A DNA stretch of 64,000 nucleotides, taken from positions 4,061 through 68,060 of the IMG/VR virus record IMGVR_UViG_3300012920_000031. The stretch is one strand, 5' to 3'. The position numbers and the translations under genes were made by a program. The notes under the pieces are model-generated. The model had not been told where the DNA came from, did not search any database, and worked only from the letters and a program-made list of their open reading frames with translations. Numbering within the stretch: the stretch's first letter is position 1; every line of letters starts with the position of its first letter. This stretch comes from a virus. This document shows positions 1-64,000 of the stretch, in pieces.

Positions 1-626
1 GCTACAACATAATACATGCGGCCGCCGAACTCTGGCTCATCAAAGAGAGCGTCAACCAAGTTGGTGTAACTTCCTTCAACCTTTGTCTTTGGGCTGAGTA
101 GCTTCAAGCTCACAGGGACTGTGGGGGTACCTTCCTTAAGCTGAGTGAACGCGACAAGGTCTTGAATTGGTAGATTGCCCTTTTCTGTTCTTTCTGCTTC
201 CTGTCTACCTTGAAGAAGGGCTGATAACCAGCCTTCAAATACAAAGCCCGCAGAAGCCTCATTGAAATCTGAAATGATGGTTGCTAAGGCTTCCAGCATT
301 ATTAGGGATGCAATTACTCTTCGAGGTGAGGTAATTCTATTGTTCTCATCTGTGATTCTTTGAAGATACGCTAACTTTCCTTCTACGGAAGCGCCTCCGC
401 CAACAACTGAAAAGATTCTACTGATAGTTTTTCTACTAGTTGACTGTGGATTGCCCCATGCTTCTGTTGGGGTAAACTTTGGAAGTGAAAGCAGGAACTT
501 TTCAGCCTCTTTCTTCCTAGCCTTGTCTGACATTTCTGTTAAGACCTTGCCACCATTGGCCCAGTCCTGAAAAACCTCTTCAAAAAGGGAAAATAGATCA
601 TTTTTGTTTGATATAGTGTTTGACAT
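1..626 (-). CDS. Hypothetical protein, 3'-truncated by the window edge (not in ORF track); possible PD-(D/E)xK-like fold
   Basis: ATG at 626 with GGAGGAG SD at 634-640. Open frame MSNTISNKNDLFSLFEEVF...GFVFEGWLSALL...PIQDLVAF...PVSLKLL runs to position 1. Confidence 0.75.
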   Translation of the reverse strand, partial: MSNTISNKNDLFSLFEEVFQDWANGGKVLTEMSDKARKKEAEKFLLSLPKFTPTEAWGNPQSTSRKTISRIFSVVGGGASVEGKLAYLQRITDENNRITSPRRVIASLIMLEALATIISDFNEASAGFVFEGWLSALLQGRQEAERTEKGNLPIQDLVAFTQLKEGTPTVPVSLKLLSPKTKVEGSYTNLVDALFDEPEFGGRMYYVV

Positions 627-646
627 GATAGAACTCCTCCCAATAA

Positions 647-1330
647 TTAGATAATTTCGTCCGCAATACCCATTTTAATTGCCTCCTCAGCCGAGATGTA
701 AACATCCTTCTGAGTCTTTAGGAGCTTCTTTATCTTTGAGGGAGTCAATTTTGTATAACTGGCAAGAGTTTCAATATATCTTTCTTGCACCCACTTGATC
801 TCTTCTAGTTCATTTTCAATTGAAAAAATAGTTCCGTGAGATCCTGCCATAACATTGTGTAACATGATGCGACAGTTGCGACCCACCTTGCGCTTACCCT
901 TTGTTCCAGCAGCAAGTATAGGGACACCGGCAGACATTACCTTTCCAATACCAAATGTTTCAATATCGCAGGTCCTTTCCTTTACCATATCCATTACATC
1001 AAGAATAGAAAACATATCAGATGCAGTGCCACCATGTGTCGACACCATCATAGCTATTGAGCGCGCCACAATAACCTGTTCAGATTCTAAATCTTGCGGG
1101 TCCTTGTTAGTGACCGTATGTGATGTGTTCTCTAGATAAAGTAACGCTGCGACGACATCGGCTCCTTTGCGTTCAGAAATGTCTCCATACAAATTTATGG
1201 TTCTCAGCTCATTTTCATTTGCAGCGGGAGCTTGAATATTGTTAATAATTACAACTTGCTTATCATTGTCTTCAGTTGGGTCCTTTTTCTTTTTCTTCTT
1301 TTTCGGGGTTACCGAGATTCTGTTAGTCAT
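647..1330 (-). CDS. clpP: ClpP-like ATP-dependent Clp protease proteolytic subunit
   Basis: RTINLYGDI, STHGG, KVMSAG (catalytic Ser), RIMLH (His), KDVYISAEEAIKMGIADEI. Confidence 0.9.
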   Translation of the reverse strand: MTNRISVTPKKKKKKKDPTEDNDKQVVIINNIQAPAANENELRTINLYGDISERKGADVVAALLYLENTSHTVTNKDPQDLESEQVIVARSIAMMVSTHGGTASDMFSILDVMDMVKERTCDIETFGIGKVMSAGVPILAAGTKGKRKVGRNCRIMLHNVMAGSHGTIFSIENELEEIKWVQERYIETLASYTKLTPSKIKKLLKTQKDVYISAEEAIKMGIADEII

Positions 1331-1580
1331 TTTCTACCTCTTTCATTTCTATTAAATTAGTTATTTTATCAGAATTTATAAATATTGACCAGTCTAGTTC
1401 TGATTCGAACTTTTTTTCGAATACGTAAATGTCTTCATTTGTTCTTGGTACATATCCATAGGAAACACATTGCCACCCAGGTAATACCTCTTCAAGTTTA
1501 CGTTGTTCTTTATCTGTTTTTATTTGCAATCTTACTGTATTGTGATCAATTCTCCAGTGTTCACCTTTTACTTTGTCCAT
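1323..1580 (-). CDS. Hypothetical protein
   Basis: 85-aa ORF overlapping both neighbours in an operon. Confidence 0.6.
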   Translation of the reverse strand: MDKVKGEHWRIDHNTVRLQIKTDKEQRKLEEVLPGWQCVSYGYVPRTNEDIYVFEKKFESELDWSIFINSDKITNLIEMKEVEND

Positions 1581-1959
1581 TGTTTGTAAGCCCTCGCAGT
1601 TCTTTTATAAGAGCCTTGGCTTCAGGCCAGGATTTGTAGTTTATAAATTTTCTACCTGGCAGTGGCACTGACTTAGTGAATAGTAAAACATACAACTCCA
1701 TGAATGTAGAAACCTTCAGACTCTCTTTCTCTAAATATTCCTGAGCAACAAAATCGTCTACTGTTTTTGTTTCGTCTCGAACAAATTCTAGAGAAGCTTC
1801 GTGCACTAAGTTAATATTATCAAGGGCTTGCAAGATAACTGATGACATAAAGATATAAAATTTTCTTTCTTTTATTTTTCTATCGAAATAAAAGACTGCG
1901 TGTGTTAAACCAACGCCGGCAAAGAACATTATAATTGAGTATAATTGTATTTCATTCAT
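1561..1959 (-). CDS. Hypothetical protein with N-terminal transmembrane helix
   Basis: Hydrophobic stretch LYSIIMFFAGVGLTHAVFYF; directly downstream of a sigma70-like promoter. Confidence 0.65.
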   Translation of the reverse strand: MNEIQLYSIIMFFAGVGLTHAVFYFDRKIKERKFYIFMSSVILQALDNINLVHEASLEFVRDETKTVDDFVAQEYLEKESLKVSTFMELYVLLFTKSVPLPGRKFINYKSWPEAKALIKELRGLTNNGQSKR

Positions 1960-1965
1960 GCTATT

Positions 1966-1994
1966 ATAGTAGCACCTTTCTTACTCTGAGTCAA
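1966..1994 (-). promoter_or_regulatory. Sigma70-like promoter (probably leaderless transcript)
   Basis: TTGACT-17 nt-TACTAT with TG extended -10; ATG of the next gene starts 7 nt after the -10 box. Confidence 0.7.
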
Positions 1995-1995
1995 G

Positions 1996-2029
1996 TAAAA
2001 AGCCCCAATCACCTGAAGGTGTGGGGCTT
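1996..2029 (-). terminator. Rho-independent terminator
   Basis: AAGCCCCACACCTTCAGGTGATTGGGGCTTTTT hairpin plus U tract. Confidence 0.75.
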
Positions 2030-2056
2030 AGATAAGTGATAACGTATTATTTTATC

Positions 2057-2632
2057 TTACTTTCTGTTCTTGAGCTTTTCAGCTACAAGTCTTTTGGTAA
2101 CTCTCTTGAGCACCTCATTTACGAGGTCTTCTTCCTCTCCCTCCATCATTCCCATGGGGTCTCTTCCTGCAGGAGCTTCTTCTTCAGCTCCTGGCTCCAT
2201 ACCGCCCATATCGTCCATAGCGGCCATGTCATCTTCTGCGGCGCCATCGGTATCTTCCGCGGCGCCCATAGCCGAGGATAGTCTTTCGCCCAGATCAATC
2301 AACAACTGGGCCTCTTCTTCAGTGAGGCTCATGTCTGCTGCACCCATTTCTGGCTCTGCCGCGTCCGCTGGCTCCTCAGCATCCATTTCCATATCCATTT
2401 CCATGTCATCTTCGCCGGCGGGTGCACCAGCACCAAGCTCATCTTCTTCTTGCTCTTCAACTACGTCATCATCAGACTCAAATGCCTCATCTTTTCGGTC
2501 TTCTTCATCAGCTTGAGCAGGGCTCTTACCGTAACCCATCTCATTCACGAAGTTGTCGCTAAACGCATCTGTGTTTGCGAGCTTCATAAAGCGTCTAATT
2601 GTGTTTTCTGCTAATAGTTTGTTATCACTCAT
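2057..2632 (-). CDS. Highly acidic low-complexity protein, putative prohead core/internal protein
   Basis: Start reassigned to ATG 2632 (AAGGAG SD). N-terminal LLAENTIRRFMKLA motif, E/D/M/A-rich middle; late-type motif upstream. Confidence 0.6.
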   Translation of the reverse strand: MSDNKLLAENTIRRFMKLANTDAFSDNFVNEMGYGKSPAQADEEDRKDEAFESDDDVVEEQEEDELGAGAPAGEDDMEMDMEMDAEEPADAAEPEMGAADMSLTEEEAQLLIDLGERLSSAMGAAEDTDGAAEDDMAAMDDMGGMEPGAEEEAPAGRDPMGMMEGEEEDLVNEVLKRVTKRLVAEKLKNRK

Positions 2633-2693
2633 TGTGTAATTCTCCTTTTGAAAGTAGTGATTAGTGTAATAATACAACTATAATTAGTCTTTT

Positions 2694-2924
2694 TTATGAA
2701 GAAAGGTCAAATTTTATTCTCTTTGAAAGTTTCTTTAATGCTTCTTTCTCAATTTGAGACACCCTCACCAAAGAAATACCTAATCTCTTAGCCACTTGCT
2801 CTAATGTCATTGGGCCATTTTTGCGTATAGCTTCATAAATGCAGTTATCATCTTCTGGATAATCTATCCAACACCTGTCATTCTCTTTGTTTTTACATTT
2901 TTTACATTTTTGTTCATCATTCAT
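2694..2924 (-). CDS. Small stand-alone sigma70 region-4 HTH protein with Cys-rich N-terminus
   Basis: MTLEQVAKRLGISLVRVSQIEKEALKKL matches sigma region 4.2; N-terminal CKKC..C..C. Confidence 0.75.
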   Translation of the reverse strand: MNDEQKCKKCKNKENDRCWIDYPEDDNCIYEAIRKNGPMTLEQVAKRLGISLVRVSQIEKEALKKLSKRIKFDLSS

Positions 2925-3252
2925 AGTCCTCTAAATCCATTTCAATTAAATCATATATATTCTGCTTGTCAGAGTCTGTAATACCTAAGGCTTTCATAAT
3001 GTCGTGACCATTTTGAATATCTTTGTTTGCTCTGTTGAGTTTTACTTTGCCCATAACTTGGGCGTGTTGTTTTACTTTGTAAATAACTTTCATCATATCT
3101 GGGTCATTCTCTAAATATAGTTTTGCCAACCCTGCAAACCAACTAACCTGAGTCAGATTGTCATTCCTTATTCTCAGCTTCAAGTCTGCAGAAGTCTTTT
3201 CAAACACAGAGAAGACAAACTTCACTACTTTATTGGGATGGTGCTCTTTCAT
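2917..3252 (-). CDS. Hypothetical protein
   Basis: 111-aa ORF, translationally coupled to neighbours. Confidence 0.6.
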   Translation of the reverse strand: MKEHHPNKVVKFVFSVFEKTSADLKLRIRNDNLTQVSWFAGLAKLYLENDPDMMKVIYKVKQHAQVMGKVKLNRANKDIQNGHDIMKALGITDSDKQNIYDLIEMDLEDYE

Positions 3253-4286
3253 CTTGATAAGATATGTGTGCTGCTTTCATTCATTCCAGCTGGCGTTTGT
3301 CTTATAATTTTGGCTTTTTGTCTAAAATCTTTTAGAGTTCTAGCTCCAGAGTATGATAATCCAGATCTAATATTTTGATGCAAGTCCAGTAATATATTGC
3401 TGACACTACCCTTGTATGGTACTGTAGTGGCAACCCCTTCTAGTGAACTAGTCTTGCCTCTCCATGCAACCTGTGCCTCTCGGGATGCCATGCCTCTGTA
3501 CGCTTTATACTTCTGACCTTGTGCATTCTGAAACACTTGTCCTGGTGACTCTTTAGTTCCTGCTAAAAGCGAGCCTAACATTACAAAGTCTGCGCCGGCG
3601 GCGAAACACTTAACTATGTCTCCCGCGTTTTTTATTCCACCATCTGCGACCATCACGGCCGTATCAGATACCTGGTTACAATCATATACTGAATGAAAAG
3701 TAGGCACGCCATGTGCGGTTTGAATGCGAGTACTGCAAATACTGCCACCGCCGACTCCAACCCTGATAACATCTGAACCCCAATCTTGCAAATCGACAAA
3801 AGCCTCAGCCGTTGCCACGTTTCCTGCCATAATACTAACTCTGTTAGCAAATTTATCCTTTAAAGTTTTGATTGCCCTTTCAACATTTGTATGATGACCA
3901 TGAGCAACGTCGATACATAATAAGAAAGCACCATTTTTTATAAGAGCATCCGCCCTTTCTATAAAGTCATCAGTAACACCAATCGCAGCTGCGGCTGTGT
4001 TTGGTGGTACCTGTCTCAAAAGATCCACTTGTTCTTTTATAGAATTATACCTGTGAATTATTCCAAAACCTCCATGGTTTGTCATAGTGGTTGCCATCGT
4101 CGGTCCTGTTACTGTATCCATTGGCGATGAAATAATTGGTAGAGCAAACTTCCTATCATTTATTTCTGATGTGAGATCGACCTCTTTCCTAGATTTAATG
4201 TCTGATTTCTGAGGTACAATCAATACGTCGTCAAATGATAATGTCTTTTGCAATTTCTGCACCTGGACCTCCACTTTCTTCTTCAT
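3249..4286 (-). CDS. IMPDH/GMP reductase family enzyme lacking CBS domains, probably GMP reductase
   Basis: [51 protein letters not shown]. The IMPDH flap RY dyad is absent. Confidence 0.85.
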
Positions 4287-4500
4287 TGTAACAGTTCGTA
4301 CATATTAAGTCAATTTTTTCTGAGTATTTATCAATATGCCAGTTGTCTATATTCTCACCTTGCTCTGGGTGTCTGTCACACACGGAGCAAACAACTTGTT
4401 TTTTAAACTTAGCCATAGACTTCTTGAAATCTTTCATAAATTGCTTTTTTGCAGTAACCAATTGCTTTCTCTTGAGCCTTCTAATAAAACTGCCCATCAC
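4231..4500 (-). CDS. Hypothetical basic protein with two CxxC motifs (Zn ribbon)
   Basis: CSVC...CTNC. Confidence 0.6.
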   Translation of the reverse strand: MMGSFIRRLKRKQLVTAKKQFMKDFKKSMAKFKKQVVCSVCDRHPEQGENIDNWHIDKYSEKIDLICTNCYNEEESGGPGAEIAKDIII

Positions 4501-4976
4501 TTATCTCCAGTTGAACCGAGGGCCCCGTCGCCTCTGGCTGTGTCTGAATCGTAAATCTTGTCTTCAAAGATAACTCTAAGTCTTGGTTTTTCTATCTTTA
4601 CAAAAACTCCTTGTGCTATTTTTTGGCCAGGCTCAATATATTGAGCAGTCTCTCCAATATTGTGCAGGTTTACAAAAATTTCTCCACAATAACCTTCGTC
4701 AACAACACAAGCACCTGCAATCAGCTTCTTTTTACTTGCTATTCCAGATTTATTCATGACTTGTAGCATGCACCCAGAAGGTACTTCCATTTTAATACCA
4801 GTCTCTAATAATACGCTCTGGCCAGGGTCTATTCTTTTTGCAACCATGGATGTTGCAGGGCAAAAATAAAAATCCATTCCGGCGTCTGTAGAGTGAGCGC
4901 GCGTTGGTAACTTTGCTAGAGGATGAGTCATAAAAACTCTTACTTCGTTATATTCATCTACGTACGCCATGGTCAT
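4497..4976 (-). CDS. dut: dUTPase (trimeric)
   Basis: AGMDF, KSG, VVDEGYCGEI, KIAQG, RGDGALGSTG (motifs 1-5). Confidence 0.93.
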   Translation of the reverse strand: MTMAYVDEYNEVRVFMTHPLAKLPTRAHSTDAGMDFYFCPATSMVAKRIDPGQSVLLETGIKMEVPSGCMLQVMNKSGIASKKKLIAGACVVDEGYCGEIFVNLHNIGETAQYIEPGQKIAQGVFVKIEKPRLRVIFEDKIYDSDTARGDGALGSTGDK

Positions 4977-5620
4977 GACACCTCACATAGCTTTAGATCT
5001 TTTTCCTCCAGAAGAGTATATGTAAAGCTGTTGCCCCATTTATCCCTTGCATCTGAACAAATTTCCATAAACTCTGAAAAATCTACGCTGCTTTGAAAAA
5101 CTTGACAACCTGCGGAAACTCCTCCTGTGTTGATTCTAGCGTCAGAGCCACGGTGTTTGTGGATATTAATACCATACCACCCTATGTCTTCAGGGCCGTG
5201 ATAATCCGGCTTTGAATTTCTATTGTTGTCTCTCCAGACGCTAACCTGACCACCTCTTTGGCATAACGCCATGTGACCCCTGTCTCTACTTCCATGCCAG
5301 CTAATCTTGTAGGTGTTTCTATATTGCCCAGGTACCAAAATTGCGGTACCTTTGTGCCTAACCTCTTTAATTGGCCTCTTCAAAATAGATGTACCCGGCT
5401 CTGTGGTTACTGGATAGGAGTCACAAACCCAAGCTCCATCGACCTTATATAGGACATTTATAAAGTCATCGAATTTTGAAGCATCTCCAGAATCATTCCT
5501 GACTCCGATAATATTTAGGTTGTAGTCTCCATTTTCGAAGAATGCAAACCCCTTGCCCTCTAGTGCTTTCTTGTATTGATCTGCCAAGACTTTTGCAGAT
5601 AATCCTGTTAATTTAGCCAT
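4973..5620 (-). CDS. L,D-transpeptidase (YkuD)-like cysteine enzyme, putative cell-wall hydrolase/endolysin
   Basis: GINIH-x14-SAGCQV motif resembles the YkuD HxnSxGC catalytic motif. Confidence 0.6.
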   Translation of the reverse strand: MAKLTGLSAKVLADQYKKALEGKGFAFFENGDYNLNIIGVRNDSGDASKFDDFINVLYKVDGAWVCDSYPVTTEPGTSILKRPIKEVRHKGTAILVPGQYRNTYKISWHGSRDRGHMALCQRGGQVSVWRDNNRNSKPDYHGPEDIGWYGINIHKHRGSDARINTGGVSAGCQVFQSSVDFSEFMEICSDARDKWGNSFTYTLLEEKDLKLCEVS

Positions 5621-5633
5621 ATTGTCTTCTCCT

Positions 5634-8600
5634 TTATGCTAATAGCTTAAACATCTTTCTCATACTAAAAGTGGAAAAACCCCACTGCTGATTATAATTC
5701 AATCTCGCCATGTATGGTCGATTGATGTGAACCACATCTTTATCGGGGTCGACACCCCAACATCTAATTACTGTTGTTTCATTGTTATCATCAATAACTT
5801 TTACAACATAAAAGTTTTTACCATTTTTGGACTTCTTCAATTTACACTCTCTCGGTATAAACCATGTAACACCAAGCGATGGATCAAACTCTGAAATTGG
5901 TGGTATATAAAGTTCATCTAGTTTCTGCCTGACTCTTGGTGTAACCACAGCGTTTATAGGAAACACCCCTGTCAGATTGACGAGCTTTTCTAGTTTTTCT
6001 TCTTCGGACCAATCTCCCAGAGACGCAAATTTTTCAATGTTTTCTTCTAAGTTCTTTTGTTTTCTAGGTCTGTCTTTACAGACAGCTTGCCAAAAATGAT
6101 AAAGGCCAGTAAATCTATCATCAACTAAATCATTTAGTGCCTGAGCTTCACAAAGGGCTATGAGTGACTTTTTGTTTAGTTTCGAATAGATAATCTTTTC
6201 ATGAAATAAAAAATCTTCGATCTTGTTGAATGGTCGATGTTCAATTATCTGTTCAATCGCTTTTTCACCCAGGCCCTTGATTGACGTGAGCGGTTGAATT
6301 AGTGTGTTTCCGTCTTCTGTAATTTCCCAAACTGATCCAGAGGTATTTACATTTAGTGCACGAACATTGAACCCAAGTGACTTTGCAGTTGCAATGGCTC
6401 TTTCCTTTCTACTCTCTGGCTCTTTATCCAAGAATGCGGCTAGCCACTCGGCCGGATAGTAGTTAAGAAGATAAGCACATTGATAGGATAATACACAGTA
6501 GGATACAGCATGTGACTTGTTAAAGCCATAGCCTGAAAAGTATTCAAAAGTTTCCCAAAGTTCTCTTGCTTCATAATCTCTCATTCCTTTCTCGACGCAA
6601 CCCCTGCGGAATTTGTCGAAGATCTTGTCTTTCTCAGCGGAAGCGGCACCAGTGCCCTTCTTAGTAAGTAGTTTTCTGAGCTTGTTGCCTTCATCCAATG
6701 TCAGATCTTTACCCAACTTGTGAGCCAACATAGCGATCTGTTCTTGAAAAATAAGGAAACCGTAAGTTTCTTGCGTCACTTCTCGCACAGTCTTGTTGAT
6801 GTATTCGATATCTTCCGGATTCTCCTTTGCCCCAATGTACTTCTTGTCCACATTTGCAGACAGTGGGCCTGGACGGTAGATAGAAGTAATCGCAGCCAAG
6901 TCAATGATGTTGTCAGGTTTGGCGTTCTTGCAAAACGATTGTGCTCCGGTTTCCGTGAATTGGAAGATGCCGGCCCACTTGCCTTTGTGGAAAATGTTTT
7001 GCCAGACATCCTTGTCTTCTAGATCAATGACCTCTGGGTGCAAGTTCTTGTCGTAGTAATCTTTGATGTCTGCGAATGTTGGATTAGTCATTCCATGATG
7101 ACGTCGAAGGATGCGTTCAATGGCACCTTCAAGCATTCGTAGTGAAGCAAGACCCAGAATATCAAACTTGATAAAACCCATCGGCTCAAGATGGCGCACG
7201 TTCTGACCCTCAGACCATGGTGTTTGCCTAACTCCTCCTGAGTTGATTAGGGGCATCCACTTATCCAGGTTTTCACCCACAACAACACCACCTGCATGTC
7301 GAGAGGCAGAACGTGTCTGTCCATACAGTTTTTCAATGTGAGTCTTGATATGCGGATACTTTGCTAAGAACTTTTGCAGAGACTCTGAGAACTCCATCAA
7401 CTCCTCGAATGTTGGTGCATACACACCAGCAGTAATACCGTGTTTCTTCTTTGCTAGTGGTGTTGCTTCATATACCATTTTACTGGTCACGTTGTTCACC
7501 TCAGTGAACTCAATACCATAGAACTTTGAAATATCTTTGATAAGAGATCGAAGTTGCAGTGTATTCCAGTTAGTGATCGGGACAACAGAATCATCACCCC
7601 AAAGTTCAATAAGAATCTCCTTGAGGACCATAGGGTCGGACACATCATAATCAATATCTGGGTAACCCGAGCCACCCTTAGTCAAGAATCTTTCGAACTG
7701 AAGTCCGTATTTGATAGGGTCGACCTGTGTAATGTTTAGGACATACGCAACGAGGGAACCAGCAGCAGAGCCGCGGCCGGCTCCGACAAGTTGTCTATCG
7801 ACGGCAACGTCAGCAATAGCTTTCATTGTTAGAAAGTATTTCGAAAAACCCCTGTCCTCGATAACTCCAACCTCATACTTGAGGCGATCCACATACTCTT
7901 GGTTGTTGCCGAGACCGAGTGACCGGAGACCCTCAACGCAGAGGGCAGCCAAGGTCTGACCAGCAGTTGATCCCTCTGGGACAACAAAGTTGGGTAAACG
8001 GACTTCGTTGTCTGGCAAGAAACTTTCAATCCTCTCATGTGCAATCTGGTGTGTCCTCTTGATCGATTCGAGTACCAAGTTATCATCATACTTTGCTCCA
8101 CATAATTCTGAATACTTCTTGTATGATTCGAACATCTGGTCACCATTCTTTGGATAAAGCTCGTAACCGATTTCCTCGACTGATACGGGAAGCTCGTCAG
8201 ATAAATAGTCTGGTTTACCTTTACCTAGCCAACCTAAACGCTTGTAAAGCTCACGATCTTTCCACACGTCTGCATTATAATAGTGTGAATCTGCAGTAGA
8301 GATAAGGTCAATACCAAATTCTTGATGCATCTGAATGATGTAGCGATTGAGTTCATGTTGCTCTGGGACATTGTTCCACTGAAGCTCCCCGTACCATCGG
8401 TCTCCGAAAATGTCCTGCATCTTCTGTGTAGTTTGGCGCATTGCCCCGAGAATGGCATCAGGACCAATGTCTCGGTTCTCCCAGTAGTTGCCAGCATAGA
8501 CGCCGCCGAGACAAGCCGAAGCAGCAATGACACCTTCATTATGTTTCTTGAGGAGAGCATAGTCAACACGAGGATAACGATAGAAGTTATCTCCACTGTA

Positions 8601-9071
8601 GGAACGTGAGATCATCTTGAATATGTTCTGCAAACCAGTCTGGTTCATAGCCAGCAAGATAAGGTGACGGCGGCGGTTGAGGACAGACTTGATCTTCTTC
8701 TTGGAGGCGCCCTCGTCTTCAACCGTAGTGCCAGAGTTGTCTGCCTCGTAGTCGGATTTCTTTTTTGAAGCATTCTTGATCTCTTCGTACTCTTCCTTCC
8801 ACTTCGCAACGGACGGAATAAAGTACGCCTCACAGCCAAAGATAGGCTTAAACTCTTTGCCGGCCTTCTTCATCTTCTTAGCGTGCAGCACTTGCCATGC
8901 CAAACCATTCATGTTGCCGTGATCAGTGAGTGCCAGGGCATCCATACCATTCTCGTAAGCAAAATCCATATGCTCTGGTGGATATCCAAGTGCATCAAAC
9001 GGAGACCCCGCAACTGAATGTGCGTGCAACCCCACAAATGGGATAGAGCTTTCTTTCCTAGAGTTCATCAA
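5634..9071 (-). CDS. dnaE: DNA polymerase III alpha subunit (family C)
   Basis: PHP (LHAHS, TDHG, DSH), GRGSAAGSLV, PDIDYD, KFDILGL, YGFNKSHA, C-terminal OB-like region. Confidence 0.96.
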   Translation of the reverse strand: MMNSRKESSIPFVGLHAHSVAGSPFDALGYPPEHMDFAYENGMDALALTDHGNMNGLAWQVLHAKKMKKAGKEFKPIFGCEAYFIPSVAKWKEEYEEIKNASKKKSDYEADNSGTTVEDEGASKKKIKSVLNRRRHLILLAMNQTGLQNIFKMISRSYSGDNFYRYPRVDYALLKKHNEGVIAASACLGGVYAGNYWENRDIGPDAILGAMRQTTQKMQDIFGDRWYGELQWNNVPEQHELNRYIIQMHQEFGIDLISTADSHYYNADVWKDRELYKRLGWLGKGKPDYLSDELPVSVEEIGYELYPKNGDQMFESYKKYSELCGAKYDDNLVLESIKRTHQIAHERIESFLPDNEVRLPNFVVPEGSTAGQTLAALCVEGLRSLGLGNNQEYVDRLKYEVGVIEDRGFSKYFLTMKAIADVAVDRQLVGAGRGSAAGSLVAYVLNITQVDPIKYGLQFERFLTKGGSGYPDIDYDVSDPMVLKEILIELWGDDSVVPITNWNTLQLRSLIKDISKFYGIEFTEVNNVTSKMVYEATPLAKKKHGITAGVYAPTFEELMEFSESLQKFLAKYPHIKTHIEKLYGQTRSASRHAGGVVVGENLDKWMPLINSGGVRQTPWSEGQNVRHLEPMGFIKFDILGLASLRMLEGAIERILRRHHGMTNPTFADIKDYYDKNLHPEVIDLEDKDVWQNIFHKGKWAGIFQFTETGAQSFCKNAKPDNIIDLAAITSIYRPGPLSANVDKKYIGAKENPEDIEYINKTVREVTQETYGFLIFQEQIAMLAHKLGKDLTLDEGNKLRKLLTKKGTGAASAEKDKIFDKFRRGCVEKGMRDYEARELWETFEYFSGYGFNKSHAVSYCVLSYQCAYLLNYYPAEWLAAFLDKEPESRKERAIATAKSLGFNVRALNVNTSGSVWEITEDGNTLIQPLTSIKGLGEKAIEQIIEHRPFNKIEDFLFHEKIIYSKLNKKSLIALCEAQALNDLVDDRFTGLYHFWQAVCKDRPRKQKNLEENIEKFASLGDWSEEEKLEKLVNLTGVFPINAVVTPRVRQKLDELYIPPISEFDPSLGVTWFIPRECKLKKSKNGKNFYVVKVIDDNNETTVIRCWGVDPDKDVVHINRPYMARLNYNQQWGFSTFSMRKMFKLLA

Positions 9072-9255
9072 CTAAACCTTTCATTTCTTCTAGAGTTTCC
9101 ATAAGGGCTGCTTTTACCGCTTCCCTATCAATATCGAACATCTCCATTATAAACCTTTTCTGGTCGGATGTCAAGTTTATAAAGTTATCTGGTAAGCCAG
9201 CGTGTGCTTTTATCAAAGCTGGCATCATATTATAAGTATCTTCAATTTTATTCAT
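9058..9255 (-). CDS. Hypothetical protein
   Basis: 65-aa ORF overlapping both neighbours. Confidence 0.55.
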   Translation of the reverse strand: MNKIEDTYNMMPALIKAHAGLPDNFINLTSDQKRFIMEMFDIDREAVKAALMETLEEMKGLVDEL

Positions 9256-10105
9256 TTTCTATCATTCTCCTATGGTGGTAAGGTTTCATAAATTCTCTTG
9301 TGGGTCTAGGTATCTTCATTTCCGAAGTGTAGTATTGCTGTAAGCTGTCCCAACTATCTAGGTCATAATACTCAGGCACTTCAACTTTCTTATCTATTGA
9401 TATTACATCAACATTGAATATTTTGTCAAGAGTAAAATGACGACTAGACCATCTTTCTTGAAAGGGTATATCTCTATTACCACCACTACACTGATTCTTT
9501 ACATGATGTTTGAATTTTGGCCAGTCTTCCGGGAAAAATGTAAATCCCAAATATAAACCATCTCTTGCTGTTTGTCCTTGGTGGGATAAGAAGAAAGATT
9601 TTGGTCCCCTTATGGCGTCTCTATGATCTCTCACAATCCCTGTATGATAAAGGCCGTACGGAAAAGAAACAAAATATTTTGTTGGTAGCACCCACTGACT
9701 CATTTTGTCAGATATTTGAAATGCCATGAGCGCGCCGTGTAGTGCTGACCAACCCAAACTATCTCTTCTATCTCTATCTTTTTGCGATAAAGGCGTGTAG
9801 AAAATAGGTATCCATTTTTTATGATAATCCTTATTCTTGACAAAATCTTTTTGTTCAAAATATTTCGGTGACATGACATAATCTCCCAATCTTTGCTTTA
9901 CTATGGGAGCGATATCGTCACCGCATACAACCCATATTGAATCACACCCAGCGTATGCGCATTCATATATGGATCGTTCAACAGCTAGCATACCCTGTCT
10001 AATGGGTTGTAGGTAATCTGGCCACGGAAAATCAAATGATTTTTTTCGGCCGGTCAAGGGCACAATTCCTGCTACGTTCCTACCTTTTGGTGCTTTCTTC
10101 AACAA
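9248..10105 (-). CDS. Divergent sugar-nucleotidyltransferase-fold protein
   Basis: AGIVPLTG...PDYLQPI...AVERSIYECAYAGCDSIWVV resembles the NTP_transferase N-terminus; canonical GxGTR/PK motif is degenerate. Confidence 0.55.
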   Translation of the reverse strand: MLKKAPKGRNVAGIVPLTGRKKSFDFPWPDYLQPIRQGMLAVERSIYECAYAGCDSIWVVCGDDIAPIVKQRLGDYVMSPKYFEQKDFVKNKDYHKKWIPIFYTPLSQKDRDRRDSLGWSALHGALMAFQISDKMSQWVLPTKYFVSFPYGLYHTGIVRDHRDAIRGPKSFFLSHQGQTARDGLYLGFTFFPEDWPKFKHHVKNQCSGGNRDIPFQERWSSRHFTLDKIFNVDVISIDKKVEVPEYYDLDSWDSLQQYYTSEMKIPRPTREFMKPYHHRRMIENE

Positions 10106-10832
10106 TTTCCTCCATAGAAAGATTCATGATCTTGACATTTTCTGTGTCTGCATATACGTTGTTGTCTTTTTGAAAGATTAATCTGTTTACATGCTTCACT
10201 TTTGGTTTTCGATACTTTGGCTTTCCACTTTTATAGTGTTTCATTAGACTACCATAAACCCCAACAGAGGTCAAGTATCTTTCGACCGTGAACCTAGCCA
10301 TTGTATCTGAAAAATCAAAACAATTTATTTGTTCTTGAGTCAATTCTGATTCTACTATGCAGTCTGTAATATATGATGAGCCGTCTACTCGATCTGATGA
10401 ATAAAAGTGTATTTGCTGTGCGAATCCCGGAGTAGATATATTTGGTTGTATCTGTGTTCTAGGTGGGCCTAGTGTTGAAAGTTCAAAATCATCTAGTACA
10501 AGATAGGTTGTTTCGCGAGTTTCTTTAATTTCGTTTTCAAGTTGAATTCCCGTTGAATCAAACACAAAACACTTTTCAAATTTATATTTGTAAACTACAT
10601 TTTGGGCTGTTATTTTTAGTTCATTGTCAACAATTCTTATAGTTTCTGTTTTTTGAAAAGATAATAATTTTGACAACAAACCTAACATGAAGTTTAGCTT
10701 TGGCCAAGCTTCTACGTTTTCACGGTAAAATAAAGGGGGGCTCTCGCGAGTTGGTATGAAATAACACTCATTTATAAGGGCGTAGTGTACAGACTCCAAC
10801 GACGAACCAATGACAACCTTGTCTAGTAGCAT
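10080..10832 (-). CDS. Hypothetical protein with degenerate Rossmann-like N-terminus
   Basis: DKVVIGSSLESVHYA resembles the DVVVIGxGxxG dinucleotide-binding start. Confidence 0.5.
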   Translation of the reverse strand: MLLDKVVIGSSLESVHYALINECYFIPTRESPPLFYRENVEAWPKLNFMLGLLSKLLSFQKTETIRIVDNELKITAQNVVYKYKFEKCFVFDSTGIQLENEIKETRETTYLVLDDFELSTLGPPRTQIQPNISTPGFAQQIHFYSSDRVDGSSYITDCIVESELTQEQINCFDFSDTMARFTVERYLTSVGVYGSLMKHYKSGKPKYRKPKVKHVNRLIFQKDNNVYADTENVKIMNLSMEEIVEESTKR

Positions 10833-12868
10833 ATTCTAAGTCTATAGTCATATCTTGGGTTAGTGGATGCAAACTGAAAACCCGGATGTAACACATTCAT
10901 CCTCATACTTGATGAAGGTGGTGCTAAACAAATCTCATCAAGGATTGACATAAGGTCATCATACATTTGCTGTTGGTTTCTTGATAACTGAAACACTGAA
11001 CCATTACCAGCATCAGCATAGTTGTCCCAAACCCTAGAATTTCTCTCTGCAAATGCATAGAACTTTAAATTTGGAGTTGCTTCGAGGGCGTCCCAAACAA
11101 CATCCGTATTGACCCGTGGTACTAGAAAAGATTGCGCAAATTCGTCACTAAACAGTATTATGATCCTATCTGCATTTGGGCGCCAGTTTACCTTGAAAAA
11201 TTTCAGCTCAGGCACTGACCCCATCCTGTTAGACCAAGTTGCACTTGCAAAATCATATTGAACATTTCCAGAAATATTTTGTAATGCGAGAATAATTGCA
11301 TCCTTGAATTGCTCATTACCTGTCTGGTTATCAAATTGCCCTACATTTGCAAAAGCAGTTAGAAAATCTTCTAAATCTGCAATATCAGACTGCAATATCA
11401 GCATCTCCTGTATTCCCCCGGGACCAGGCGCAGCTTTAGGGCCAACAATCAGTCCCCACTTTAGCTTATCCTCTGCAGAAAAATCTTGAGCAAACCTATT
11501 CATAGCCATCCTAACAGCATTTATATAATTCTCCATAGAGCCTGACCAGTCAACTAAGAAAAGAATATCAGTTTCTGGTATCTCTTCTCCGTAATCAACA
11601 ATACCGTCACAATCGTTGTCGGCGCCGTCGCAAATCTCTTCACTCGGCAATGTTTCACCTCCGCAAAAATCAACGACTTGGGCGCCCTGAGGAGTGCGGC
11701 CATACCACTGACCTCTATTGCAAGTTTGTTCTCCCATTGAGCATACTCCTACGTTTAAAGTGCCCTCAGGGCCGGTGTAACACTCTCTCGTTATACGTTC
11801 ATCGGTAAGCAAGTCACAATCTTCGTCAAAGTTATTACAAACCTCAGCGTCTATAGCTAGACCCACTAGAGGATCGCAAGGGGTATTTGGAGAGATCTCT
11901 GGCACCCAATGACATGCAGCAAAACACTCCGTCATTTGGGTAACTTCACACTCTTCTGTCAAACATTCGCAGGTTTTAAATCCCATACCACAAGTAAGAG
12001 GGGATTCCATACATGGAACTAAAGCTCCAACCATTTCAGGAGGGCATTGGCAGTTTAGACCCTCATCCACTAGGTTATCGCAATCATTATCCTCACCATC
12101 GCACTCTTCGTCAGCTGGACGTTGAGCTGTGCAGCCAATCCAATCTCCATTTCCACAAATCTCCAGACCTGAATTGCAAATGGTGGTACACTCTCTTATC
12201 AGTTGCTCGTCTACTGCACCATCGCAATCATTATCAAGGCCGTCACAAATATCCTCCGGCACTTGCCCACAGCCACCACAAGCATTCAGTTGGTTTTCAT
12301 CCACATTCCCGTCACAGTCGTTGTCGTTACCATCGCACACCTCCTCCTCTTCAAAGCAGGTCACACACTCTCCATAATACAAACGTCCTTTGTCACACCT
12401 GACTTGCTGAGTTCCAGATGTGCCGTCTATATCGCAATCATAATACATGGTGAAATCCTCGTTGATACCAGGAGGACAATCAAAAGCATGCGTACAACCT
12501 GTCTCTTCAATAATCTCGGCAGGAGGACAATTTGGGTCTCTGTTTCTGTCACAGGGATTCATGTTCTCATCACAAATATCTAACACCGCATACTTTGCCT
12601 GTATTTCCACACCTCGCGGTGGACAATACCAAGTTTGTTGTTGGCAACAGTTCGGGTTGCAGTCGCAAAACCTAGGATGGGTATTTTGCAAATCCGCGCA
12701 GGGGTCGACCCAAGCGTCAACCGTAATGTCCGGTACTTGAACTACCTGAACATCAACTGATGTCGAATCTGAGGTTAGAGTCCTGATACTTTCAGCATCT
12801 AAGCCTCCAGTCGTATTGCTGCTGTCTGAGCATGCAAATAAAAAAAGTAAAAGTGTTATTTTCTTCAT
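10823..12868 (-). CDS. Lipoprotein with Cys-rich CDGxDNDCDG repeats and C-terminal vWA domain
   Basis: Start reassigned to ATG 12868 (TGATG overlap with thyX, GGAG SD). Lipobox MKKITLLLFLFA|C; five E.CDG.DNDCD-type repeats; MIDAS DILFLVDWSGSM and ILFSDE. Confidence 0.85.
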   Translation of the reverse strand: MKKITLLLFLFACSDSSNTTGGLDAESIRTLTSDSTSVDVQVVQVPDITVDAWVDPCADLQNTHPRFCDCNPNCCQQQTWYCPPRGVEIQAKYAVLDICDENMNPCDRNRDPNCPPAEIIEETGCTHAFDCPPGINEDFTMYYDCDIDGTSGTQQVRCDKGRLYYGECVTCFEEEEVCDGNDNDCDGNVDENQLNACGGCGQVPEDICDGLDNDCDGAVDEQLIRECTTICNSGLEICGNGDWIGCTAQRPADEECDGEDNDCDNLVDEGLNCQCPPEMVGALVPCMESPLTCGMGFKTCECLTEECEVTQMTECFAACHWVPEISPNTPCDPLVGLAIDAEVCNNFDEDCDLLTDERITRECYTGPEGTLNVGVCSMGEQTCNRGQWYGRTPQGAQVVDFCGGETLPSEEICDGADNDCDGIVDYGEEIPETDILFLVDWSGSMENYINAVRMAMNRFAQDFSAEDKLKWGLIVGPKAAPGPGGIQEMLILQSDIADLEDFLTAFANVGQFDNQTGNEQFKDAIILALQNISGNVQYDFASATWSNRMGSVPELKFFKVNWRPNADRIIILFSDEFAQSFLVPRVNTDVVWDALEATPNLKFYAFAERNSRVWDNYADAGNGSVFQLSRNQQQMYDDLMSILDEICLAPPSSSMRMNVLHPGFQFASTNPRYDYRLRICY
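11590..12345 (-). repeat. Protein-level Cys/Asp repeats (Cu-binding_MopE-like putative metal-binding motif)
   Basis: EVCDGNDNDCDGNVDE, DICDGLDNDCDGAVDE, EECDGEDNDCDNLVDE, EVCNNFDEDCDLLTDE, EICDGADNDCDGIVD. Confidence 0.8.
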
Positions 12869-13572
12869 CAATGCTCCATTTTGTGTTTCATATAAGATCC
12901 TACAGAGTGAGGGAAATACTGCTTTGCGATTTTGAGGCAAGCTTTAGCAACCTGTTGAATTTCCCATTGAGCACCCTCATGGACCCTAAGAGAAACAAAC
13001 TTCAGCAAGTTGTGTAAATTCACAGTGCCAAAGTACTGTGTATAAAGGTTTTGTGGTAAGACACCGCGGGCTTGTTCTCGACATACACCAGAAGATAATA
13101 AATTATCAAAAAGTTTCAAACACTCTTTGTGGTGCGCCCTCACCATTTCTGAAGCTAGCCCAGATACAGGTAGTCCTGACCTATTGTATTCCACTATAGG
13201 ATCCACTAGCTCTTCTGTACTAGCTTGCCTATTGCTTTTGTGCTGTGTTCTAAACCGTTTTGGTTCGTAAAACTGAATGTCTACTGAGGTATAGCGTCTG
13301 CTAATTTCATTATAGGCCCAAGTACGGTGTCGATGATGCTGGGAACGTATAAATAAAGGCAAAGTGAATTTATAAGTCAACGCACAGTGTTCAAACGGGG
13401 AACTGTGATTGTGTTTCATCAGATAATTTATGAGTTTGATGTCTTTTTCGTCGACGTCTTGCTTTTCTGATCCGAAAGAGACCCGCGCAGCATTAACAAC
13501 TGACAGATCTGTACCCATATGTGAAACGTATTCAACCGCACCTATATCGTCCCCAAATAAGTCAACTTTCAT
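12868..13572 (-). CDS. thyX: Flavin-dependent thymidylate synthase
   Basis: AARVSF, HSSPFEH, RHR-x7-SRRY, EQARGVLP, AQWEI. Confidence 0.95.
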   Translation of the reverse strand: MKVDLFGDDIGAVEYVSHMGTDLSVVNAARVSFGSEKQDVDEKDIKLINYLMKHNHSSPFEHCALTYKFTLPLFIRSQHHRHRTWAYNEISRRYTSVDIQFYEPKRFRTQHKSNRQASTEELVDPIVEYNRSGLPVSGLASEMVRAHHKECLKLFDNLLSSGVCREQARGVLPQNLYTQYFGTVNLHNLLKFVSLRVHEGAQWEIQQVAKACLKIAKQYFPHSVGSYMKHKMEH

Positions 13573-13867
13573 CAGGCCTCCTGTAGACTCCTACTACATA
13601 GTTTTCCAAAATCATATAATGAGTTTTGTCTTTCAAGGTTACCTCTTGAATCATAGATTTATCTACAACAATCCTATTGTTATCGAGGTTACCATATCGA
13701 AGATGGCGGAACTGCTTATCGCAATCTGCGGCGATGTCAATCACTGATGCTTCAATATATTGATCTTGTTCCGGGCTATAGTCCTCTGGTAAGATTACGC
13801 CAGTGGATGTTTCATTCTTTTTTACATGTGGTACAATAAGCAAATGCCTATTTACCGGCTTTAGCAT
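13562..13867 (-). CDS. GroES-like co-chaperonin
   Basis: MLKPVNRHLLI...ETSTGVILPE mobile loop; start reassigned to ATG 13867. Confidence 0.75.
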   Translation of the reverse strand: MLKPVNRHLLIVPHVKKNETSTGVILPEDYSPEQDQYIEASVIDIAADCDKQFRHLRYGNLDNNRIVVDKSMIQEVTLKDKTHYMILENYVVGVYRRPDES

Positions 13868-13874
13868 TTCCACT

Positions 13875-14147
13875 CTAGAGACCATTGATCCTCCCCACAG
13901 ATCGCTGACACTTGTTCACATAGTCTGTTAAAATTTCCATATCTGTTTCAGATTTGTATAGTCTATACGCTTTTACAGCCAATCTCATTTCTTCTTTTGT
14001 AAGCCACCCGTTTTCATTATAGGATTCTCGTAAATCCTTTCGCTGTTCTTTGAATGGCTCCATTGCATCTTCAATGGCAACAAATGTCTTAATGTAATTT
14101 GCGAGGTGTTCCTCTTTGGTTAGTAGTCTATCGTCGTTAGAACTCAT
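13875..14147 (-). CDS. Small helical dsDNA-binding protein (T4 DsbA/GapR-like)
   Basis: LANYIKTFVAIEDAMEPFKEQRKDLRESY...AVKAYRLYK pattern and 90-aa size. Confidence 0.5.
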   Translation of the reverse strand: MSSNDDRLLTKEEHLANYIKTFVAIEDAMEPFKEQRKDLRESYNENGWLTKEEMRLAVKAYRLYKSETDMEILTDYVNKCQRSVGRINGL

Positions 14148-14178
14148 AATTTATCCTTTCATGTTGAGTTGTAATACA

Positions 14179-14207
14179 ATAATAGTATATTTTATCAGGT
14201 TTGTCAA
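14179..14207 (-). promoter_or_regulatory. Sigma70-like promoter
   Basis: TTGACA-17 nt-TATTAT. Confidence 0.75.
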
Positions 14208-14213
14208 GGGTTT

Positions 14214-14528
14214 TTAAATAGAAAAACTTTCTCCGCAGCCACAAGTTCTTTTTGCGTTAGGGTTTACAAATTTAAATCCAGACTGATTAAGTTCATCTAC
14301 AAAGTCAATCTCTGTACCCATAAGATATAGAAAACTTTTTGGGTCAAGATAAATCTCTATGTCCTTATCAGTAATGACCCTATCATTGTCCTTTTGATTA
14401 TCAAACAATAATTTATAAGTAAAGCCAGAGCACCCGCCGCCCTGTACAGCGGCGCGCACACCTGTCTCCTCTTTTTCTAAAAGCAAGGTTTTCATTTTGT
14501 TGGCTGCAGATTCAGTTAAAGTAATCAT
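14214..14528 (-). CDS. iscA: A-type Fe-S cluster carrier (IscA/ErpA/HesB family)
   Basis: GGGCSGFTY and NPNAKRTCGCGESF. Confidence 0.93.
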   Translation of the reverse strand: MITLTESAANKMKTLLLEKEETGVRAAVQGGGCSGFTYKLLFDNQKDNDRVITDKDIEIYLDPKSFLYLMGTEIDFVDELNQSGFKFVNPNAKRTCGCGESFSI

Positions 14529-16387
14529 ACAAATTTCACTTCACAAGCGCCTCCGGCGCAAGCAACTTCACCTTTAAGATCCGTATTATCCTCTTCTTCT
14601 GTGACCTTAGTAAGATCTATAGATGTCAAGGAACCCAAAAGCGCTTCATATGTCTCTTTCGAACAATCTTCAAAAGGAGCCTGCTTGTAAGTATGGTCTG
14701 AGAATGGAAGCACCGACAAACCATTATAACTACTTCTATTCTCCCACATCCACTCTCCCACATCAACCCATTCTGCATCTTTTATTGAGATAGTTGCCGA
14801 AATGTTGTGGGTGTTTTGGCCCTTGCGGAAACCTGGTTTTACCCACTCATCTGTTACGTGTTTCACTCTTTTGAGAAGTTGTAGTGCTGATTCTGTCCTT
14901 AAAATAGACCCCTCTGGAGCCTTTTGCGGAATAGAAATAACAGCCGTCGTGTGAGGGCTAAAGTATTCATCTTCAATCAGTTCTGGGTGATTTTCAGCTA
15001 AGTATGTATAGATTGGTTCATTCTTGCCGACTCGAACGCGTCGAATATAATAATCGTTGTGCCAAGCGTGAATACCTGAAGAGGTACCAAGAGTCAAAGA
15101 CGTAGTGCCCGCGGGCTTTACACAAGTTGTTCTTGCGGCTGGCTTAATACCCAACAACTCAGCCACTCTAGTATTTTCTTGTTTGACGCAACTTGCCGCT
15201 TCTTTCATATCAAGTTCTAACACTGCACCGGAGGCAATACCCGTCATTGAAACTCCAATAAGAGCATCTTTTTCAGTGGTCCTGCGCCAGATGTCGCGAA
15301 GATAATGGAAATCTGTATAGCTTGCCTGCAGGGTCCCAATAAAAGTTGCTGCTTTTACACGTTCATTAAGATCTTCTTGGCTTTCCACATTTGAAACATT
15401 GACTTCAGTCAAGTTACAAAACTGGTATGGTCGTAAACCAATCTCACAACAAGGGTTCGTGCCCCAGTCCTTATCATTCGAAAAATAGAAACCGGGCTCA
15501 CCTGCTCCTGATGCTTTCACTCTGTCCCACAAATTCATGAAGTATTCTTTATCAATCTTGTGGCGCAGCAAAACAACAGAATTATTGGCTCTACCTCGTT
15601 GTGGATTGGTTTCCCACCAGTTACCTGTTTTTGCAGCAATCATGTCCTCATCATCTGCCGAGAACAAAGAAATGAGAGCAGCCCGACGAATACCACCTGC
15701 CAGTACAGCGTCTGCTATATGACAAATCATATCGTGTACTTCGATTGGCGTTAGCTTATCTCCATTTTCCTTCTGTGAAAGCATTCCCTCTAACTTTACC
15801 AGGCACTCACGCAGGGGTTGAGGTCCTGGGGCCTTGCCTCCAGAAGTAATGAGAGCAGCACCCTTCGGGCGAATGTCCGTATAGTCAAAACGAAGCCTTG
15901 ATCCTCCTCTAAAATAAGAATTGACCAGAGTCTTTACAGCATCTGCCCAACCTTCAATAGAGTCATTGACAAGGAACCTTCTTGTACGATTCATGTTTGG
16001 TCTAGTAATTTCTGGTAATTTTTCAACGTGATGCTTTTGTACAGAATACCCAACGCCAGTTCCGCCGAGAAGAAGAAACATTGCTTCTCCAAAGCATCTC
16101 CAGTCATCGGCTGGCATAAAAGCGCAGTTGAAAATTCTATTTGGGGCTACTTCAATCGGCTTACCACCGAACTGCATTGATCGCATTGATGGTAATACTT
16201 TCTTATCAAAAACCATTTTATATGCTTTTCTAATTTGAAGTTCCAACTCTGGAAACTTCTTGAGATGCATGTTCATATTTCTAGTAACAAGTTCATCCCA
16301 TGTCTCTCTTCTTTTCTCTTTTTCCAAGTACCTTGCGTACTTCATGTGTACTGTGATCTCTGATAATATTTGATTTGATAGCTCCAT
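14525..16387 (-). CDS. nrdJ: Class II (B12-dependent, monomeric RTPR-type) ribonucleotide reductase
   Basis: FNCAF, GGIRRAA, TNPCCEI, FCNLTE, KPAGT, C-terminal ACAGGACE; no small subunit gene nearby. Confidence 0.9.
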   Translation of the reverse strand: MELSNQILSEITVHMKYARYLEKEKRRETWDELVTRNMNMHLKKFPELELQIRKAYKMVFDKKVLPSMRSMQFGGKPIEVAPNRIFNCAFMPADDWRCFGEAMFLLLGGTGVGYSVQKHHVEKLPEITRPNMNRTRRFLVNDSIEGWADAVKTLVNSYFRGGSRLRFDYTDIRPKGAALITSGGKAPGPQPLRECLVKLEGMLSQKENGDKLTPIEVHDMICHIADAVLAGGIRRAALISLFSADDEDMIAAKTGNWWETNPQRGRANNSVVLLRHKIDKEYFMNLWDRVKASGAGEPGFYFSNDKDWGTNPCCEIGLRPYQFCNLTEVNVSNVESQEDLNERVKAATFIGTLQASYTDFHYLRDIWRRTTEKDALIGVSMTGIASGAVLELDMKEAASCVKQENTRVAELLGIKPAARTTCVKPAGTTSLTLGTSSGIHAWHNDYYIRRVRVGKNEPIYTYLAENHPELIEDEYFSPHTTAVISIPQKAPEGSILRTESALQLLKRVKHVTDEWVKPGFRKGQNTHNISATISIKDAEWVDVGEWMWENRSSYNGLSVLPFSDHTYKQAPFEDCSKETYEALLGSLTSIDLTKVTEEEDNTDLKGEVACAGGACEVKFV

Positions 16388-17766
16388 TAATTTTTTCCTC
16401 CTTCTTTTTTAAAAGCCTTATATCTTTCACGAAGACTATTGATCCTCGCTTCTTCACTCTTTTGGACAATATCATTTACTGTTTCACCTGTTTTGGGTAA
16501 AACTTTTATACATACATTGCTTGTATCCATGAAAATTGGATACACTAATCCATCTGGACCATTGCGGTTCTTCGCCACGAAGATGCGGCCCTGGTTAGTA
16601 TTCTTATCTTCTACAGTTCTCGACACTGTAAAGATAAAATCTGCTACAAAGCATTTGTTGAACGCCTCAGAGATTGATTCCATAGTAATCACTTCAGCGT
16701 TGATTCCAGATCTGTTGGTTTGCGATGCCGTCCAGACAGGACATTCGCAAATTTGAGCTATTCCTCTAAGCTCTTCGTAAATAGTTTCGAGTTGGTGCCT
16801 TTTCTCATCTTTTCTGCTATTTTCTGGTCGAATTAGGTCTCCGTAGTCTACAATGATCATATCTGGGACAAAATTACGCCTTTTTAGCTTCTCAATGTGA
16901 TTTTTGATTGTTTGGATACTAGCGCTTCTTGTTGGGTATTCTTTGATGATTAGCTTACCATCAATTTCTCTGATTTCGTCGTAAATCTTTTCTTTGAAAA
17001 CTGCTAGGTTCTTGAGTTCAACACCTGTGATAGCAGCATCATAACGACCACCCACCACAGTATCCGCAAGCTCAAGCGTATAATGAAGAACATTTTTTCC
17101 GGACTTAAGAGCTTGAGCGCCGAGATGAACAAGGACCATTGATTTGCCAGCACCAGTAGGAGCAACAACAACGCCAAGCTCGCCTTTCCCAAGACCTCCT
17201 TTAGAAATTTCATCAATGTCTCTCCATCCTGTTGTTACAGGGTCTCTGGCTTTTTTTACAAACCTAGCTTCGAAATCCACAAGATAATCATAACCCAAAG
17301 TATTGTCTGATCCTAACTTTAGCGCGTCGTCTATAACTTTAGAAACTTCATCAAATGAAGAAGACTTTATTAGCTCTACAGACTTTATTAGGGCTTCTTT
17401 GAGTTTTTGTTTTTTACAAAAATCAAGAGCAGTATCTTTAATGAAGTCAGCGCCGGCCGGAAGTTCACCGTTGGCCAACACTCTAGCATAGTAGTCTCTG
17501 ATCCTCGTCTTGACTGACTCTTGCTCTCCCTCCAAACCTGTTCGTAAGATGGACAGCATAATGTTAGATGTGGGATGGACTCCATACTTTTCTCGATACT
17601 CCTTGATCTTTCTAATAAAGACCCGTAAATGCTTTAGTTCTAAAAAGTTCAAATCCAGCACTTCAAACATTTGGTCTGCAAATGTTCTGTCATTTAAGAC
17701 AAGATGACACATGTCCTCTTGAAATGTTTTCCCGAACTTAGAAAAACTCTTCTTTTCTTGTTCCAT
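16387..17766 (-). CDS. DnaB/T4 gp41-like replicative helicase
   Basis: APTGAGKS, TLE, IIVDYGDL, TASQTNRSG, KNRNG. Confidence 0.92.
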   Translation of the reverse strand: MEQEKKSFSKFGKTFQEDMCHLVLNDRTFADQMFEVLDLNFLELKHLRVFIRKIKEYREKYGVHPTSNIMLSILRTGLEGEQESVKTRIRDYYARVLANGELPAGADFIKDTALDFCKKQKLKEALIKSVELIKSSSFDEVSKVIDDALKLGSDNTLGYDYLVDFEARFVKKARDPVTTGWRDIDEISKGGLGKGELGVVVAPTGAGKSMVLVHLGAQALKSGKNVLHYTLELADTVVGGRYDAAITGVELKNLAVFKEKIYDEIREIDGKLIIKEYPTRSASIQTIKNHIEKLKRRNFVPDMIIVDYGDLIRPENSRKDEKRHQLETIYEELRGIAQICECPVWTASQTNRSGINAEVITMESISEAFNKCFVADFIFTVSRTVEDKNTNQGRIFVAKNRNGPDGLVYPIFMDTSNVCIKVLPKTGETVNDIVQKSEEARINSLRERYKAFKKEGGKN

Positions 17767-17802
17767 TAAGGTTCCTTTGTATGTATGTGACTATAACACA
17801 AA

Positions 17803-18765
17803 TCACTGAGAAAAGGAAGTAATAATATGGTTAAATCTTTGTTCCAAATCTGTGGTTGTCACAGTGAGTACTCCATCTTGGAGCATCAGTTTTCTGATTT
17901 CCGTTTGATTATAGTGTGGCTTATATTGCTCAAACGTATCGTCGATCCCTTGTTTAGCTTGTATTGATAGCATGGGTGAAGATAGCTGCATAATATCATA
18001 ATTATTTTCTATTAACTCCTCGTTTTCTAAGATGTTTGTGTACACTTTCTGTTTGTTGTCTGGTTTTTCACATTCAGCGATAACATCAGATAAGTAGTAT
18101 GTTTTTTCTTCTTTCAGAAAAGAAAATCGTTTTGCAACAGTTTCCATACCCACTCTGGGTACACCCGGTAGATTATCTGAAGAGTCTCCAACAATGGCTC
18201 TAGCAAGGGCAAAATTAGTTGGGTGGATACCAAACTTATCCACAACATTGTTCTTATTGAGATACTCTTTTTGAATTGGCCTGTGCAGGATAGTTTTATC
18301 ATCTAAGAGTTGGATAAAATCTTTATCTGCGGATACAATTACTTTTTGCCACTCTGAAAAAATGGGACTGTTTTTAATGTAAGATATCACATCATCAGCC
18401 TCCACAAGCGGCTCCATAAACTGGATTACTGGAGTTTGATTGAAGTATTCGATTACACGCATTTGTTGCCAAACTTTATTTTCTGTAATATCTTCTTCAA
18501 CCATTCCAACCTGAGACCAGTTGGTTCTCGGTGGTTTTCTTCCACCTTTGTATGACTTGTTCATGCTGCGGCGTTTCTTACTACCGCCCTTACCATCCCA
18601 AACAAGAACAAGTAGATCTGGCTTGACCTCTCTTGTCAGCTTGTTGAAGATATTGATAAAAGTGCGAATACCGCCGATTGGAGACCCGTTCGGGTTCTTG
18701 CTAGGATCTACTATATATCCGCGGATAAATTGATTGTACGCGTCTACTATCATTACTCTTTTCAT
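17803..18765 (-). CDS. 5'-3' exonuclease/flap endonuclease (PolI 5' domain/T4 RNase H family)
   Basis: IVDAYN, WDG, YKGGR, EADDVI, SADKDFIQL, GDSSDNLPGV; start reassigned to ATG 18765. Confidence 0.92.
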   Translation of the reverse strand: MKRVMIVDAYNQFIRGYIVDPSKNPNGSPIGGIRTFINIFNKLTREVKPDLLVLVWDGKGGSKKRRSMNKSYKGGRKPPRTNWSQVGMVEEDITENKVWQQMRVIEYFNQTPVIQFMEPLVEADDVISYIKNSPIFSEWQKVIVSADKDFIQLLDDKTILHRPIQKEYLNKNNVVDKFGIHPTNFALARAIVGDSSDNLPGVPRVGMETVAKRFSFLKEEKTYYLSDVIAECEKPDNKQKVYTNILENEELIENNYDIMQLSSPMLSIQAKQGIDDTFEQYKPHYNQTEIRKLMLQDGVLTVTTTDLEQRFNHIITSFSQ

Positions 18766-18766
18766 T

Positions 18767-18862
18767 TTAGTTTCTCTTCCATTTATGTAGGGCCAATCCA
18801 ATGATCAACATACCAACTGCAGTGTAAATAAAATTAGTATCACTTAGTATTCCTTCAAACAT
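18767..18862 (-). CDS. 31-aa single-pass membrane peptide (not in ORF track)
   Basis: AAGGAGG SD; MFEGILSDTNFIYTAVGMLIIGLALHKWKRN; stop lies 1 nt before the exonuclease ATG. Confidence 0.7.
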   Translation of the reverse strand: MFEGILSDTNFIYTAVGMLIIGLALHKWKRN

Positions 18863-18883
18863 ATTATTTCCTCCTTTAGATAG

Positions 18884-18909
18884 AAAAAAGCCCGGCATAG
18901 AGCCGGGCT
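18884..18909 (-). terminator. Rho-independent terminator after recA
   Basis: AGCCCGGCTCTATGCCGGGCTTTTTT. Confidence 0.8.
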
Positions 18910-18915
18910 ATAAGA

Positions 18916-20043
18916 TCACTCATTAGACGGGGAATCGTCTAACTCGTAAAAATCAGAAGCATTGCCTTCTCTATTACTGAACTTCATAATAACATCTTCG
19001 TCCATAATTGTCAAGACAGTTTTTCTGAAATTTTCATCCTGAAGCTTGTCGAGCCATTGCTTACGCTGGAACTTTGTTTCTGTTCCGTCGTCATGAACAA
19101 TAGCGAACCAAGCACCAGACTGCTTCAGTCGCTCAGAGATTTGGATCGCGTCGAACCAACTTTCCTCATCCTGAACACCTACAGCATCGTCACCCCAAAG
19201 AATCTTGAAGTTACAAGTTCGACCGGCTGTCCCGAAACGAGACTTTTCCAGCTTTACTTTCACCTCAGATCCAATGCGGTAACCATTATCATCAACAATA
19301 AAACTTGCCTTGGCTTTTCTAGCTGTAAGCCAGATTCGTAGTGAATACGAGTAAGGTAAAGCTTTTCCACCAGGCGTTACGTACGGTGTCGTCATTGCTT
19401 GTGCAGGTGTTCTTGCACCCAAGTTTGTCTTTAGTTGGTTCAAAACCAGCAACGTTGCATTAGCATCTGCAATCGGCACAATGAGCTTTGACATACCTTT
19501 CGCTAAGATTCTAGGCTTTACGGCCATTGACGACTGAGGGTTGAAGTCACCCTCAATGTCTGATATCGAAGGAGTCAAGGCTAAAGAGTCCCAAATAAAC
19601 AACCACTTGTTTCCTGTGGCTAGTAACTCTTCGATTGTCTCTAGCACAAATTCTACTGACTCTGCCTGAACATACAAGAGCTTTTCGAGATCGCAATCAG
19701 CACGCTCTAAAAAAGAAGGGTCAATAGCTGACTCTGAATCGAAATAAACAACGTCGATCCCCATCTTTTGAGCGTTTGCTGCAATCTTAGCTGCCATAAA
19801 TGACTTACCAGTTGCCTCAAGCCCTGCAATTTCAGAAACTTTACCAACTGGGATTCCCGCTAATTTGCCCTTACAGACAATAGAATCTAACCATCGAGAC
19901 CCAGTAGGGATCCACTCATTGACTTCAGTTGGGTTATTATCCTGAAGTGAGTGAGCGACTTCTCTGCCCGCTTTCTTGTTGATGATGCCCTTGATTGCTG
20001 AAATGTCAAGGGCGCCTTTTTTTAGTTTGGTTACTTTAGCCAT
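18916..20043 (-). CDS. recA: RecA/UvsX recombinase
   Basis: IPTGS, GLEATGKS Walker A, DSE, WDSL, LNQLK, TPGGKAL. Confidence 0.93.
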   Translation of the reverse strand: MAKVTKLKKGALDISAIKGIINKKAGREVAHSLQDNNPTEVNEWIPTGSRWLDSIVCKGKLAGIPVGKVSEIAGLEATGKSFMAAKIAANAQKMGIDVVYFDSESAIDPSFLERADCDLEKLLYVQAESVEFVLETIEELLATGNKWLFIWDSLALTPSISDIEGDFNPQSSMAVKPRILAKGMSKLIVPIADANATLLVLNQLKTNLGARTPAQAMTTPYVTPGGKALPYSYSLRIWLTARKAKASFIVDDNGYRIGSEVKVKLEKSRFGTAGRTCNFKILWGDDAVGVQDEESWFDAIQISERLKQSGAWFAIVHDDGTETKFQRKQWLDKLQDENFRKTVLTIMDEDVIMKFSNREGNASDFYELDDSPSNE

Positions 20044-20050
20044 AACCTAC

Positions 20051-20800
20051 CTACTGATTCAACAGGTCGCTGAACGCGGCCTCAACTGAATCTGTCTCGG
20101 TGTTGTTGGTACCAAACTTTTCAACCTCTTGATTACCAGTGTCACCAGCCATAAACTGATCAAGGATTGATTGTACCTCTTCAGTTGTTTTTCTTTCGAA
20201 GATCTCGTCGAAGTTTGGAATCGTTTCCAAAAGCTCCGCGCAGCGGTCATCGCCGCCAACTGCTTCGTCACAAAGAACAGTCTTTCGAGGACGTGGTCGG
20301 ATATCCGTGCGAGGGAAGCTAGCTCCGGGGAGCTTACCGTACATTAGCTTTAAATCGTTCCCTGTCTCTGGATCTGTAATGTCTCCATAGTCGGGATCAA
20401 GGACGATTGTCAAAAGCTTTTCGTAGGCCATCTTGCCATACCCCCAAACACGGATACCCTCCTGTTCTTCACCTCGGACGAGGACCGGGGAAAAGAATCG
20501 TTGCTTTGCAAACATTTCCTTTGCTTGTCTTTTACTTTCTTCTGTGCCTTCGTTCCACAGTTTATTTGCAAAGTTGCATACAGGACAATCATCTCCAAAG
20601 TTTCTCTTTGGGCAAAGAAATGACTGGCCGCCAACTCCATAGTGAAAAAAGCGTTCCTTGAACGGATCGCCATCTGGTGTCGAAACAATACGGATATTGC
20701 TCTCTCCATCTTCAGGTCTCCAGAAGTTTTTCTTCCCTCCTTCGCCCTTTCCATTAAGTTTATCTAACTTCGCTTTCATCGCGTCTAAATTAAGTGCCAC
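20051..20800 (-). CDS. Single-stranded DNA-binding protein (T4 gp32-like)
   Basis: FW.P..G...IRI, CP...G..CPVC Zn site, DITDPETGNDL, acidic tail; GTG start at 20800 with AGGAGG SD. Confidence 0.85.
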   Translation of the reverse strand: MALNLDAMKAKLDKLNGKGEGGKKNFWRPEDGESNIRIVSTPDGDPFKERFFHYGVGGQSFLCPKRNFGDDCPVCNFANKLWNEGTEESKRQAKEMFAKQRFFSPVLVRGEEQEGIRVWGYGKMAYEKLLTIVLDPDYGDITDPETGNDLKLMYGKLPGASFPRTDIRPRPRKTVLCDEAVGGDDRCAELLETIPNFDEIFERKTTEEVQSILDQFMAGDTGNQEVEKFGTNNTETDSVEAAFSDLLNQ

Positions 20801-20882
20801 TATAATACCTCCTATTGGTTTGTTGTTTTTTTGCACACTCTCGGCTATAGCAGGTCAGCGAATATCCTGACCAACTGTTTAT

Positions 20883-20911
20883 ATAATATCTTATTTTTTA
20901 TTCTGTGTCAA
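20883..20911 (-). promoter_or_regulatory. Sigma70-like promoter of ssb-recA
   Basis: TTGACA-17 nt-TATTAT. Confidence 0.75.
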
Positions 20912-21755
20912 GTTTTATTTGCTGAATTTTTGGAGAAAATAATTCCACATAAATGTAGTCATCTTCATATTGTGTTGGATAGATCCCGAAGGAGACCTTT
21001 CTTTCTTCAGTGATTTTTGATTTTACATTATTTGTTATTTTTCTAAACAAATTTTCTTCTGTCCTGAGCTTCTCTTCATTTATACCATAATAATACACCA
21101 TTTCAACTTGATTTTCAAGAGGAAAAAACAACTTTTCTGATTCTCCTATTGATCCCAGTCCAATGGTCGTGATTCTGCAAGATTCTTTTGGTCTTTTGAA
21201 TGTTGATGTTATAGGCTTTGTATTCTTGAACACATCCATCATGTAATAAGTTGACGTAAATACATGATTTATTTGATTGTAATAATCAAATACATTTGTC
21301 GATCCAGCTAAATCTTCTAAGATGATGTTAGACACCAAGCATATCTTATCAAATAAGCCACTTCGAGTAAAGTTTTGTAATATCCCCATAACAGAACGCT
21401 CATGTAAGACTTTTGTATCAGATAGTACATCTGTTTCGGGAACAAAATAAACAATATCCATTTTTATGTCTTTTTTATGCAAATGCTCTAATGCGCGCAA
21501 GGTCAATCCGGTTGAATCTGATGCTCCGCACAAAAAAACTGTACAATGGTCATTTATTTTATCTAACCACTTATGAAGCCGTGACAGATCCATGGATTCA
21601 TACTCTTCAGGGCCCTGCTGTACTGGTAGGCTAAACTTGAATTTAGAAGTTTTATTATTTTCGTTTGAAATGTAGTAGCATTCATACGTAGGGTATTCTG
21701 AAAGTTGTTGCACCACATTGCAGCCTGCAGTTCCTATGCCTAAAAGTTTTTTCAA
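20898..21755 (-). CDS. Divergent tubulin/FtsZ-superfamily protein (PhuZ-like)
   Basis: LLGIGTAGCNVV (T1 loop), FLCGASDSTG (degenerate GGGTGS/TG), P...E, LVSN, YNQINH. Confidence 0.65.
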   Translation of the reverse strand: MKKLLGIGTAGCNVVQQLSEYPTYECYYISNENNKTSKFKFSLPVQQGPEEYESMDLSRLHKWLDKINDHCTVFLCGASDSTGLTLRALEHLHKKDIKMDIVYFVPETDVLSDTKVLHERSVMGILQNFTRSGLFDKICLVSNIILEDLAGSTNVFDYYNQINHVFTSTYYMMDVFKNTKPITSTFKRPKESCRITTIGLGSIGESEKLFFPLENQVEMVYYYGINEEKLRTEENLFRKITNNVKSKITEERKVSFGIYPTQYEDDYIYVELFSPKIQQIKLDTE

Positions 21756-22882
21756 AGATTCAGCTCCTTTAAGTTAGAGAATGTTTTGCCAACCTTGCAT
21801 GTGCTGGTAAAATTACCCCATCGCGTTTTCTCAAATTGCGATTTGATATCTCGTAGCATTATAACATCTTCTTGGCACATGTCAAGTATAATTGAGTCAT
21901 GGAGTGTAAATGCTATGGTAGATTTTTTACCTTTGAGCATTTTTTGAATTTTATATGCGTTTTCCAATACTTGGTCCGACGTTGTTGATTGTAGTAGATA
22001 GTTTTGTGCTTTTCTTTCCTCCACCACTAGTTTACGACCAAATGGCGTTGTAAGGACGCGGTCTTCAGAAAAGTAAAAATCTCGAAAAATTGTCCGCGAA
22101 AAAATTTGGTCAAATCGACTTTTTGAGTTCGAAGGATTATACAGCCAGGCGAACAACTCTATCTTGGCCTGAGACCTCTGAATATTATTTTGAAATACAT
22201 TTTTCACTACCCATTCGTGTATATCTCCTTGAGGCTGTTCTTTTCCAGACAGTGCCATTAGCATTCTGACCTCTGCGGCATTTAGATCTAGTTCTACAAA
22301 CGCATCGTTTTGAGGTCTTAATAATTGTCTCTGTTCTTTCTTTAAAGTTAGAACCGGAATTGAATCTCTTCTTGTTGTTAGCCTGCCGGTGGCTGAGCCA
22401 AAGATGTTGTATAACACTCTTCCTTTCCTATTTCCAAACTGTACAGTCTGTCTTGCAATGTTTGATGTCAAGACATGTATTTTATGCAGAATCTCATAAT
22501 CCTCTTCTTTTTTTGTCGTCTTATAGAGATTCTCCAGGGCTTGCTGTTTTATCTGAAACCACTTCACTAGTTGATGCTCTGGTAATAGATCGAAAAAACA
22601 CTGATCCTGTAGACTTACCTTTGCAGATATAGCTGCTTTTTGGTGTGCCTGCATTTTTTTACTGTATAAGATAAAGGCTTCAGGATCTTGACAGTACGGA
22701 GACAAATCCTCTTCTTTCACAGAAAGAAAAAGATAGTGAAAATTTTCATCTTCTAACAAGGGCGAGTGTTTCCAAGCTAGCGTATACTGATTCGCAGTTG
22801 ATTCTACGTCATCAAATAAAAAAGTATTGTTATGAAATATGCCGCGGCAGTTATCTTTTATATCTAGAGTTTGAAGAATCAC
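21752..22882 (-). CDS. Minimal family A DNA polymerase
   Basis: TGRL, motif A DLNAAEVR, motif B RSQAK...F..LY, TPFGR, NYLLQST, motif C HDS. Confidence 0.8.
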   Translation of the reverse strand: MILQTLDIKDNCRGIFHNNTFLFDDVESTANQYTLAWKHSPLLEDENFHYLFLSVKEEDLSPYCQDPEAFILYSKKMQAHQKAAISAKVSLQDQCFFDLLPEHQLVKWFQIKQQALENLYKTTKKEEDYEILHKIHVLTSNIARQTVQFGNRKGRVLYNIFGSATGRLTTRRDSIPVLTLKKEQRQLLRPQNDAFVELDLNAAEVRMLMALSGKEQPQGDIHEWVVKNVFQNNIQRSQAKIELFAWLYNPSNSKSRFDQIFSRTIFRDFYFSEDRVLTTPFGRKLVVEERKAQNYLLQSTTSDQVLENAYKIQKMLKGKKSTIAFTLHDSIILDMCQEDVIMLRDIKSQFEKTRWGNFTSTCKVGKTFSNLKELNL

Positions 22883-24096
22883 ATAAAATCCTTTATGGTT
22901 ATGTTTTGATAGGAGTTTATTCCTTTTTTATTTTCGTATATTGTTTTTAGATATTCTGAAGTATACAATCCAATTTTCCCTAAAGCCGGCTTTACACTGT
23001 AACCATTTTTATTATATTTTACACCATATATATCTTGTAAGTCAAGAACTAATTGCTTTCTTTCTGATAATTCATCAGGCGTAATATTTATCCCTAGTTC
23101 TTTGTGTCTTATTTCGACCAATTCTTGTATCCACCAAGAGACATCATACTTAGCTTCTATTTGTGGACGTAGTTTAAGAGTTCTCTTAGTCTCTAAGGAT
23201 GTTGAATCTGTTTGGGCCTTTTCGAAAAAAGGATTCTGATCGACAAACTCGTTGTAAAGACCAGTAAAAAATCTCTGTATACTATCCAAATCATCATAGT
23301 GAGTTTTAGTTCTGAAAAGTCTAGAGAGTATATTTTCTGTGCTTGTATCTCTAAAATATTTTAAAATGTGATTTTGCATAACTGAGGATTCAAGGTTGGC
23401 TATCAATCTTGCTGGATAGTTTTTGTCCACGTAAAAGCCAGCTTGATTTGCGACATCAGCATAACACTTAAATTCCTTTGTTTGTACAATCTTACCTTTT
23501 GTAAAATCTTGATCATAGGGCTGGTTTGATAGTTCTATACATAAACCAGAAACATTGATAGGACAATCTAAAGAAAGAAGAAACCCTGATTTTGTTATGG
23601 GCGCAAGTTTTAATTGTGTATATAATTCTTGTCGACAATGCTTCATAAAATCACCGAAGTTGTAAATACTACGCTGGACAGAAGTGATTCTAGACAGCAA
23701 AGACTCTGCTATACGTGTTATATACTCTGAATAAGAAGCTTGAAAATCTACGTGAGCTTTCTTAGGTACCAAATTTTCCAAAAAAGGAGGAAAACTAATC
23801 GATGTTTCTTGTACTATTGAAAGGTAAGAGTCTCTAAACTGATTGAATGCGCTTACAGCAAAAGATACAGCATAAAGATTAGGGTTTGCATAATCACCAA
23901 AATTTGACATGGTGGAATCTTTGTCTTCCGCCAATAACACTACAGGCTCAAAGTCAGCATTATACAATCCATAGTTTGGCTTTTCATACCAAAGGTCTAT
24001 GAAATCTACTTCTGGAATATCCATGTTTTGTTTGTACTTTTTTCTTTCCATGAATGCCAACCTAGAGGGTAAACCATTACTTCCTAAAAAATCCAT
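22879..24096 (-). CDS. Hypothetical protein
   Basis: 405-aa ORF coupled to neighbours; no recognised motif. Confidence 0.6.
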   Translation of the reverse strand: MDFLGSNGLPSRLAFMERKKYKQNMDIPEVDFIDLWYEKPNYGLYNADFEPVVLLAEDKDSTMSNFGDYANPNLYAVSFAVSAFNQFRDSYLSIVQETSISFPPFLENLVPKKAHVDFQASYSEYITRIAESLLSRITSVQRSIYNFGDFMKHCRQELYTQLKLAPITKSGFLLSLDCPINVSGLCIELSNQPYDQDFTKGKIVQTKEFKCYADVANQAGFYVDKNYPARLIANLESSVMQNHILKYFRDTSTENILSRLFRTKTHYDDLDSIQRFFTGLYNEFVDQNPFFEKAQTDSTSLETKRTLKLRPQIEAKYDVSWWIQELVEIRHKELGINITPDELSERKQLVLDLQDIYGVKYNKNGYSVKPALGKIGLYTSEYLKTIYENKKGINSYQNITIKDFM

Positions 24097-26867
24097 TAGT
24101 TACTAGCCTCCGTTTTTATGCTTATACTATTATTTTCACCAACTGAGACTGTAATATTAGGTGCCCCACTGCGGCGCCTTACTAGATATTCTCTACCTTG
24201 ATTCACAACTCTCCTTGATGAAGTGTTGTTTTCTGCAAAACCATTTGTCAATTCTGCTCTAATGATGTCATTCTTTTCATCTTCAGTGAGCAAGGTTGAA
24301 GATCTTATAACATCATAATCTGAAGATTTTTTGCTTTCATAATTTGGTGCGTCATAAGATGGAGCATCATCTGTAGATTTAGACTCAGGATTTTGATCAG
24401 GTGCTTTAGGTTTACTCTGGGTTATCTCCGCCAGGAATGAAGAGTCAGAATCTGCCCAAGAAACATAAGATGTTGACAAGCTAGTTGAGAATGCTGACCC
24501 ATTAAAATTTGTACTTACAGTTATAACCTGGTAATAACCTCCCAGGCCCAATCTAAATGCTGCAGAATTTTTAGACCTGGGGTCTCCAAATCCAATACTA
24601 GAAGGGTTCAGATAAATCATCATACCGGGGAGGAAAAAATTGTTACCAAACATTTCAATATTTGCAGTGTACGGCATCTTTAATTCATCGTATAAAGATA
24701 CAGACTCTAACATCAGCGACTCTTTCCTGCCGGGAATATCGTATTTACTAAATGACACATTCTTCAGCATGCCTCTATTTTTACCTATTTGCAAGTGGTA
24801 GATTCCATCTCTAGCGTCTTTTTTTGCATCACCCGAAAGACCCGATGGTGAATCTTCAGTTGCCTCTGAATATACTATATAATAATCATGGTCATCAGCA
24901 GATCGAGTACTGGTGCCAGCCTTATGAAAGTCTGGTAAGTCATCAATGTCTATCACATCTTTTTTGCCTTGTAGTTTGTTTGATTTTGGACCTGTGACCA
25001 ACAAAGATCTTATGGCAATGTTTGAAGACATAGTAGGTACATCTTCAGAAATATTAGAAGAAAGCGCTTTCGCGATTAGCTTACAACACAAGTCATCTAG
25101 AAAACTTTTTACAGAGAACTTATTTTTTGACATTTGTTCTATTTCATCGAAAAAATGTTTACCTAGTATACTCAACTCTATGGGTACATCAGCAATATTA
25201 ATGACCTTAACACCATTTGGGGTATTTATTGGCACTGTCGAAAAAAGAATTTTCATAGACTTCAGCGAAAGAAGTGATTTCTGAAGCTGCTCTATGTGCG
25301 ATTTCCGATCCAGGCCCTGCATTGCTTGATCACGGGCCTTAGTTATGGCAAAATCTAAATTTCTCATAATGTTAAAAGAGATGGACTCTACGACATCACC
25401 AACATAAACATAGCTAATAGATTTATTTTTCTGGCGGTATCTATACAGTTCGTCAAGTTCTTTCAGGTCCTTGTTGATATCTTGTCTCGCCCTAAGGGTC
25501 TCATCCGCTAGCTCTTTTGATTGTGATACAAGGGTGCTGGTATCTTGAGACCCAAAGCCGCCAGTCAAATCGAAGTTTCCAAGACTTGTGGCAGTGCCTC
25601 CGCTGCCGCCGGCGGATGGGCTACTAAGATTTATTTTTTGCTCCAGTACCTTTTGCGTTTTAGCTTCAAGAGCAGCTTGAATCTTGATCTGCTCTAGAGA
25701 TCTGCCAAACTGTTTCTCTTCTTTTTTAGCGACTTGATTTTCTAGCATTTTTGCGGCCGCATCTGTTTGCGCGGTGAGCTTGTCAGAATCTTGAAACATT
25801 CTGAATGCGGACATGTCCAGAGAGCTAAGACTCATATCGTGTATTCTTTGCTTTGAGCTTTTTGGATTTTTATCATCAGTTAGATAAGTAAATATTCTTC
25901 TTAGTTTTGATACAAGGCGCGCGCGGGATGCCCTTTGTTGTTCTTCTTTTTCTTCTTCAGAAATATCGTCTGGTTTTTTGTCTTTTTTTGCTCCAGATTT
26001 GAAGCCGGCTAGTATTACCAAATCTGATGGTTCCCTCATTACATCATACATACTATCATGCAAGGCGCCCTCCAGTCTACCAATGTAACTAATATCTATG
26101 GTGGCTGTACCATCTTGATTTACATTTATAGAGTGATCATAAAGTGTCATCCTGATGGTTACATTTGTTTTTCTAATTGCTTCTTTTTCGGCCGCTGTAA
26201 ATATGTTACTTCTTTCTGGGAAACTGTAACCCATCCTCATAGCTATCTCGAAACTACTAGCATCCTTAGTCTGCTCTGAAGACACCTCTTTTGAGACACC
26301 GGAGCTTACTGATTTAGACGATCTTCTGGATATGGTAAATAAGTCTGCTAACTTTGCAAAACCAGGAGGTACTTCTTTGAAAATGTTTTCTAAATTATCA
26401 ACAAAAATGCTTAGATTGCAATCTATTTGCTTATCAAAAGAAAAGGGATTGTTTCCTGTGTACTGTACAGACATGCTCTTTATGCCGGATGCACCGATGC
26501 CTGTTCCGGGACCTAGCATGCTTTCTCTTGTTACCCTTTCTGCTGCTATGGGAAAATAAAATGGTATATAATTCGAGTTTTGTACCTTGTACAGGGTTAG
26601 ACTTGGTTGTAAAGAAGATAGCTTATGTGTTTCTAGGTCTAGAAAATGCCTGTAAGCATTTACATTCTTTGGCTTGTATAGCTTTGATACAAAACTTATC
26701 GGAGTATAGTCTCCGTCAATTTTATATACCCCAATTGAATTCTTTATAAGATCGTTATTTATTCTTGATCCGTTTTTTGTATCAGATTTGGCTCTTCTGT
26801 TTTTTGCATACTTTTCGTATACAACATAACCCTGGTCATTGAATTTTCTTGTCTTTATGCTAGCCAT
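24096..26867 (-). CDS. Putative baseplate hub protein
   Basis: Follows tape measure, tube-initiator and LysM genes; C-terminal ANIEMFGN..F.PG....GGYYQVITV resembles hub (gp27/VgrG-like) repeats. Confidence 0.55.
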   Translation of the reverse strand: MASIKTRKFNDQGYVVYEKYAKNRRAKSDTKNGSRINNDLIKNSIGVYKIDGDYTPISFVSKLYKPKNVNAYRHFLDLETHKLSSLQPSLTLYKVQNSNYIPFYFPIAAERVTRESMLGPGTGIGASGIKSMSVQYTGNNPFSFDKQIDCNLSIFVDNLENIFKEVPPGFAKLADLFTISRRSSKSVSSGVSKEVSSEQTKDASSFEIAMRMGYSFPERSNIFTAAEKEAIRKTNVTIRMTLYDHSINVNQDGTATIDISYIGRLEGALHDSMYDVMREPSDLVILAGFKSGAKKDKKPDDISEEEKEEQQRASRARLVSKLRRIFTYLTDDKNPKSSKQRIHDMSLSSLDMSAFRMFQDSDKLTAQTDAAAKMLENQVAKKEEKQFGRSLEQIKIQAALEAKTQKVLEQKINLSSPSAGGSGGTATSLGNFDLTGGFGSQDTSTLVSQSKELADETLRARQDINKDLKELDELYRYRQKNKSISYVYVGDVVESISFNIMRNLDFAITKARDQAMQGLDRKSHIEQLQKSLLSLKSMKILFSTVPINTPNGVKVINIADVPIELSILGKHFFDEIEQMSKNKFSVKSFLDDLCCKLIAKALSSNISEDVPTMSSNIAIRSLLVTGPKSNKLQGKKDVIDIDDLPDFHKAGTSTRSADDHDYYIVYSEATEDSPSGLSGDAKKDARDGIYHLQIGKNRGMLKNVSFSKYDIPGRKESLMLESVSLYDELKMPYTANIEMFGNNFFLPGMMIYLNPSSIGFGDPRSKNSAAFRLGLGGYYQVITVSTNFNGSAFSTSLSTSYVSWADSDSSFLAEITQSKPKAPDQNPESKSTDDAPSYDAPNYESKKSSDYDVIRSSTLLTEDEKNDIIRAELTNGFAENNTSSRRVVNQGREYLVRRRSGAPNITVSVGENNSISIKTEASN

Positions 26868-27207
26868 TTTCTCTTTCTGCGTAATACAACACTTCTTCTA
26901 AGGGTAGAGGAATGTGTACAGTATCTCCTATATTGTACAAATTGTCAATAGGTTTTTTATTGAACCAGCCAATGACCCACCAGTAACTTGTGTCTCCATA
27001 ATATTCATGCGCCAATTTAGAAAGACTATCACTAACAGTAAATATATGATCAATGATGTCAAGGTCTTTCATCTCAGAAGAAGTTATTTTTCCAAACTTC
27101 ATTTTCGATAAGTGTCTAAAAGATTTTATACCCCTTTCTTTGAGAAAGGATTTATACAACTTATTTTCATTTATAAAAATATCTCTATTCTGGTTCCTGT
27201 CTACCAT
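26860..27207 (-). CDS. LysM-type baseplate wedge protein (gp53/gpX-like)
   Basis: DSLSKLAHEYYGDTSYWWVIGWFN...IGDTVHIP. Confidence 0.8.
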   Translation of the reverse strand: MVDRNQNRDIFINENKLYKSFLKERGIKSFRHLSKMKFGKITSSEMKDLDIIDHIFTVSDSLSKLAHEYYGDTSYWWVIGWFNKKPIDNLYNIGDTVHIPLPLEEVLYYAERENG

Positions 27208-27208
27208 A

Positions 27209-27883
27209 CTAGTCTTCTCCTGTTATGATGTCCTGGCGAGCGGAATTGACATCAGGGTTACTGGTGTTTTGAGTATTTTCTGGTATTGATTGGTTTTTTG
27301 TATAAGGGAATCTTCTTGTAATAAACCTGTTTCTTTCAAACCCTAATTCGTGTTCATGTTGTGGGTCAAAATTGAAAGAAACATTAAAGTGTTTTGCCAA
27401 AATTTCTTCATCATCAATAAAAAATCCGACTTCACGATTTGGATCAAAAGTTAAGCCGCTGATACACCCAAGCAAACCTCTCTCAAAATTATCACCTGAG
27501 TTGTTAGTTATCAAATTCATGAATTGCACTCTCAACAGAGGTGGTGCTGCTAAGGTCCTACCTTTACCCAGCCTACCTGTGAGAGGTGCTGAATAAACGG
27601 GATACAACATTTGTATAAACTTACTATAGTTTGCCATATTATTACGTGCTTCAGCTAATGAGGGTGATAGAACGTCAAATCCGATGGCGATGGTTCTTGT
27701 CGTTCCGTTATATGTTTGAATTGGATCCATACGGCCATAGACAGACTCCGGAGTCCACCCGACACTGTACTGGTCACTAAAATTTGTTAGAAACGCTGGG
27801 AACTCTACTCGCAGATCTGTAGAGACGCTGTGTATTTTTATAACTGTCTTTGATCCTTTTGCTACGTCGTTGAATGATATCAT
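27209..27883 (-). CDS. Tail tube initiator/baseplate tube-like protein
   Basis: FPAFLTNFSDQYS..W.....YGRMDPIQTY..T.RTI, APPLLRV; located right after tape measure. Confidence 0.7.
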   Translation of the reverse strand: MISFNDVAKGSKTVIKIHSVSTDLRVEFPAFLTNFSDQYSVGWTPESVYGRMDPIQTYNGTTRTIAIGFDVLSPSLAEARNNMANYSKFIQMLYPVYSAPLTGRLGKGRTLAAPPLLRVQFMNLITNNSGDNFERGLLGCISGLTFDPNREVGFFIDDEEILAKHFNVSFNFDPQHEHELGFERNRFITRRFPYTKNQSIPENTQNTSNPDVNSARQDIITGED

Positions 27884-29580
27884 TTACCGTATGTCTCCCC
27901 TAGTTTAAGTTTTTTATTTAGTATATCAGTGCTTTCATTCTTAGTTTGCATGGTCCCCTGCATCTGGCCCATTGGAGTATTTATAGTGATAGACAATCCA
28001 CTGCTAAGATTTTTATTCAATTTATCCAATTCTTTGGTATTCTTTTTAGTTTCAACTGTTACACCGCTCAAGTCACTGGTATCGCCCCGGGGCTGATCTT
28101 TGAACCCACCAATCGGTACCAGATTTGATATTACCTTTCTTATTGCTTGAGCCGTGCCTTTCACGAGATTTGCAGCTGTCTGTCTGGGTTGATCTTCCAT
28201 ACCTAACGCCGCGCGTCGTCGGTCGATGTCCTGTTGTTCCCCTCTGGTTAGCTTCATTTCATTTCGCAACTTATCAAGAATGCTTGTAAGGTCTTGGGAT
28301 TTAAGTGCAGCACTTATTGCTTCTTTGTCTAAATTTACGGCCCCAGCCGAAATTTTACTCATTACACTGAGTAGTTTTTTTTGTGTTTCGGGGTTGAAAC
28401 CGGCTCTCGTACCGGCAGCGACCACCCTCTCTGTCAGAGTGGTGAGATTTTTAACGCTGGTATCAGTGACACCAAATAGCGCTTTAATCTCGTTTGTAAG
28501 TGCCATCTGGGTTTGAGATTGCATCTCCACTAGAAACCTTGTCGACTCGGGACGAAATGCATCAAAAGATTTTTTTAGATCCTCGATACTGGTTGTATTA
28601 TCTTGTAGTGCTTCTGTGGTAAGTCTTTGTGCTTTTGTCCTTGGGTCTTCTTTTCCCTTCATAACCTCTTCAACAGTGGCTTTTCCCGACAATAATCTTC
28701 TTGTTTCATCTGGTGTTAGCCCTAAACCGTCGGCTACTGCTTTTAGCTGGAACTTGTTTTGCTTAAGTGCTTCAACATTTACATTCTTTTTAACACCTGC
28801 AATGATTGTTTCCACGCGGTCGGCTTCTGATTTACCCAATAAATCAATTGAATTGAAGACAGACTTTCCTAATATAGCATTTAGACGACCAGCTTTTTCA
28901 GAAGATCCCTGAAACGTATCCATAGATTCACCAAAAGCTTGTGTCAAGCTGGAAAAAGAAACACCAGTCTGCGATGATGTAGCTTGTAATCTCTTGAAAA
29001 CATCCATTATCTTTGTGGAATCATACAATAAACTTTGTTGTGCGTTTCTAAAATTTTCAGCAATCTGACTAGCTTGACCTGGAAATTTACTTACAATACC
29101 ACCCAGCTGAGCAGTAAGCCTTGTTAGTTCTTCTTGGTTGGCGCCGAAAGAAAGTGTTGCTGTATCCATGATGCCTGCCATAGTGTCAGTGTTAACACCA
29201 AAAGCTTTCATTGTCATGGCTGCATCTACTAGTTTTGCTGACGCTTCAGCTGTAAAGAATGAGAAAGACTGCATGCTACTACCTAGCTCATTAAGAGTTT
29301 GCATACCTTCTGCGGTTGTGCCAAATAAAGATCTTGACGCTTCCTCAACATCTTGAAATTGATCTATAAGATCTGTTGATGCCACACCTATTGATCTAAG
29401 GAGTTCTAATCTTGTTTGATTTCTTTTTTCCATGTCGTCAGGAATTCCTGCAACAGAAGAGAATGGGTTTGCAGAAACGCCCGAGGTACCTAGGACCTTG
29501 CTCATTCCTGCCTTGAAAGCAGTAAGGTCTTTTCCTTTGAGCTTTTTAATTTCATCCAGCAGATCTGTGACTATAGACAT
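27880..29580 (-). CDS. Tape measure protein
   Basis: Helical A/Q/K/S-rich protein located after the tail chaperones; ATG 29580 with AGGAG SD. Confidence 0.65.
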   Translation of the reverse strand: MSIVTDLLDEIKKLKGKDLTAFKAGMSKVLGTSGVSANPFSSVAGIPDDMEKRNQTRLELLRSIGVASTDLIDQFQDVEEASRSLFGTTAEGMQTLNELGSSMQSFSFFTAEASAKLVDAAMTMKAFGVNTDTMAGIMDTATLSFGANQEELTRLTAQLGGIVSKFPGQASQIAENFRNAQQSLLYDSTKIMDVFKRLQATSSQTGVSFSSLTQAFGESMDTFQGSSEKAGRLNAILGKSVFNSIDLLGKSEADRVETIIAGVKKNVNVEALKQNKFQLKAVADGLGLTPDETRRLLSGKATVEEVMKGKEDPRTKAQRLTTEALQDNTTSIEDLKKSFDAFRPESTRFLVEMQSQTQMALTNEIKALFGVTDTSVKNLTTLTERVVAAGTRAGFNPETQKKLLSVMSKISAGAVNLDKEAISAALKSQDLTSILDKLRNEMKLTRGEQQDIDRRRAALGMEDQPRQTAANLVKGTAQAIRKVISNLVPIGGFKDQPRGDTSDLSGVTVETKKNTKELDKLNKNLSSGLSITINTPMGQMQGTMQTKNESTDILNKKLKLGETYGK

Positions 29581-29622
29581 TTTAGACAAACTCCTACGAT
29601 ACTAATTATCATAAAAAGTATT

Positions 29623-29769
29623 TTATTGCTTGTTTCTTTCTTCTAGGACTTGTAAGTTTTTTTCTACAAACCAAGTTCTGAGTCCCACAGGTAAGGAGTA
29701 GCATTCACTAAAAGAAAAATGTCCATAATGCATAAGGAAAAATATTTCCTCATACACTGAGTTTTTCAT
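29623..29769 (-). CDS. gp51-like tail assembly chaperone C-terminal module (not in ORF track)
   Basis: MKNSVYEEIFFLMHYGHFSFSECYSLPVGLRTWFVEKNLQVLEERNKQ resembles T4-like gp51 / GT-type modules; lies between chaperone and tape measure. Confidence 0.75.
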   Translation of the reverse strand: MKNSVYEEIFFLMHYGHFSFSECYSLPVGLRTWFVEKNLQVLEERNKQ

Positions 29770-29773
29770 ATAC

Positions 29774-30637
29774 TCAGACGTCAGGCCAAAAGAAGCCCAA
29801 CGAAAAGGGCACCTCGCTTTCCGATTCCTCTCCGCAGGAACCGCAAGCGACTAATTGCTTAGTGGATACATCTGGTGACAAATTATTGCAAACATTTCGA
29901 ATCTTTCTAGAATCAATTGCTGGTAGCACTTCAAATAATTGATTTAGTTGTGTCATATCTGTCACCCCGTTTACAGACACAACTGCAAGCCTAAAAAGAT
30001 TTATAGTTTTATTGTTAGAAAGGCCCAAAGATTCTGCTTTTTCACTTTGCTTTTTTAGATACTCTTCGTGTTCAGCTGTTAAGATTCTGACAGCTGTTTC
30101 CATTTTGGACTTTGGCAACTCAAACTTAAAAAACCCAGAGGATTCTTCATATTCAACTCCCTTTGGCAACTCATGAACACTTTCTATTTTTGACAAGTCA
30201 AATGTGAACTCGGTGACCTTTCCACAGTGCTCGCAAAGCTTTTTAGTCTTATATTCGTTTCCATACCCAGTGCATCTAGCTGCTAAAAGTATTGCATTTC
30301 TATCGCCGGCAAGAAAATGGCTTGGGTTTATCGACTTATCTACGATAATCATTTTCAACAACCTAGTGAACATTGAACCATCAACCAAATATTGTTGATT
30401 TGAAAGCAGGTCCTCTTCTCTCGCGGTGAGGTGCTTGATTTCAATTTCAGAAACTCCATGCAAGGAAGATCCTTCTTCATAAAATCGGCCGCCGGATGGT
30501 AGTTTTACAACTTCCGTCGCGGCGACCAAATCTATGTTGAAAGGGTTTGCCATTTGTTGCATAGGCGGAATACCTGGTGCATTGGGTGGTTGTGGTATGT
30601 TGTGGTTGACAGAAGTTCTTTTAGAATTTCTTGACAT
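29774..30637 (-). CDS. T4 gp26-like baseplate hub/tail assembly chaperone
   Basis: VKLPSGGRFY, LTAREEDLL, GDRNAILLAAR..GYG, CxxC pairs, C-terminal FFWP. Confidence 0.8.
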   Translation of the reverse strand: MSRNSKRTSVNHNIPQPPNAPGIPPMQQMANPFNIDLVAATEVVKLPSGGRFYEEGSSLHGVSEIEIKHLTAREEDLLSNQQYLVDGSMFTRLLKMIIVDKSINPSHFLAGDRNAILLAARCTGYGNEYKTKKLCEHCGKVTEFTFDLSKIESVHELPKGVEYEESSGFFKFELPKSKMETAVRILTAEHEEYLKKQSEKAESLGLSNNKTINLFRLAVVSVNGVTDMTQLNQLFEVLPAIDSRKIRNVCNNLSPDVSTKQLVACGSCGEESESEVPFSLGFFWPDV

Positions 30638-30653
30638 TATTTCCTCTTTTCAT

Positions 30654-31241
30654 TTATGTTGTAGTTGGCGTATTTATAGACCATGTTCTAGCATCAGTTC
30701 TTTCTGGTATACTCAAAAATGCCCAGTCATACTTCAAAGTGATACCAATCTTAACTAATTCATCGGAGCCATATGTAAGTTGGCCAAAGTCAACACCGGT
30801 CAGTTGCGGGTTGTTGATTGTCCATTCTTCCAACACACTCTCTGTTTGGTCTCCGGTGTTAGCACCGAATTGTACAAGCTTTATTTGACCACCTAGTGAA
30901 TCAACCATTGCTTTCTTAGAGATAGTCTTAGGAAAACCTGCTTGTGAAGTGTATTGATCTGGTACAACATAACCTGCAGCTTCTAAAATTTTTACCAGGG
31001 ATGCTGCCGAGTCAGGCTGTACGGGATCTACTATGCTAAAGGTAACGTCTGTCCAGGTTACTTTTCCAGGATAGTAAAATTCATAATTTAAGAATGTATG
31101 AGCTTGAGAAGCTATATTGAAACCAGGTTTCTTTACATCTGTTACGATAAACTGTGGCATACCAGACAAATACAAAAGCCATCTAAACTGTCTTTTGGGC
31201 TCTATACTTGCTTGGTTCCAGAACTGTGAATTTGTAGGCAT
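30654..31241 (-). CDS. Tail tube protein (gp19-like)
   Basis: EPKRQFRW, GKVTWTDVTF..DP, EEWTI, FGQLTY, LKYDWA; directly after sheath. Confidence 0.85.
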   Translation of the reverse strand: MPTNSQFWNQASIEPKRQFRWLLYLSGMPQFIVTDVKKPGFNIASQAHTFLNYEFYYPGKVTWTDVTFSIVDPVQPDSAASLVKILEAAGYVVPDQYTSQAGFPKTISKKAMVDSLGGQIKLVQFGANTGDQTESVLEEWTINNPQLTGVDFGQLTYGSDELVKIGITLKYDWAFLSIPERTDARTWSINTPTTT

Positions 31242-31293
31242 ATTATATTGTCTCCCTAATATTATATATCATGTTAAAAGCTTTTTTCAAAGA

Positions 31294-34110
31294 TTAATCT
31301 TCAAAAGAAGCGCCTGTGTTTGTTATAACGAAATCAACTGCAATAAACTCAATAGCTCTGGCTGGCTTTAGGAAAATCTTAGCATACATGACATTTCGAT
31401 CAATAAGATCTGGTGTTGTTGTAGTCTCATCTAAAATGACCTTATAGTCAGACAAGCCAAGCCTAGTCTGTACGCTCTGCAAGAACGGATTCACTTGGCC
31501 TAAGAAACGGTTCCAGGTAGCCGGAACGTTCTGGTCAAAAAGAAGCCCATTAGCAATTCTGGAAACTTCCTTCTTTATAAAAATAAGTAATCTACGGACA
31601 TTGATGCGATCAAGTGCAGATTGTGTTGTTTGTAAAGTCTTCTGTCCAAATACCACGATACCTTCTGTAACAAATGATGCAATTGGATTGATATTTGCCA
31701 CATAAAGCTCATCTCTCTGTTTCGAAAGCAACTGTTCAGATACTTGAAGGACTGGCAAACCGGCATTACCTTCGTTAAGTCCGCCTCTGTTAAACCCAGC
31801 TGGCGCAAACCAAACTTCCTCTCTCTCTTCTGTGTAAGCCAAGATGCCCAAAGCTACAACTGAAGGTGGTACCCATACATCTGACGTGTTCTCTGTATCT
31901 CTAATCTTAACCCATGGATAATAAGATGCACCATAGGAAGAATTTATCTGCCTAGCTTTCAACGCGGTGGCTGCTGCCTTGGGTGTGGTTCCAATTCTAT
32001 CTTGGAAGTTTTCACAACGAGTTTCATGAGGTGGCTTATAAACATTTGGTAGGTCGATGATAGCCATCGAGTCTGCGCGTGCCTCGCATTTTTGAACCAG
32101 TTTCAAAGTGAGGGCCTCTGTGGTAATGCCGGGCAGAACTGCTAAATTATGCTCGATCACTTCAGGGTCCTTAATGAGTTCAATTGCTCTATCTACAGAA
32201 GCGAACGCATAACTGTTTGATGTTGTCTTTCCTGCCATAACATTATTGTTGAAAGGGTCTGCTTCGATAACATTGACGCCATCAAAGCCACCAACTAGTG
32301 GCATTTGGAACTTGTCAAACCCTAACTCAAGCAGTGTTTGCACTGAGCCTGTCTGAGTGTATGCTTTGTTAGTGTCCGACTTTCTTGATCCCGATAGGAA
32401 AAAAGCGTCTGTTACGTTCGCTGTTGACAAACTAGCTAGGCCACTACCCTTTAGAACAACTTCATCTAAAGAAAACACAAATGAGTGTTGCATGTTACTT
32501 CCAGAAAGACCTGAAGTCTGTAGACCTGTTAAGCCTTCTGGCATCTTTCTAATGTAATCTATGTAGCCAGGGTCAACCTTGGAAGTGATGGTTCCTGATG
32601 AATCTTTCTTATAAATTGCTGCTCCGAAGGGCTCCTCACCCCTAACGGATGCCGACACAACAAAAGGAAGTGCTGGCCAGTTTACTGTCAATCCACCGGT
32701 GCGACGAGCGGCGGATCCGACTGTGTTTGCCGGAATTGCAAGTGTCGACTCTAAGAAAGACCCCGAGAAAGCTGATTGAGTTCCGCCGGCGGCTTTGATG
32801 CCTATAGTGCAAGGACTAGGTATTACGGGCCCAAAAAAGCCAAATGGAATCTTGGACGGGTTTACTAAACCATTGTCAACATCTGCTTTCATGTCCATTC
32901 TAATGTATCTTGACTGATTAGGATAGTTGCCGTACACCTTATTTCTTTTCTCTGAAGCTGACCATACTTGGTACTGATCCCCAACTTGTCTTGCTACATA
33001 ATTTTGTGAGTTTGGATTGAGATTACACCCAACAAAACTTTCAACTACCTCGACTCTTGTTCCGTAAATTCTCTTTACAACAACAGTAAATGAGCCATAA
33101 GGATCTGTATCGCCATCTTCAGGAATCCTTATATCTTCAATACCTACGACTATTTCTTTGGATGCGTTTTCACCTTCATGAAGTGCCTTTACTCTAAAAA
33201 GTTTTTGTTGATTTTTTGCATGATAAACAGCTCTATTTCCAGAGTCTTGTGCAAAAACCCATCCCGATTGAGCTTCACCTAGTTCGTGGGAAAAATCCCC
33301 CATGTCTATAGTATTATCTTTTCTCAGTCTAGAAATAAAGCCGAATAAAGGACCAGAAGGTACAGATTCTTCAAAAGTTTCCCCTAGCCAGTATTTGTGA
33401 GCCACTGTGCCAGATGTTGGATAAGAGATTCTATTATTAGTTGCAATTGGATTTGTATTTAGTGCTTTTCGAATATAATCCCTATTAGCAGTATTGAAAG
33501 AAATTTTTCTCTCAGAAATTGAACCGCTTGCATCACCACATAAATGTACTGTAAACGTGCTATCACTATTTTCCTTGAATATAATATCGTTACGTCCTGT
33601 CAATGTTGACCCTGTTAAGTCAGTACCAGATAATGAAGCCGTAAAGTCTGTTTCTCCATAAAATATTGCTGCAAGGGTCGACCCAGAAAAAGCTCTCTGA
33701 TCAGATCCTGATTGCATAACAAAAAGACCCCAAGCCTGATGCGCAGTCCAACCGGCGGCGCCGGCATCCGTAGCATTATCTCCGGTGACACCCAGCAATC
33801 TAACCACTGTTACCGGGGAATCGATATCTGCAGCCATGTAAGCCTTAGCTGCATAGTGGGCATATGCTGGCGCTAGAAGACCATTGCCTTCTCTCCAGGT
33901 GTCATCTCCTTGTCCACCGGGAACAGGCTCCCCAAAAATTTCTACAAAATCTGCATATGAATTTACAGTGACCGGTTTCATTGCCGGACCTTTTCTGGTT
34001 CTTCCTATTACTACAGGTCCGATTGGTCCTGGTAGTTTTGGTAACTGGGAGTTATCAATCTCTTTTAGAAAAACTCCGGGAGAAACGAATTTAAATTTTC
34101 TGGCTGCCAT
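31294..34110 (-). CDS. Contractile tail sheath protein (gp18-like)
   Basis: FVSPGVFLKEID, KGP, YYPW, VPPS, WFAPAGFNRG, GQKTLQ, ALDRINVRRL, KPARAIEFI. Confidence 0.96.
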   Translation of the reverse strand: MAARKFKFVSPGVFLKEIDNSQLPKLPGPIGPVVIGRTRKGPAMKPVTVNSYADFVEIFGEPVPGGQGDDTWREGNGLLAPAYAHYAAKAYMAADIDSPVTVVRLLGVTGDNATDAGAAGWTAHQAWGLFVMQSGSDQRAFSGSTLAAIFYGETDFTASLSGTDLTGSTLTGRNDIIFKENSDSTFTVHLCGDASGSISERKISFNTANRDYIRKALNTNPIATNNRISYPTSGTVAHKYWLGETFEESVPSGPLFGFISRLRKDNTIDMGDFSHELGEAQSGWVFAQDSGNRAVYHAKNQQKLFRVKALHEGENASKEIVVGIEDIRIPEDGDTDPYGSFTVVVKRIYGTRVEVVESFVGCNLNPNSQNYVARQVGDQYQVWSASEKRNKVYGNYPNQSRYIRMDMKADVDNGLVNPSKIPFGFFGPVIPSPCTIGIKAAGGTQSAFSGSFLESTLAIPANTVGSAARRTGGLTVNWPALPFVVSASVRGEEPFGAAIYKKDSSGTITSKVDPGYIDYIRKMPEGLTGLQTSGLSGSNMQHSFVFSLDEVVLKGSGLASLSTANVTDAFFLSGSRKSDTNKAYTQTGSVQTLLELGFDKFQMPLVGGFDGVNVIEADPFNNNVMAGKTTSNSYAFASVDRAIELIKDPEVIEHNLAVLPGITTEALTLKLVQKCEARADSMAIIDLPNVYKPPHETRCENFQDRIGTTPKAAATALKARQINSSYGASYYPWVKIRDTENTSDVWVPPSVVALGILAYTEEREEVWFAPAGFNRGGLNEGNAGLPVLQVSEQLLSKQRDELYVANINPIASFVTEGIVVFGQKTLQTTQSALDRINVRRLLIFIKKEVSRIANGLLFDQNVPATWNRFLGQVNPFLQSVQTRLGLSDYKVILDETTTTPDLIDRNVMYAKIFLKPARAIEFIAVDFVITNTGASFED

Positions 34111-34197
34111 GTTATAAGGTCTCCTTGAATATTGAACAATAGTAAAAAATTATTATTTTACTTAGTAAATAGTTTTTCTTCCAGCTAAAGGAATAAT

Positions 34198-34230
34198 AAA
34201 AGGAAAGCCCGGTGAAAACCGGGCTTTTTG
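34198..34230. terminator. Bidirectional rho-independent terminator
   Basis: AAAGCCCGGTGAAAACCGGGCTTTTT with A/U tracts on both sides. Confidence 0.8.
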
Positions 34231-34253
34231 GTGAGATGAATAGGTGGGATATA

Positions 34254-37200
34254 TTATTTCTGTACATAGCGGACAATAAGAACATCGTCCGAATCAAGTG
34301 CGTCTGCCATAAGAACCTTTGTAGGAGCTGTATAGCTATCCAGTCTATAGTCAAAAATCGAGTTTCCGCCGGAACCAAGATTAGCAGAACCGGAACGTGT
34401 CTGCAATAGACCGTTCAAGAATACCATCAAAGAACCAGACAATACTGGGCCATCGAGTGAAGCAGTATGTGCATGACCTGTCAAAGAAGAAGACATAAAA
34501 GATTCCTCTTTCTGTACAATGTGAAGCTTACCTTGGTGTACCTGTAAGCCGCCTCTTGTACCAGCAGCACCGGTGATGTGCTGTATAAGGTCAGTTACGC
34601 TTTCTTTCTTAACGTAGTTGTTGTCACTGTCTTGTACAAGTAAGAAGTGGGTGCTATCGTTTGAATCAAGTGCCATACCGTCAAGGTTCAATAATTCAAT
34701 CTGATTTGATCGGAACTTAGTATTCTGATTACCCACATCAAGTGCGCCACTGACAACAATAGCATCAGCACCACTGTCACCAAGATTTGCACCTCCAAGA
34801 ACTGTCAAGGCTCCGTCTACATTTACTGCAGCACCGAAGTCAGCTGTACCACCGATATCAAGACCACCAGAGCCAGAAATTAGACCCTTAGCAGTAATGA
34901 CGCTCGGTGTGAAGAAACCCAAAGAAGCAGATACTGCACCGGCTGACGCTGTAATGCCAGCTGTACTTCTAACAAGAAGTCTACCAGACAAGGTTGATGC
35001 ACCAGCAACTGTCAAGACACCAGAACCAGAAATCGGTCCTGCGGAAGCTGTAATACCAGCTGTGCTTCTAACAAGAAGTCTGCCAGATAATGTCGATGCA
35101 CCTGCAACTGTTAGGATACCAGAGCCAGAAATCGGACCAGCAGAAGCTGTAATACCGCCTGTTCCATTTACCAAAACAGTTCCAGCTGTTGTAACATTAC
35201 CAGAACCAGAAAGTGGTCCGTCCAGTCTGAGACCTAGGTTACCAGAGATAAATGTACCAAGACCACCAGAAAGAGCAAGTCTTGCTGTTGTCTTCATCTT
35301 CATTGTGTGAGCTTCACCAGAATCGGTGTACACTTCAATCTCACCAGCCTTGAAGCCATTGTTGTGATACTCTACACTTTGTCCTGTGCCAGATGGTGTG
35401 CTAAGTACCAAAGCCGTGCTGTTGAGAGTAATTCTGTGATGTTCGCCGGTTCTACCAAGACGGAAAGTTTCTGAACCAGTTGGTTCAAGTGCAGACGCCT
35501 TGAGTCCGTTTGTGCTTGGGTTGTACATCAAAGAGCCACTGTTGATGAAGAATGATCCTGCAGAAGCTGCGCCTGAAGCGAAAGTCAACTGAAGATCAAG
35601 ATCGTTTTTTGCCGCGGCAACAACTTCTGCACCAACACCAGTGAGGCCGGAACCATCACCATGGAACGTAGATGCAGATACTGGGTATGCAGAGAAAGAA
35701 ATGTTTCCAGTTGCTCCAGCAGAAGCTGTTCCGACATTTGCAAAAACGAATCTATCTGTGCTTTCATCCCAAAGCATAGCAGCGTTTGCGCTATCACCAC
35801 GCTCAAAGATAAAACCTTGATCATTTACAGGTGTACCTGTAGCACCCGAACTCAAAAGTACCAATGCATCTTTTACTGCAAGGTGTGTGCTGTCAATCAC
35901 AGTTGTAGTACCATTTATTGTAAGGTTACCTGCAACTGTTGCATTACCACCAATCAAAAGATTGCCAGAGCCAGAAATATTACTCTTACCGACTATTGCA
36001 CCGGTTACCGCAAGTGCTGATTTGAATACACCCTGTCCACCCATCAAAAGATTTGATGAACCAGAAATAATACCACCGTTCAAGCCATCGTTAAGCAAAA
36101 TAGCTGTCTCGCCGGTGTTGCTTGGATTCTTCAACTTAATATCAGCTGTGCTTGCATCGTACAAGAATATTCCGGTGCTACTGCCGCCACCAAACTCGAT
36201 GTCACCATTCTCGCGAGCGGCGAAGATATCTTGATTAGAGTTGTTTGTTACTCTAAAAAGCTCATTAGCAGTAAGTTTGAACTGACCAGTACCTTCTACA
36301 AGAACAGAGTTATCTGTAGCTGAAGCTTTAGAACGAGCATTAACAGTCAATGTTTCGCCAAGAACTGTTGCTCCACCGATGCTGAGTGCACCAGAGCCTG
36401 AGATTGCTGAAGAAGCCTTGATTCCACCGGTGACGTTTAGTTCCGATGCTTTTATTTGTACATAGCCCTTAGTAATGATCAAGTTATCATCAACTGTTGC
36501 AGAGCCGGCAATTGTAAGGTCGCTAGAACCAGAAATAGCTGATGATGCTTTGATGCCACCTGTAACGTTTAGTTCAGATGCTTTGATTTGTACATAACCC
36601 TTGGTAACGATCAAGTTGTCATCAACAGTTGCGCTGCCAGCGATTGTAAGGTCGTCAGAACCAGAAATAGCTGATGATGCTTTGATGCCACCGGTGACAT
36701 TTAGTTCGGATGCCTTAATCTGTACAAAACCCTTTGTAAGAACCAAGTTATCATCGATGGTTGCATTACCTGCTATTGTAAGATCTCCAGATCCAGAAAG
36801 GTTTACACCCTTCAACATATCTGTCGATGGATTATACTTAAGACCGGCGTCGACTGCTAGGCCGATATCAGCATTATCCGAAGGACTAACAAAGGTCACT
36901 CTCATGTCCGAGTTGTCCGAAGAAGCGGTAACTGATACGAGACCGCCAAAGTATTCTGCCATTTGTGAAGCAGATACATGATAGGTTGTTCCGTTAGACT
37001 TGTCTTCGATCAAGAAGAGGTCATCTGCTGCAACTGTTCTATCTTTAAATGAGTTTGTACTTCCTGAAATTTGTATGGAAGTACTTGCTACCAAATCTGT
37101 GGTAGTGAGTGTTGCTAATTGTGAATTACTTAATTTTGTTCTAGCCACGTTTATTCCTCCTAAACCAGCGTATTCGCTGAATCGTGTTGTGTTTATTGTA

Positions 37201-38981
37201 ATTGTTGTCCCTGAAGCTGACCAATATGTACTTGGGAGCTGATACCACTGAGTGTAATCACCGTCGTGAGAATCTCTCTTCCAAATTGTTAGGTCAGCAG
37301 GAGCTGAATCTAACTCAAACTGAACTTGAACTGCTGAATTGAACTCTGTACCGTGAGGTGTCAATCTAACTATATCACCAACAAAGTGAGCGCCGGCAGA
37401 ACCCGCCTCTTTCTTTATTGCTGTTAAGTTTTGTGCCTTTATTGAGGCATCTGAAATTACCGCTGCAGTAAGACTGGTATTACCGTCTAGATCTCCCGAT
37501 CCAATAGTTACTGTTATTGTTGGTGAATTTTCAGTGCCGCCGGCCTTAACCGTGCCGCCACCAGCACCAACAGTTTCTGTAACACTGTCTGCAATTGATG
37601 GGTTTGCGCTAATTCCTGACAACCTTCTCCAAGCATAGACTCCGTCAGCCGTGGTGTTTCTGCTGGTACCAGTAGTACTAAACGAATCTTCTAAACTGGC
37701 ATCGCTAGTACCTGCAGGGTCAGCCGATGACGTAAAATAACCATTATCTGCTAAAATACCAGCAGGTGTTATAGCAAAAGACGGGCTGCCGACGCTGACA
37801 CCGCGGTGCGCACCAACGACACTTAATTTCCAACCTGATGATCCAGACTCTAAACATTGGATTACACCATTTCTGCAGCTGGCGCCTGAACCGTTGCCAA
37901 TCGATCCAAAGAATATTCTGTCCTGACTACCATTTGGATCTATATGTTGGTTGGTAAAAGCAGCACCCATAGTTCTAACACTAGATGTAATAACTGTACC
38001 ATCAGTATAAGAACCAATTCCGGCGGCGTTGTCGGCGCGGACTGTGTGGTTGAAGAAGCCTTGACTGGAAGAGTCAAAGTATCTAATCTCGTTCCCGGAT
38101 GTTCTCAACGCACCGTTACCGAAGTTGGTTAGCCTCGAAGAACCAACAATTACACGGTTCGATGCAGTGTGATAATACAATACACCATCACCCATGCGTG
38201 GGAAAAGTGTCGCGTTACCTTCACCTGAGTCGCCACCAAACGATCCACGAGTGTTACGTATGTAACTACTGTCTTCCGCAATCTCGACAACCTTTACTCT
38301 ACCCGCGCTGCTTTGCATTTCTCCGGCTGCGACAAAGATATATCGACCATCAAAATTGGGCGTAGCATTTGACAGGTTAGGTGTAATGTGTATATTTGAT
38401 ACCTCTGCATCAGAGCCATTTCCAAAATGTACTTCGAAACCAGCAGCTGGAATAGTTGATATTCTATCCCATCTACCTGGGGTTGTTTGAGAAGCAGAGC
38501 TAAAGACTGCTATTTTATCTCTATTACTTGTGCTTGTGACACCAGGAAATGTGACAAACCATTTTCTATCGGCACTCAAACGACCTTCAGTAAATGATGA
38601 ATGGGAAGTGCCGTACGAGTTAGTGTCGAGATCGTTGAATCCGGAAGCTCCCGAGATAAAACGATACGGAAGGGTTCCGTTAGTTCCAATAGTAGCCCAA
38701 AACTCAGTATCACTAATCCACCAAATATTATTTGGGAGCTGGGTACCAGTATCCACTGAATCTGCTCGAAATATACCAGATGAATTAGAGTGAAATATGT
38801 CGACACCGTACTCAGTACTACCATTACCGTCACCGCCGCCATGAGCAATTGATGGTGCTGCCCATATGGTACCCGCAGGATTCGGTATCGGATTATACAC
38901 TTGCGGGAACAGGCCACCAACATTCGAAGCTGTAAAAAATTCCGCTAGCGATACACTACCGGAAAATACTTCATAAGCCAT
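34254..38981 (-). CDS. Large G/S/T-rich fibre-like virion protein (propeller-like N-terminus, ZU5-like domain, repeated beta-rich stalk)
   Basis: AGGAGG SD; ZU5-like VRLTPHGTEFNSAVQV; tandem repeats; C-terminal SLMVFLNGLLQ...DY..D.L...Y module shared with 39703..40944. Confidence 0.8.
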   Translation of the reverse strand: MAYEVFSGSVSLAEFFTASNVGGLFPQVYNPIPNPAGTIWAAPSIAHGGGDGNGSTEYGVDIFHSNSSGIFRADSVDTGTQLPNNIWWISDTEFWATIGTNGTLPYRFISGASGFNDLDTNSYGTSHSSFTEGRLSADRKWFVTFPGVTSTSNRDKIAVFSSASQTTPGRWDRISTIPAAGFEVHFGNGSDAEVSNIHITPNLSNATPNFDGRYIFVAAGEMQSSAGRVKVVEIAEDSSYIRNTRGSFGGDSGEGNATLFPRMGDGVLYYHTASNRVIVGSSRLTNFGNGALRTSGNEIRYFDSSSQGFFNHTVRADNAAGIGSYTDGTVITSSVRTMGAAFTNQHIDPNGSQDRIFFGSIGNGSGASCRNGVIQCLESGSSGWKLSVVGAHRGVSVGSPSFAITPAGILADNGYFTSSADPAGTSDASLEDSFSTTGTSRNTTADGVYAWRRLSGISANPSIADSVTETVGAGGGTVKAGGTENSPTITVTIGSGDLDGNTSLTAAVISDASIKAQNLTAIKKEAGSAGAHFVGDIVRLTPHGTEFNSAVQVQFELDSAPADLTIWKRDSHDGDYTQWYQLPSTYWSASGTTITINTTRFSEYAGLGGINVARTKLSNSQLATLTTTDLVASTSIQISGSTNSFKDRTVAADDLFLIEDKSNGTTYHVSASQMAEYFGGLVSVTASSDNSDMRVTFVSPSDNADIGLAVDAGLKYNPSTDMLKGVNLSGSGDLTIAGNATIDDNLVLTKGFVQIKASELNVTGGIKASSAISGSDDLTIAGSATVDDNLIVTKGYVQIKASELNVTGGIKASSAISGSSDLTIAGSATVDDNLIITKGYVQIKASELNVTGGIKASSAISGSGALSIGGATVLGETLTVNARSKASATDNSVLVEGTGQFKLTANELFRVTNNSNQDIFAARENGDIEFGGGSSTGIFLYDASTADIKLKNPSNTGETAILLNDGLNGGIISGSSNLLMGGQGVFKSALAVTGAIVGKSNISGSGNLLIGGNATVAGNLTINGTTTVIDSTHLAVKDALVLLSSGATGTPVNDQGFIFERGDSANAAMLWDESTDRFVFANVGTASAGATGNISFSAYPVSASTFHGDGSGLTGVGAEVVAAAKNDLDLQLTFASGAASAGSFFINSGSLMYNPSTNGLKASALEPTGSETFRLGRTGEHHRITLNSTALVLSTPSGTGQSVEYHNNGFKAGEIEVYTDSGEAHTMKMKTTARLALSGGLGTFISGNLGLRLDGPLSGSGNVTTAGTVLVNGTGGITASAGPISGSGILTVAGASTLSGRLLVRSTAGITASAGPISGSGVLTVAGASTLSGRLLVRSTAGITASAGAVSASLGFFTPSVITAKGLISGSGGLDIGGTADFGAAVNVDGALTVLGGANLGDSGADAIVVSGALDVGNQNTKFRSNQIELLNLDGMALDSNDSTHFLLVQDSDNNYVKKESVTDLIQHITGAAGTRGGLQVHQGKLHIVQKEESFMSSSLTGHAHTASLDGPVLSGSLMVFLNGLLQTRSGSANLGSGGNSIFDYRLDSYTAPTKVLMADALDSDDVLIVRYVQK
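34941..35160 (-). repeat. Tandem 99-bp (33-aa) repeat, 2 copies plus a partial copy
   Basis: GPISGSG(I/V)LTVAGASTLSGRLLVRSTAGITASA; matching DNA at 34966 and 35065. Confidence 0.85.
36391..36790 (-). repeat. Tandem 132-bp (44-aa) repeat, 3 copies
   Basis: IAGxATxDDNLxxTKGxVQIKASELNVTGGIKASSAISGS; registers at 36397, 36529 and 36661. Confidence 0.9.
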
Positions 38982-39127
38982 ATATTTTTCCTCCTATATA
39001 TGAATTTTCACAATGAAAAAAAATATAAAACATTAAGTAAAATTATAAAATAGGAAGTTATAGTATATGAGGAAATGTTATTTAAGTGAATGTAACGAAC
39101 GTATGCTGTAATTAGTTTTTGGCGCCG

Positions 39128-39340
39128 TCAAGAGAACAGAATTTTTTTGAGGTTTCTTACATTATTATCAAATTTACAAAAATCTGAATCTAAAAACTCA
39201 AGAGACAAAGCTTGACACTTTTGCTCTGGATCTTCAAATGCAAAATGAAACTTTCCAGATTCTAATCTTTTACATTGCACCAATTTTACGCCTCTAAGCT
39301 GCAAAAAAGCAGCTATTCCTATATCGCTTGTAGTATACAT
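39128..39340 (-). CDS. Small DUF5659-like phage protein
   Basis: YTTSDIGIAAFLQLRGVKL...FHFAF pattern. Confidence 0.6.
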   Translation of the reverse strand: MYTTSDIGIAAFLQLRGVKLVQCKRLESGKFHFAFEDPEQKCQALSLEFLDSDFCKFDNNVRNLKKILFS

Positions 39341-39376
39341 ATTGTCCCTTCTCTCTCACACATATAAATAGGGCGC

Positions 39377-39691
39377 TTATTGGTCTTTTCGAATGAAATA
39401 ACCTTTTTCTCCCTCAGAAACTGGTAACTTTAGCTCATAAGTCACATCCTCAGATATATCTTTTTCGGTTCTGAGTTGTTTAGCTAAATTTATCATAGAA
39501 GACTCATAGCTGGATATCATATTCATAATTTCTAATTTTCTTTTTTCAAAATTTAAACACATTGTAGAAAAATGAGTCTCAATATTGGTTAATTCTTCTC
39601 TCAATTTGTGTATTTGAGAGATCTCCTCCCACTCTATTTCTATGATTTCTGAGGTTACTTGTTGTGTTTCTTCGTTTTGTTGTTCTGACAT
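39377..39691 (-). CDS. Hypothetical coiled-coil protein
   Basis: AAGGAG SD; heptad-rich sequence. Confidence 0.6.
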   Translation of the reverse strand: MSEQQNEETQQVTSEIIEIEWEEISQIHKLREELTNIETHFSTMCLNFEKRKLEIMNMISSYESSMINLAKQLRTEKDISEDVTYELKLPVSEGEKGYFIRKDQ

Positions 39692-39702
39692 TTTTTCTCC
39701 TT

Positions 39703-40944
39703 TTAGTTCTTTATGTATGTCGCATAAACGTTATCATCTGTTTCTATATTGTATGTAAAAGTTATTGTGCGGCCACTAATAGTGTAATCGTTATCTGCAC
39801 CTAGTGATTGTATTGCACCGTTCACATAAATAGATTCCGTATTATCTTTTGGAAGATTAGATAATGTAAAAATTGTTGCTGGTGATGGTGGGTCGTCCCC
39901 ATTCTCTTTCAAAACCTCTCTTATAATAAGATTTTCTTTTAGTACCTCTGAAAAGTTGCTCCTAGTTACTGCATTTGCTGCGGATCCACCACCACCTCCG
40001 CCACCGGAGGCTGCAGGGGCATTTGCTGCTGCCACATTAGAAAATAATGATGCACCTTTGCTCTTTTCAAAAATGGCACTAATAGGAATACCAGCCAAGC
40101 CAAAATAAGATCCAAATTCATGTTCTGGCACTTCTGATAGTGAGATTCTTTCTCTTGGTATCTTAACTTCTACTGCATTTTCCCTAATAGCATAATGAGG
40201 TCTTGTTGCATTACCGCCTTCACCAACCAAATATCCAATAACTTTCACTTGTATTTTTGTTTCAAACTTTCTTTCATCTGATGAGAAATCAGATACATTA
40301 TGGGAATCTGAAAAACTTCCCTGTATAAATGCTTCGTATCGATGCTCTCCTTCAAATAACCTTTGGTAGTTTATTGTACCAGGTTTTGTAACAAAAGGCA
40401 ATAATAATTCATTCATTTGTTGTTGATATTCTGTTCTCAATACAATCTCGTACATGACGGTGACATTTACTGGCATGGGAGCAGTAATAGTCCTATAAAC
40501 TATCTTACCATTACCTCTTGGATAATTCAACTGCCCGTTCAATCTTTTTGCATCGGCATTTGCAAATTTTGTGGTTTTTTCTTGGTACAATACTCTAGAA
40601 ACTGGCAATGACCCACCTTGCTCGTCTCCTGACCTTGGTACTCCTGCCTGAAAAACACCCTTACTTGTCATATCTTTTTCTATCGATCCCCTAGAAAGAG
40701 TAATTATAGGCATAATTAACATGCCCTGTGAATCTCTTATGTCTTTATCATTTTTTGACTGAAATGATCTTTCGGCTGAGCCCCATACCACAGGAACTTT
40801 TCTCCATCCCTTGTTTGTATCAGTATACAAATTTAGACTTTTTACATAATTGAGCATCGCTCGATCAATTGTTTCAATTGTTGAAGCCTCAAAATGAAGT
40901 TTTGCAATCAAAGATGGTTCATCATTTATATATTTATCAGACAC
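39703..40944 (-). CDS. Tail terminator/sheath stabiliser (gp15-like) with Gly linker and C-terminal accessory domain
   Basis: Follows gp13/gp14-like genes; KVPVVWGSAER, MPIITL, PVNVTVMYEI; C-terminal ESIYVNGAIQ..DYTISG. Confidence 0.65.
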   Translation of the reverse strand: MSDKYINDEPSLIAKLHFEASTIETIDRAMLNYVKSLNLYTDTNKGWRKVPVVWGSAERSFQSKNDKDIRDSQGMLIMPIITLSRGSIEKDMTSKGVFQAGVPRSGDEQGGSLPVSRVLYQEKTTKFANADAKRLNGQLNYPRGNGKIVYRTITAPMPVNVTVMYEIVLRTEYQQQMNELLLPFVTKPGTINYQRLFEGEHRYEAFIQGSFSDSHNVSDFSSDERKFETKIQVKVIGYLVGEGGNATRPHYAIRENAVEVKIPRERISLSEVPEHEFGSYFGLAGIPISAIFEKSKGASLFSNVAAANAPAASGGGGGGGSAANAVTRSNFSEVLKENLIIREVLKENGDDPPSPATIFTLSNLPKDNTESIYVNGAIQSLGADNDYTISGRTITFTYNIETDDNVYATYIKN

Positions 40945-41425
40945 TGAATAATCCCTCCCTTGCTCTCACGCAAGATGCCGCAATTTCAAACTTTGATTCA
41001 ACTTGGCCGAAAAGCCACTTAGGTTCAGTAAGACTCAGTATCTCATACAGCTTGTCGCCATACTGAATAAAGTCTCCTTCTCTGACAAAAAGGTCTTGAT
41101 CTTCTGTTAGCCTCCTTTTATGAAAGGCAACAGAGATTTTTTCAACCCTGTCAACTCCAAGGGGAGTTGTTGAGGTAGATTCGCTCTCGTACTTAACCAT
41201 AGCATAAACTCTAACCGGATTTAGAAAGTTCTTATCAACTGCTTCTCCATATATATCATGAAAGTTTGTGTGTTCCAAACTTATTGGATAATATACTATG
41301 GTTTGCCCGACAACTCTTTCAATAACCTCATCGTTTATTTGCTTGACAAAATCTTTTTCTTTCTTGCCAGTAAAAAGTGGAGGTGGTGGAGCATCAGGTT
41401 GTGACCATTTATTATCATCTGACAT
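40937..41425 (-). CDS. Neck/head-completion protein (gp14-like)
   Basis: GQTIVYY, IYGEA, VREGDFIQY, LYEI; synteny. Confidence 0.7.
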   Translation of the reverse strand: MSDDNKWSQPDAPPPPLFTGKKEKDFVKQINDEVIERVVGQTIVYYPISLEHTNFHDIYGEAVDKNFLNPVRVYAMVKYESESTSTTPLGVDRVEKISVAFHKRRLTEDQDLFVREGDFIQYGDKLYEILSLTEPKWLFGQVESKFEIAASCVRAREGLFSV

Positions 41426-41430
41426 CTAAA

Positions 41431-42687
41431 TTACCCCACAAATATGTAATTTGGCACCTTCTGTAGTACCTTGTCTGCGTTGTCCATCATTGCGCCGTCT
41501 TTCTCAACCATCTTAGCATATGTAAGCTCAGCTAAGGTCTCTTTTAGTTCTGTTCTGAGTTTTTCTTGCTCGTCTTTGCCCTCTGATATGAGTGCTGAAC
41601 CATTTAGTGTTACAGCTTCTCCTGGAATTGGCACAGTTGCAAACTTTGATCTAATTTGGCCCAGTGTTTCTTTACTTAGTGCTAATGCAAAACGTCGAAT
41701 CCATTGCTTACCAATAGAATTTATGTTTTCGAATGGTAAATTGCCGATTGGTAAAGTGTTCATATTGTTTACACCAGAAGTTTTCTTATCGGTGTTTTCC
41801 CAAACATCTTCTGGAATTGAAAAATCTACCCACATTTTCGATGGACCCCTAGTATATGGTATAGGATAAATTCTAAGTTTATTATTTCTCAACTCGTAAG
41901 AAAAATGAGACATTCTTGTATATATCGCATCTTCAAAAGCCATAGCTTGTGCTTTGTTGTGCCAAGCGGGTATCAACTGAAATGTTGAGTCGTCCGAAAA
42001 CTGTCCATAATTGTGTAAATTACCTACAACATTTAGGCCACCATAATATCCATAAAAACGCCACATAGCATGCGGTGTCTTATAATAAACTTTCTTAATT
42101 AGAATCGTTTTACCATCAACCGATGCTGATAAATTAGAAGAGTTTATAATACTTTGCAAGTCATAATCTTGCGTCCCCTCGACAACATCGAAGGACCCTG
42201 AATACTGCACTGAGCCATTCAGACCCACTTCAGATCCCACACCGTCTGCCATTCTTCTGGTCAAACCATAATCAAACTTTGGATACTTTAACGCAACATG
42301 GGAACCAGATAGTGAAGAAGAAAGAGAGCCAGACATAATATTGCCTTTTGAGTCAAAAGACCCGGTTGTATTTCCAAGTGCGTTTGACAGCATATTTGTA
42401 GCCTGATGTAAATTTACAATATAAGAATACTCTAATACTGCTTCTTCATATGCAGCATATACATTCCCTTCTGTAAGTTCTATATCTAAAACATCTCCTC
42501 CGAGCTTTTTGTAAACAAATGAAACCTGATCTACTGCTCCTGACAGAAACTGAGAAGAGTACATTGGAGATGTTTCGTCTGAATATATTTTATAAGGAAG
42601 AGACGAATTTATATTTGAAGCGGTACCGGTGATTGGCAATACGATTGCCGACAATGTACTCGCTGGTGTTAATGTAGGTAAAGACAT
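41431..42687 (-). CDS. Neck/adaptor protein (gp13-like)
   Basis: KLGGDVLDIELT, WIRRFALALSKETLGQIRSKF..VPIPG..VTLNG. Confidence 0.85.
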   Translation of the reverse strand: MSLPTLTPASTLSAIVLPITGTASNINSSLPYKIYSDETSPMYSSQFLSGAVDQVSFVYKKLGGDVLDIELTEGNVYAAYEEAVLEYSYIVNLHQATNMLSNALGNTTGSFDSKGNIMSGSLSSSLSGSHVALKYPKFDYGLTRRMADGVGSEVGLNGSVQYSGSFDVVEGTQDYDLQSIINSSNLSASVDGKTILIKKVYYKTPHAMWRFYGYYGGLNVVGNLHNYGQFSDDSTFQLIPAWHNKAQAMAFEDAIYTRMSHFSYELRNNKLRIYPIPYTRGPSKMWVDFSIPEDVWENTDKKTSGVNNMNTLPIGNLPFENINSIGKQWIRRFALALSKETLGQIRSKFATVPIPGEAVTLNGSALISEGKDEQEKLRTELKETLAELTYAKMVEKDGAMMDNADKVLQKVPNYIFVG

Positions 42688-42748
42688 TCATGGTCCCTCA
42701 CAAGTTATAGTTTATCAATATAACTAGTTGTTCGAAGGGACAAATAAC

Positions 42749-43096
42749 CTAGGTGTCTGTTTTAGTTTTGGTGGTTCGTCTTTTACGCGTTGTAGAGGTG
42801 GTTTTCTTTTTTCTTGTCGCGGGCTTTTTTCTTGTGACCTTTGGCTCTTCAATCTTTGATTCTTCAACCTTTGGTTCTTCTTCGTTGACAAACTTTAAAG
42901 CATTGATTCTTTCTTGAGTCTGATCAAGAACTTCTTCTGCTTTTTCCGCGACGTCAACTGCCTTTTCCAAAACAACTTCAACTGCCTCTTCTACTACTTC
43001 TTTTGCTTGCTCTTTCAGGCCAAACACGGCCTTTCTAAGGTTTGCATACTTCTTTGCGTATCTATCTAGCGTAAGACGCTTTCTTCGTTTACCCAT
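42749..43096 (-). CDS. Hypothetical protein with basic termini (possible DNA-binding core protein)
   Basis: MGKRRKR..., acidic middle, K/R/T-rich tail; AAGGAG SD. Confidence 0.6.
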   Translation of the reverse strand: MGKRRKRLTLDRYAKKYANLRKAVFGLKEQAKEVVEEAVEVVLEKAVDVAEKAEEVLDQTQERINALKFVNEEEPKVEESKIEEPKVTRKKPATRKKKTTSTTRKRRTTKTKTDT

Positions 43097-43135
43097 GGTA
43101 ACTCCTTTCGTTTATGTAATAAATAGTTTAGAAAT

Positions 43136-43168
43136 AGAAAAACCCCTTTCCTGTTGGAAGAGGGGTTT
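43136..43168 (-). terminator. Rho-independent terminator
   Basis: AAACCCCTCTTCCAACAGGAAAGGGGTTTTTC. Confidence 0.75.
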
Positions 43169-43192
43169 GATTCTATTGTAAGGCGAGTATTT

Positions 43193-43636
43193 TTATGTGG
43201 TTGAACCAAATGCAGCTGCAGCGCCAGTGGTCTGTCCCGTTACAAACCATGAGGTACCGTCGCTAACACATTCAACAAATGAACCTGCTGTTGTGGTGGC
43301 TGCTAAAGTTACCTTATCGTCAGTTCCATCACTTGCTGCAACATCTCCTGAATCGGCCATATCGTCAACCAACAATATTACCTGTCCGAACATTGCTGTT
43401 GTCTTGTCGGCTGCCGAGATAACAATACTTTTGCCGCCACCGACGACCTTACTTACAACAAACTTAAAGTATGCGCCTGCCTTGTGAGCCGGAAGTGTAA
43501 TTGCGATGTCATCAGTTCCATCACAAAAATAAACCTCACCTGTCTCTGCGTCAGTAATTACCTTTGTTGCTCCTGCAGCGATATTCTCTACTCTAAGCAA
43601 AGATGCGTTTCTTGATGCTCTTCCTACTTTTGCCAT
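43193..43636 (-). CDS. Putative head decoration protein
   Basis: Small A/T/G-rich beta protein immediately downstream of the major capsid gene; ITLP...G..F...SDGTSW pattern. Confidence 0.6.
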   Translation of the reverse strand: MAKVGRASRNASLLRVENIAAGATKVITDAETGEVYFCDGTDDIAITLPAHKAGAYFKFVVSKVVGGGKSIVISAADKTTAMFGQVILLVDDMADSGDVAASDGTDDKVTLAATTTAGSFVECVSDGTSWFVTGQTTGAAAAFGSTT

Positions 43637-43710
43637 TTTATATGATCTCCTTTTATATGTCTTAAAGGTATAGTTCGCCTTACCTTTTCATTATAACTAG
43701 TTTGCCGAAA

Positions 43711-43746
43711 AAAGAAAAGCCCCACCAAGTTAATGATGAGGCTTAT
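43711..43746 (-). terminator. Rho-independent terminator after major capsid gene
   Basis: AAGCCTCATCATTAACTTGGTGGGGCTTTTCTTTTTT. Confidence 0.75.
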
Positions 43747-43781
43747 TCTTTTCGCTAACGCGAGTTATTGTTCAAACTCTA

Positions 43782-45548
43782 TTATGAACCTGCCTCTCCA
43801 AGAAGGCCACGAACAATAACAAGACCGTACATATCAGGTCGTACCATCTTCTTAGCGTAACGAGTCATGACACCCTTACGTGGTACGAAGTCTTCCGTAC
43901 CGAAAATGGTAGGTGTTACCTGCAATGGTACGTAAGGAGCGTATACAAACCCGCTCTCAAGGAACGAGCTACCCTTACGACCTACAAGAAGTACGTTGCG
44001 CAAGAAGTAAGGATCAACGTAAACGTCGAACTTCTTGCTCAAGCTACCAGCGCGGACTGCACCGATTGTGCCTCTGTCCTGGTCAGCAGTTACGCTTGCG
44101 CGGAAACCACTTGTGAACTCAAGGATATTAGCAACCTCTGGAGAACAAACAACAAAGTTTGCACCGCCACGAAGTGTCTTTCTGTGGATCTGAGCGCTCA
44201 CGTCATTGATTGTCTCAATGAGAGTCTCGTACCACTCGCTAACTGTACCAGTGAAGTCAGGAGCTGCTGAAGTTGCACCAAGCTCGTTACCGTTAGAATC
44301 AACGAATAAACCTGGAGCGCGTGACCAGTAGCGTGTACCAGCAGTTGCGCCGTTTACAAGCTCACCGAGAAGCTCACGGTCAATTTCCAAAGCAATCTGC
44401 TCTGAAAGAATACCGGTAAGTTCTACCTCTGCATCCAAGTTGTGGTATGCGTTGAGGTCTTGACCAAGCTCTGGAGACCACTTAGCCTTCAACTTCTTGG
44501 TTTGTGCGGTAACTGCGATTGAGTCAACCTTGATATCAATCTCTGCAATCTGCTGCTTTCCAGTTCTGGCTGCTTCAGATGTGTTGCCAGTTGAAGGCTT
44601 TGGCTCTTCAAGGCCCCACTGATCCTGTCCAATAACAGATCCCAAACCACCACCGGGCTGGAAATCGTCCTTGACTGGTACGTTTATGCGGACGCTTGCG
44701 CCGGCGCCGAAATCGGTCACGGTGTCTTTGTCGTGGAATGTCAATACGATTCTATCCTTGACAATTCTTGTAAGTCTTCTAACAAGAGTACCATTCGCGA
44801 GCGCTACATTGAGACCTGCGAGGTTGCCTCTATCAATCGGACTTCCAAGTCTTGTTTCCATAGCTGAAACTGCACCTGTCAACTGAACAACGTGTACAGT
44901 ACCACCCGCGGCAAGGATATCTGCATCGTAACGAATAGCCTTCTTTTGTGCTTCAGTCAAAGTAGCTACTGCTGCAGCTGAAACGGCTGTTCCACCAAGT
45001 GCAGTGAGAGTATCACCAGTTATAGATACAATACCGGTTGATGCCTGATCCAAAGAACCTGTGGTACCTGCTGCGGCTTGGCTACCAAGCTCATAGTGAC
45101 CACCAGGACCAGAAGCATCTGGAGACCCTGCAAGATCAACACCACCAGTGATCTGCTTAGCTATGACGTTACCACCATATAGTGATCCTGAAGGTGCACC
45201 TGTTTCACCAGCTTCGTGTGTGAAGTCAAGGAAGAAAATGAGACCGGATGGCAAGCTCATTGGCTGAACCGATACGAGATCATTTGCTATAAGTCCACCG
45301 AATACACGACGAACGATTGGGAATGCAACTGCAGCGAAGCCTTCGACATCACCTGCAGCCATGGAAGAAGCTTCTCTAAGAAGTTCCTTCGCTTGGTTTT
45401 CGAGAAGTACCGCCATTCCCTGCTTCTGGTTCTCGTTACCGAGACCTTCAAGCAAGCCAGTAGCTTCCCACTTGTTAAGAAGTGCTGCACCTTCTGCGCG
45501 GAGATCGCGAGACTGTACGCCTTCTGTTAATTTTTGTAAAATAGACAT
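43782..45548 (-). CDS. Major capsid protein (T4 gp23-like)
   Basis: LLENQ, VQPMSLPSGLIF, KLKAKWSPELGQDL.AYH.LDAE.EL, YAPYVPL, F.P.KGVMTRY. Confidence 0.97.
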   Translation of the reverse strand: MSILQKLTEGVQSRDLRAEGAALLNKWEATGLLEGLGNENQKQGMAVLLENQAKELLREASSMAAGDVEGFAAVAFPIVRRVFGGLIANDLVSVQPMSLPSGLIFFLDFTHEAGETGAPSGSLYGGNVIAKQITGGVDLAGSPDASGPGGHYELGSQAAAGTTGSLDQASTGIVSITGDTLTALGGTAVSAAAVATLTEAQKKAIRYDADILAAGGTVHVVQLTGAVSAMETRLGSPIDRGNLAGLNVALANGTLVRRLTRIVKDRIVLTFHDKDTVTDFGAGASVRINVPVKDDFQPGGGLGSVIGQDQWGLEEPKPSTGNTSEAARTGKQQIAEIDIKVDSIAVTAQTKKLKAKWSPELGQDLNAYHNLDAEVELTGILSEQIALEIDRELLGELVNGATAGTRYWSRAPGLFVDSNGNELGATSAAPDFTGTVSEWYETLIETINDVSAQIHRKTLRGGANFVVCSPEVANILEFTSGFRASVTADQDRGTIGAVRAGSLSKKFDVYVDPYFLRNVLLVGRKGSSFLESGFVYAPYVPLQVTPTIFGTEDFVPRKGVMTRYAKKMVRPDMYGLVIVRGLLGEAGS

Positions 45549-45582
45549 TATAAATTCACCTCCTTTTCTATAAATTTTAGAA

Positions 45583-46833
45583 TTATTTTGTCTTTATTCC
45601 TGCCAATGTTTGCATTCTATTGAATAAAGGATTGGCATCCTTTGTAGATTGCTCTTTTCGAGCCGCGACAAGTAACGATGACTTCCTCGATACCATTTCA
45701 CTTAAAGTAGCTTCCCTCTTCACGTCTGAAGTAGTAGCAACTGTATCGTTCATAGTTTCAAATACAATCTTTGCTTCTTGTACTGTTTCGGCTTTCGAAA
45801 TGGCTTCGACAATTTTTCTTTTTTGTCGCTCATTCAAGGAGGCATTCTCAAGAGCCTGGTTAATATACAGCAACTTTGCGTTAGAAACATTCATGGTTTC
45901 CAACTTTTCTTGCAGAGTTTCAAATGCTGCACTATATTCTTTGTTTTGTTCCTGCAGCTTTGTTGCCGCAGAAGATAGTGTCTTGTTTTCTTTTTGAAGA
46001 GCGGCAACATTCTTGCGAAGTTCCTCATTCTCTTCTTTTACTTTGCTGTCTTGCTCTCTTGCAAGCAGCATTGATTCATATTCTTGCATAATCGATTCTG
46101 GTGTTCCGGCCCAGCCAGACTTTTGAGGGGTGCCTTCAACTCGAACTCTTTCCATAAGCTCATCAAGATCAATTTCTTCTTCTAGCTCATCTATTTCTTC
46201 TTCGAGTTCTTCTTCGTTCAATGCATCCTTCAAAGCGTCAGTAATTATTTCTTCCAAGGCAGCGGCTGACATTGGAGAGTCACCAGTAATATCTATTCCA
46301 ACATCACCTCCACTAGCTATCATGTCATCTATGGCAGTGTCAAAATCTGAGTCTGCTGCTATATCTTCATCACTCTGGAGATCGATTCCTATTTCATCAT
46401 CTGCTAGTTCATCATCCCCACCAAATAGACCGATATCCTGGTCATCATCGTCACCAATCTCGTCCTCAAGAGAATCAAGCTTAATTTGAATAATTTCATC
46501 TTCATCAGATGCAAACGCATCAGGGACCTGAGCTTCAACATCATCTGATTTTATAGTTGGTTCTGCTTCTTGTTCTTCACCCGCTTCTTCAGGCGCGGCG
46601 GCTGCAGCCTCTGCTGCTGGATCTGAATCTTCTAGTCCAGCGAGAGGGTCCTCTCCTGTATTATCGCCAAACAAATCTGCCATTGCGTCGGCACCCTCTT
46701 GCTCTAAGAGCTGATTCATTGCTTGCTTTACTTCTAAAGAATACTTTTCAATAACGAGCTGTTCTGCGTTCTTGAGAGCAGCATCCTTCAAAGCCGTAGC
46801 ATCGATGATGGCTCTTTCAAGTAGATTTGACAT
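45583..46833 (-). CDS. Prohead scaffolding/core protein (gp22-like)
   Basis: Acidic plus coiled coil, immediately upstream of major capsid gene; NAKLLY, C-terminal RMQTLAGI; ATG 46833 with AGGAG SD. Confidence 0.8.
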   Translation of the reverse strand: MSNLLERAIIDATALKDAALKNAEQLVIEKYSLEVKQAMNQLLEQEGADAMADLFGDNTGEDPLAGLEDSDPAAEAAAAAPEEAGEEQEAEPTIKSDDVEAQVPDAFASDEDEIIQIKLDSLEDEIGDDDDQDIGLFGGDDELADDEIGIDLQSDEDIAADSDFDTAIDDMIASGGDVGIDITGDSPMSAAALEEIITDALKDALNEEELEEEIDELEEEIDLDELMERVRVEGTPQKSGWAGTPESIMQEYESMLLAREQDSKVKEENEELRKNVAALQKENKTLSSAATKLQEQNKEYSAAFETLQEKLETMNVSNAKLLYINQALENASLNERQKRKIVEAISKAETVQEAKIVFETMNDTVATTSDVKREATLSEMVSRKSSLLVAARKEQSTKDANPLFNRMQTLAGIKTK

Positions 46834-46890
46834 GTTTTTGACTCCTAACAATTTATACGTATAAAGTGGACAAACGAGTTTGCCTCTTAG

Positions 46891-46898
46891 TAAATAGT
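46891..46898 (-). promoter_or_regulatory. Putative late promoter motif ACTATTTA (representative copy upstream of scaffold-capsid)
   Basis: Same motif recurs before many structural genes (see findings). Confidence 0.6.
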
Positions 46899-46938
46899 GC
46901 TAGGGCACAGCAAAGGGAAGGAAAAAATTTTTGATGTA

Positions 46939-47664
46939 TTAGAAGGTAGAAATAGCTGCCGACAATTTAACATCTGCGTCGTTCGCTTCAGATGAAACAA
47001 AATAGACCTTATCTATACCTGCTATTGGCAGGATGTGGGTTCTTGCTGTGTTTGCCGCGGTAAATATAGCATCCACATAAGCTAACTCTGCAGTTGTGTG
47101 TGCTCCATTCTGTACACCAACGGGTAATTGAATTACACCCCACTCTCCAAATGCATAATTGTACCCATACACTGTGATCGTTACGCCGCCACCGGTGGAG
47201 TCGTACAGCCACAAATGCAGGTATCTTGCATTCTCAGTTCGAACCCCATCGACAGTTTGTTGAACTAGGGTACCTCTTGCACTTAAAGTCAAACTATTCA
47301 GTACGTGCTGGCTAATATCTCCAGGCACTGTAACTACAGTTTCATTAGCTGCATCATTGGTGCTAATAATGTTGAGAGGCTTTCCGTCCACAAGTTGATG
47401 AAACCCACGCGTTATAACTACTCCAGAAGCGCCGTCGAATACATTTGTGCCCAAACTATCGGCCGTAGTGAGTGTTATTCTCCGCGTTGCGGCGTTCAGT
47501 GCTACTCCACTAATTGTTTCTCTTTTATCGTTATCTGGTGCGGCACTATCAATTATCGTAGTATCTGAAGTTGCGGCTGATGTAACTCTGGTTCCGTCTT
47601 CTCCTAAAATATTTTTTGGTCTGCGGACCCTGCCCCACGCTGAGTGTCTATGAAATTGTGACAT
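46939..47664 (-). CDS. Hypothetical (probable virion) protein
   Basis: AGGAG SD; beta-rich, in head module. Confidence 0.6.
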   Translation of the reverse strand: MSQFHRHSAWGRVRRPKNILGEDGTRVTSAATSDTTIIDSAAPDNDKRETISGVALNAATRRITLTTADSLGTNVFDGASGVVITRGFHQLVDGKPLNIISTNDAANETVVTVPGDISQHVLNSLTLSARGTLVQQTVDGVRTENARYLHLWLYDSTGGGVTITVYGYNYAFGEWGVIQLPVGVQNGAHTTAELAYVDAIFTAANTARTHILPIAGIDKVYFVSSEANDADVKLSAAISTF

Positions 47665-47675
47665 TATCTGTTCTC

Positions 47676-47912
47676 CTAATCAAATTTATTAAACTTGTCT
47701 TTCATCTTTTGGGTTGATTTTTGGGACAACCTCTTTTTATTTTCCCGTTTTTCTTTTCTTTTTAGAGACTTAGATTTAAAATATCTTCTATTCCTTGTCT
47801 CTTCAAAAATGCCAACTTTCTTGCATTTTCTTGTAAACTTTTTTATCATTCTCGCCACTTGACTTTGATCTGTAATCACTATCTCAACATGGCATGGTTT
47901 TCCTCTGCTCAT
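47676..47912 (-). CDS. rpsU: Phage-encoded 30S ribosomal protein bS21
   Basis: V....Q.V.RMIKKFTRKCKK.GI..E.R.RRYF...S.KR; located in head gene module. Confidence 0.8.
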   Translation of the reverse strand: MSRGKPCHVEIVITDQSQVARMIKKFTRKCKKVGIFEETRNRRYFKSKSLKRKEKRENKKRLSQKSTQKMKDKFNKFD

Positions 47913-47922
47913 CGTTTCTCCT

Positions 47923-48339
47923 TTACTTTAGAGCGTTCCACTTCTGACCTGCTAAACTAAACAAACCGCTGATATCAACACCAGCATCATTAGGGTCTCT
48001 GCCAGCCATAGGGCCTTGAGCCGGCGTTGCTCCCGGCGTGCCACCCTGTTTTAGAGGCTCAGTGCCTTCAAATACATTTGCCATCTTTGAATTACCCATA
48101 GCGTCTAGCATTTTACGCTTTGTTTCAAGCATCTTTTTTCTTCTAGACTCCAGTTCTTTCTCTCTGGCTTCTTCCAAAACCGCTGGGGATGACTGTACAG
48201 CTTTTGTCTCTACTAAGGTACCCTGAGCTTTCGTAATGCCAAAAGCTACCTCTGCTACAAGATTAGACAGCACTCCTTCTTCAAAAAGGACCTCCTTGAC
48301 GCATTCCTTGATTATACTTTTCAATTCTGACTTTTTCAT
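47923..48339 (-). CDS. Hypothetical head-associated protein
   Basis: MKKSELKSIIKECVKEVLFEE N-terminus; follows protease. Confidence 0.65.
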   Translation of the reverse strand: MKKSELKSIIKECVKEVLFEEGVLSNLVAEVAFGITKAQGTLVETKAVQSSPAVLEEAREKELESRRKKMLETKRKMLDAMGNSKMANVFEGTEPLKQGGTPGATPAQGPMAGRDPNDAGVDISGLFSLAGQKWNALK

Positions 48340-48941
48340 TTTTCTCCAAACTTGTGCAAGAAATTATTTAATGCACGGTCAATTTTATCTTCTTTAGTAA
48401 AAATGTTTGTTGGACTCTTTGCCTCTGTCATCATAAACGCACCTGGTGTAGATGGGTCCGAAACCATGTCAAAACAAAGAAGCTGGAAATCATCTTCTAC
48501 CATGGTAACACCATTTCGTTCCGAGACTGAGCCCATACCTCTAGAAGAGATGCCTAGTTTTACTCCTGATTCCACAAGAGAGCGAAGAATTTGTCCAGAT
48601 GGAGTATTCAAAACCCGAATAGTTCCCATACACTGGTTGCCTTCCATCCAGATTCTTGTCACCATATGAGAGGCGTTAGCGAGATTTATAACAGAACTAT
48701 CTGGATGATCCAACTCGCCAAGGGCGCGCCTGTCGTTTACAAGTCTAGCATAATTTTTTACCTCTCTTTCTAAAATTGGAAAAGGATATATTCTACCGTT
48801 TCCGTTTTTAGTTTCTGCACACTGCATCAAGCCTGAAAGCATCATACCACCGTCTTGTACAAACTTTTTATCTGCTTCTGTTAAAAGGTCCTGGCAAACA
48901 CCGCCTTCACATAATTCAAAATATTCTCTAATAATCTTCAT
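48336..48941 (-). CDS. Prohead core protease (T4 gp21-like)
   Basis: NGNGRIYP, ALGELDHP, ASH, TPSGQIL, LGISSRGMGS, FDMVSDPSTPGA; ATG 48941. Confidence 0.95.
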   Translation of the reverse strand: MKIIREYFELCEGGVCQDLLTEADKKFVQDGGMMLSGLMQCAETKNGNGRIYPFPILEREVKNYARLVNDRRALGELDHPDSSVINLANASHMVTRIWMEGNQCMGTIRVLNTPSGQILRSLVESGVKLGISSRGMGSVSERNGVTMVEDDFQLLCFDMVSDPSTPGAFMMTEAKSPTNIFTKEDKIDRALNNFLHKFGEK

Positions 48942-48983
48942 AATCGTCCTCTCGAAAATAATTGCGGGGGCCACCCGCGTCAA

Positions 48984-49049
48984 CTAGCAACCATTCTTGC
49001 AGCGTCGAACTGGTCTGAGCATTCTCTTTATTGTAACCAAATTTCTCAT
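48984..49049 (-). CDS. 21-aa basic Cys-containing peptide (not in ORF track)
   Basis: AAGGAG SD, ATGA overlap with upstream gene; MRNLVTIKRMLRPVRRCKNGC-TAG. Confidence 0.6.
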   Translation of the reverse strand: MRNLVTIKRMLRPVRRCKNGC

Positions 49050-49357
49050 TTTGTCTCCTTTACAAGATGTTCTATCTTTATTCCGTCGTCTCCAAAAACC
49101 ATATTTCCTATATAAGATGCTGCAGAACCAGCAAATCCCAAAAGAAGTCCGGTAATAAACGAATTATCAAAAGTAAATAGTTGTGTATAGTCCTTTACGG
49201 ACCATAAAAATAGGCCTACCCAAAAGCCAGTGCACATAGAGCAACTAAGCAATTGCCCTAACTTTCCGGACTTTGGTCGGATTGGGTCGAAGATTTTTCC
49301 GTAAACGAGGATCTGAGTTAGGCCGTATGAAATAAGGCAAAACCAAATAAATGTCAC
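49046..49357 (-). CDS. DUF1360-like membrane protein
   Basis: IFDPIR...GQLLSCSMCTGFWVG, three hydrophobic helices; GTG start. Confidence 0.7.
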   Translation of the reverse strand: MTFIWFCLISYGLTQILVYGKIFDPIRPKSGKLGQLLSCSMCTGFWVGLFLWSVKDYTQLFTFDNSFITGLLLGFAGSAASYIGNMVFGDDGIKIEHLVKETK

Positions 49358-49911
49358 GAATCCTCACTTTCATTCCCCTCTCTTACAAGGGAATAGTTAT
49401 ACATAAATCCATATGGACGAACAGAAGGGTCGTTAGTACCCTTCTTAGCAGCGTGTGGGACATCTCCAAGCTCTGTAGAATCTTCGGGAGATGGACGAAG
49501 CATTGCGTCAAGTCTATCCTCATCGTATTCCGCGGATGCTTTAAAATATGGACGCTCACCAGTTATGTATTCATGAATTGAAAATAACAATGCTTGATTA
49601 TAATCTACACCAGGAATTTTTGATTCTAACATTTCCGCCTCTAAAGAACCAAAAACGTTGCCTCCTCTAACTGAAGATGCACTTATGAGGCCCTTCTTGG
49701 ATAAAAAGTGAAACATTCTATCCTGAGCATAATATACCTTTTCGGACATTGTTTTTTTTGGGAAAGTTATACATTTTCTTTTATCTTTCAACAAAACGAT
49801 ATCAATATCTTCATGATCAAGAATAATAATATTTCCATCTATCGTTCGACGAGCTTTTAGCTCAATTCTAGGATCTAGTTTTATTTCTATATCAATCGCC
49901 ATTGTTCTCAA
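49354..49911 (-). CDS. Hypothetical protein
   Basis: Coupled ORF between portal and protease; likely start ATG 49902. Confidence 0.65.
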   Translation of the reverse strand: MRTMAIDIEIKLDPRIELKARRTIDGNIIILDHEDIDIVLLKDKRKCITFPKKTMSEKVYYAQDRMFHFLSKKGLISASSVRGGNVFGSLEAEMLESKIPGVDYNQALLFSIHEYITGERPYFKASAEYDEDRLDAMLRPSPEDSTELGDVPHAAKKGTNDPSVRPYGFMYNYSLVREGNESEDS

Positions 49912-50719
49912 ACTCTTCCAAAATTTGCTGTGTTGTCAAAACTATTTCTAAAGTCTCGGTATCTATTTCTCTATTCTTGGTCTCATCTAAAACAGCATAG
50001 ACCTTCTGTATTTTTTGCTTGATATCGCTATCAATATTTTGTTGAGATTCAGTTATCTCTGAAAGCTTGTCTTTTATTCTTCCTATTTCTTCATTAAGGT
50101 ATATCTTTAGTTCCACTTGATTATCATCAAATGATGAAATATAATTGTTGAGAAGCTTTTTTTGATTTTCGCTAAGCATCTCTGAATATTCTTCATTGAA
50201 TTTTGTAACAAATGTACTGTATATTATCGAGTCCATTGGTTGTTGAGATTCTTGTTTTGTTTGAACAGATGCTGACATTTGATCTACTATGTTCTCTTCC
50301 AACAAGACTCTATCTTTTACTGGTAGCGCATCTTGAAAGATAGAATATACTGATGCTATTGTTTTGTAGTTAGGTACAAAGTTGCTGTAAACTTTATTTG
50401 ACAGTGTTCTGTTTATTTTACTAATCAATGCTGATTGTTCTAAGAACAATTTTCTCTTATCAAGGGAATCATGCTCTTGCTTTACTTGCACAACAATCTT
50501 CTCTGCTGTTGTTTTCTCAATATGTCTGGTTTCATATATGGTCTTATAAAGTTCTAACTCTTTTTTCAGTACGGAATCACCAGAAAAGTGCTCCTTTATA
50601 ATAGAAACAATTTTATTTTGCTTATTCTTATTGTTCTTTACAACAGATTCTGTAAGTTCTCTTACGAGTGCCTCATAAACAAATGCAGTGTTTCTTTTTT
50701 TATTATGCTTCAGTCTCAT
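49892..50719 (-). CDS. Helical hypothetical protein downstream of portal
   Basis: MRLKHNKKRNTAFVYEALVRE...NYKTIASVY. Confidence 0.7.
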   Translation of the reverse strand: MRLKHNKKRNTAFVYEALVRELTESVVKNNKNKQNKIVSIIKEHFSGDSVLKKELELYKTIYETRHIEKTTAEKIVVQVKQEHDSLDKRKLFLEQSALISKINRTLSNKVYSNFVPNYKTIASVYSIFQDALPVKDRVLLEENIVDQMSASVQTKQESQQPMDSIIYSTFVTKFNEEYSEMLSENQKKLLNNYISSFDDNQVELKIYLNEEIGRIKDKLSEITESQQNIDSDIKQKIQKVYAVLDETKNREIDTETLEIVLTTQQILEEFENNGD

Positions 50720-52730
50720 TCTTTTCGTCCCTCGCTTTTAGACTCTTGAAAAGAGCATCCAACTCTTTTTGCTCTTTAAGGATTTTAGATTCCTCTACTT
50801 TATAATTAGTTCCATTTGATTCATAAATGCTTGTTCCCCTCGCTAAACTTGAAAGCTCTCCCATTCCAGGGAACATCTTTCTGATTGTTCCGGTTTCTGG
50901 TGAAGCTGCTCTGTTCATGTTTTTCTTTCGAGGGCCTGATCCTTTTCTCCTGTCGCCGCCTGCCTTGAGGCCGCGCGGTTCATACCATCCATGAGATTTT
51001 GCAGTGGTAGTTCTACCTTTTGAGTCTTCACGCTTACCTGGTGGAGCTGCTAGAAGATCTCCTTCTTCTGCGCCTCCTCCGGGGGCTGCTGCGGGGGTAT
51101 CTCCTCCTGCTGCAGCGCCAGCGTCACCGCCAGCTCCTGCGCCAGCATCAAGACCTGCAGTAAGATCAGGCTCAGCACCTACAGTTCCAGTACCACCAGG
51201 CGTGCCTGTATCACCGCCGGCGTCAAGTGCGTCGACTCCAGCATCAATTCCAGCGGTCATTTCAGCCTGCTCAGCTTCACCAACAGTCTCCAAGGCTGCT
51301 TCAAATCTCTTGTCATAAAACATTTCTCTTCTATTCCTAATAAATTCTTCATCAGACATGCCAAATAAAGTCTTAGCCAACCATTGCTTAGAGAAAAACC
51401 CTTCCGTTGCGGATCCGACAATATCAAACTCAGTTTTCCAATGCTCTAGTTCTTGCATCTCTGCAATCTTCGAAGGATTGTTCAAGTGACAGGTAAAAGA
51501 AACTAAATCCTCTTCTCTATATCCTAAAGTGTAAAGATGAATGATTCCAATCTTTTCAACTTCTGTTATAATCGATCTTTGTAGTCTCTGTACAGTTCTC
51601 GCAAATCTAATATCTTTTTGCGCGAGAGTTGTTTTATCTTCTACAGCTTTTTCTCCATCTGAAGATATATAAGCTGCCGGCACCTTGAGGGCTGAAAACA
51701 ACTTATCTCTTAGATACTTTACATCGTCAATATCCCCAGTGTATTTACCACCACCGACAGGCTCAATCTTTGTTGAGCTTTGACCGCGCACAGGAATAAA
51801 GTAATCTTCTTCAATTGACAAAGGGTTATATCTTAGGTCAACCCGGCCGGTAGTTGGATCAACTACTTGATTCCTCTTCATTGTGGTCATAACTTTCTGC
51901 ATATACTGCTCAACATCTTGTGGTGGTATATTTCCTACATCAATATAGAATGCTCTTCTATCAGGTGAGCGAACGATTCTGTATGCCATCATAGCATCTT
52001 CCAAGAGCGTCAACTGTCTCCATATTCTTCTAGCCGGTTCCAAAACAGAAGTTCCATATGGGTTGTATTTGTCTTGGCCTAGAATCCTAAAATGTCCAAT
52101 TTGCCAGTTTTCAAATGTCATGCCAGCAGAATTCCATTGATATTGAACATAGTTTGGATTTGTCTTATCTTCTCCTTCTATCCTTTCTAATTCTTGTGTT
52201 GGTAAACCAATAACTGAGGTGATACCTAGTTTATCATCCAAGTCTAAGTACAAAAAGAAGTCTCCATACTTACACATGGTTCTACACCATGAAAATAAAT
52301 TGTGCTCTATATTCAAAACATTCTGATACAAAGATTCCAGTATTGCTTTTATTTCTTCATTATCGCAACTGACCGAAAGCATAGGCGTCAGGCTAGAGTA
52401 TGTTGTCATTTCATCTGCATAAATATCTAGTGCAGATGCGATTTCAGGGGTGTATTCCATCTGATCAAAGTCAACATATCTTTCAGTTCGTTGCTGAGAT
52501 GCCATGTATCCAGACTGTAAATTATCATAAGGATTATATGCTGTCTTTTTAAAATCTCTTCCAGATGCTGATGTAAACTTACTGGCATACTTATCCAGTT
52601 CTATTCTACGAAGTCTGTGGTTGTTTTGAGTCCTGTACTGTGTTAGGGGGCCAGAAAGAAGTCTAGTCAACCTTCTAAACAGTAAGCTCTGCGGGTTTCT
52701 TGTATTGTTCTTGTTGTTTTTACCTGCCAT
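50703..52730 (-). CDS. Portal protein (T4 gp20-like)
   Basis: PEIASALD, LLEDAMMAYRIVRSPDRRAFYIDVGN, EEDYFIPVR, DIDDVKYLRDKLFSALKVP. Confidence 0.95.
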   Translation of the reverse strand: MAGKNNKNNTRNPQSLLFRRLTRLLSGPLTQYRTQNNHRLRRIELDKYASKFTSASGRDFKKTAYNPYDNLQSGYMASQQRTERYVDFDQMEYTPEIASALDIYADEMTTYSSLTPMLSVSCDNEEIKAILESLYQNVLNIEHNLFSWCRTMCKYGDFFLYLDLDDKLGITSVIGLPTQELERIEGEDKTNPNYVQYQWNSAGMTFENWQIGHFRILGQDKYNPYGTSVLEPARRIWRQLTLLEDAMMAYRIVRSPDRRAFYIDVGNIPPQDVEQYMQKVMTTMKRNQVVDPTTGRVDLRYNPLSIEEDYFIPVRGQSSTKIEPVGGGKYTGDIDDVKYLRDKLFSALKVPAAYISSDGEKAVEDKTTLAQKDIRFARTVQRLQRSIITEVEKIGIIHLYTLGYREEDLVSFTCHLNNPSKIAEMQELEHWKTEFDIVGSATEGFFSKQWLAKTLFGMSDEEFIRNRREMFYDKRFEAALETVGEAEQAEMTAGIDAGVDALDAGGDTGTPGGTGTVGAEPDLTAGLDAGAGAGGDAGAAAGGDTPAAAPGGGAEEGDLLAAPPGKREDSKGRTTTAKSHGWYEPRGLKAGGDRRKGSGPRKKNMNRAASPETGTIRKMFPGMGELSSLARGTSIYESNGTNYKVEESKILKEQKELDALFKSLKARDEKNETEA

Positions 52731-52733
52731 ATC

Positions 52734-54320
52734 TTATCCCTTAAATAACCAAGGAAAGTTGGTTACGTTATGTTGATGCTTGTTCATTTGATCAGTCATC
52801 TTTAGTTTTTGGGTACCTACCATACCCTTTATTCTAGTATCTAGTTTATTGGAGTTCCTTGTTATAGCCCCAACAAAAGCTTTTGCATATTCTGCGTCTC
52901 TTTGGTTCACTGATAATGCCGTATCTCTGACCCAACATCCTACTGCGCATGCCATAATAAGGTCATCATTATAAGATCTCATAGCTTCAGCGCGTCCATT
53001 ATTCCAAACAAAAGTTCTCATTTCAGAAAGCAGTCTCTGTGAATATATCTTAATTAGACCATTTCTTATGAATTCTTCCATCTTAGCAACTATTAGAGGT
53101 CGAGTCTTTGAAGTTGTGGAAAAGCCCGCAACGGCATTTGACATCTGATCTGCTTGATATTCTTCTACAAATTCATGAGTCGATTTTACTGAATGGTACA
53201 AATTTGGGTACCTCATCTCCTTGAGTTTATCAAGCACTGCAAATCCAACGGAGTTGTTTTCCACTACCAAAAGACCATTCCCGTATTCCTGACCCATATC
53301 GTAAAGTACTCTAGAAAATACATCTGGTGTACACTTTCCTTGGTACTCAGCTACCATCTCCATTGTTTCTAATTTAAATACATGACAAACCGAATAGTCT
53401 TTACCGTCGCCTCTTGCAACATCAGCAGAGAGCAAGTAGGTATTCTCTTGCTTGCGTTCTTCCCATATCCAAAGATTTCTATCAAAACCGGTCCTATATT
53501 TAGGTTCTTTAGTCATGTCGTGGTAAATTTGCATATCTTCCGGTGAAAAGACTGTTTCCCCTGACATGTTGAAGTTGCACTCAAGTTCTTGCGCGATCTC
53601 TCTTCGAGACATGTTTCTTGTTTCTTTTTCGAACCAATCGTCATCACGGTCAGGATGTACATCCCATGGCAATTTTGTTGGAAAAAAATCATTTGTTTTG
53701 TTATCTGCTTCTGTATATATCTTGTGAAACCAATTACCTACACCGTTTGGTGTTGACAGCGCGATACAGCGTCCACCAGTTGATAATGTAGGATAAAGAC
53801 CCATCCATAAGTCGTCTAAACCTTCAACATGTGCAGCTTCGTCTATTACCAGTAATGACAATGCCTCTGATCGGCCTGCGTCTCCAGAGGTCGAAGAGGC
53901 CTTGATTTGCGAGCCATTAGATAAAACAAATGAAGTTCTGTTATCTATATCTACTGTAGAAATTCGTAACCATTCTGGTAGGTTTTTTATAATTGCTTTA
54001 ACTTTCTTTACTAAATTTGCTGCAGTGTTGAATTTTGTTGCTATCACGAGAACGTTTTTTTCTCTATGAAACATCATCATCCAAGCTACATAAGCAGCCG
54101 TGACTGTTGAAATACCTAACTGTCGCGCTTTCAGTATAACATTAAATCTATGATCTTCAAAGTCTTCTAGTAATTTTTCTTGAAATGGGTACAAATGAAA
54201 AGGTATAAGACCTTTCATTGGGTGTGTTATTTTTGCATACGTGTGAATGAAATATTCAGGTTTCTTGCCGCAACGGACAATCTCTTTCATTATTTCTTGC
54301 TTGGTAAGTTTTATTGGCAT
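52734..54320 (-). CDS. terL: Terminase large subunit
   Basis: KARQLGIS, LLVIDEAA, STPNG, QELECNF, ADVARG, VENN, NDDLIMA. Confidence 0.95.
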   Translation of the reverse strand: MPIKLTKQEIMKEIVRCGKKPEYFIHTYAKITHPMKGLIPFHLYPFQEKLLEDFEDHRFNVILKARQLGISTVTAAYVAWMMMFHREKNVLVIATKFNTAANLVKKVKAIIKNLPEWLRISTVDIDNRTSFVLSNGSQIKASSTSGDAGRSEALSLLVIDEAAHVEGLDDLWMGLYPTLSTGGRCIALSTPNGVGNWFHKIYTEADNKTNDFFPTKLPWDVHPDRDDDWFEKETRNMSRREIAQELECNFNMSGETVFSPEDMQIYHDMTKEPKYRTGFDRNLWIWEERKQENTYLLSADVARGDGKDYSVCHVFKLETMEMVAEYQGKCTPDVFSRVLYDMGQEYGNGLLVVENNSVGFAVLDKLKEMRYPNLYHSVKSTHEFVEEYQADQMSNAVAGFSTTSKTRPLIVAKMEEFIRNGLIKIYSQRLLSEMRTFVWNNGRAEAMRSYNDDLIMACAVGCWVRDTALSVNQRDAEYAKAFVGAITRNSNKLDTRIKGMVGTQKLKMTDQMNKHQHNVTNFPWLFKG

Positions 54321-54328
54321 ATGCCCTC

Positions 54329-54814
54329 TTACGACTTCAGGCCGCCGAGTTTTGTAAACTTTTCAAATTCAGGGTCTATTTCCTTCTCAGGTTCAGCCGG
54401 CACTCCGCCAATTTGATAGCACTTATGAACTTTTACAGTTGTACGCACACGAGAGATATATTCGACGAGAACATCAACCTCGCTTGGGTCCGAAAGAGAA
54501 AGAGAAGATTTGGTTACCTTCCTGTATTCCTTCTGCAGGAAAGACTTTACCTTCTCCACCATTGATTCCATTTCTCCTTCGAAACCATTTGAGTGAACTT
54601 CTTTTAGCGGTATCTCTGCATGATACTTAATATGTAAACGGTTCCCAACTATGCAGGCACTAAAGCCATCCATAATCCTGTGGTCAACAAGAGGGTTCCC
54701 CTCCTCCCTTCTCAAACCAATCTTAATTGGTTCGCCGGACTCATCAAGTGCCCCGTCATATGTGTTCGCGAGTACCTGCGAGATACCATTTATAATTTCT
54801 AAAGTTGTTGCCAT
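54329..54814 (-). CDS. Hypothetical protein
   Basis: GAGGA SD; two late-type motifs upstream. Confidence 0.65.
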   Translation of the reverse strand: MATTLEIINGISQVLANTYDGALDESGEPIKIGLRREEGNPLVDHRIMDGFSACIVGNRLHIKYHAEIPLKEVHSNGFEGEMESMVEKVKSFLQKEYRKVTKSSLSLSDPSEVDVLVEYISRVRTTVKVHKCYQIGGVPAEPEKEIDPEFEKFTKLGGLKS

Positions 54815-54859
54815 TATGTATAATCCTCTTGCAATAAATAGTTTGCTAATATTAAATAG

Positions 54860-55234
54860 TTAGTTGTTTGGTCTCCAGCCCGATTTCCAGCGTTCTTCTC
54901 TACCTTCAATGTATTGTATATAACAACTAAAACAACAATTAAACTTTGTCATATATACATCATCGTTCAAAGAAAATGAATAGGAGCCACAAACTGGGCA
55001 TGTTCTATCTACCTTGTGCGAAGTTTTCTTTTTCTTGACTCGAATATCTCCCACCATTTCTGTATTCTTTTTGCGTGATGACCTTTCGTAAAAAGCCTTG
55101 AGTTCTTCCAAATACTTAGCTTCTTTCTCTTTTGACCAAGATCCCTTAGGGTTTTGAATTGCCTCTTCTCCATACTTCTCCTTTATAGCTTTCTCTATTT
55201 TAGCTATTTGATTTAGATCTTTTTCTTTGCTCAC
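54860..55234 (-). CDS. Hypothetical protein with Zn-finger-like C-terminus
   Basis: GTG start overlapping upstream stop; CPVC...CCFSC. Confidence 0.65.
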   Translation of the reverse strand: MSKEKDLNQIAKIEKAIKEKYGEEAIQNPKGSWSKEKEAKYLEELKAFYERSSRKKNTEMVGDIRVKKKKTSHKVDRTCPVCGSYSFSLNDDVYMTKFNCCFSCYIQYIEGREERWKSGWRPNN

Positions 55235-55665
55235 ATCGTCACCAGAAAAAATGACAGTGCGCCTACAAGAATACCAATAGAAGCTGGAGCTATCCATCCA
55301 AACTTCTGCTGTTGTATTAGGGCGTTTTCTATTTTAAGATTTTCTGACTTTAGAGCTTCAATAGTATCTTCTCTTGTTTGTACTTCATATTGCATCTCTG
55401 CTTTTAGTTTCCCTACTTCCAAGTCGTATGTTGCCCCTAGTTCTTCAGCTTGTCGCAATAACTTTATTCTACACCTAGCTTCTTGCCCTTCTCTCTCCAC
55501 TAGGATTGAAGCCATGGCTTCTGCATCGAAACACCATCCTGACCAGGGTATTATCTGACCCTTCCCAAGTTGAACATATTTGCCGGGCTGTGCAAAGGCT
55601 GCAGTAGTAAAACTAAGAATCAGAAGTAAAACCAAACAGGTCTTCAATCTTTTTGCTAATTTCAT
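55231..55665 (-). CDS. Exported coiled-coil membrane protein, putative spanin partner
   Basis: Signal peptide ending AFA|Q, coiled coil, C-terminal TM helix; overlaps the upstream gene by 53 bp. Confidence 0.55.
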   Translation of the reverse strand: MKLAKRLKTCLVLLLILSFTTAAFAQPGKYVQLGKGQIIPWSGWCFDAEAMASILVEREGQEARCRIKLLRQAEELGATYDLEVGKLKAEMQYEVQTREDTIEALKSENLKIENALIQQQKFGWIAPASIGILVGALSFFLVTM

Positions 55666-56002
55666 CAGGTTTTTCCTTTGCTTGTTTGACAATTTCTTTT
55701 ACTCTCTTCTTTTCTTTTCTAGAAAGTTCTTGCTCTTTCTTGTTATACTTTTCTTCTATTTTAGCAATAGTTTCTCTATATTTTAAATTTAGTTCTTCTA
55801 TTTTTTCACGTTCGATCTTGTGCTGCTTTTTCAAAGAATTGATCTGAGCCTCGTAAGATTCCTTGTTAGCCTCCATTGCAGCGATTGCGGCAGATGAATT
55901 TCTCCTAGAAATAATCCAAACTATGATCGACCACACTGCTAAAGCAGCAGTCTTCCAGTTTTTTTTGAGACATGCCCAAAATATTCTTAGCTTCAGTATC
56001 AC
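55613..56002 (-). CDS. i-spanin (Rz)-like protein
   Basis: GTG start; N-terminal TM (TAALAVWSIIVWII) followed by long coiled coil; next to holin-like gene. Confidence 0.55.
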   Translation of the reverse strand: MILKLRIFWACLKKNWKTAALAVWSIIVWIISRRNSSAAIAAMEANKESYEAQINSLKKQHKIEREKIEELNLKYRETIAKIEEKYNKKEQELSRKEKKRVKEIVKQAKEKPDEISKKIEDLFGFTSDS

Positions 56003-56199
56003 TGTTTGCCATGCTTCCACTGTACTGCAAGATCGACCAATGCTTGTGATCCAATGTATGCTAGCGTTACCGCTACCCAATCACCACTAGTCACTGTTCC
56101 ATATACACAGAGTGCAGTTGCCGTTATCCAAGCTAAGAACTTACGAGAGATAAATCTCTCTGTATATTTGTCTGCGAATGCTTTTATTGCTGTCACCAT
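55999..56199 (-). CDS. Holin-like small membrane protein
   Basis: 66 aa, SRKF motif, two TM helices, charged C-terminus; AGGAGG SD. Confidence 0.6.
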   Translation of the reverse strand: MVTAIKAFADKYTERFISRKFLAWITATALCVYGTVTSGDWVAVTLAYIGSQALVDLAVQWKHGKQ

Positions 56200-56207
56200 G
56201 AATCCTC

Positions 56208-59200
56208 CTATATGTTTACGTGCGCATAGCCGTTTCTTTTCTCGATATTTATCTGCATATCTACACAGTCCTTTAGACTGTCTAAATGCGAAATAAGAAG
56301 AACAGTCTTGAAATAACCCTTGACCATATCTAAAATACGTACAAAGCCTTCCATATTTTCTTCATCGAGAGCAGTTCCTGGCTCGTCAAGTATAAATAGG
56401 TCGGACTTTGGTAAACTGGACACAGTTAAGAACGCGAGGCGAATTGCCATGCTTGCAATAGTCTTCTCTGCTCCGGACCCCATCTCCAATGGACGAGGGT
56501 CGTGACTCGGATGTTTAATGAAGATGTCTAACTTGTCCTCGTTGTTAGAAATGAATACCTCAAACTCTACAATATTAGTCAATATCTTAGATATCTCTTG
56601 ATTGATATAAGGCAACCTTTCTTTAATAATTTCATAAGAAACTCCGTTAGGATGACAACAGACCATAAAAAGATGATAAGCTGCAAAGTCTTTTTCTAGT
56701 TCACGGAATTCTTGCTGCTGCTCTTGTGTGTGCGATAGCTTCTGCTCAGAAGACCCGTGCTTCTTATGCAGCTGCATAATCTTCTGCTCGCATAAGTTCA
56801 TTTCTTTCTCTTTATCTCTGGACTGTTCTTCTAGTTTCTCTCTGTCTGACATCAATTGTTTTAAATTTTCAATTGCTTCTTTGTTCTCCTCATACTCTGT
56901 TGCTTTGTTTTTAAGTTGATCAAGTTCAATCTGTTCCTTAAACAAGAGACTATCTGCTCGTTCAATAATTAAATTACTAGTTGTTATCGAGTTTGCAAGA
57001 TTATCTCTTTTTTCAATTAGAGCATCGTATTTCTCTATGTATTTATTTACCTTGGTCATTTCTTCATGAGAGATATCTTCGCCAATGGCATTGATTTTTT
57101 GCACAACTGAAGATATTTCTTCTGTTTTTGTTTCGATGGTCTCCCCAATAAGTGGATGACAACTAGTACAAACCTTATCTTGCTCTGTTACTAACAAACT
57201 TTTCTGCAAAGATAAACTTTCTAAAAGTAAAATTAACTCACTTAACTCGTCATTGACCTTTGTAAAAGACTGTTTCTTTTTCTTATACTTTTCTATCTCA
57301 AAATCTTTTAAGAAGTCTTCAATCTTTTCATACTTGGTTTTATCCTCATCGATGTTTTTTTGCGCGTCAGTTTTCTTGGCGTTTATCTGTAGGATAGCTT
57401 TCTCTTTTTGCGATATCTTGTTAGCCGTCAAAACAGGATCGATAATTTCTGCAGGTACTGAAGATATCTTGTCTTCCAGCAGGCCAACTTCTTTCGTCAA
57501 CTCTGTCATCTCTTCCTTAAGAGAAATACAGATTGCCTTGTTCTTTTCAATGGCCAATTCGCTTTTGATAATTTCAGCCTTGATATCTTTAATATTTGTA
57601 TCAAAGTCGATACCCTCTAGACGCCTTAAGGCAACCTTTATATCGGCCGAAGCTTCTTTTGCCATCTTAAACTTCTTATCAAAGATTTCTAGGTCTAAAA
57701 ACTTTGCAAGAAACTCTTTCCTCTTAGTCGAACCTTCATTGATGAATGAGAGGGAGTCTAACTGAGAAGCCATTGAAGTTGCTAAAAAGTCTGGTAGTGT
57801 GCCAAAATACTTTCTTACATTCTTGTCCGTATCTTGCCTAGACGTGCCATTTAAGCCTGTGTGGTTACCAATAGAGTCTTGCGAGTAAAACTCTAGGTCA
57901 GTTGTTGCTTCTTGCGTCTCAACGCCCTTTAAGCGCTTTGTATACTTATTAGACTTACGTTCAATAATATAATTTGTATCATCTACTTTGATTGTTGCAG
58001 TTGCGGTGCAATTATCTTTATTTTGATTAATAATGTTTAGATTTTTACGAATAGATTTGGAAGTAGAGTTATACATAGAATAGAGTAAAGTATCTACAAT
58101 AGAAGACTTACCCGAGTAATTCTTTCCAAAAATACCTACAATACCCTCTAATTTTGTAAAGTCTATAGTATTACCTTCTCCATAATTGAACAGATTGTCC
58201 CATTCTAAACTTTGAAGAGACCAGTTAACGTTCCGCATGACATCTTCATTTTCTTCAATCTGCTTATTGAATTCCTTATTTAGTTCATAGACTTTCTCTA
58301 AAACTTCCTCTGTCGCTTCATACTCTTTTAGGTATTCGGACATTAGAGCTTCCTGAGTTTTCAGGTCTCGCAAGTCTTGTTTCTGCAAGCCTTCAGGAGC
58401 AGCAACTTTGATTTGTTTACCGGCTGCTCGATTAAGATAAGTCACTGACTCTGGATTGTACTTAAACTTTGCTATATCTACAGCCTTACGGACCTTGTCT
58501 AAGGATACATTACTTTCAGACACAATACGAAGCCTAGCTCCCTCTGGTGGTTTCGCCCTGGGGAGATTACCCTTCTCGCTTAGAGTAAGTGTGACGAAAG
58601 GCTTGGGGTTGTCAAAAGTAATAAGTTTAGTAGTGAATTCATCCTTGCTTTCAATATCCCAAAGCAAATAGCCTTTGTCCAAAGTCTCTCCAAAGTTTTG
58701 CTGTACTGTTGAACCTGCATACCAAATGCGACCTTCTTTGTCTAGCTGCTGAGTCTTGTGAATGTCTCCTAGGAAACCAAAGTCAAACTCTTCAAAGATT
58801 TCGATACTATGGTCTCCCCCTAGAGTCCAATTACTGTCTGTCTTTGACTTGTCAATAGCTCCGTGATACAAAGCAATGTTGATAGCATCATAGTCAGATG
58901 GTTCTACCCAGTTCTCCTCGTCGAACACAGATAAAACATTCAAACAAAACTTATCATTGATCTTTACCTCTCCAGCATTCTTCAGTAGAATAAGGTTAGG
59001 ATTATTGATAGCTTTTGCAATAGGAGACAAAGCATCCTGTCTTGACCCATTGCGAAGGTTACCATCGTGATTACCTAAGATAACATAGGTCGGTGCGATG
59101 GCAGCTAAGTTCTCGAAGAAGTCCCTGCACATATCAACGAACTCTGGTGAGATCTGTGTCTTGGTGTGTGCAATATCTCCGCAGTGAATAATGTAATCCA

Positions 59201-59306
59201 CTTTTTCTTGTTTTAATGATTTGTATAATTGTTTGAATACTTCTTTGTATTCGAAGTGATATTTTAGATTTCGGATATGGGTATCCGCAATATGAGCAAA
59301 TCTCAT
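56208..59306 (-). CDS. Fused SbcD(Mre11)-SbcC(Rad50) nuclease/ATPase (gp47-gp46-like)
   Basis: ADTH, GD, GNHD, GDIH phosphoesterase motifs; GKNYSGKS, CTSC hook, GSGAE, ILDEP, LISH. Confidence 0.92.
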   Translation of the reverse strand: MRFAHIADTHIRNLKYHFEYKEVFKQLYKSLKQEKVDYIIHCGDIAHTKTQISPEFVDMCRDFFENLAAIAPTYVILGNHDGNLRNGSRQDALSPIAKAINNPNLILLKNAGEVKINDKFCLNVLSVFDEENWVEPSDYDAINIALYHGAIDKSKTDSNWTLGGDHSIEIFEEFDFGFLGDIHKTQQLDKEGRIWYAGSTVQQNFGETLDKGYLLWDIESKDEFTTKLITFDNPKPFVTLTLSEKGNLPRAKPPEGARLRIVSESNVSLDKVRKAVDIAKFKYNPESVTYLNRAAGKQIKVAAPEGLQKQDLRDLKTQEALMSEYLKEYEATEEVLEKVYELNKEFNKQIEENEDVMRNVNWSLQSLEWDNLFNYGEGNTIDFTKLEGIVGIFGKNYSGKSSIVDTLLYSMYNSTSKSIRKNLNIINQNKDNCTATATIKVDDTNYIIERKSNKYTKRLKGVETQEATTDLEFYSQDSIGNHTGLNGTSRQDTDKNVRKYFGTLPDFLATSMASQLDSLSFINEGSTKRKEFLAKFLDLEIFDKKFKMAKEASADIKVALRRLEGIDFDTNIKDIKAEIIKSELAIEKNKAICISLKEEMTELTKEVGLLEDKISSVPAEIIDPVLTANKISQKEKAILQINAKKTDAQKNIDEDKTKYEKIEDFLKDFEIEKYKKKKQSFTKVNDELSELILLLESLSLQKSLLVTEQDKVCTSCHPLIGETIETKTEEISSVVQKINAIGEDISHEEMTKVNKYIEKYDALIEKRDNLANSITTSNLIIERADSLLFKEQIELDQLKNKATEYEENKEAIENLKQLMSDREKLEEQSRDKEKEMNLCEQKIMQLHKKHGSSEQKLSHTQEQQQEFRELEKDFAAYHLFMVCCHPNGVSYEIIKERLPYINQEISKILTNIVEFEVFISNNEDKLDIFIKHPSHDPRPLEMGSGAEKTIASMAIRLAFLTVSSLPKSDLFILDEPGTALDEENMEGFVRILDMVKGYFKTVLLISHLDSLKDCVDMQINIEKRNGYAHVNI

Positions 59307-59336
59307 TTATTCTCCGTAAATGGTTATAGTATCTTT

Positions 59337-59365
59337 ATTGTATCAAAGTTGGTGTGTGGTGTCAA
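59337..59365 (-). promoter_or_regulatory. Sigma70-like promoter
   Basis: TTGACA-17 nt-TACAAT with TG extended -10. Confidence 0.8.
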
Positions 59366-59368
59366 GTA

Positions 59369-59599
59369 TTAATTCCAAGCGTCTGGGCATTGCATTTTAG
59401 ATTGCATAATTAACATTGCTCGTGTCTGTTTGCGTACTTCATCTGTTTCCTTAGCTTGTTCTCTTTGAAGTCGGGCCCGAAGTTTGGGATCTTTACACAG
59501 TCTATCAGTAAACTTATTTTGCATTTGTGCAGTAGTTTGTTCTGTTAATACGCTTTCAATCTCTTCTTTTATAATCTTAATAAGTTCTGACTTTTTCAT
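59369..59599 (-). CDS. Small protein with MKKSELIKIIKEE leader
   Basis: AGGAGG SD; shared N-terminal motif. Confidence 0.7.
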   Translation of the reverse strand: MKKSELIKIIKEEIESVLTEQTTAQMQNKFTDRLCKDPKLRARLQREQAKETDEVRKQTRAMLIMQSKMQCPDAWN

Positions 59600-59600
59600 A

Positions 59601-59771
59601 TCAAACCCTCCTTAGCCCCATCTCTTCCAATTGCTTTGGTGTAAGCTTTTCAAGGATAATCTCGAATGCTTTCTTTTCTGCTTCGGTAATCATGTTGAGA
59701 TCACCTGTTTCTGCCAAGTGGTTCATCTCTTCTGCGATGATTTCTTTTAGTCTTCTTTTTGTAAGTTCCAT
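59601..59771 (-). CDS. 56-aa protein with MELTKRRLKEIIAEE leader (not in ORF track)
   Basis: AGGAG SD; TAATG overlap; open frame to TGA at 59601-59603. Confidence 0.7.
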   Translation of the reverse strand: MELTKRRLKEIIAEEMNHLAETGDLNMITEAEKKAFEIILEKLTPKQLEEMGLRRV

Positions 59772-59968
59772 TATTGTGCTCCTGTTTTTGAGTCGATACT
59801 TTGCAAAACGGCAAGAATTTCTTTTAGAGTATCTACCATGCTCCTGTCGTTGAATTCATGACGTTTGGCGGCGTCACCCCTGTTGCCTGTGGTACCAGAG
59901 TACTCTTTTAGTACGAGTTGCTTTTGTAATTCTTCTTTTATTATCTTGATAAGTTCTGATTTTTTCAT
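59771..59968 (-). CDS. Small protein with MKKSELIKIIKEE leader
   Basis: ATG 59968 after AGGGGA; shared motif; late-type motif upstream. Confidence 0.7.
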   Translation of the reverse strand: MKKSELIKIIKEELQKQLVLKEYSGTTGNRGDAAKRHEFNDRSMVDTLKEILAVLQSIDSKTGAQ

Positions 59969-59978
59969 TATTGTTCCC

Positions 59979-60896
59979 CTAGAAGTCAAGTTTATAATGT
60001 AAATAGTCTAAATCGGATACAATGTCAGCATTTTGTTTGCGCTGTTCAACCACCTCTTGTGGCATTTCTCCGATGTCTGAATAGCCGCTGACGTCGATAG
60101 ACATAACCTTTATGCCATATTCTCTTAGTTTCTTTGCTATCCCGAACTCTTTTACTTTGACATCTTCGTCTAGGGCCAAGTAAACATCCGGTCGGTGTCG
60201 GCATATCTTTTGGAACAGTCTTGAGTTCTCTCGCAAGGTTGAACCGAGTAACGGTACAGCGTTCTTACACTTCATCGCATCGAATACACCCTCGGCCAGA
60301 ATCACATCGTCGTGCCAGTCGATGTTTAGGTCGTTGAAGATAATGTCTTTGCTGACTCTTGGGTTCTTGTATTTCATCCAGTCGTCCGTATACGACCTTG
60401 CAACAAAAAAATTGACGTTGCCATCATCGTCGAAGCTTGGAATGATGACCCTATCCTGATACTCTCCATAGTCACAGAAGCCAATCTTCCAAGTTAGTAT
60501 GTCTCTATCTGTAAAGCCGCGTGAGTAAAGGTATTCCAAGGCGCGCCTCTTTAGTCTTGTCTTTTTGCCTGTTAGTGTTTGGAAGTTTTCCGGCAGGTCA
60601 ATAATCTGTGGTGGCTCAGGTACATGTTCTGCAAAGATGGTGTCATACTTTGCGAGGTCGACCTCACCAGCGATAGAACGCCAGTCTGCATAATAGGCCG
60701 GTGCAAACCTGCGAATAAGCGGAGATATCTTTGTGCCAGAGTAATCACATATCCAACACTTGAACACATCTTTCTCTATATTTACTGATAATTTTAGTTT
60801 GTGGTGATTGCACTTTGGGCAGTGAAACTGGTGCTCGTCGTCATTAGACCAACAACGACCTAGGGCTTTCTTAAGTAGTTTGAGCTTCTCTGACAA
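59979..60896 (-). CDS. DNA primase (Zn finger + TOPRIM)
   Basis: CPKC..H, FKCWIC, YLYSRG, RVIIP, AEGVFDA, ALDED. Confidence 0.92.
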   Translation of the reverse strand: MSEKLKLLKKALGRCWSNDDEHQFHCPKCNHHKLKLSVNIEKDVFKCWICDYSGTKISPLIRRFAPAYYADWRSIAGEVDLAKYDTIFAEHVPEPPQIIDLPENFQTLTGKKTRLKRRALEYLYSRGFTDRDILTWKIGFCDYGEYQDRVIIPSFDDDGNVNFFVARSYTDDWMKYKNPRVSKDIIFNDLNIDWHDDVILAEGVFDAMKCKNAVPLLGSTLRENSRLFQKICRHRPDVYLALDEDVKVKEFGIAKKLREYGIKVMSIDVSGYSDIGEMPQEVVEQRKQNADIVSDLDYLHYKLDF

Positions 60897-61425
60897 GTTT
60901 ATCTCCTGCTAACGCGATTATAATACTGTCGCACATATCTAATGTACCGGGCTTTGGATTTCCATGTTTTGTATATTGTATCTCGATATCAGGGTATTTG
61001 TCAATAATAAATTGTAAAACCTTTTCTTTTGCGTTGTCACCGCGTTTGATACCAACGCCTGCTTGTTTGCGCGCTGATGTGGCTGCGATCATCTCTGGGT
61101 CTAAGCCGAATAAATCCCAGCACATCCAAGATACTATACCATTAAATCTTGATAATGTCGATAAAGTCTGCGCTGATGAAAATCCAGAGCGGAAGGAGTG
61201 AAGGGATTGTTCAATATAAATGTGAGAGATTTTGTATTCTGATGATAAAAATTCTAATTGACTTTTTACAAAATGTGCTTTTTTATAAATTGTTGGAAAA
61301 TACTTTTTGTTTCTTGTATCCCAAAAAGATGTTTTTAAAATTTTACCATCTTGAATTATTGTTGCTCCAGTGATTGATGTTGATATATCAAGACCTAGGA
61401 TACATTCTGTTGAAGAGTTGTTCAA
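60871..61425 (-). CDS. RuvC-like Holliday junction resolvase
   Basis: ILGLDISTSITG, YIEQ, AKEKV, DMCDSI; start uncertain. Confidence 0.8.
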   Translation of the reverse strand: MNNSSTECILGLDISTSITGATIIQDGKILKTSFWDTRNKKYFPTIYKKAHFVKSQLEFLSSEYKISHIYIEQSLHSFRSGFSSAQTLSTLSRFNGIVSWMCWDLFGLDPEMIAATSARKQAGVGIKRGDNAKEKVLQFIIDKYPDIEIQYTKHGNPKPGTLDMCDSIIIALAGDKLVREAQTT

Positions 61426-62032
61426 TTAAAGACTCCTTTGCTTGTTTGCTTGGTGCAAATAACCATTGCCACATAAAAGTTGATTTTATTCTATTTATCT
61501 CTTTTTTTATAGACATTATTTGTTTTTCTATTTTTGCAACACCTTCCTCGTCAATTTCTGGTAGTTCCAAATCTAACTCTTTACATATCGTATACAAAGA
61601 TGCAAAGTCTTCTTCCTCCAGTGCCCGGCGTGCTGTTTGATACATGTCTTTCTTTTTCTGCTTTTCCTCTTGCGATAGGTTCCCTAGTTTGTCCGGGTGC
61701 ACTTCCTTTGCAATAGATTTAAACATCTTCTTTATTTTTGGGTCCACGTCTTTACTTGCTGATAATGTTTCTTCTGCTGGGGGCAGCTCTGGCTCCTCTT
61801 GTTGGTCTTGTGCCTGCTCCCTTGCTTCTTTTATCTTTTCTTCATTTTCGTCTCCTGTGCTAAGACCTTTATCTGAATCGTTCTGTTTAGCTTTCTCTGG
61901 AAAGTATTTTTCATTGAAGGCTTTTTGAAATTCCTGATCTGCATAGTGTGCAGTCTCTCTGGTTATTACAAGTTCTTCCTTAAGACCAGACAGGCGAATC
62001 ATCAAGAACTTTGCTTTCTTATTCAGCAACAT
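61388..62032 (-). CDS. J-domain (DnaJ-like) co-chaperone
   Basis: IKKMFKSIAKEVHPDKL with HPD motif. Confidence 0.8.
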   Translation of the reverse strand: MLLNKKAKFLMIRLSGLKEELVITRETAHYADQEFQKAFNEKYFPEKAKQNDSDKGLSTGDENEEKIKEAREQAQDQQEEPELPPAEETLSASKDVDPKIKKMFKSIAKEVHPDKLGNLSQEEKQKKKDMYQTARRALEEEDFASLYTICKELDLELPEIDEEGVAKIEKQIMSIKKEINRIKSTFMWQWLFAPSKQAKESLIEQLFNRMYPRS

Positions 62033-62033
62033 T

Positions 62034-63233
62034 CTAGAAGTCCATTCTGAGTTTAAATGTGTATTCTTTCAATTCTGTCTTTTTTACAGGATTTGCTAAT
62101 GTTGCAATTGCTATGAGATTTTTATTTTCATCATATATACCGATTTTTGAAATGTAAGTTATATTTTCAAACTCTTCATTGTGGCCAGCAAAAGTTGATT
62201 TCTTAATATTTTTTATTGTACCAGGAGTCTCCCTGTATACCGACCCCTGAGATATAGATGCAGACAGTTGGTTTTGATTTTCTATAAATGTAGGGTTATG
62301 TGAATAATTCAAGTCTCCTTGTTTTGCATGCGCCATCATAGTAATGGTAGGTATTTTGTTCGTGCCTCTAAACTTTACAAGATACTGTGAGTCATCATCT
62401 ATAGAGTGTGCAGTCTTAGAAGAAGCCGCACCTGGTTCGGCAATGCCTGTACCAAAAGATAGCCAATTAGGTTTAGAATTTACACCACTGAAGTATCCAT
62501 CCTGATGTGTTGCGTGCAAATCCCACGAACCAGTGAGAACAAAGATGCCATAATCATATAATGCAATTCCAGCTATAGAGCCCGAGTTTGTTCCATAAGT
62601 TTGTATCAGTTCTCCATTCTTTTTCGTATCTTGGAGTCTTGCCACTAATGTTCCTGTCAAGTAAAAATCTAATTGCACCGAACCTTTTTCAACTTCAGAT
62701 CCGTAGAAGATAGATGGGACACAAATTAAATTTACATTTGATGTGCCCAACGAACCATATGAAAACCTTTCACTAAGATCATCACTATGATTGATTGGAT
62801 TCTCTAATGCTGTGATATATTTTTTATTTGCATGAACTGCAGGCGCTTGGTTTCTAAAGTCAATAATTTGATGCTCTGTCCCTGACGGTACGTATATTCT
62901 ACTTATACTGGCAGAGTAAGGATAGGGCATTGTTGTTGAGTCCCCATAAGCTGTTCCTGCGAATTCAGAACTACTAACAGTTTTAAACGTTGTTCTATTA
63001 CCATCCTTTGTCATAAAAGCTCTTACAAGCTTACCAGATGGTCGATTGACATTTAGCTCATATAAAGATATATGACCTTGTGAGACGTGGTTTATTGTAT
63101 TTGAAAAATTACCACTTTTAGCAGATTCGCGATTATAATAAGTGTCCCCAGAATATATAAAGAATTCAACTTCTGGATGTGCTTCGATGGTATTGTAAAA
63201 CACATCATCTCTTGAAAACTTCTTGAAAGACAT
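62034..63233 (-). CDS. Virion structural protein (baseplate/fibre-attachment type)
   Basis: C-terminal NYSHNPTF...YISKIGIYDENKNLIAIATLANPVKK...F.LRMDF; paralogous to next gene. Confidence 0.65.
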   Translation of the reverse strand: MSFKKFSRDDVFYNTIEAHPEVEFFIYSGDTYYNRESAKSGNFSNTINHVSQGHISLYELNVNRPSGKLVRAFMTKDGNRTTFKTVSSSEFAGTAYGDSTTMPYPYSASISRIYVPSGTEHQIIDFRNQAPAVHANKKYITALENPINHSDDLSERFSYGSLGTSNVNLICVPSIFYGSEVEKGSVQLDFYLTGTLVARLQDTKKNGELIQTYGTNSGSIAGIALYDYGIFVLTGSWDLHATHQDGYFSGVNSKPNWLSFGTGIAEPGAASSKTAHSIDDDSQYLVKFRGTNKIPTITMMAHAKQGDLNYSHNPTFIENQNQLSASISQGSVYRETPGTIKNIKKSTFAGHNEEFENITYISKIGIYDENKNLIAIATLANPVKKTELKEYTFKLRMDF

Positions 63234-63235
63234 TT

Positions 63236-64000
63236 TTAGTAATCCAAACGCACTCTCAGTGTCAGTTCGTTTGTTGGATCTTTTCGAAGTGGTTCAGAAA
63301 GCTTTGCCACTGCAAGAAGCTCATTGTCGGCAGCGTACAAACCAACAGTTGTAACATATGATCGTGGGGCAGCGAGTATGTCATCACCCTTTACTCTAAC
63401 CTTTGATCCTGAAAGATATGTTGGATTAGAACTATAGTTGAACTCGTTGTGACTCGCTCTACAAAAATAAATTGTTGAGTTAAGTTCAGTTGTATTATTG
63501 AACGAAAGATCAATTATCTTGTTTCTAATACCATCACAAATGTTAGTTATTGTAGATCCAGTTTCATTTGCGTGACCGATAAGATCTCTCAAGTTGCGGC
63601 CGCCGAGGTCAAAGGTTGGTGCAATACCCGGGATATTAGCACCCTTAGCATTTCGGAGGAACCCGTTGTTGTTCAAGCCGCCTGTGTGAAATAGCGAAGA
63701 TGTAATCGCCGCTACACCTGCTTGATAAAATAGTACTCCACATGGCCTTAGTTTGTTTGTAGCATCCAGTGAGGCTGTCATCATTTTATTTGAAGCAGAT
63801 GCATATAGTATACCGTATTCGCCGGCAGGTGAATTTACAAAGTATCCATCAGATCCGCTAAAATCTGTGATTGTTGCTGTGTATGTTGACGATGCGGTAA
63901 AATTACCGAGCCCAACTTTTAAGTTGAAAGAACCTTTCTTTATTTCATCTTTTACTAACAAGCGAGAAAAATTCAAAAATATTGTTTCATCCATCTTGCC
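63236..64000 (-). CDS. Virion structural protein, paralog of 62034..63233; probably 5'-truncated by window edge
   Basis: NYSSNPTY...YVTTVGLYAADNELLAVAKLSEPLRKD...LRVRLDY. Confidence 0.65.
   Translation of the reverse strand, partial: GKMDETIFLNFSRLLVKDEIKKGSFNLKVGLGNFTASSTYTATITDFSGSDGYFVNSPAGEYGILYASASNKMMTASLDATNKLRPCGVLFYQAGVAAITSSLFHTGGLNNNGFLRNAKGANIPGIAPTFDLGGRNLRDLIGHANETGSTITNICDGIRNKIIDLSFNNTTELNSTIYFCRASHNEFNYSSNPTYLSGSKVRVKGDDILAAPRSYVTTVGLYAADNELLAVAKLSEPLRKDPTNELTLRVRLDY

Follow-up and report, generated by a model that had tools for sequence, protein, structure and literature searches.

Phage-encoded envelope proteins decide the superinfection of infected cells and the behaviour of those cells, and to our knowledge the proteins of this kind are small and come from coliphages. 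T5 Llp is a small phage lipoprotein that is produced early and engages the receptor FhuA from the outer membrane's inner leaflet, and Llp and the Cor protein of T1/phi80 are superinfection-exclusion lipoproteins (PMC9586334; 10.64898/2026.03.26.714494). CglD is a surface lipoprotein of 1130 aa that acts in adhesion; it is Cys-rich, with DxDxDG calcium motifs, EGF-like modules, a COMP/TSP3 domain with twelve DxDxDG repeats and a C-terminal beta-I-like vWA domain with a MIDAS (10.1101/2023.10.19.562135).

Predicted phage lipoproteins that combine MopE-type repeats with a vWA domain form a large undescribed family (643 clusters; at least 392 stretches in IMG/VR) carried by marine myoviruses that are widespread and uncultured; no published description of them was found in the literature searched. 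The member analysed here, P0001, is encoded in a stretch of 64,000 nucleotides (the window).

A predicted lipoprotein gene within a replication module

The window is part of the genome of an uncultured marine myovirus with a full size of ~180–190 kb. The analysis confirmed that the lipoprotein gene belongs to a phage, as the first-pass annotation had proposed. Window GC is ~40%. Words from the window were found in 15 metagenome runs, all marine and none recorded as RNA, with shares of 0.96 and 0.30 in two runs, the first of which is probably where the window came from; the shares in the 13 further runs were small and are therefore without value as habitat evidence.

The lipoprotein gene is single-copy and the fourth of its operon, a unit that forms part of the module for replication and nucleotide metabolism. 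The genes for head, tail and packaging occupy 27–54 kb, in agreement with the earlier placement of the gene in a replication module away from virion genes. The gene and its neighbours are as follows.

14179..14207, minus strand: sigma-70-like promoter TTGACA-17-TATTAT, in the gap ahead of orf90
13875-14147, minus strand: orf90
13562-13885, minus strand: GroES-like gene
12868-13572, minus strand: ThyX gene
12874..12877, minus strand: GGAG Shine-Dalgarno core, 5 nt upstream of the lipoprotein ATG, within the end of thyX
10823..12868, minus strand: lipoprotein precursor gene, 681 aa (P0001), stop codon included
10080-10832, minus strand: orf250
9248-10105, minus strand: orf285
9058-9255, minus strand: orf65
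5634-9071: DNA polymerase III alpha gene, after orf65

The promoter at 14207-14179 probably drives the series orf90-groES-thyX-lipoprotein-orf250-orf285-orf65, and of 42 distinct related upstream regions, 25 retain it near position -61. Directly ahead of the lipoprotein gene, no sigma-70-like promoter was found within 700 nt upstream in any of 43 related regions. Across the window a consensus scan, which is not a measure of timing, returned six sigma-70-like sites where 0.26 were expected, every one on the coding strand and at 9–22 kb. A recurrent ACATAAA word ahead of some genes was set aside as a candidate signal, being without enrichment (19 matches against 15.9 expected).

The lipoprotein gene is translationally coupled to thyX: its ATG (12868-12866) has one base in common with the thyX stop codon (TGATG). 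A Shine-Dalgarno core precedes 40 of 59 window genes, compared with ~11% of random positions. Downstream, orf250 overlaps the lipoprotein gene by 10 nt, and neither a family match nor an export signal was seen for orf250, orf285 or orf65.

Architecture of the predicted lipoprotein

P0001 divides into a signal peptide, a linker, a Cys-rich N-domain, a repeat-bearing stalk, a vWA head and a short tail, all on the minus strand.

12830..12868, minus strand: signal peptide with lipobox MKKITLLLFLFA-C13 (LFLFA-C13), C13 being the predicted lipid-modified cysteine
12719..12829, minus strand: S/T-rich acidic linker, residues 14-50 (SDSSNTTGG...TSDSTS), predicted disordered, hypervariable
12344..12718, minus strand: Cys-rich, beta-rich N-domain, residues 51-175, 15 Cys
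11585..12343, minus strand: stalk, residues 176-428, 30 Cys, with five MopE-type CDGxDNDCD(G)xxDE units
12296-12337, 12206-12247, 12062-12103, 11798-11839 (degenerate) and 11594-11632, minus strand: the five stalk units
10925..11584, minus strand: vWA domain, residues 429-648, from predicted structure and fold matches
11537..11551, minus strand: MIDAS DxSxS motif, D440-W-S442-G-S444
10826..10924, minus strand: variable C-terminal tail, residues 649-681, ending in conserved RYD...C-Y

The signal peptide is short, with its Cys at position 13, and the lipobox was called as a sequence pattern. The lipobox Cys was seen in nearly all full-length homologues of the 73 related loci, and of 60 cluster representatives from the family at large, 45 passed a strict lipobox regex; among the 15 that failed it, six have a lipobox recognisable by eye and nine seem to be N-terminally truncated. 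The regex found no second lipobox ORF in the window, where the lipoprotein ORF is also the sole long Cys-rich one (48 Cys). The mature protein has 47 Cys, 46 of them invariant across 34 homologues, and a very acidic composition (D 69 and E 51 against K 12 and R 26; net charge about -82).

Linker residues 14-50 have a pLDDT of 32–39 and a mean pairwise identity of 30% among homologues. All 15 Cys of the N-domain are invariant, and the domain modelled separately reached a pLDDT of 75; its top VIA-align Z among 48,161 chains was only 3.5, with none up to 5, and therefore no fold was assigned. In the stalk, the units begin at C178, C208, C256, C344 and C413, and each is followed by short disulfide-rich beta hairpins, with strands taken from the structure model. 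A perfect DxDxDG occurs in three of the five units, and PF11617 (MopE-type repeat) scored three stretches at 44.7 bits against a cut-off of 27 (E 1.5e-11). The C-terminal 260 residues hold just two Cys, C647 and C680, and mean identity in the tail falls to 26%.

The AF2 model has a pLDDT of ~90 across residues 430-648. Foldseek against the PDB gave integrin beta I-like domains as its top matches (E 3.6e-7), and VIA-align of model residues 417-653 gave Z 18.9 with the TFIIH p44 vWA, 17.4 with integrin beta-6 and 17.1 with the alphaM I domain (rmsd 2.4–2.9 over 178–187 aligned residues). A profile of the phage vWA domain against the PDB placed integrin beta-8 first, at a marginal E of 0.0075, in an alignment that covers the DxSxSM and (I/N)WRxxAxR(L/I)4xD segments. 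Pfam VWA (PF00092) stayed below threshold for P0001 (16.6 bits against 23.8) and was found at E<=0.1 in 14 of 15 family members (best E 5.4e-6). On the predicted structure, the C-terminal domain is clearly a vWA fold despite its sub-threshold Pfam score. Beta-integrin specificity of the head was considered and rejected: Foldseek and the PDB profile favour it, whereas VIA-align does not separate integrin beta from other vWA domains and Pfam Integrin_beta (PF00362) is silent, with 0 of 15 family members at E<=0.1 and nothing for P0001 at E<=1.

Across 34 homologues there is no variation at D440, S442, S444, E519, D523, D575 and E576, and the same residues are invariant or nearly so in a more divergent set of 15 sequences. 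E519 stands at a position that we take to be that of the MIDAS/SyMBS Glu of integrin beta-3. Judged from these residues, the phage head appears to hold the full MIDAS set of DxSxS, a distal Glu and an Asp. The architecture seen in the first-pass annotation is confirmed, including the lipobox, the S/T linker and the vWA domain with an intact DxSxS; its five CDGxDNDCD repeats are present as five units, of which four are canonical and one, the fourth, is degenerate (CNNFDEDCD).

Distribution and divergence of the family

At least 120 full-length homologues were recovered at 47–84% identity, and of 590 candidate IMG/VR stretches, at least 392 have a gene for a relative. The 643 clusters, formed at 50% identity, match at E<=1e-3, and the vWA domain is C-terminal in all of them. 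The family was not found in 50,697 GenBank phages, P0001 had no match in a plasmid search or in NCBIfam, and no PHROG matched it at E<=0.1 (best phrog_7371, of unknown function, E 0.36). A tapeworm fn3 protein (P0219) that scored against the vWA profile was dismissed as a spurious repeat match. The close homologues are all viral or metagenomic and occur in phage loci of 35–55% GC from several phage lineages. In a pattern-based scan for the vWA domain, blind to distant relatives, the sole match among 185,579 species genomes was contig PBLX01000048.1 of a 'Legionellales' MAG. This contig has phage synteny, and the MAG holds further phage capsid contigs and no other MopE match; it is therefore read as mis-binned, and a 'Legionellales' host is rejected.

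Within the wider clade the gene is accessory (moron-like). All 29 loci with PolIII at >=81% identity (the sub-clade) carry it, compared with 0 of 17 loci with PolIII at 63–68% identity (the sister clade), for which at least 4.5 kb upstream was covered. The vWA profile likewise gave one match in each of five clade genomes, three of them 96–100% complete, and none in five sister-clade contigs. Gene order with both flanks is kept in 46 of 73 related loci. Other contexts occur in 14 of the 73, the T4-like ones adjoining exonuclease, gp46/47-like, UvsX and gp32 genes, and in further marine phage lineages the gene again turns up among genes for replication and recombination.

Mean pairwise identity over 33 loci was 56% for the lipoprotein, compared with 45.5% for orf285, 75% for thyX, 80% for PolIII and 88% for RNR. 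Among the folded parts, the vWA head varies most, with 56% identity against 62–64% in the N-domain and stalk. The region is mosaic; for example, loci L007 and L014 are 100% identical in thyX, 86% in the lipoprotein and 76% in PolIII. Cassette swapping or exceptional divergence of the lipoprotein gene was considered, but its divergence follows that of thyX (rho 0.74) and orf285 diverges more, and a claim of special diversification was therefore dropped. The one candidate tested for co-variation, a hypervariable tail-module protein (923 aa, 24096-26867), showed none: its identity is 45% in a genome (G005) that has an 84% identical lipoprotein, and its divergence tracks the backbone.

Host, proposed role and likeness to known systems

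By capsid protein, the nearest cultured relatives are Flavobacterium phage immuto (45% identity) and, equally near, Microcystis phage Mel-JY01. In the phage lipoprotein, the C-x-D/E residues after the predicted lipid Cys resemble the Bacteroidota lipoprotein export signal. A Bacteroidota host is nevertheless unlikely, given a Shine-Dalgarno core in 40 of 59 window genes against 1 of 53 in immuto and the six perfect sigma-70-type promoters; this usage argues against Bacteroidota only. A cyanobacterial host was also set aside, on weak evidence: psbA (PF00124) was not found in any of five clade genomes, three of which are 96–100% complete, and the control was positive.

We hold with about as much confidence as doubt that P0001 is an accessory envelope protein with which a lytic marine myovirus alters the surface of the infected cell to its own benefit. 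Host RNA polymerase would transcribe the gene early, and the precursor would be exported, lipidated and oxidatively folded and would then sit anchored in a host envelope of Gram-negative type. A calcium-stiffened stalk may then hold the vWA head outward, where the MIDAS metal could bind a carboxylate of a ligand in the host envelope or on its surface. The favoured outcome is that a receptor or surface structure would be masked or disabled, excluding superinfection and sparing progeny from loss on debris; adhesion of the infected cell would be the next-best outcome. Several observations weigh the other way. The predicted signal peptide is short, with its Cys at position 13. In sequence, P0001 is unrelated to the PHROG families, those of Llp and Cor included (best E 0.36). 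The rate of evolution is ordinary for the neighbourhood (56% against 45.5% for orf285). A masking protein might be expected to track the receptor-binding protein, and the result for the tail-module protein may count against masking.

That last result, together with the variability of the head relative to the other folded parts, would fit a plain adhesin: the infected cell would show the head outward and stick to cells, particles or prey, bringing progeny to new hosts, and nothing would be masked. The stalk-and-head build is that of known adhesins and the MIDAS residues are invariant, but many lipoproteins face the periplasm and the gain for a lytic phage is speculative, with no direct precedent known to us; we consider this account unlikely. 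The first-pass annotation had gone further and named a myxobacterium-like host; on such a reading, a captured gliding adhesin of the CglD/CglB type would alter motility, adhesion and contact and might spread by outer-membrane exchange. The domain logic is the same as in CglD, and a myxobacterial host would be consistent with the abundant Shine-Dalgarno cores and the sigma-70-like promoters. Among cellular clusters of the ESM Atlas, those nearest are from Myxococcota (0.80–0.83 for the whole protein, including a TSP3+VWA+MopE cluster at 0.83, and 0.90 for the vWA part, with an 'Integrin beta chain VWA' cluster), but these are look-alike scores and leads only, and the phage family occupies Atlas clusters of its own, labelled 100% viral, at 0.94–0.98. 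The proposed host was drawn solely from resemblance, and the taxonomy of the closest homologues did not bear it out: they are viral or metagenomic, and the pattern-based scan of species genomes gave no close vWA relative except the phage contig in a MAG. The homologues lie in loci of 35–55% GC from several lineages, cultured myxobacteria are far higher in GC than the ~40% of the window, the sequence was found in marine metagenomes only, and Integrin_beta is silent across the family. Capture of such an adhesin in a myxobacterium-like host is accordingly judged improbable.

An extracellular or virion-associated protein, freed at lysis or borne on the particle, could instead aid adsorption or decorate the virion. 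Many viruses encode proteins with vWA domains (49 BFVD matches at E<=0.001), and T4-like genomes carry some virion genes outside the main structural block. The lipobox is kept across the family, however, and the gene lies in a replication operon with a host-type promoter, far from head and tail genes, and is missing from a sister clade with the same type of virion module, which leaves a virion role very improbable. The PF11617 repeats (Pfam name Cu-binding_MopE), the three perfect DxDxDG motifs and the strong negative charge could also suit an auxiliary gene for a periplasmic or surface protein that captures calcium or copper. PF11617 is, however, annotated only as a 'putative metal-binding motif', no metal-transport genes were found near the lipoprotein gene, and an invariant MIDAS head on a long stalk points to protein binding and not to metal storage; we regard metal handling as extremely unlikely.

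An accessory envelope protein that alters the infected-cell surface therefore remains our preferred reading, and its consequences depend on what the head binds. If the ligand is a host surface structure, the family would help to identify receptors and hosts for a phage clade without cultured members; if the head mediates adhesion, it would be a new viral route to altered particle association and cell contact at sea. A more far-reaching proposal, which we think distinctly unlikely, is a large, purely viral family of integrin-like receptors, with which abundant marine phages of several lineages would make infected cells display a calcium-stiffened stalk and a MIDAS head, and whose heads would actively engage cells, surfaces or a host surface machine, rewiring contacts in the ocean beyond the blocking of receptors. 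Were it true, it would amount to an independent viral radiation of a beta-integrin-like module that we know only from animals, their unicellular relatives and deltaproteobacteria-type bacteria.

Set beside the described systems, P0001 would, like Llp and Cor, be a phage-encoded lipoprotein that is produced early and acts at the host envelope, Llp and Cor being far smaller. The phage protein has no sequence, domain or PHROG similarity to them, and its gene is not beside a receptor-binding protein gene. The integrin beta-I domain (PF00362) supplied the top Foldseek matches of the phage head and seems to have the invariant Glu (E519) in common with it, whereas the phage head lacks a hybrid-domain insertion, a conserved ADMIDAS pair and an alpha-subunit partner. 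The Myxococcota clusters of the ESM Atlas resemble the phage protein in their acidic Cys/Asp repeats and vWA domain, through a score that comes without alignment or E-value.

The comparison with CglD made in the first-pass annotation is apt at the level of architecture (a lipoprotein with DxDxDG motifs, Cys-rich modules and a C-terminal vWA domain with a MIDAS), the two proteins being likened by description. The phage protein differs in being 681 aa long, in having five MopE units and in its N-domain, which matches no known fold; its gene has no Glt gliding genes nearby, nor were Glt-like genes found in the window; and its head aligns with integrin beta, integrin alpha-I and TFIIH p44 at similar scores (VIA-align Z 17–19). 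Common to CglD and the phage protein are many disulfides, DxDxDG repeats, a vWA domain with DxSxS...D and best solved matches that include integrin beta I-like domains.

Architecture of the predicted lipoprotein

The lipoprotein gene opens with an ATG that is preceded by GGAG and overlaps the thyX stop codon by one base. Residues 1-13 (MKKITLLLFLFAC) form a short predicted signal peptide with a lipobox, and in a pattern search this was the only lipobox ORF of the window. The linker (residues 14-50) is rich in Ser and Thr, modelled as disordered (pLDDT 32-39) and, like the C-terminal tail, hypervariable (mean linker identity 30%). It leads into a beta-rich N-domain with 15 Cys (residues 51-175; pLDDT 75 when modelled alone), for which no match at Z≥5 was found among 48,161 solved chains (best Z 3.5). 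The stalk (residues 176-428) comprises five CDGxDNDCD(G)xxDE units starting at C178, C208, C256, C344 and C413, the fourth of them degenerate, with DxDxDG in three of the five; Pfam PF11617 matches the protein at 44.7 bits (E 1.5e-11). Residues 429-648 are confidently predicted to adopt a vWA fold (model pLDDT ~90), and the Pfam VWA score is below threshold (16.6 bits versus 23.8).

The protein contains 48 Cys and has a net charge of about -82. An alignment of 34 homologues (48-84% identity) shows no variation at 46 Cys or at D440, S442, S444, E519, D523, D575 and E576, and the acidic and serine positions are also kept in a more divergent set of 15 sequences. The lipobox, S/T linker, Cys repeats and vWA domain with DxSxS named in the first-pass annotation are therefore each present and conserved, well beyond chance.

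We regard the resemblance of the vWA head to integrin beta as real, but as a resemblance rather than as family membership. Integrin beta chains are the top-ranked Foldseek matches (E 3.6e-7 to integrin beta I-like domains), and integrin beta-8 is the first match of the domain profile in the PDB (E 0.0075), with the DxSxSM and WRxxAxR(L/I)4xD segments aligned. VIA-align (model residues 417-653) fails to distinguish integrin beta from other vWA folds by Z score (18.9 for TFIIH p44, 17.4 for integrin beta-6 and 17.1 for the alphaM I domain), and Pfam Integrin_beta matches none of 15 family members.

Genomic setting, expression and evolution

The window covers 64 kb of a 68,060-base IMG/VR virus record (CheckV completeness 37%), has a GC content of ~40% and carries all its long ORFs on the minus strand. 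PHROG matches identify virion and packaging genes (large terminase, portal, prohead protease, T4-type major capsid protein), tail genes (sheath, tube, baseplate hub) and, at ~3-22 kb, a replication and nucleotide block with GMP reductase, dUTPase, DNA polymerase III alpha, ThyX, GroES-like, IscA-like, class II-like ribonucleotide reductase (RNR), DnaB, exonuclease, UvsX and SSB genes. Contigs related to the window reach 175-193 kb, three of them rated 96-100% complete. The features discussed here are as follows.

3249-4286, minus strand: auxiliary gene of the GMP reductase/IMPDH family (PF00478, E 2e-100)
5634-9071, minus strand: full DNA polymerase III alpha (PolIII)
9248-10832, minus strand: orf250 and orf285
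10823-12868, minus strand: lipoprotein gene (target), 681 residues
13562-13885, minus strand: auxiliary gene for a divergent GroES-like co-chaperonin
14214-14528, minus strand: auxiliary gene for an IscA/HesB-type iron-sulfur assembly protein, adjoining the RNR
21752-22882, minus strand: short, weak family-A polymerase-like gene (PF00476, E 3.4e-11; phrog_17)
24096-26867, minus strand: 923-aa tail-module protein
9146-9174, 9400-9429, 14179-14207, 18986-19014, 20883-20911 and 21858-21885, minus strand: sigma-70-type promoters, exact consensus matches

Against 50,697 GenBank phage records, identity does not exceed 47% for the capsid protein (best matches: an uncultured megaphage, Flavobacterium phage immuto and Microcystis phage Mel-JY01) or 31% for PolIII alpha, so the clade has no cultured member among those records. 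A preprint describes immuto-like phages (155-190 kb), termed the 'divPolA1' group, that encode divPolA1 plus a regular polymerase (10.1101/2024.04.26.591309). The window pairs a weak family-A polymerase with PolIII, matching that pattern, and the phage fits the group on this basis. Separately, in a single 1032-aa ORF (56208-59306, minus strand), residues 1-350 match an SbcD-like nuclease and residues 287-1028 an SbcC-like ATPase. The ORF looks like a fused form of these two subunits, each of which has its own gene in the T4-like loci L059 and L064.

Gene order around the target is dnaB, RNR, (iscA), orf90, groES, thyX, target, orf250, orf285, orf65, polIII. Both flanking genes are retained in 46 of 73 related loci and one in 13, most of which end at a contig edge; the remaining 14 place the gene elsewhere. 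In loci seeded on PolIII, the target lies between thyX and orf250 wherever PolIII is ≥81% identical (29/29) and is missing from at least 4.5 kb upstream in the sister clade, where PolIII is 63-68% identical (17/17); 28 of the 74 seeded loci were omitted because their upstream DNA was too short. The vWA profile finds exactly one match in each of five clade genomes and none in five sister-clade contigs, which are only 27-30% complete. T4-like phages of other lineages (L059, L064 and L072; GC 47-55%, within a range of 35% to 55% for all other-context loci) carry the homologue next to an exonuclease, and in the first two also near SbcD-like, UvsX and gp32-like genes. The earlier placement of the gene in a replication region rather than the virion block agrees with the window order and the other contexts, a virion-block location occurring in none of the loci inspected. 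From its distribution in the clade and its contexts in other lineages, we conclude that the target is a mobile accessory gene found repeatedly in early or replication regions.

In one sister-clade locus (L130:4141-4630), the space between thyX and orf250 is taken by a small ORF whose start resembles a signal peptide and whose motifs (ES...GxxQVM...YNAG) resemble those of lytic transglycosylases; judged from the motifs of this single locus, accessory genes that act on the envelope seem to accumulate in this slot. In the clade, the lipoprotein gene is always followed by orf250 and orf285, which diverge even faster than the lipoprotein and match no Pfam or PHROG family; with no export signal visible, their products are probably cytoplasmic.

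The window holds six exact TTGACA-N16-18-TAWWAT sites where 0.26 would be expected. Each lies on the coding strand at 9-22 kb, within the replication module, and as a set they resemble early promoters recognised by the host polymerase. One (14207-14179) lies in the gap preceding orf90, where 25 of 42 distinct related upstream regions have a comparable site ~61 nt before that gene; none of 43 has such a promoter within 700 nt upstream of the target. The promoter-like site before orf90, the lack of one directly before the target, and the overlaps of the target with thyX (one base) and orf250 (10 nt) together indicate co-transcription from a host-type promoter. Expression would presumably be early. 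The 15 sequencing runs listed with the sequence are metagenomes, none recorded as RNA.

Mean pairwise identity in the 33 loci with all five marker genes
RNR: 88%
PolIII: 80%
ThyX: 75%
Target: 56%
orf285: 45.5%

The target is fast-evolving, yet at 56% versus 45.5% for orf285 it is not the fastest gene of the block. Within it, the head is the most variable of three parts (56% identity, versus 64% for the stalk and 62% for the N-domain). The replication block is mosaic: one pair of loci (L007 and L014) shares 100% identity in RNR and thyX, 86% in the target, 76% in PolIII and 35% in orf285, and another locus (L009) is 93% identical to the window in PolIII and 58% in the target. Target identity correlates better with that of thyX (rho 0.74) than with that of PolIII (rho 0.30). 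The 923-aa tail-module protein varies much more than the target, and its variation goes with the backbone rather than with the target. Its identity is only 43-46% in the closest relatives, which have 91-94% identity in PolIII. It matches no family, and we list it as a candidate for a receptor-binding or distal tail protein.

A viral protein family and its hosts

A word-seeded search scored 8000 candidates, of which 2448 matched at E≤0.001. Identity is 47-84% for the 120 listed, almost all of which are full-length; they are unnamed proteins from marine or other metagenomes. In IMG/VR, relatives are encoded on at least 392 of the 590 candidate stretches, and 73 loci were retained. Clustered at 50% identity, vWA-profile matches number 643 (E≤1e-3), 245 (≤1e-10) and 77 (≤1e-30), the domain being C-terminal in every matched protein (~260-790 aa). 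Ten cluster representatives looked up had no informative name, and the sole named protein matching the profile was a spurious fn3 match. PF11617 was detected at E≤0.01 in 13 of 15 scanned representatives. Among 60 with a Met start and ≥330 aa, 57 have DxSxS and 45 the strict lipobox pattern; the 15 misses comprise six with a lipobox by eye and nine that are apparently truncated.

The nearest ESM Atlas clusters (scores 0.94-0.98) are labelled 100% viral; shorter proteins occur among them, at 423-426 aa (MopE plus vWA) and ~265 aa. GenBank phages yielded no match to the target, nor to the vWA domain alone at E≤0.1, and plasmids yielded none. One genome from each of 185,579 species was scanned with two peptide patterns, so distant cellular relatives would be missed; the single match is a contig of a 'Legionellales' MAG (PBLX01000048.1, 84.5 kb) with the full replication-module synteny of the window phage. 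This 1.9-Mb species-representative genome has at least three phage-like contigs (C20, C7, C48), one with that synteny and two with T4-type capsid genes (69% and 33-39% identity), and no further MopE match; the phage-like contigs are probably mis-binned viral DNA.

Shine-Dalgarno cores precede 40 of 59 window genes (versus ~11% of random positions) and 117 of 212 sister-clade genes; in Flavobacterium phage immuto, our control, they precede 1 of 53 (background ~15%). To our knowledge, Bacteroidota lack such Shine-Dalgarno and sigma-70-type signals, and their joint use argues against a Bacteroidota host, which we consider very improbable. The absence of psbA from all five clade genomes weakly disfavours a cyanobacterial host. 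A myxobacterium-like host, as originally proposed, has one line of evidence: the nearest cellular Atlas clusters are from Myxococcota (TSP3+VWA+MopE, 0.83; 'Integrin beta chain VWA', 0.90 for the vWA part), scores that the tool itself presents as leads only. By rough reckoning, a host within Myxococcota in the strict sense is unlikely, if less so than Bacteroidota, and some other marine didermic bacterium is the probable host.

Proposed function and comparison with known systems

The modelled build is that of an envelope-anchored binding protein, in which a lipid anchor and flexible tether would carry a stalk stabilised by disulfides and calcium, and a MIDAS head. From export of the protein onward we infer every step: the head would use its metal site to bind a ligand of the host envelope or surface. 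We give roughly even chances to the target being an envelope-binding protein. Masking of a receptor or surface structure would be the favoured outcome, with adhesion second.

The closest described protein of this build is Myxococcus xanthus CglD. It is described as a surface lipoprotein with 46 Cys that mediates adhesion at focal-adhesion sites; its DxDxDG repeats and EGF-like modules are joined to a C-terminal beta-I-like vWA domain, in which a D656N change impaired gliding-dependent swarm-edge flare formation (10.1101/2023.10.19.562135). Among phages, the nearest precedent for a lipoprotein made early and acting at the envelope is Llp of T5, reported to bind the receptor FhuA (PMC9586334; 10.64898/2026.03.26.714494). 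In the literature searched, we found no description of phage MopE/vWA lipoproteins. We place the family with two known kinds, the envelope morons of phages and the vWA lipoprotein adhesins of bacteria; it is notable for its size, conservation and spread among uncultured marine phages.
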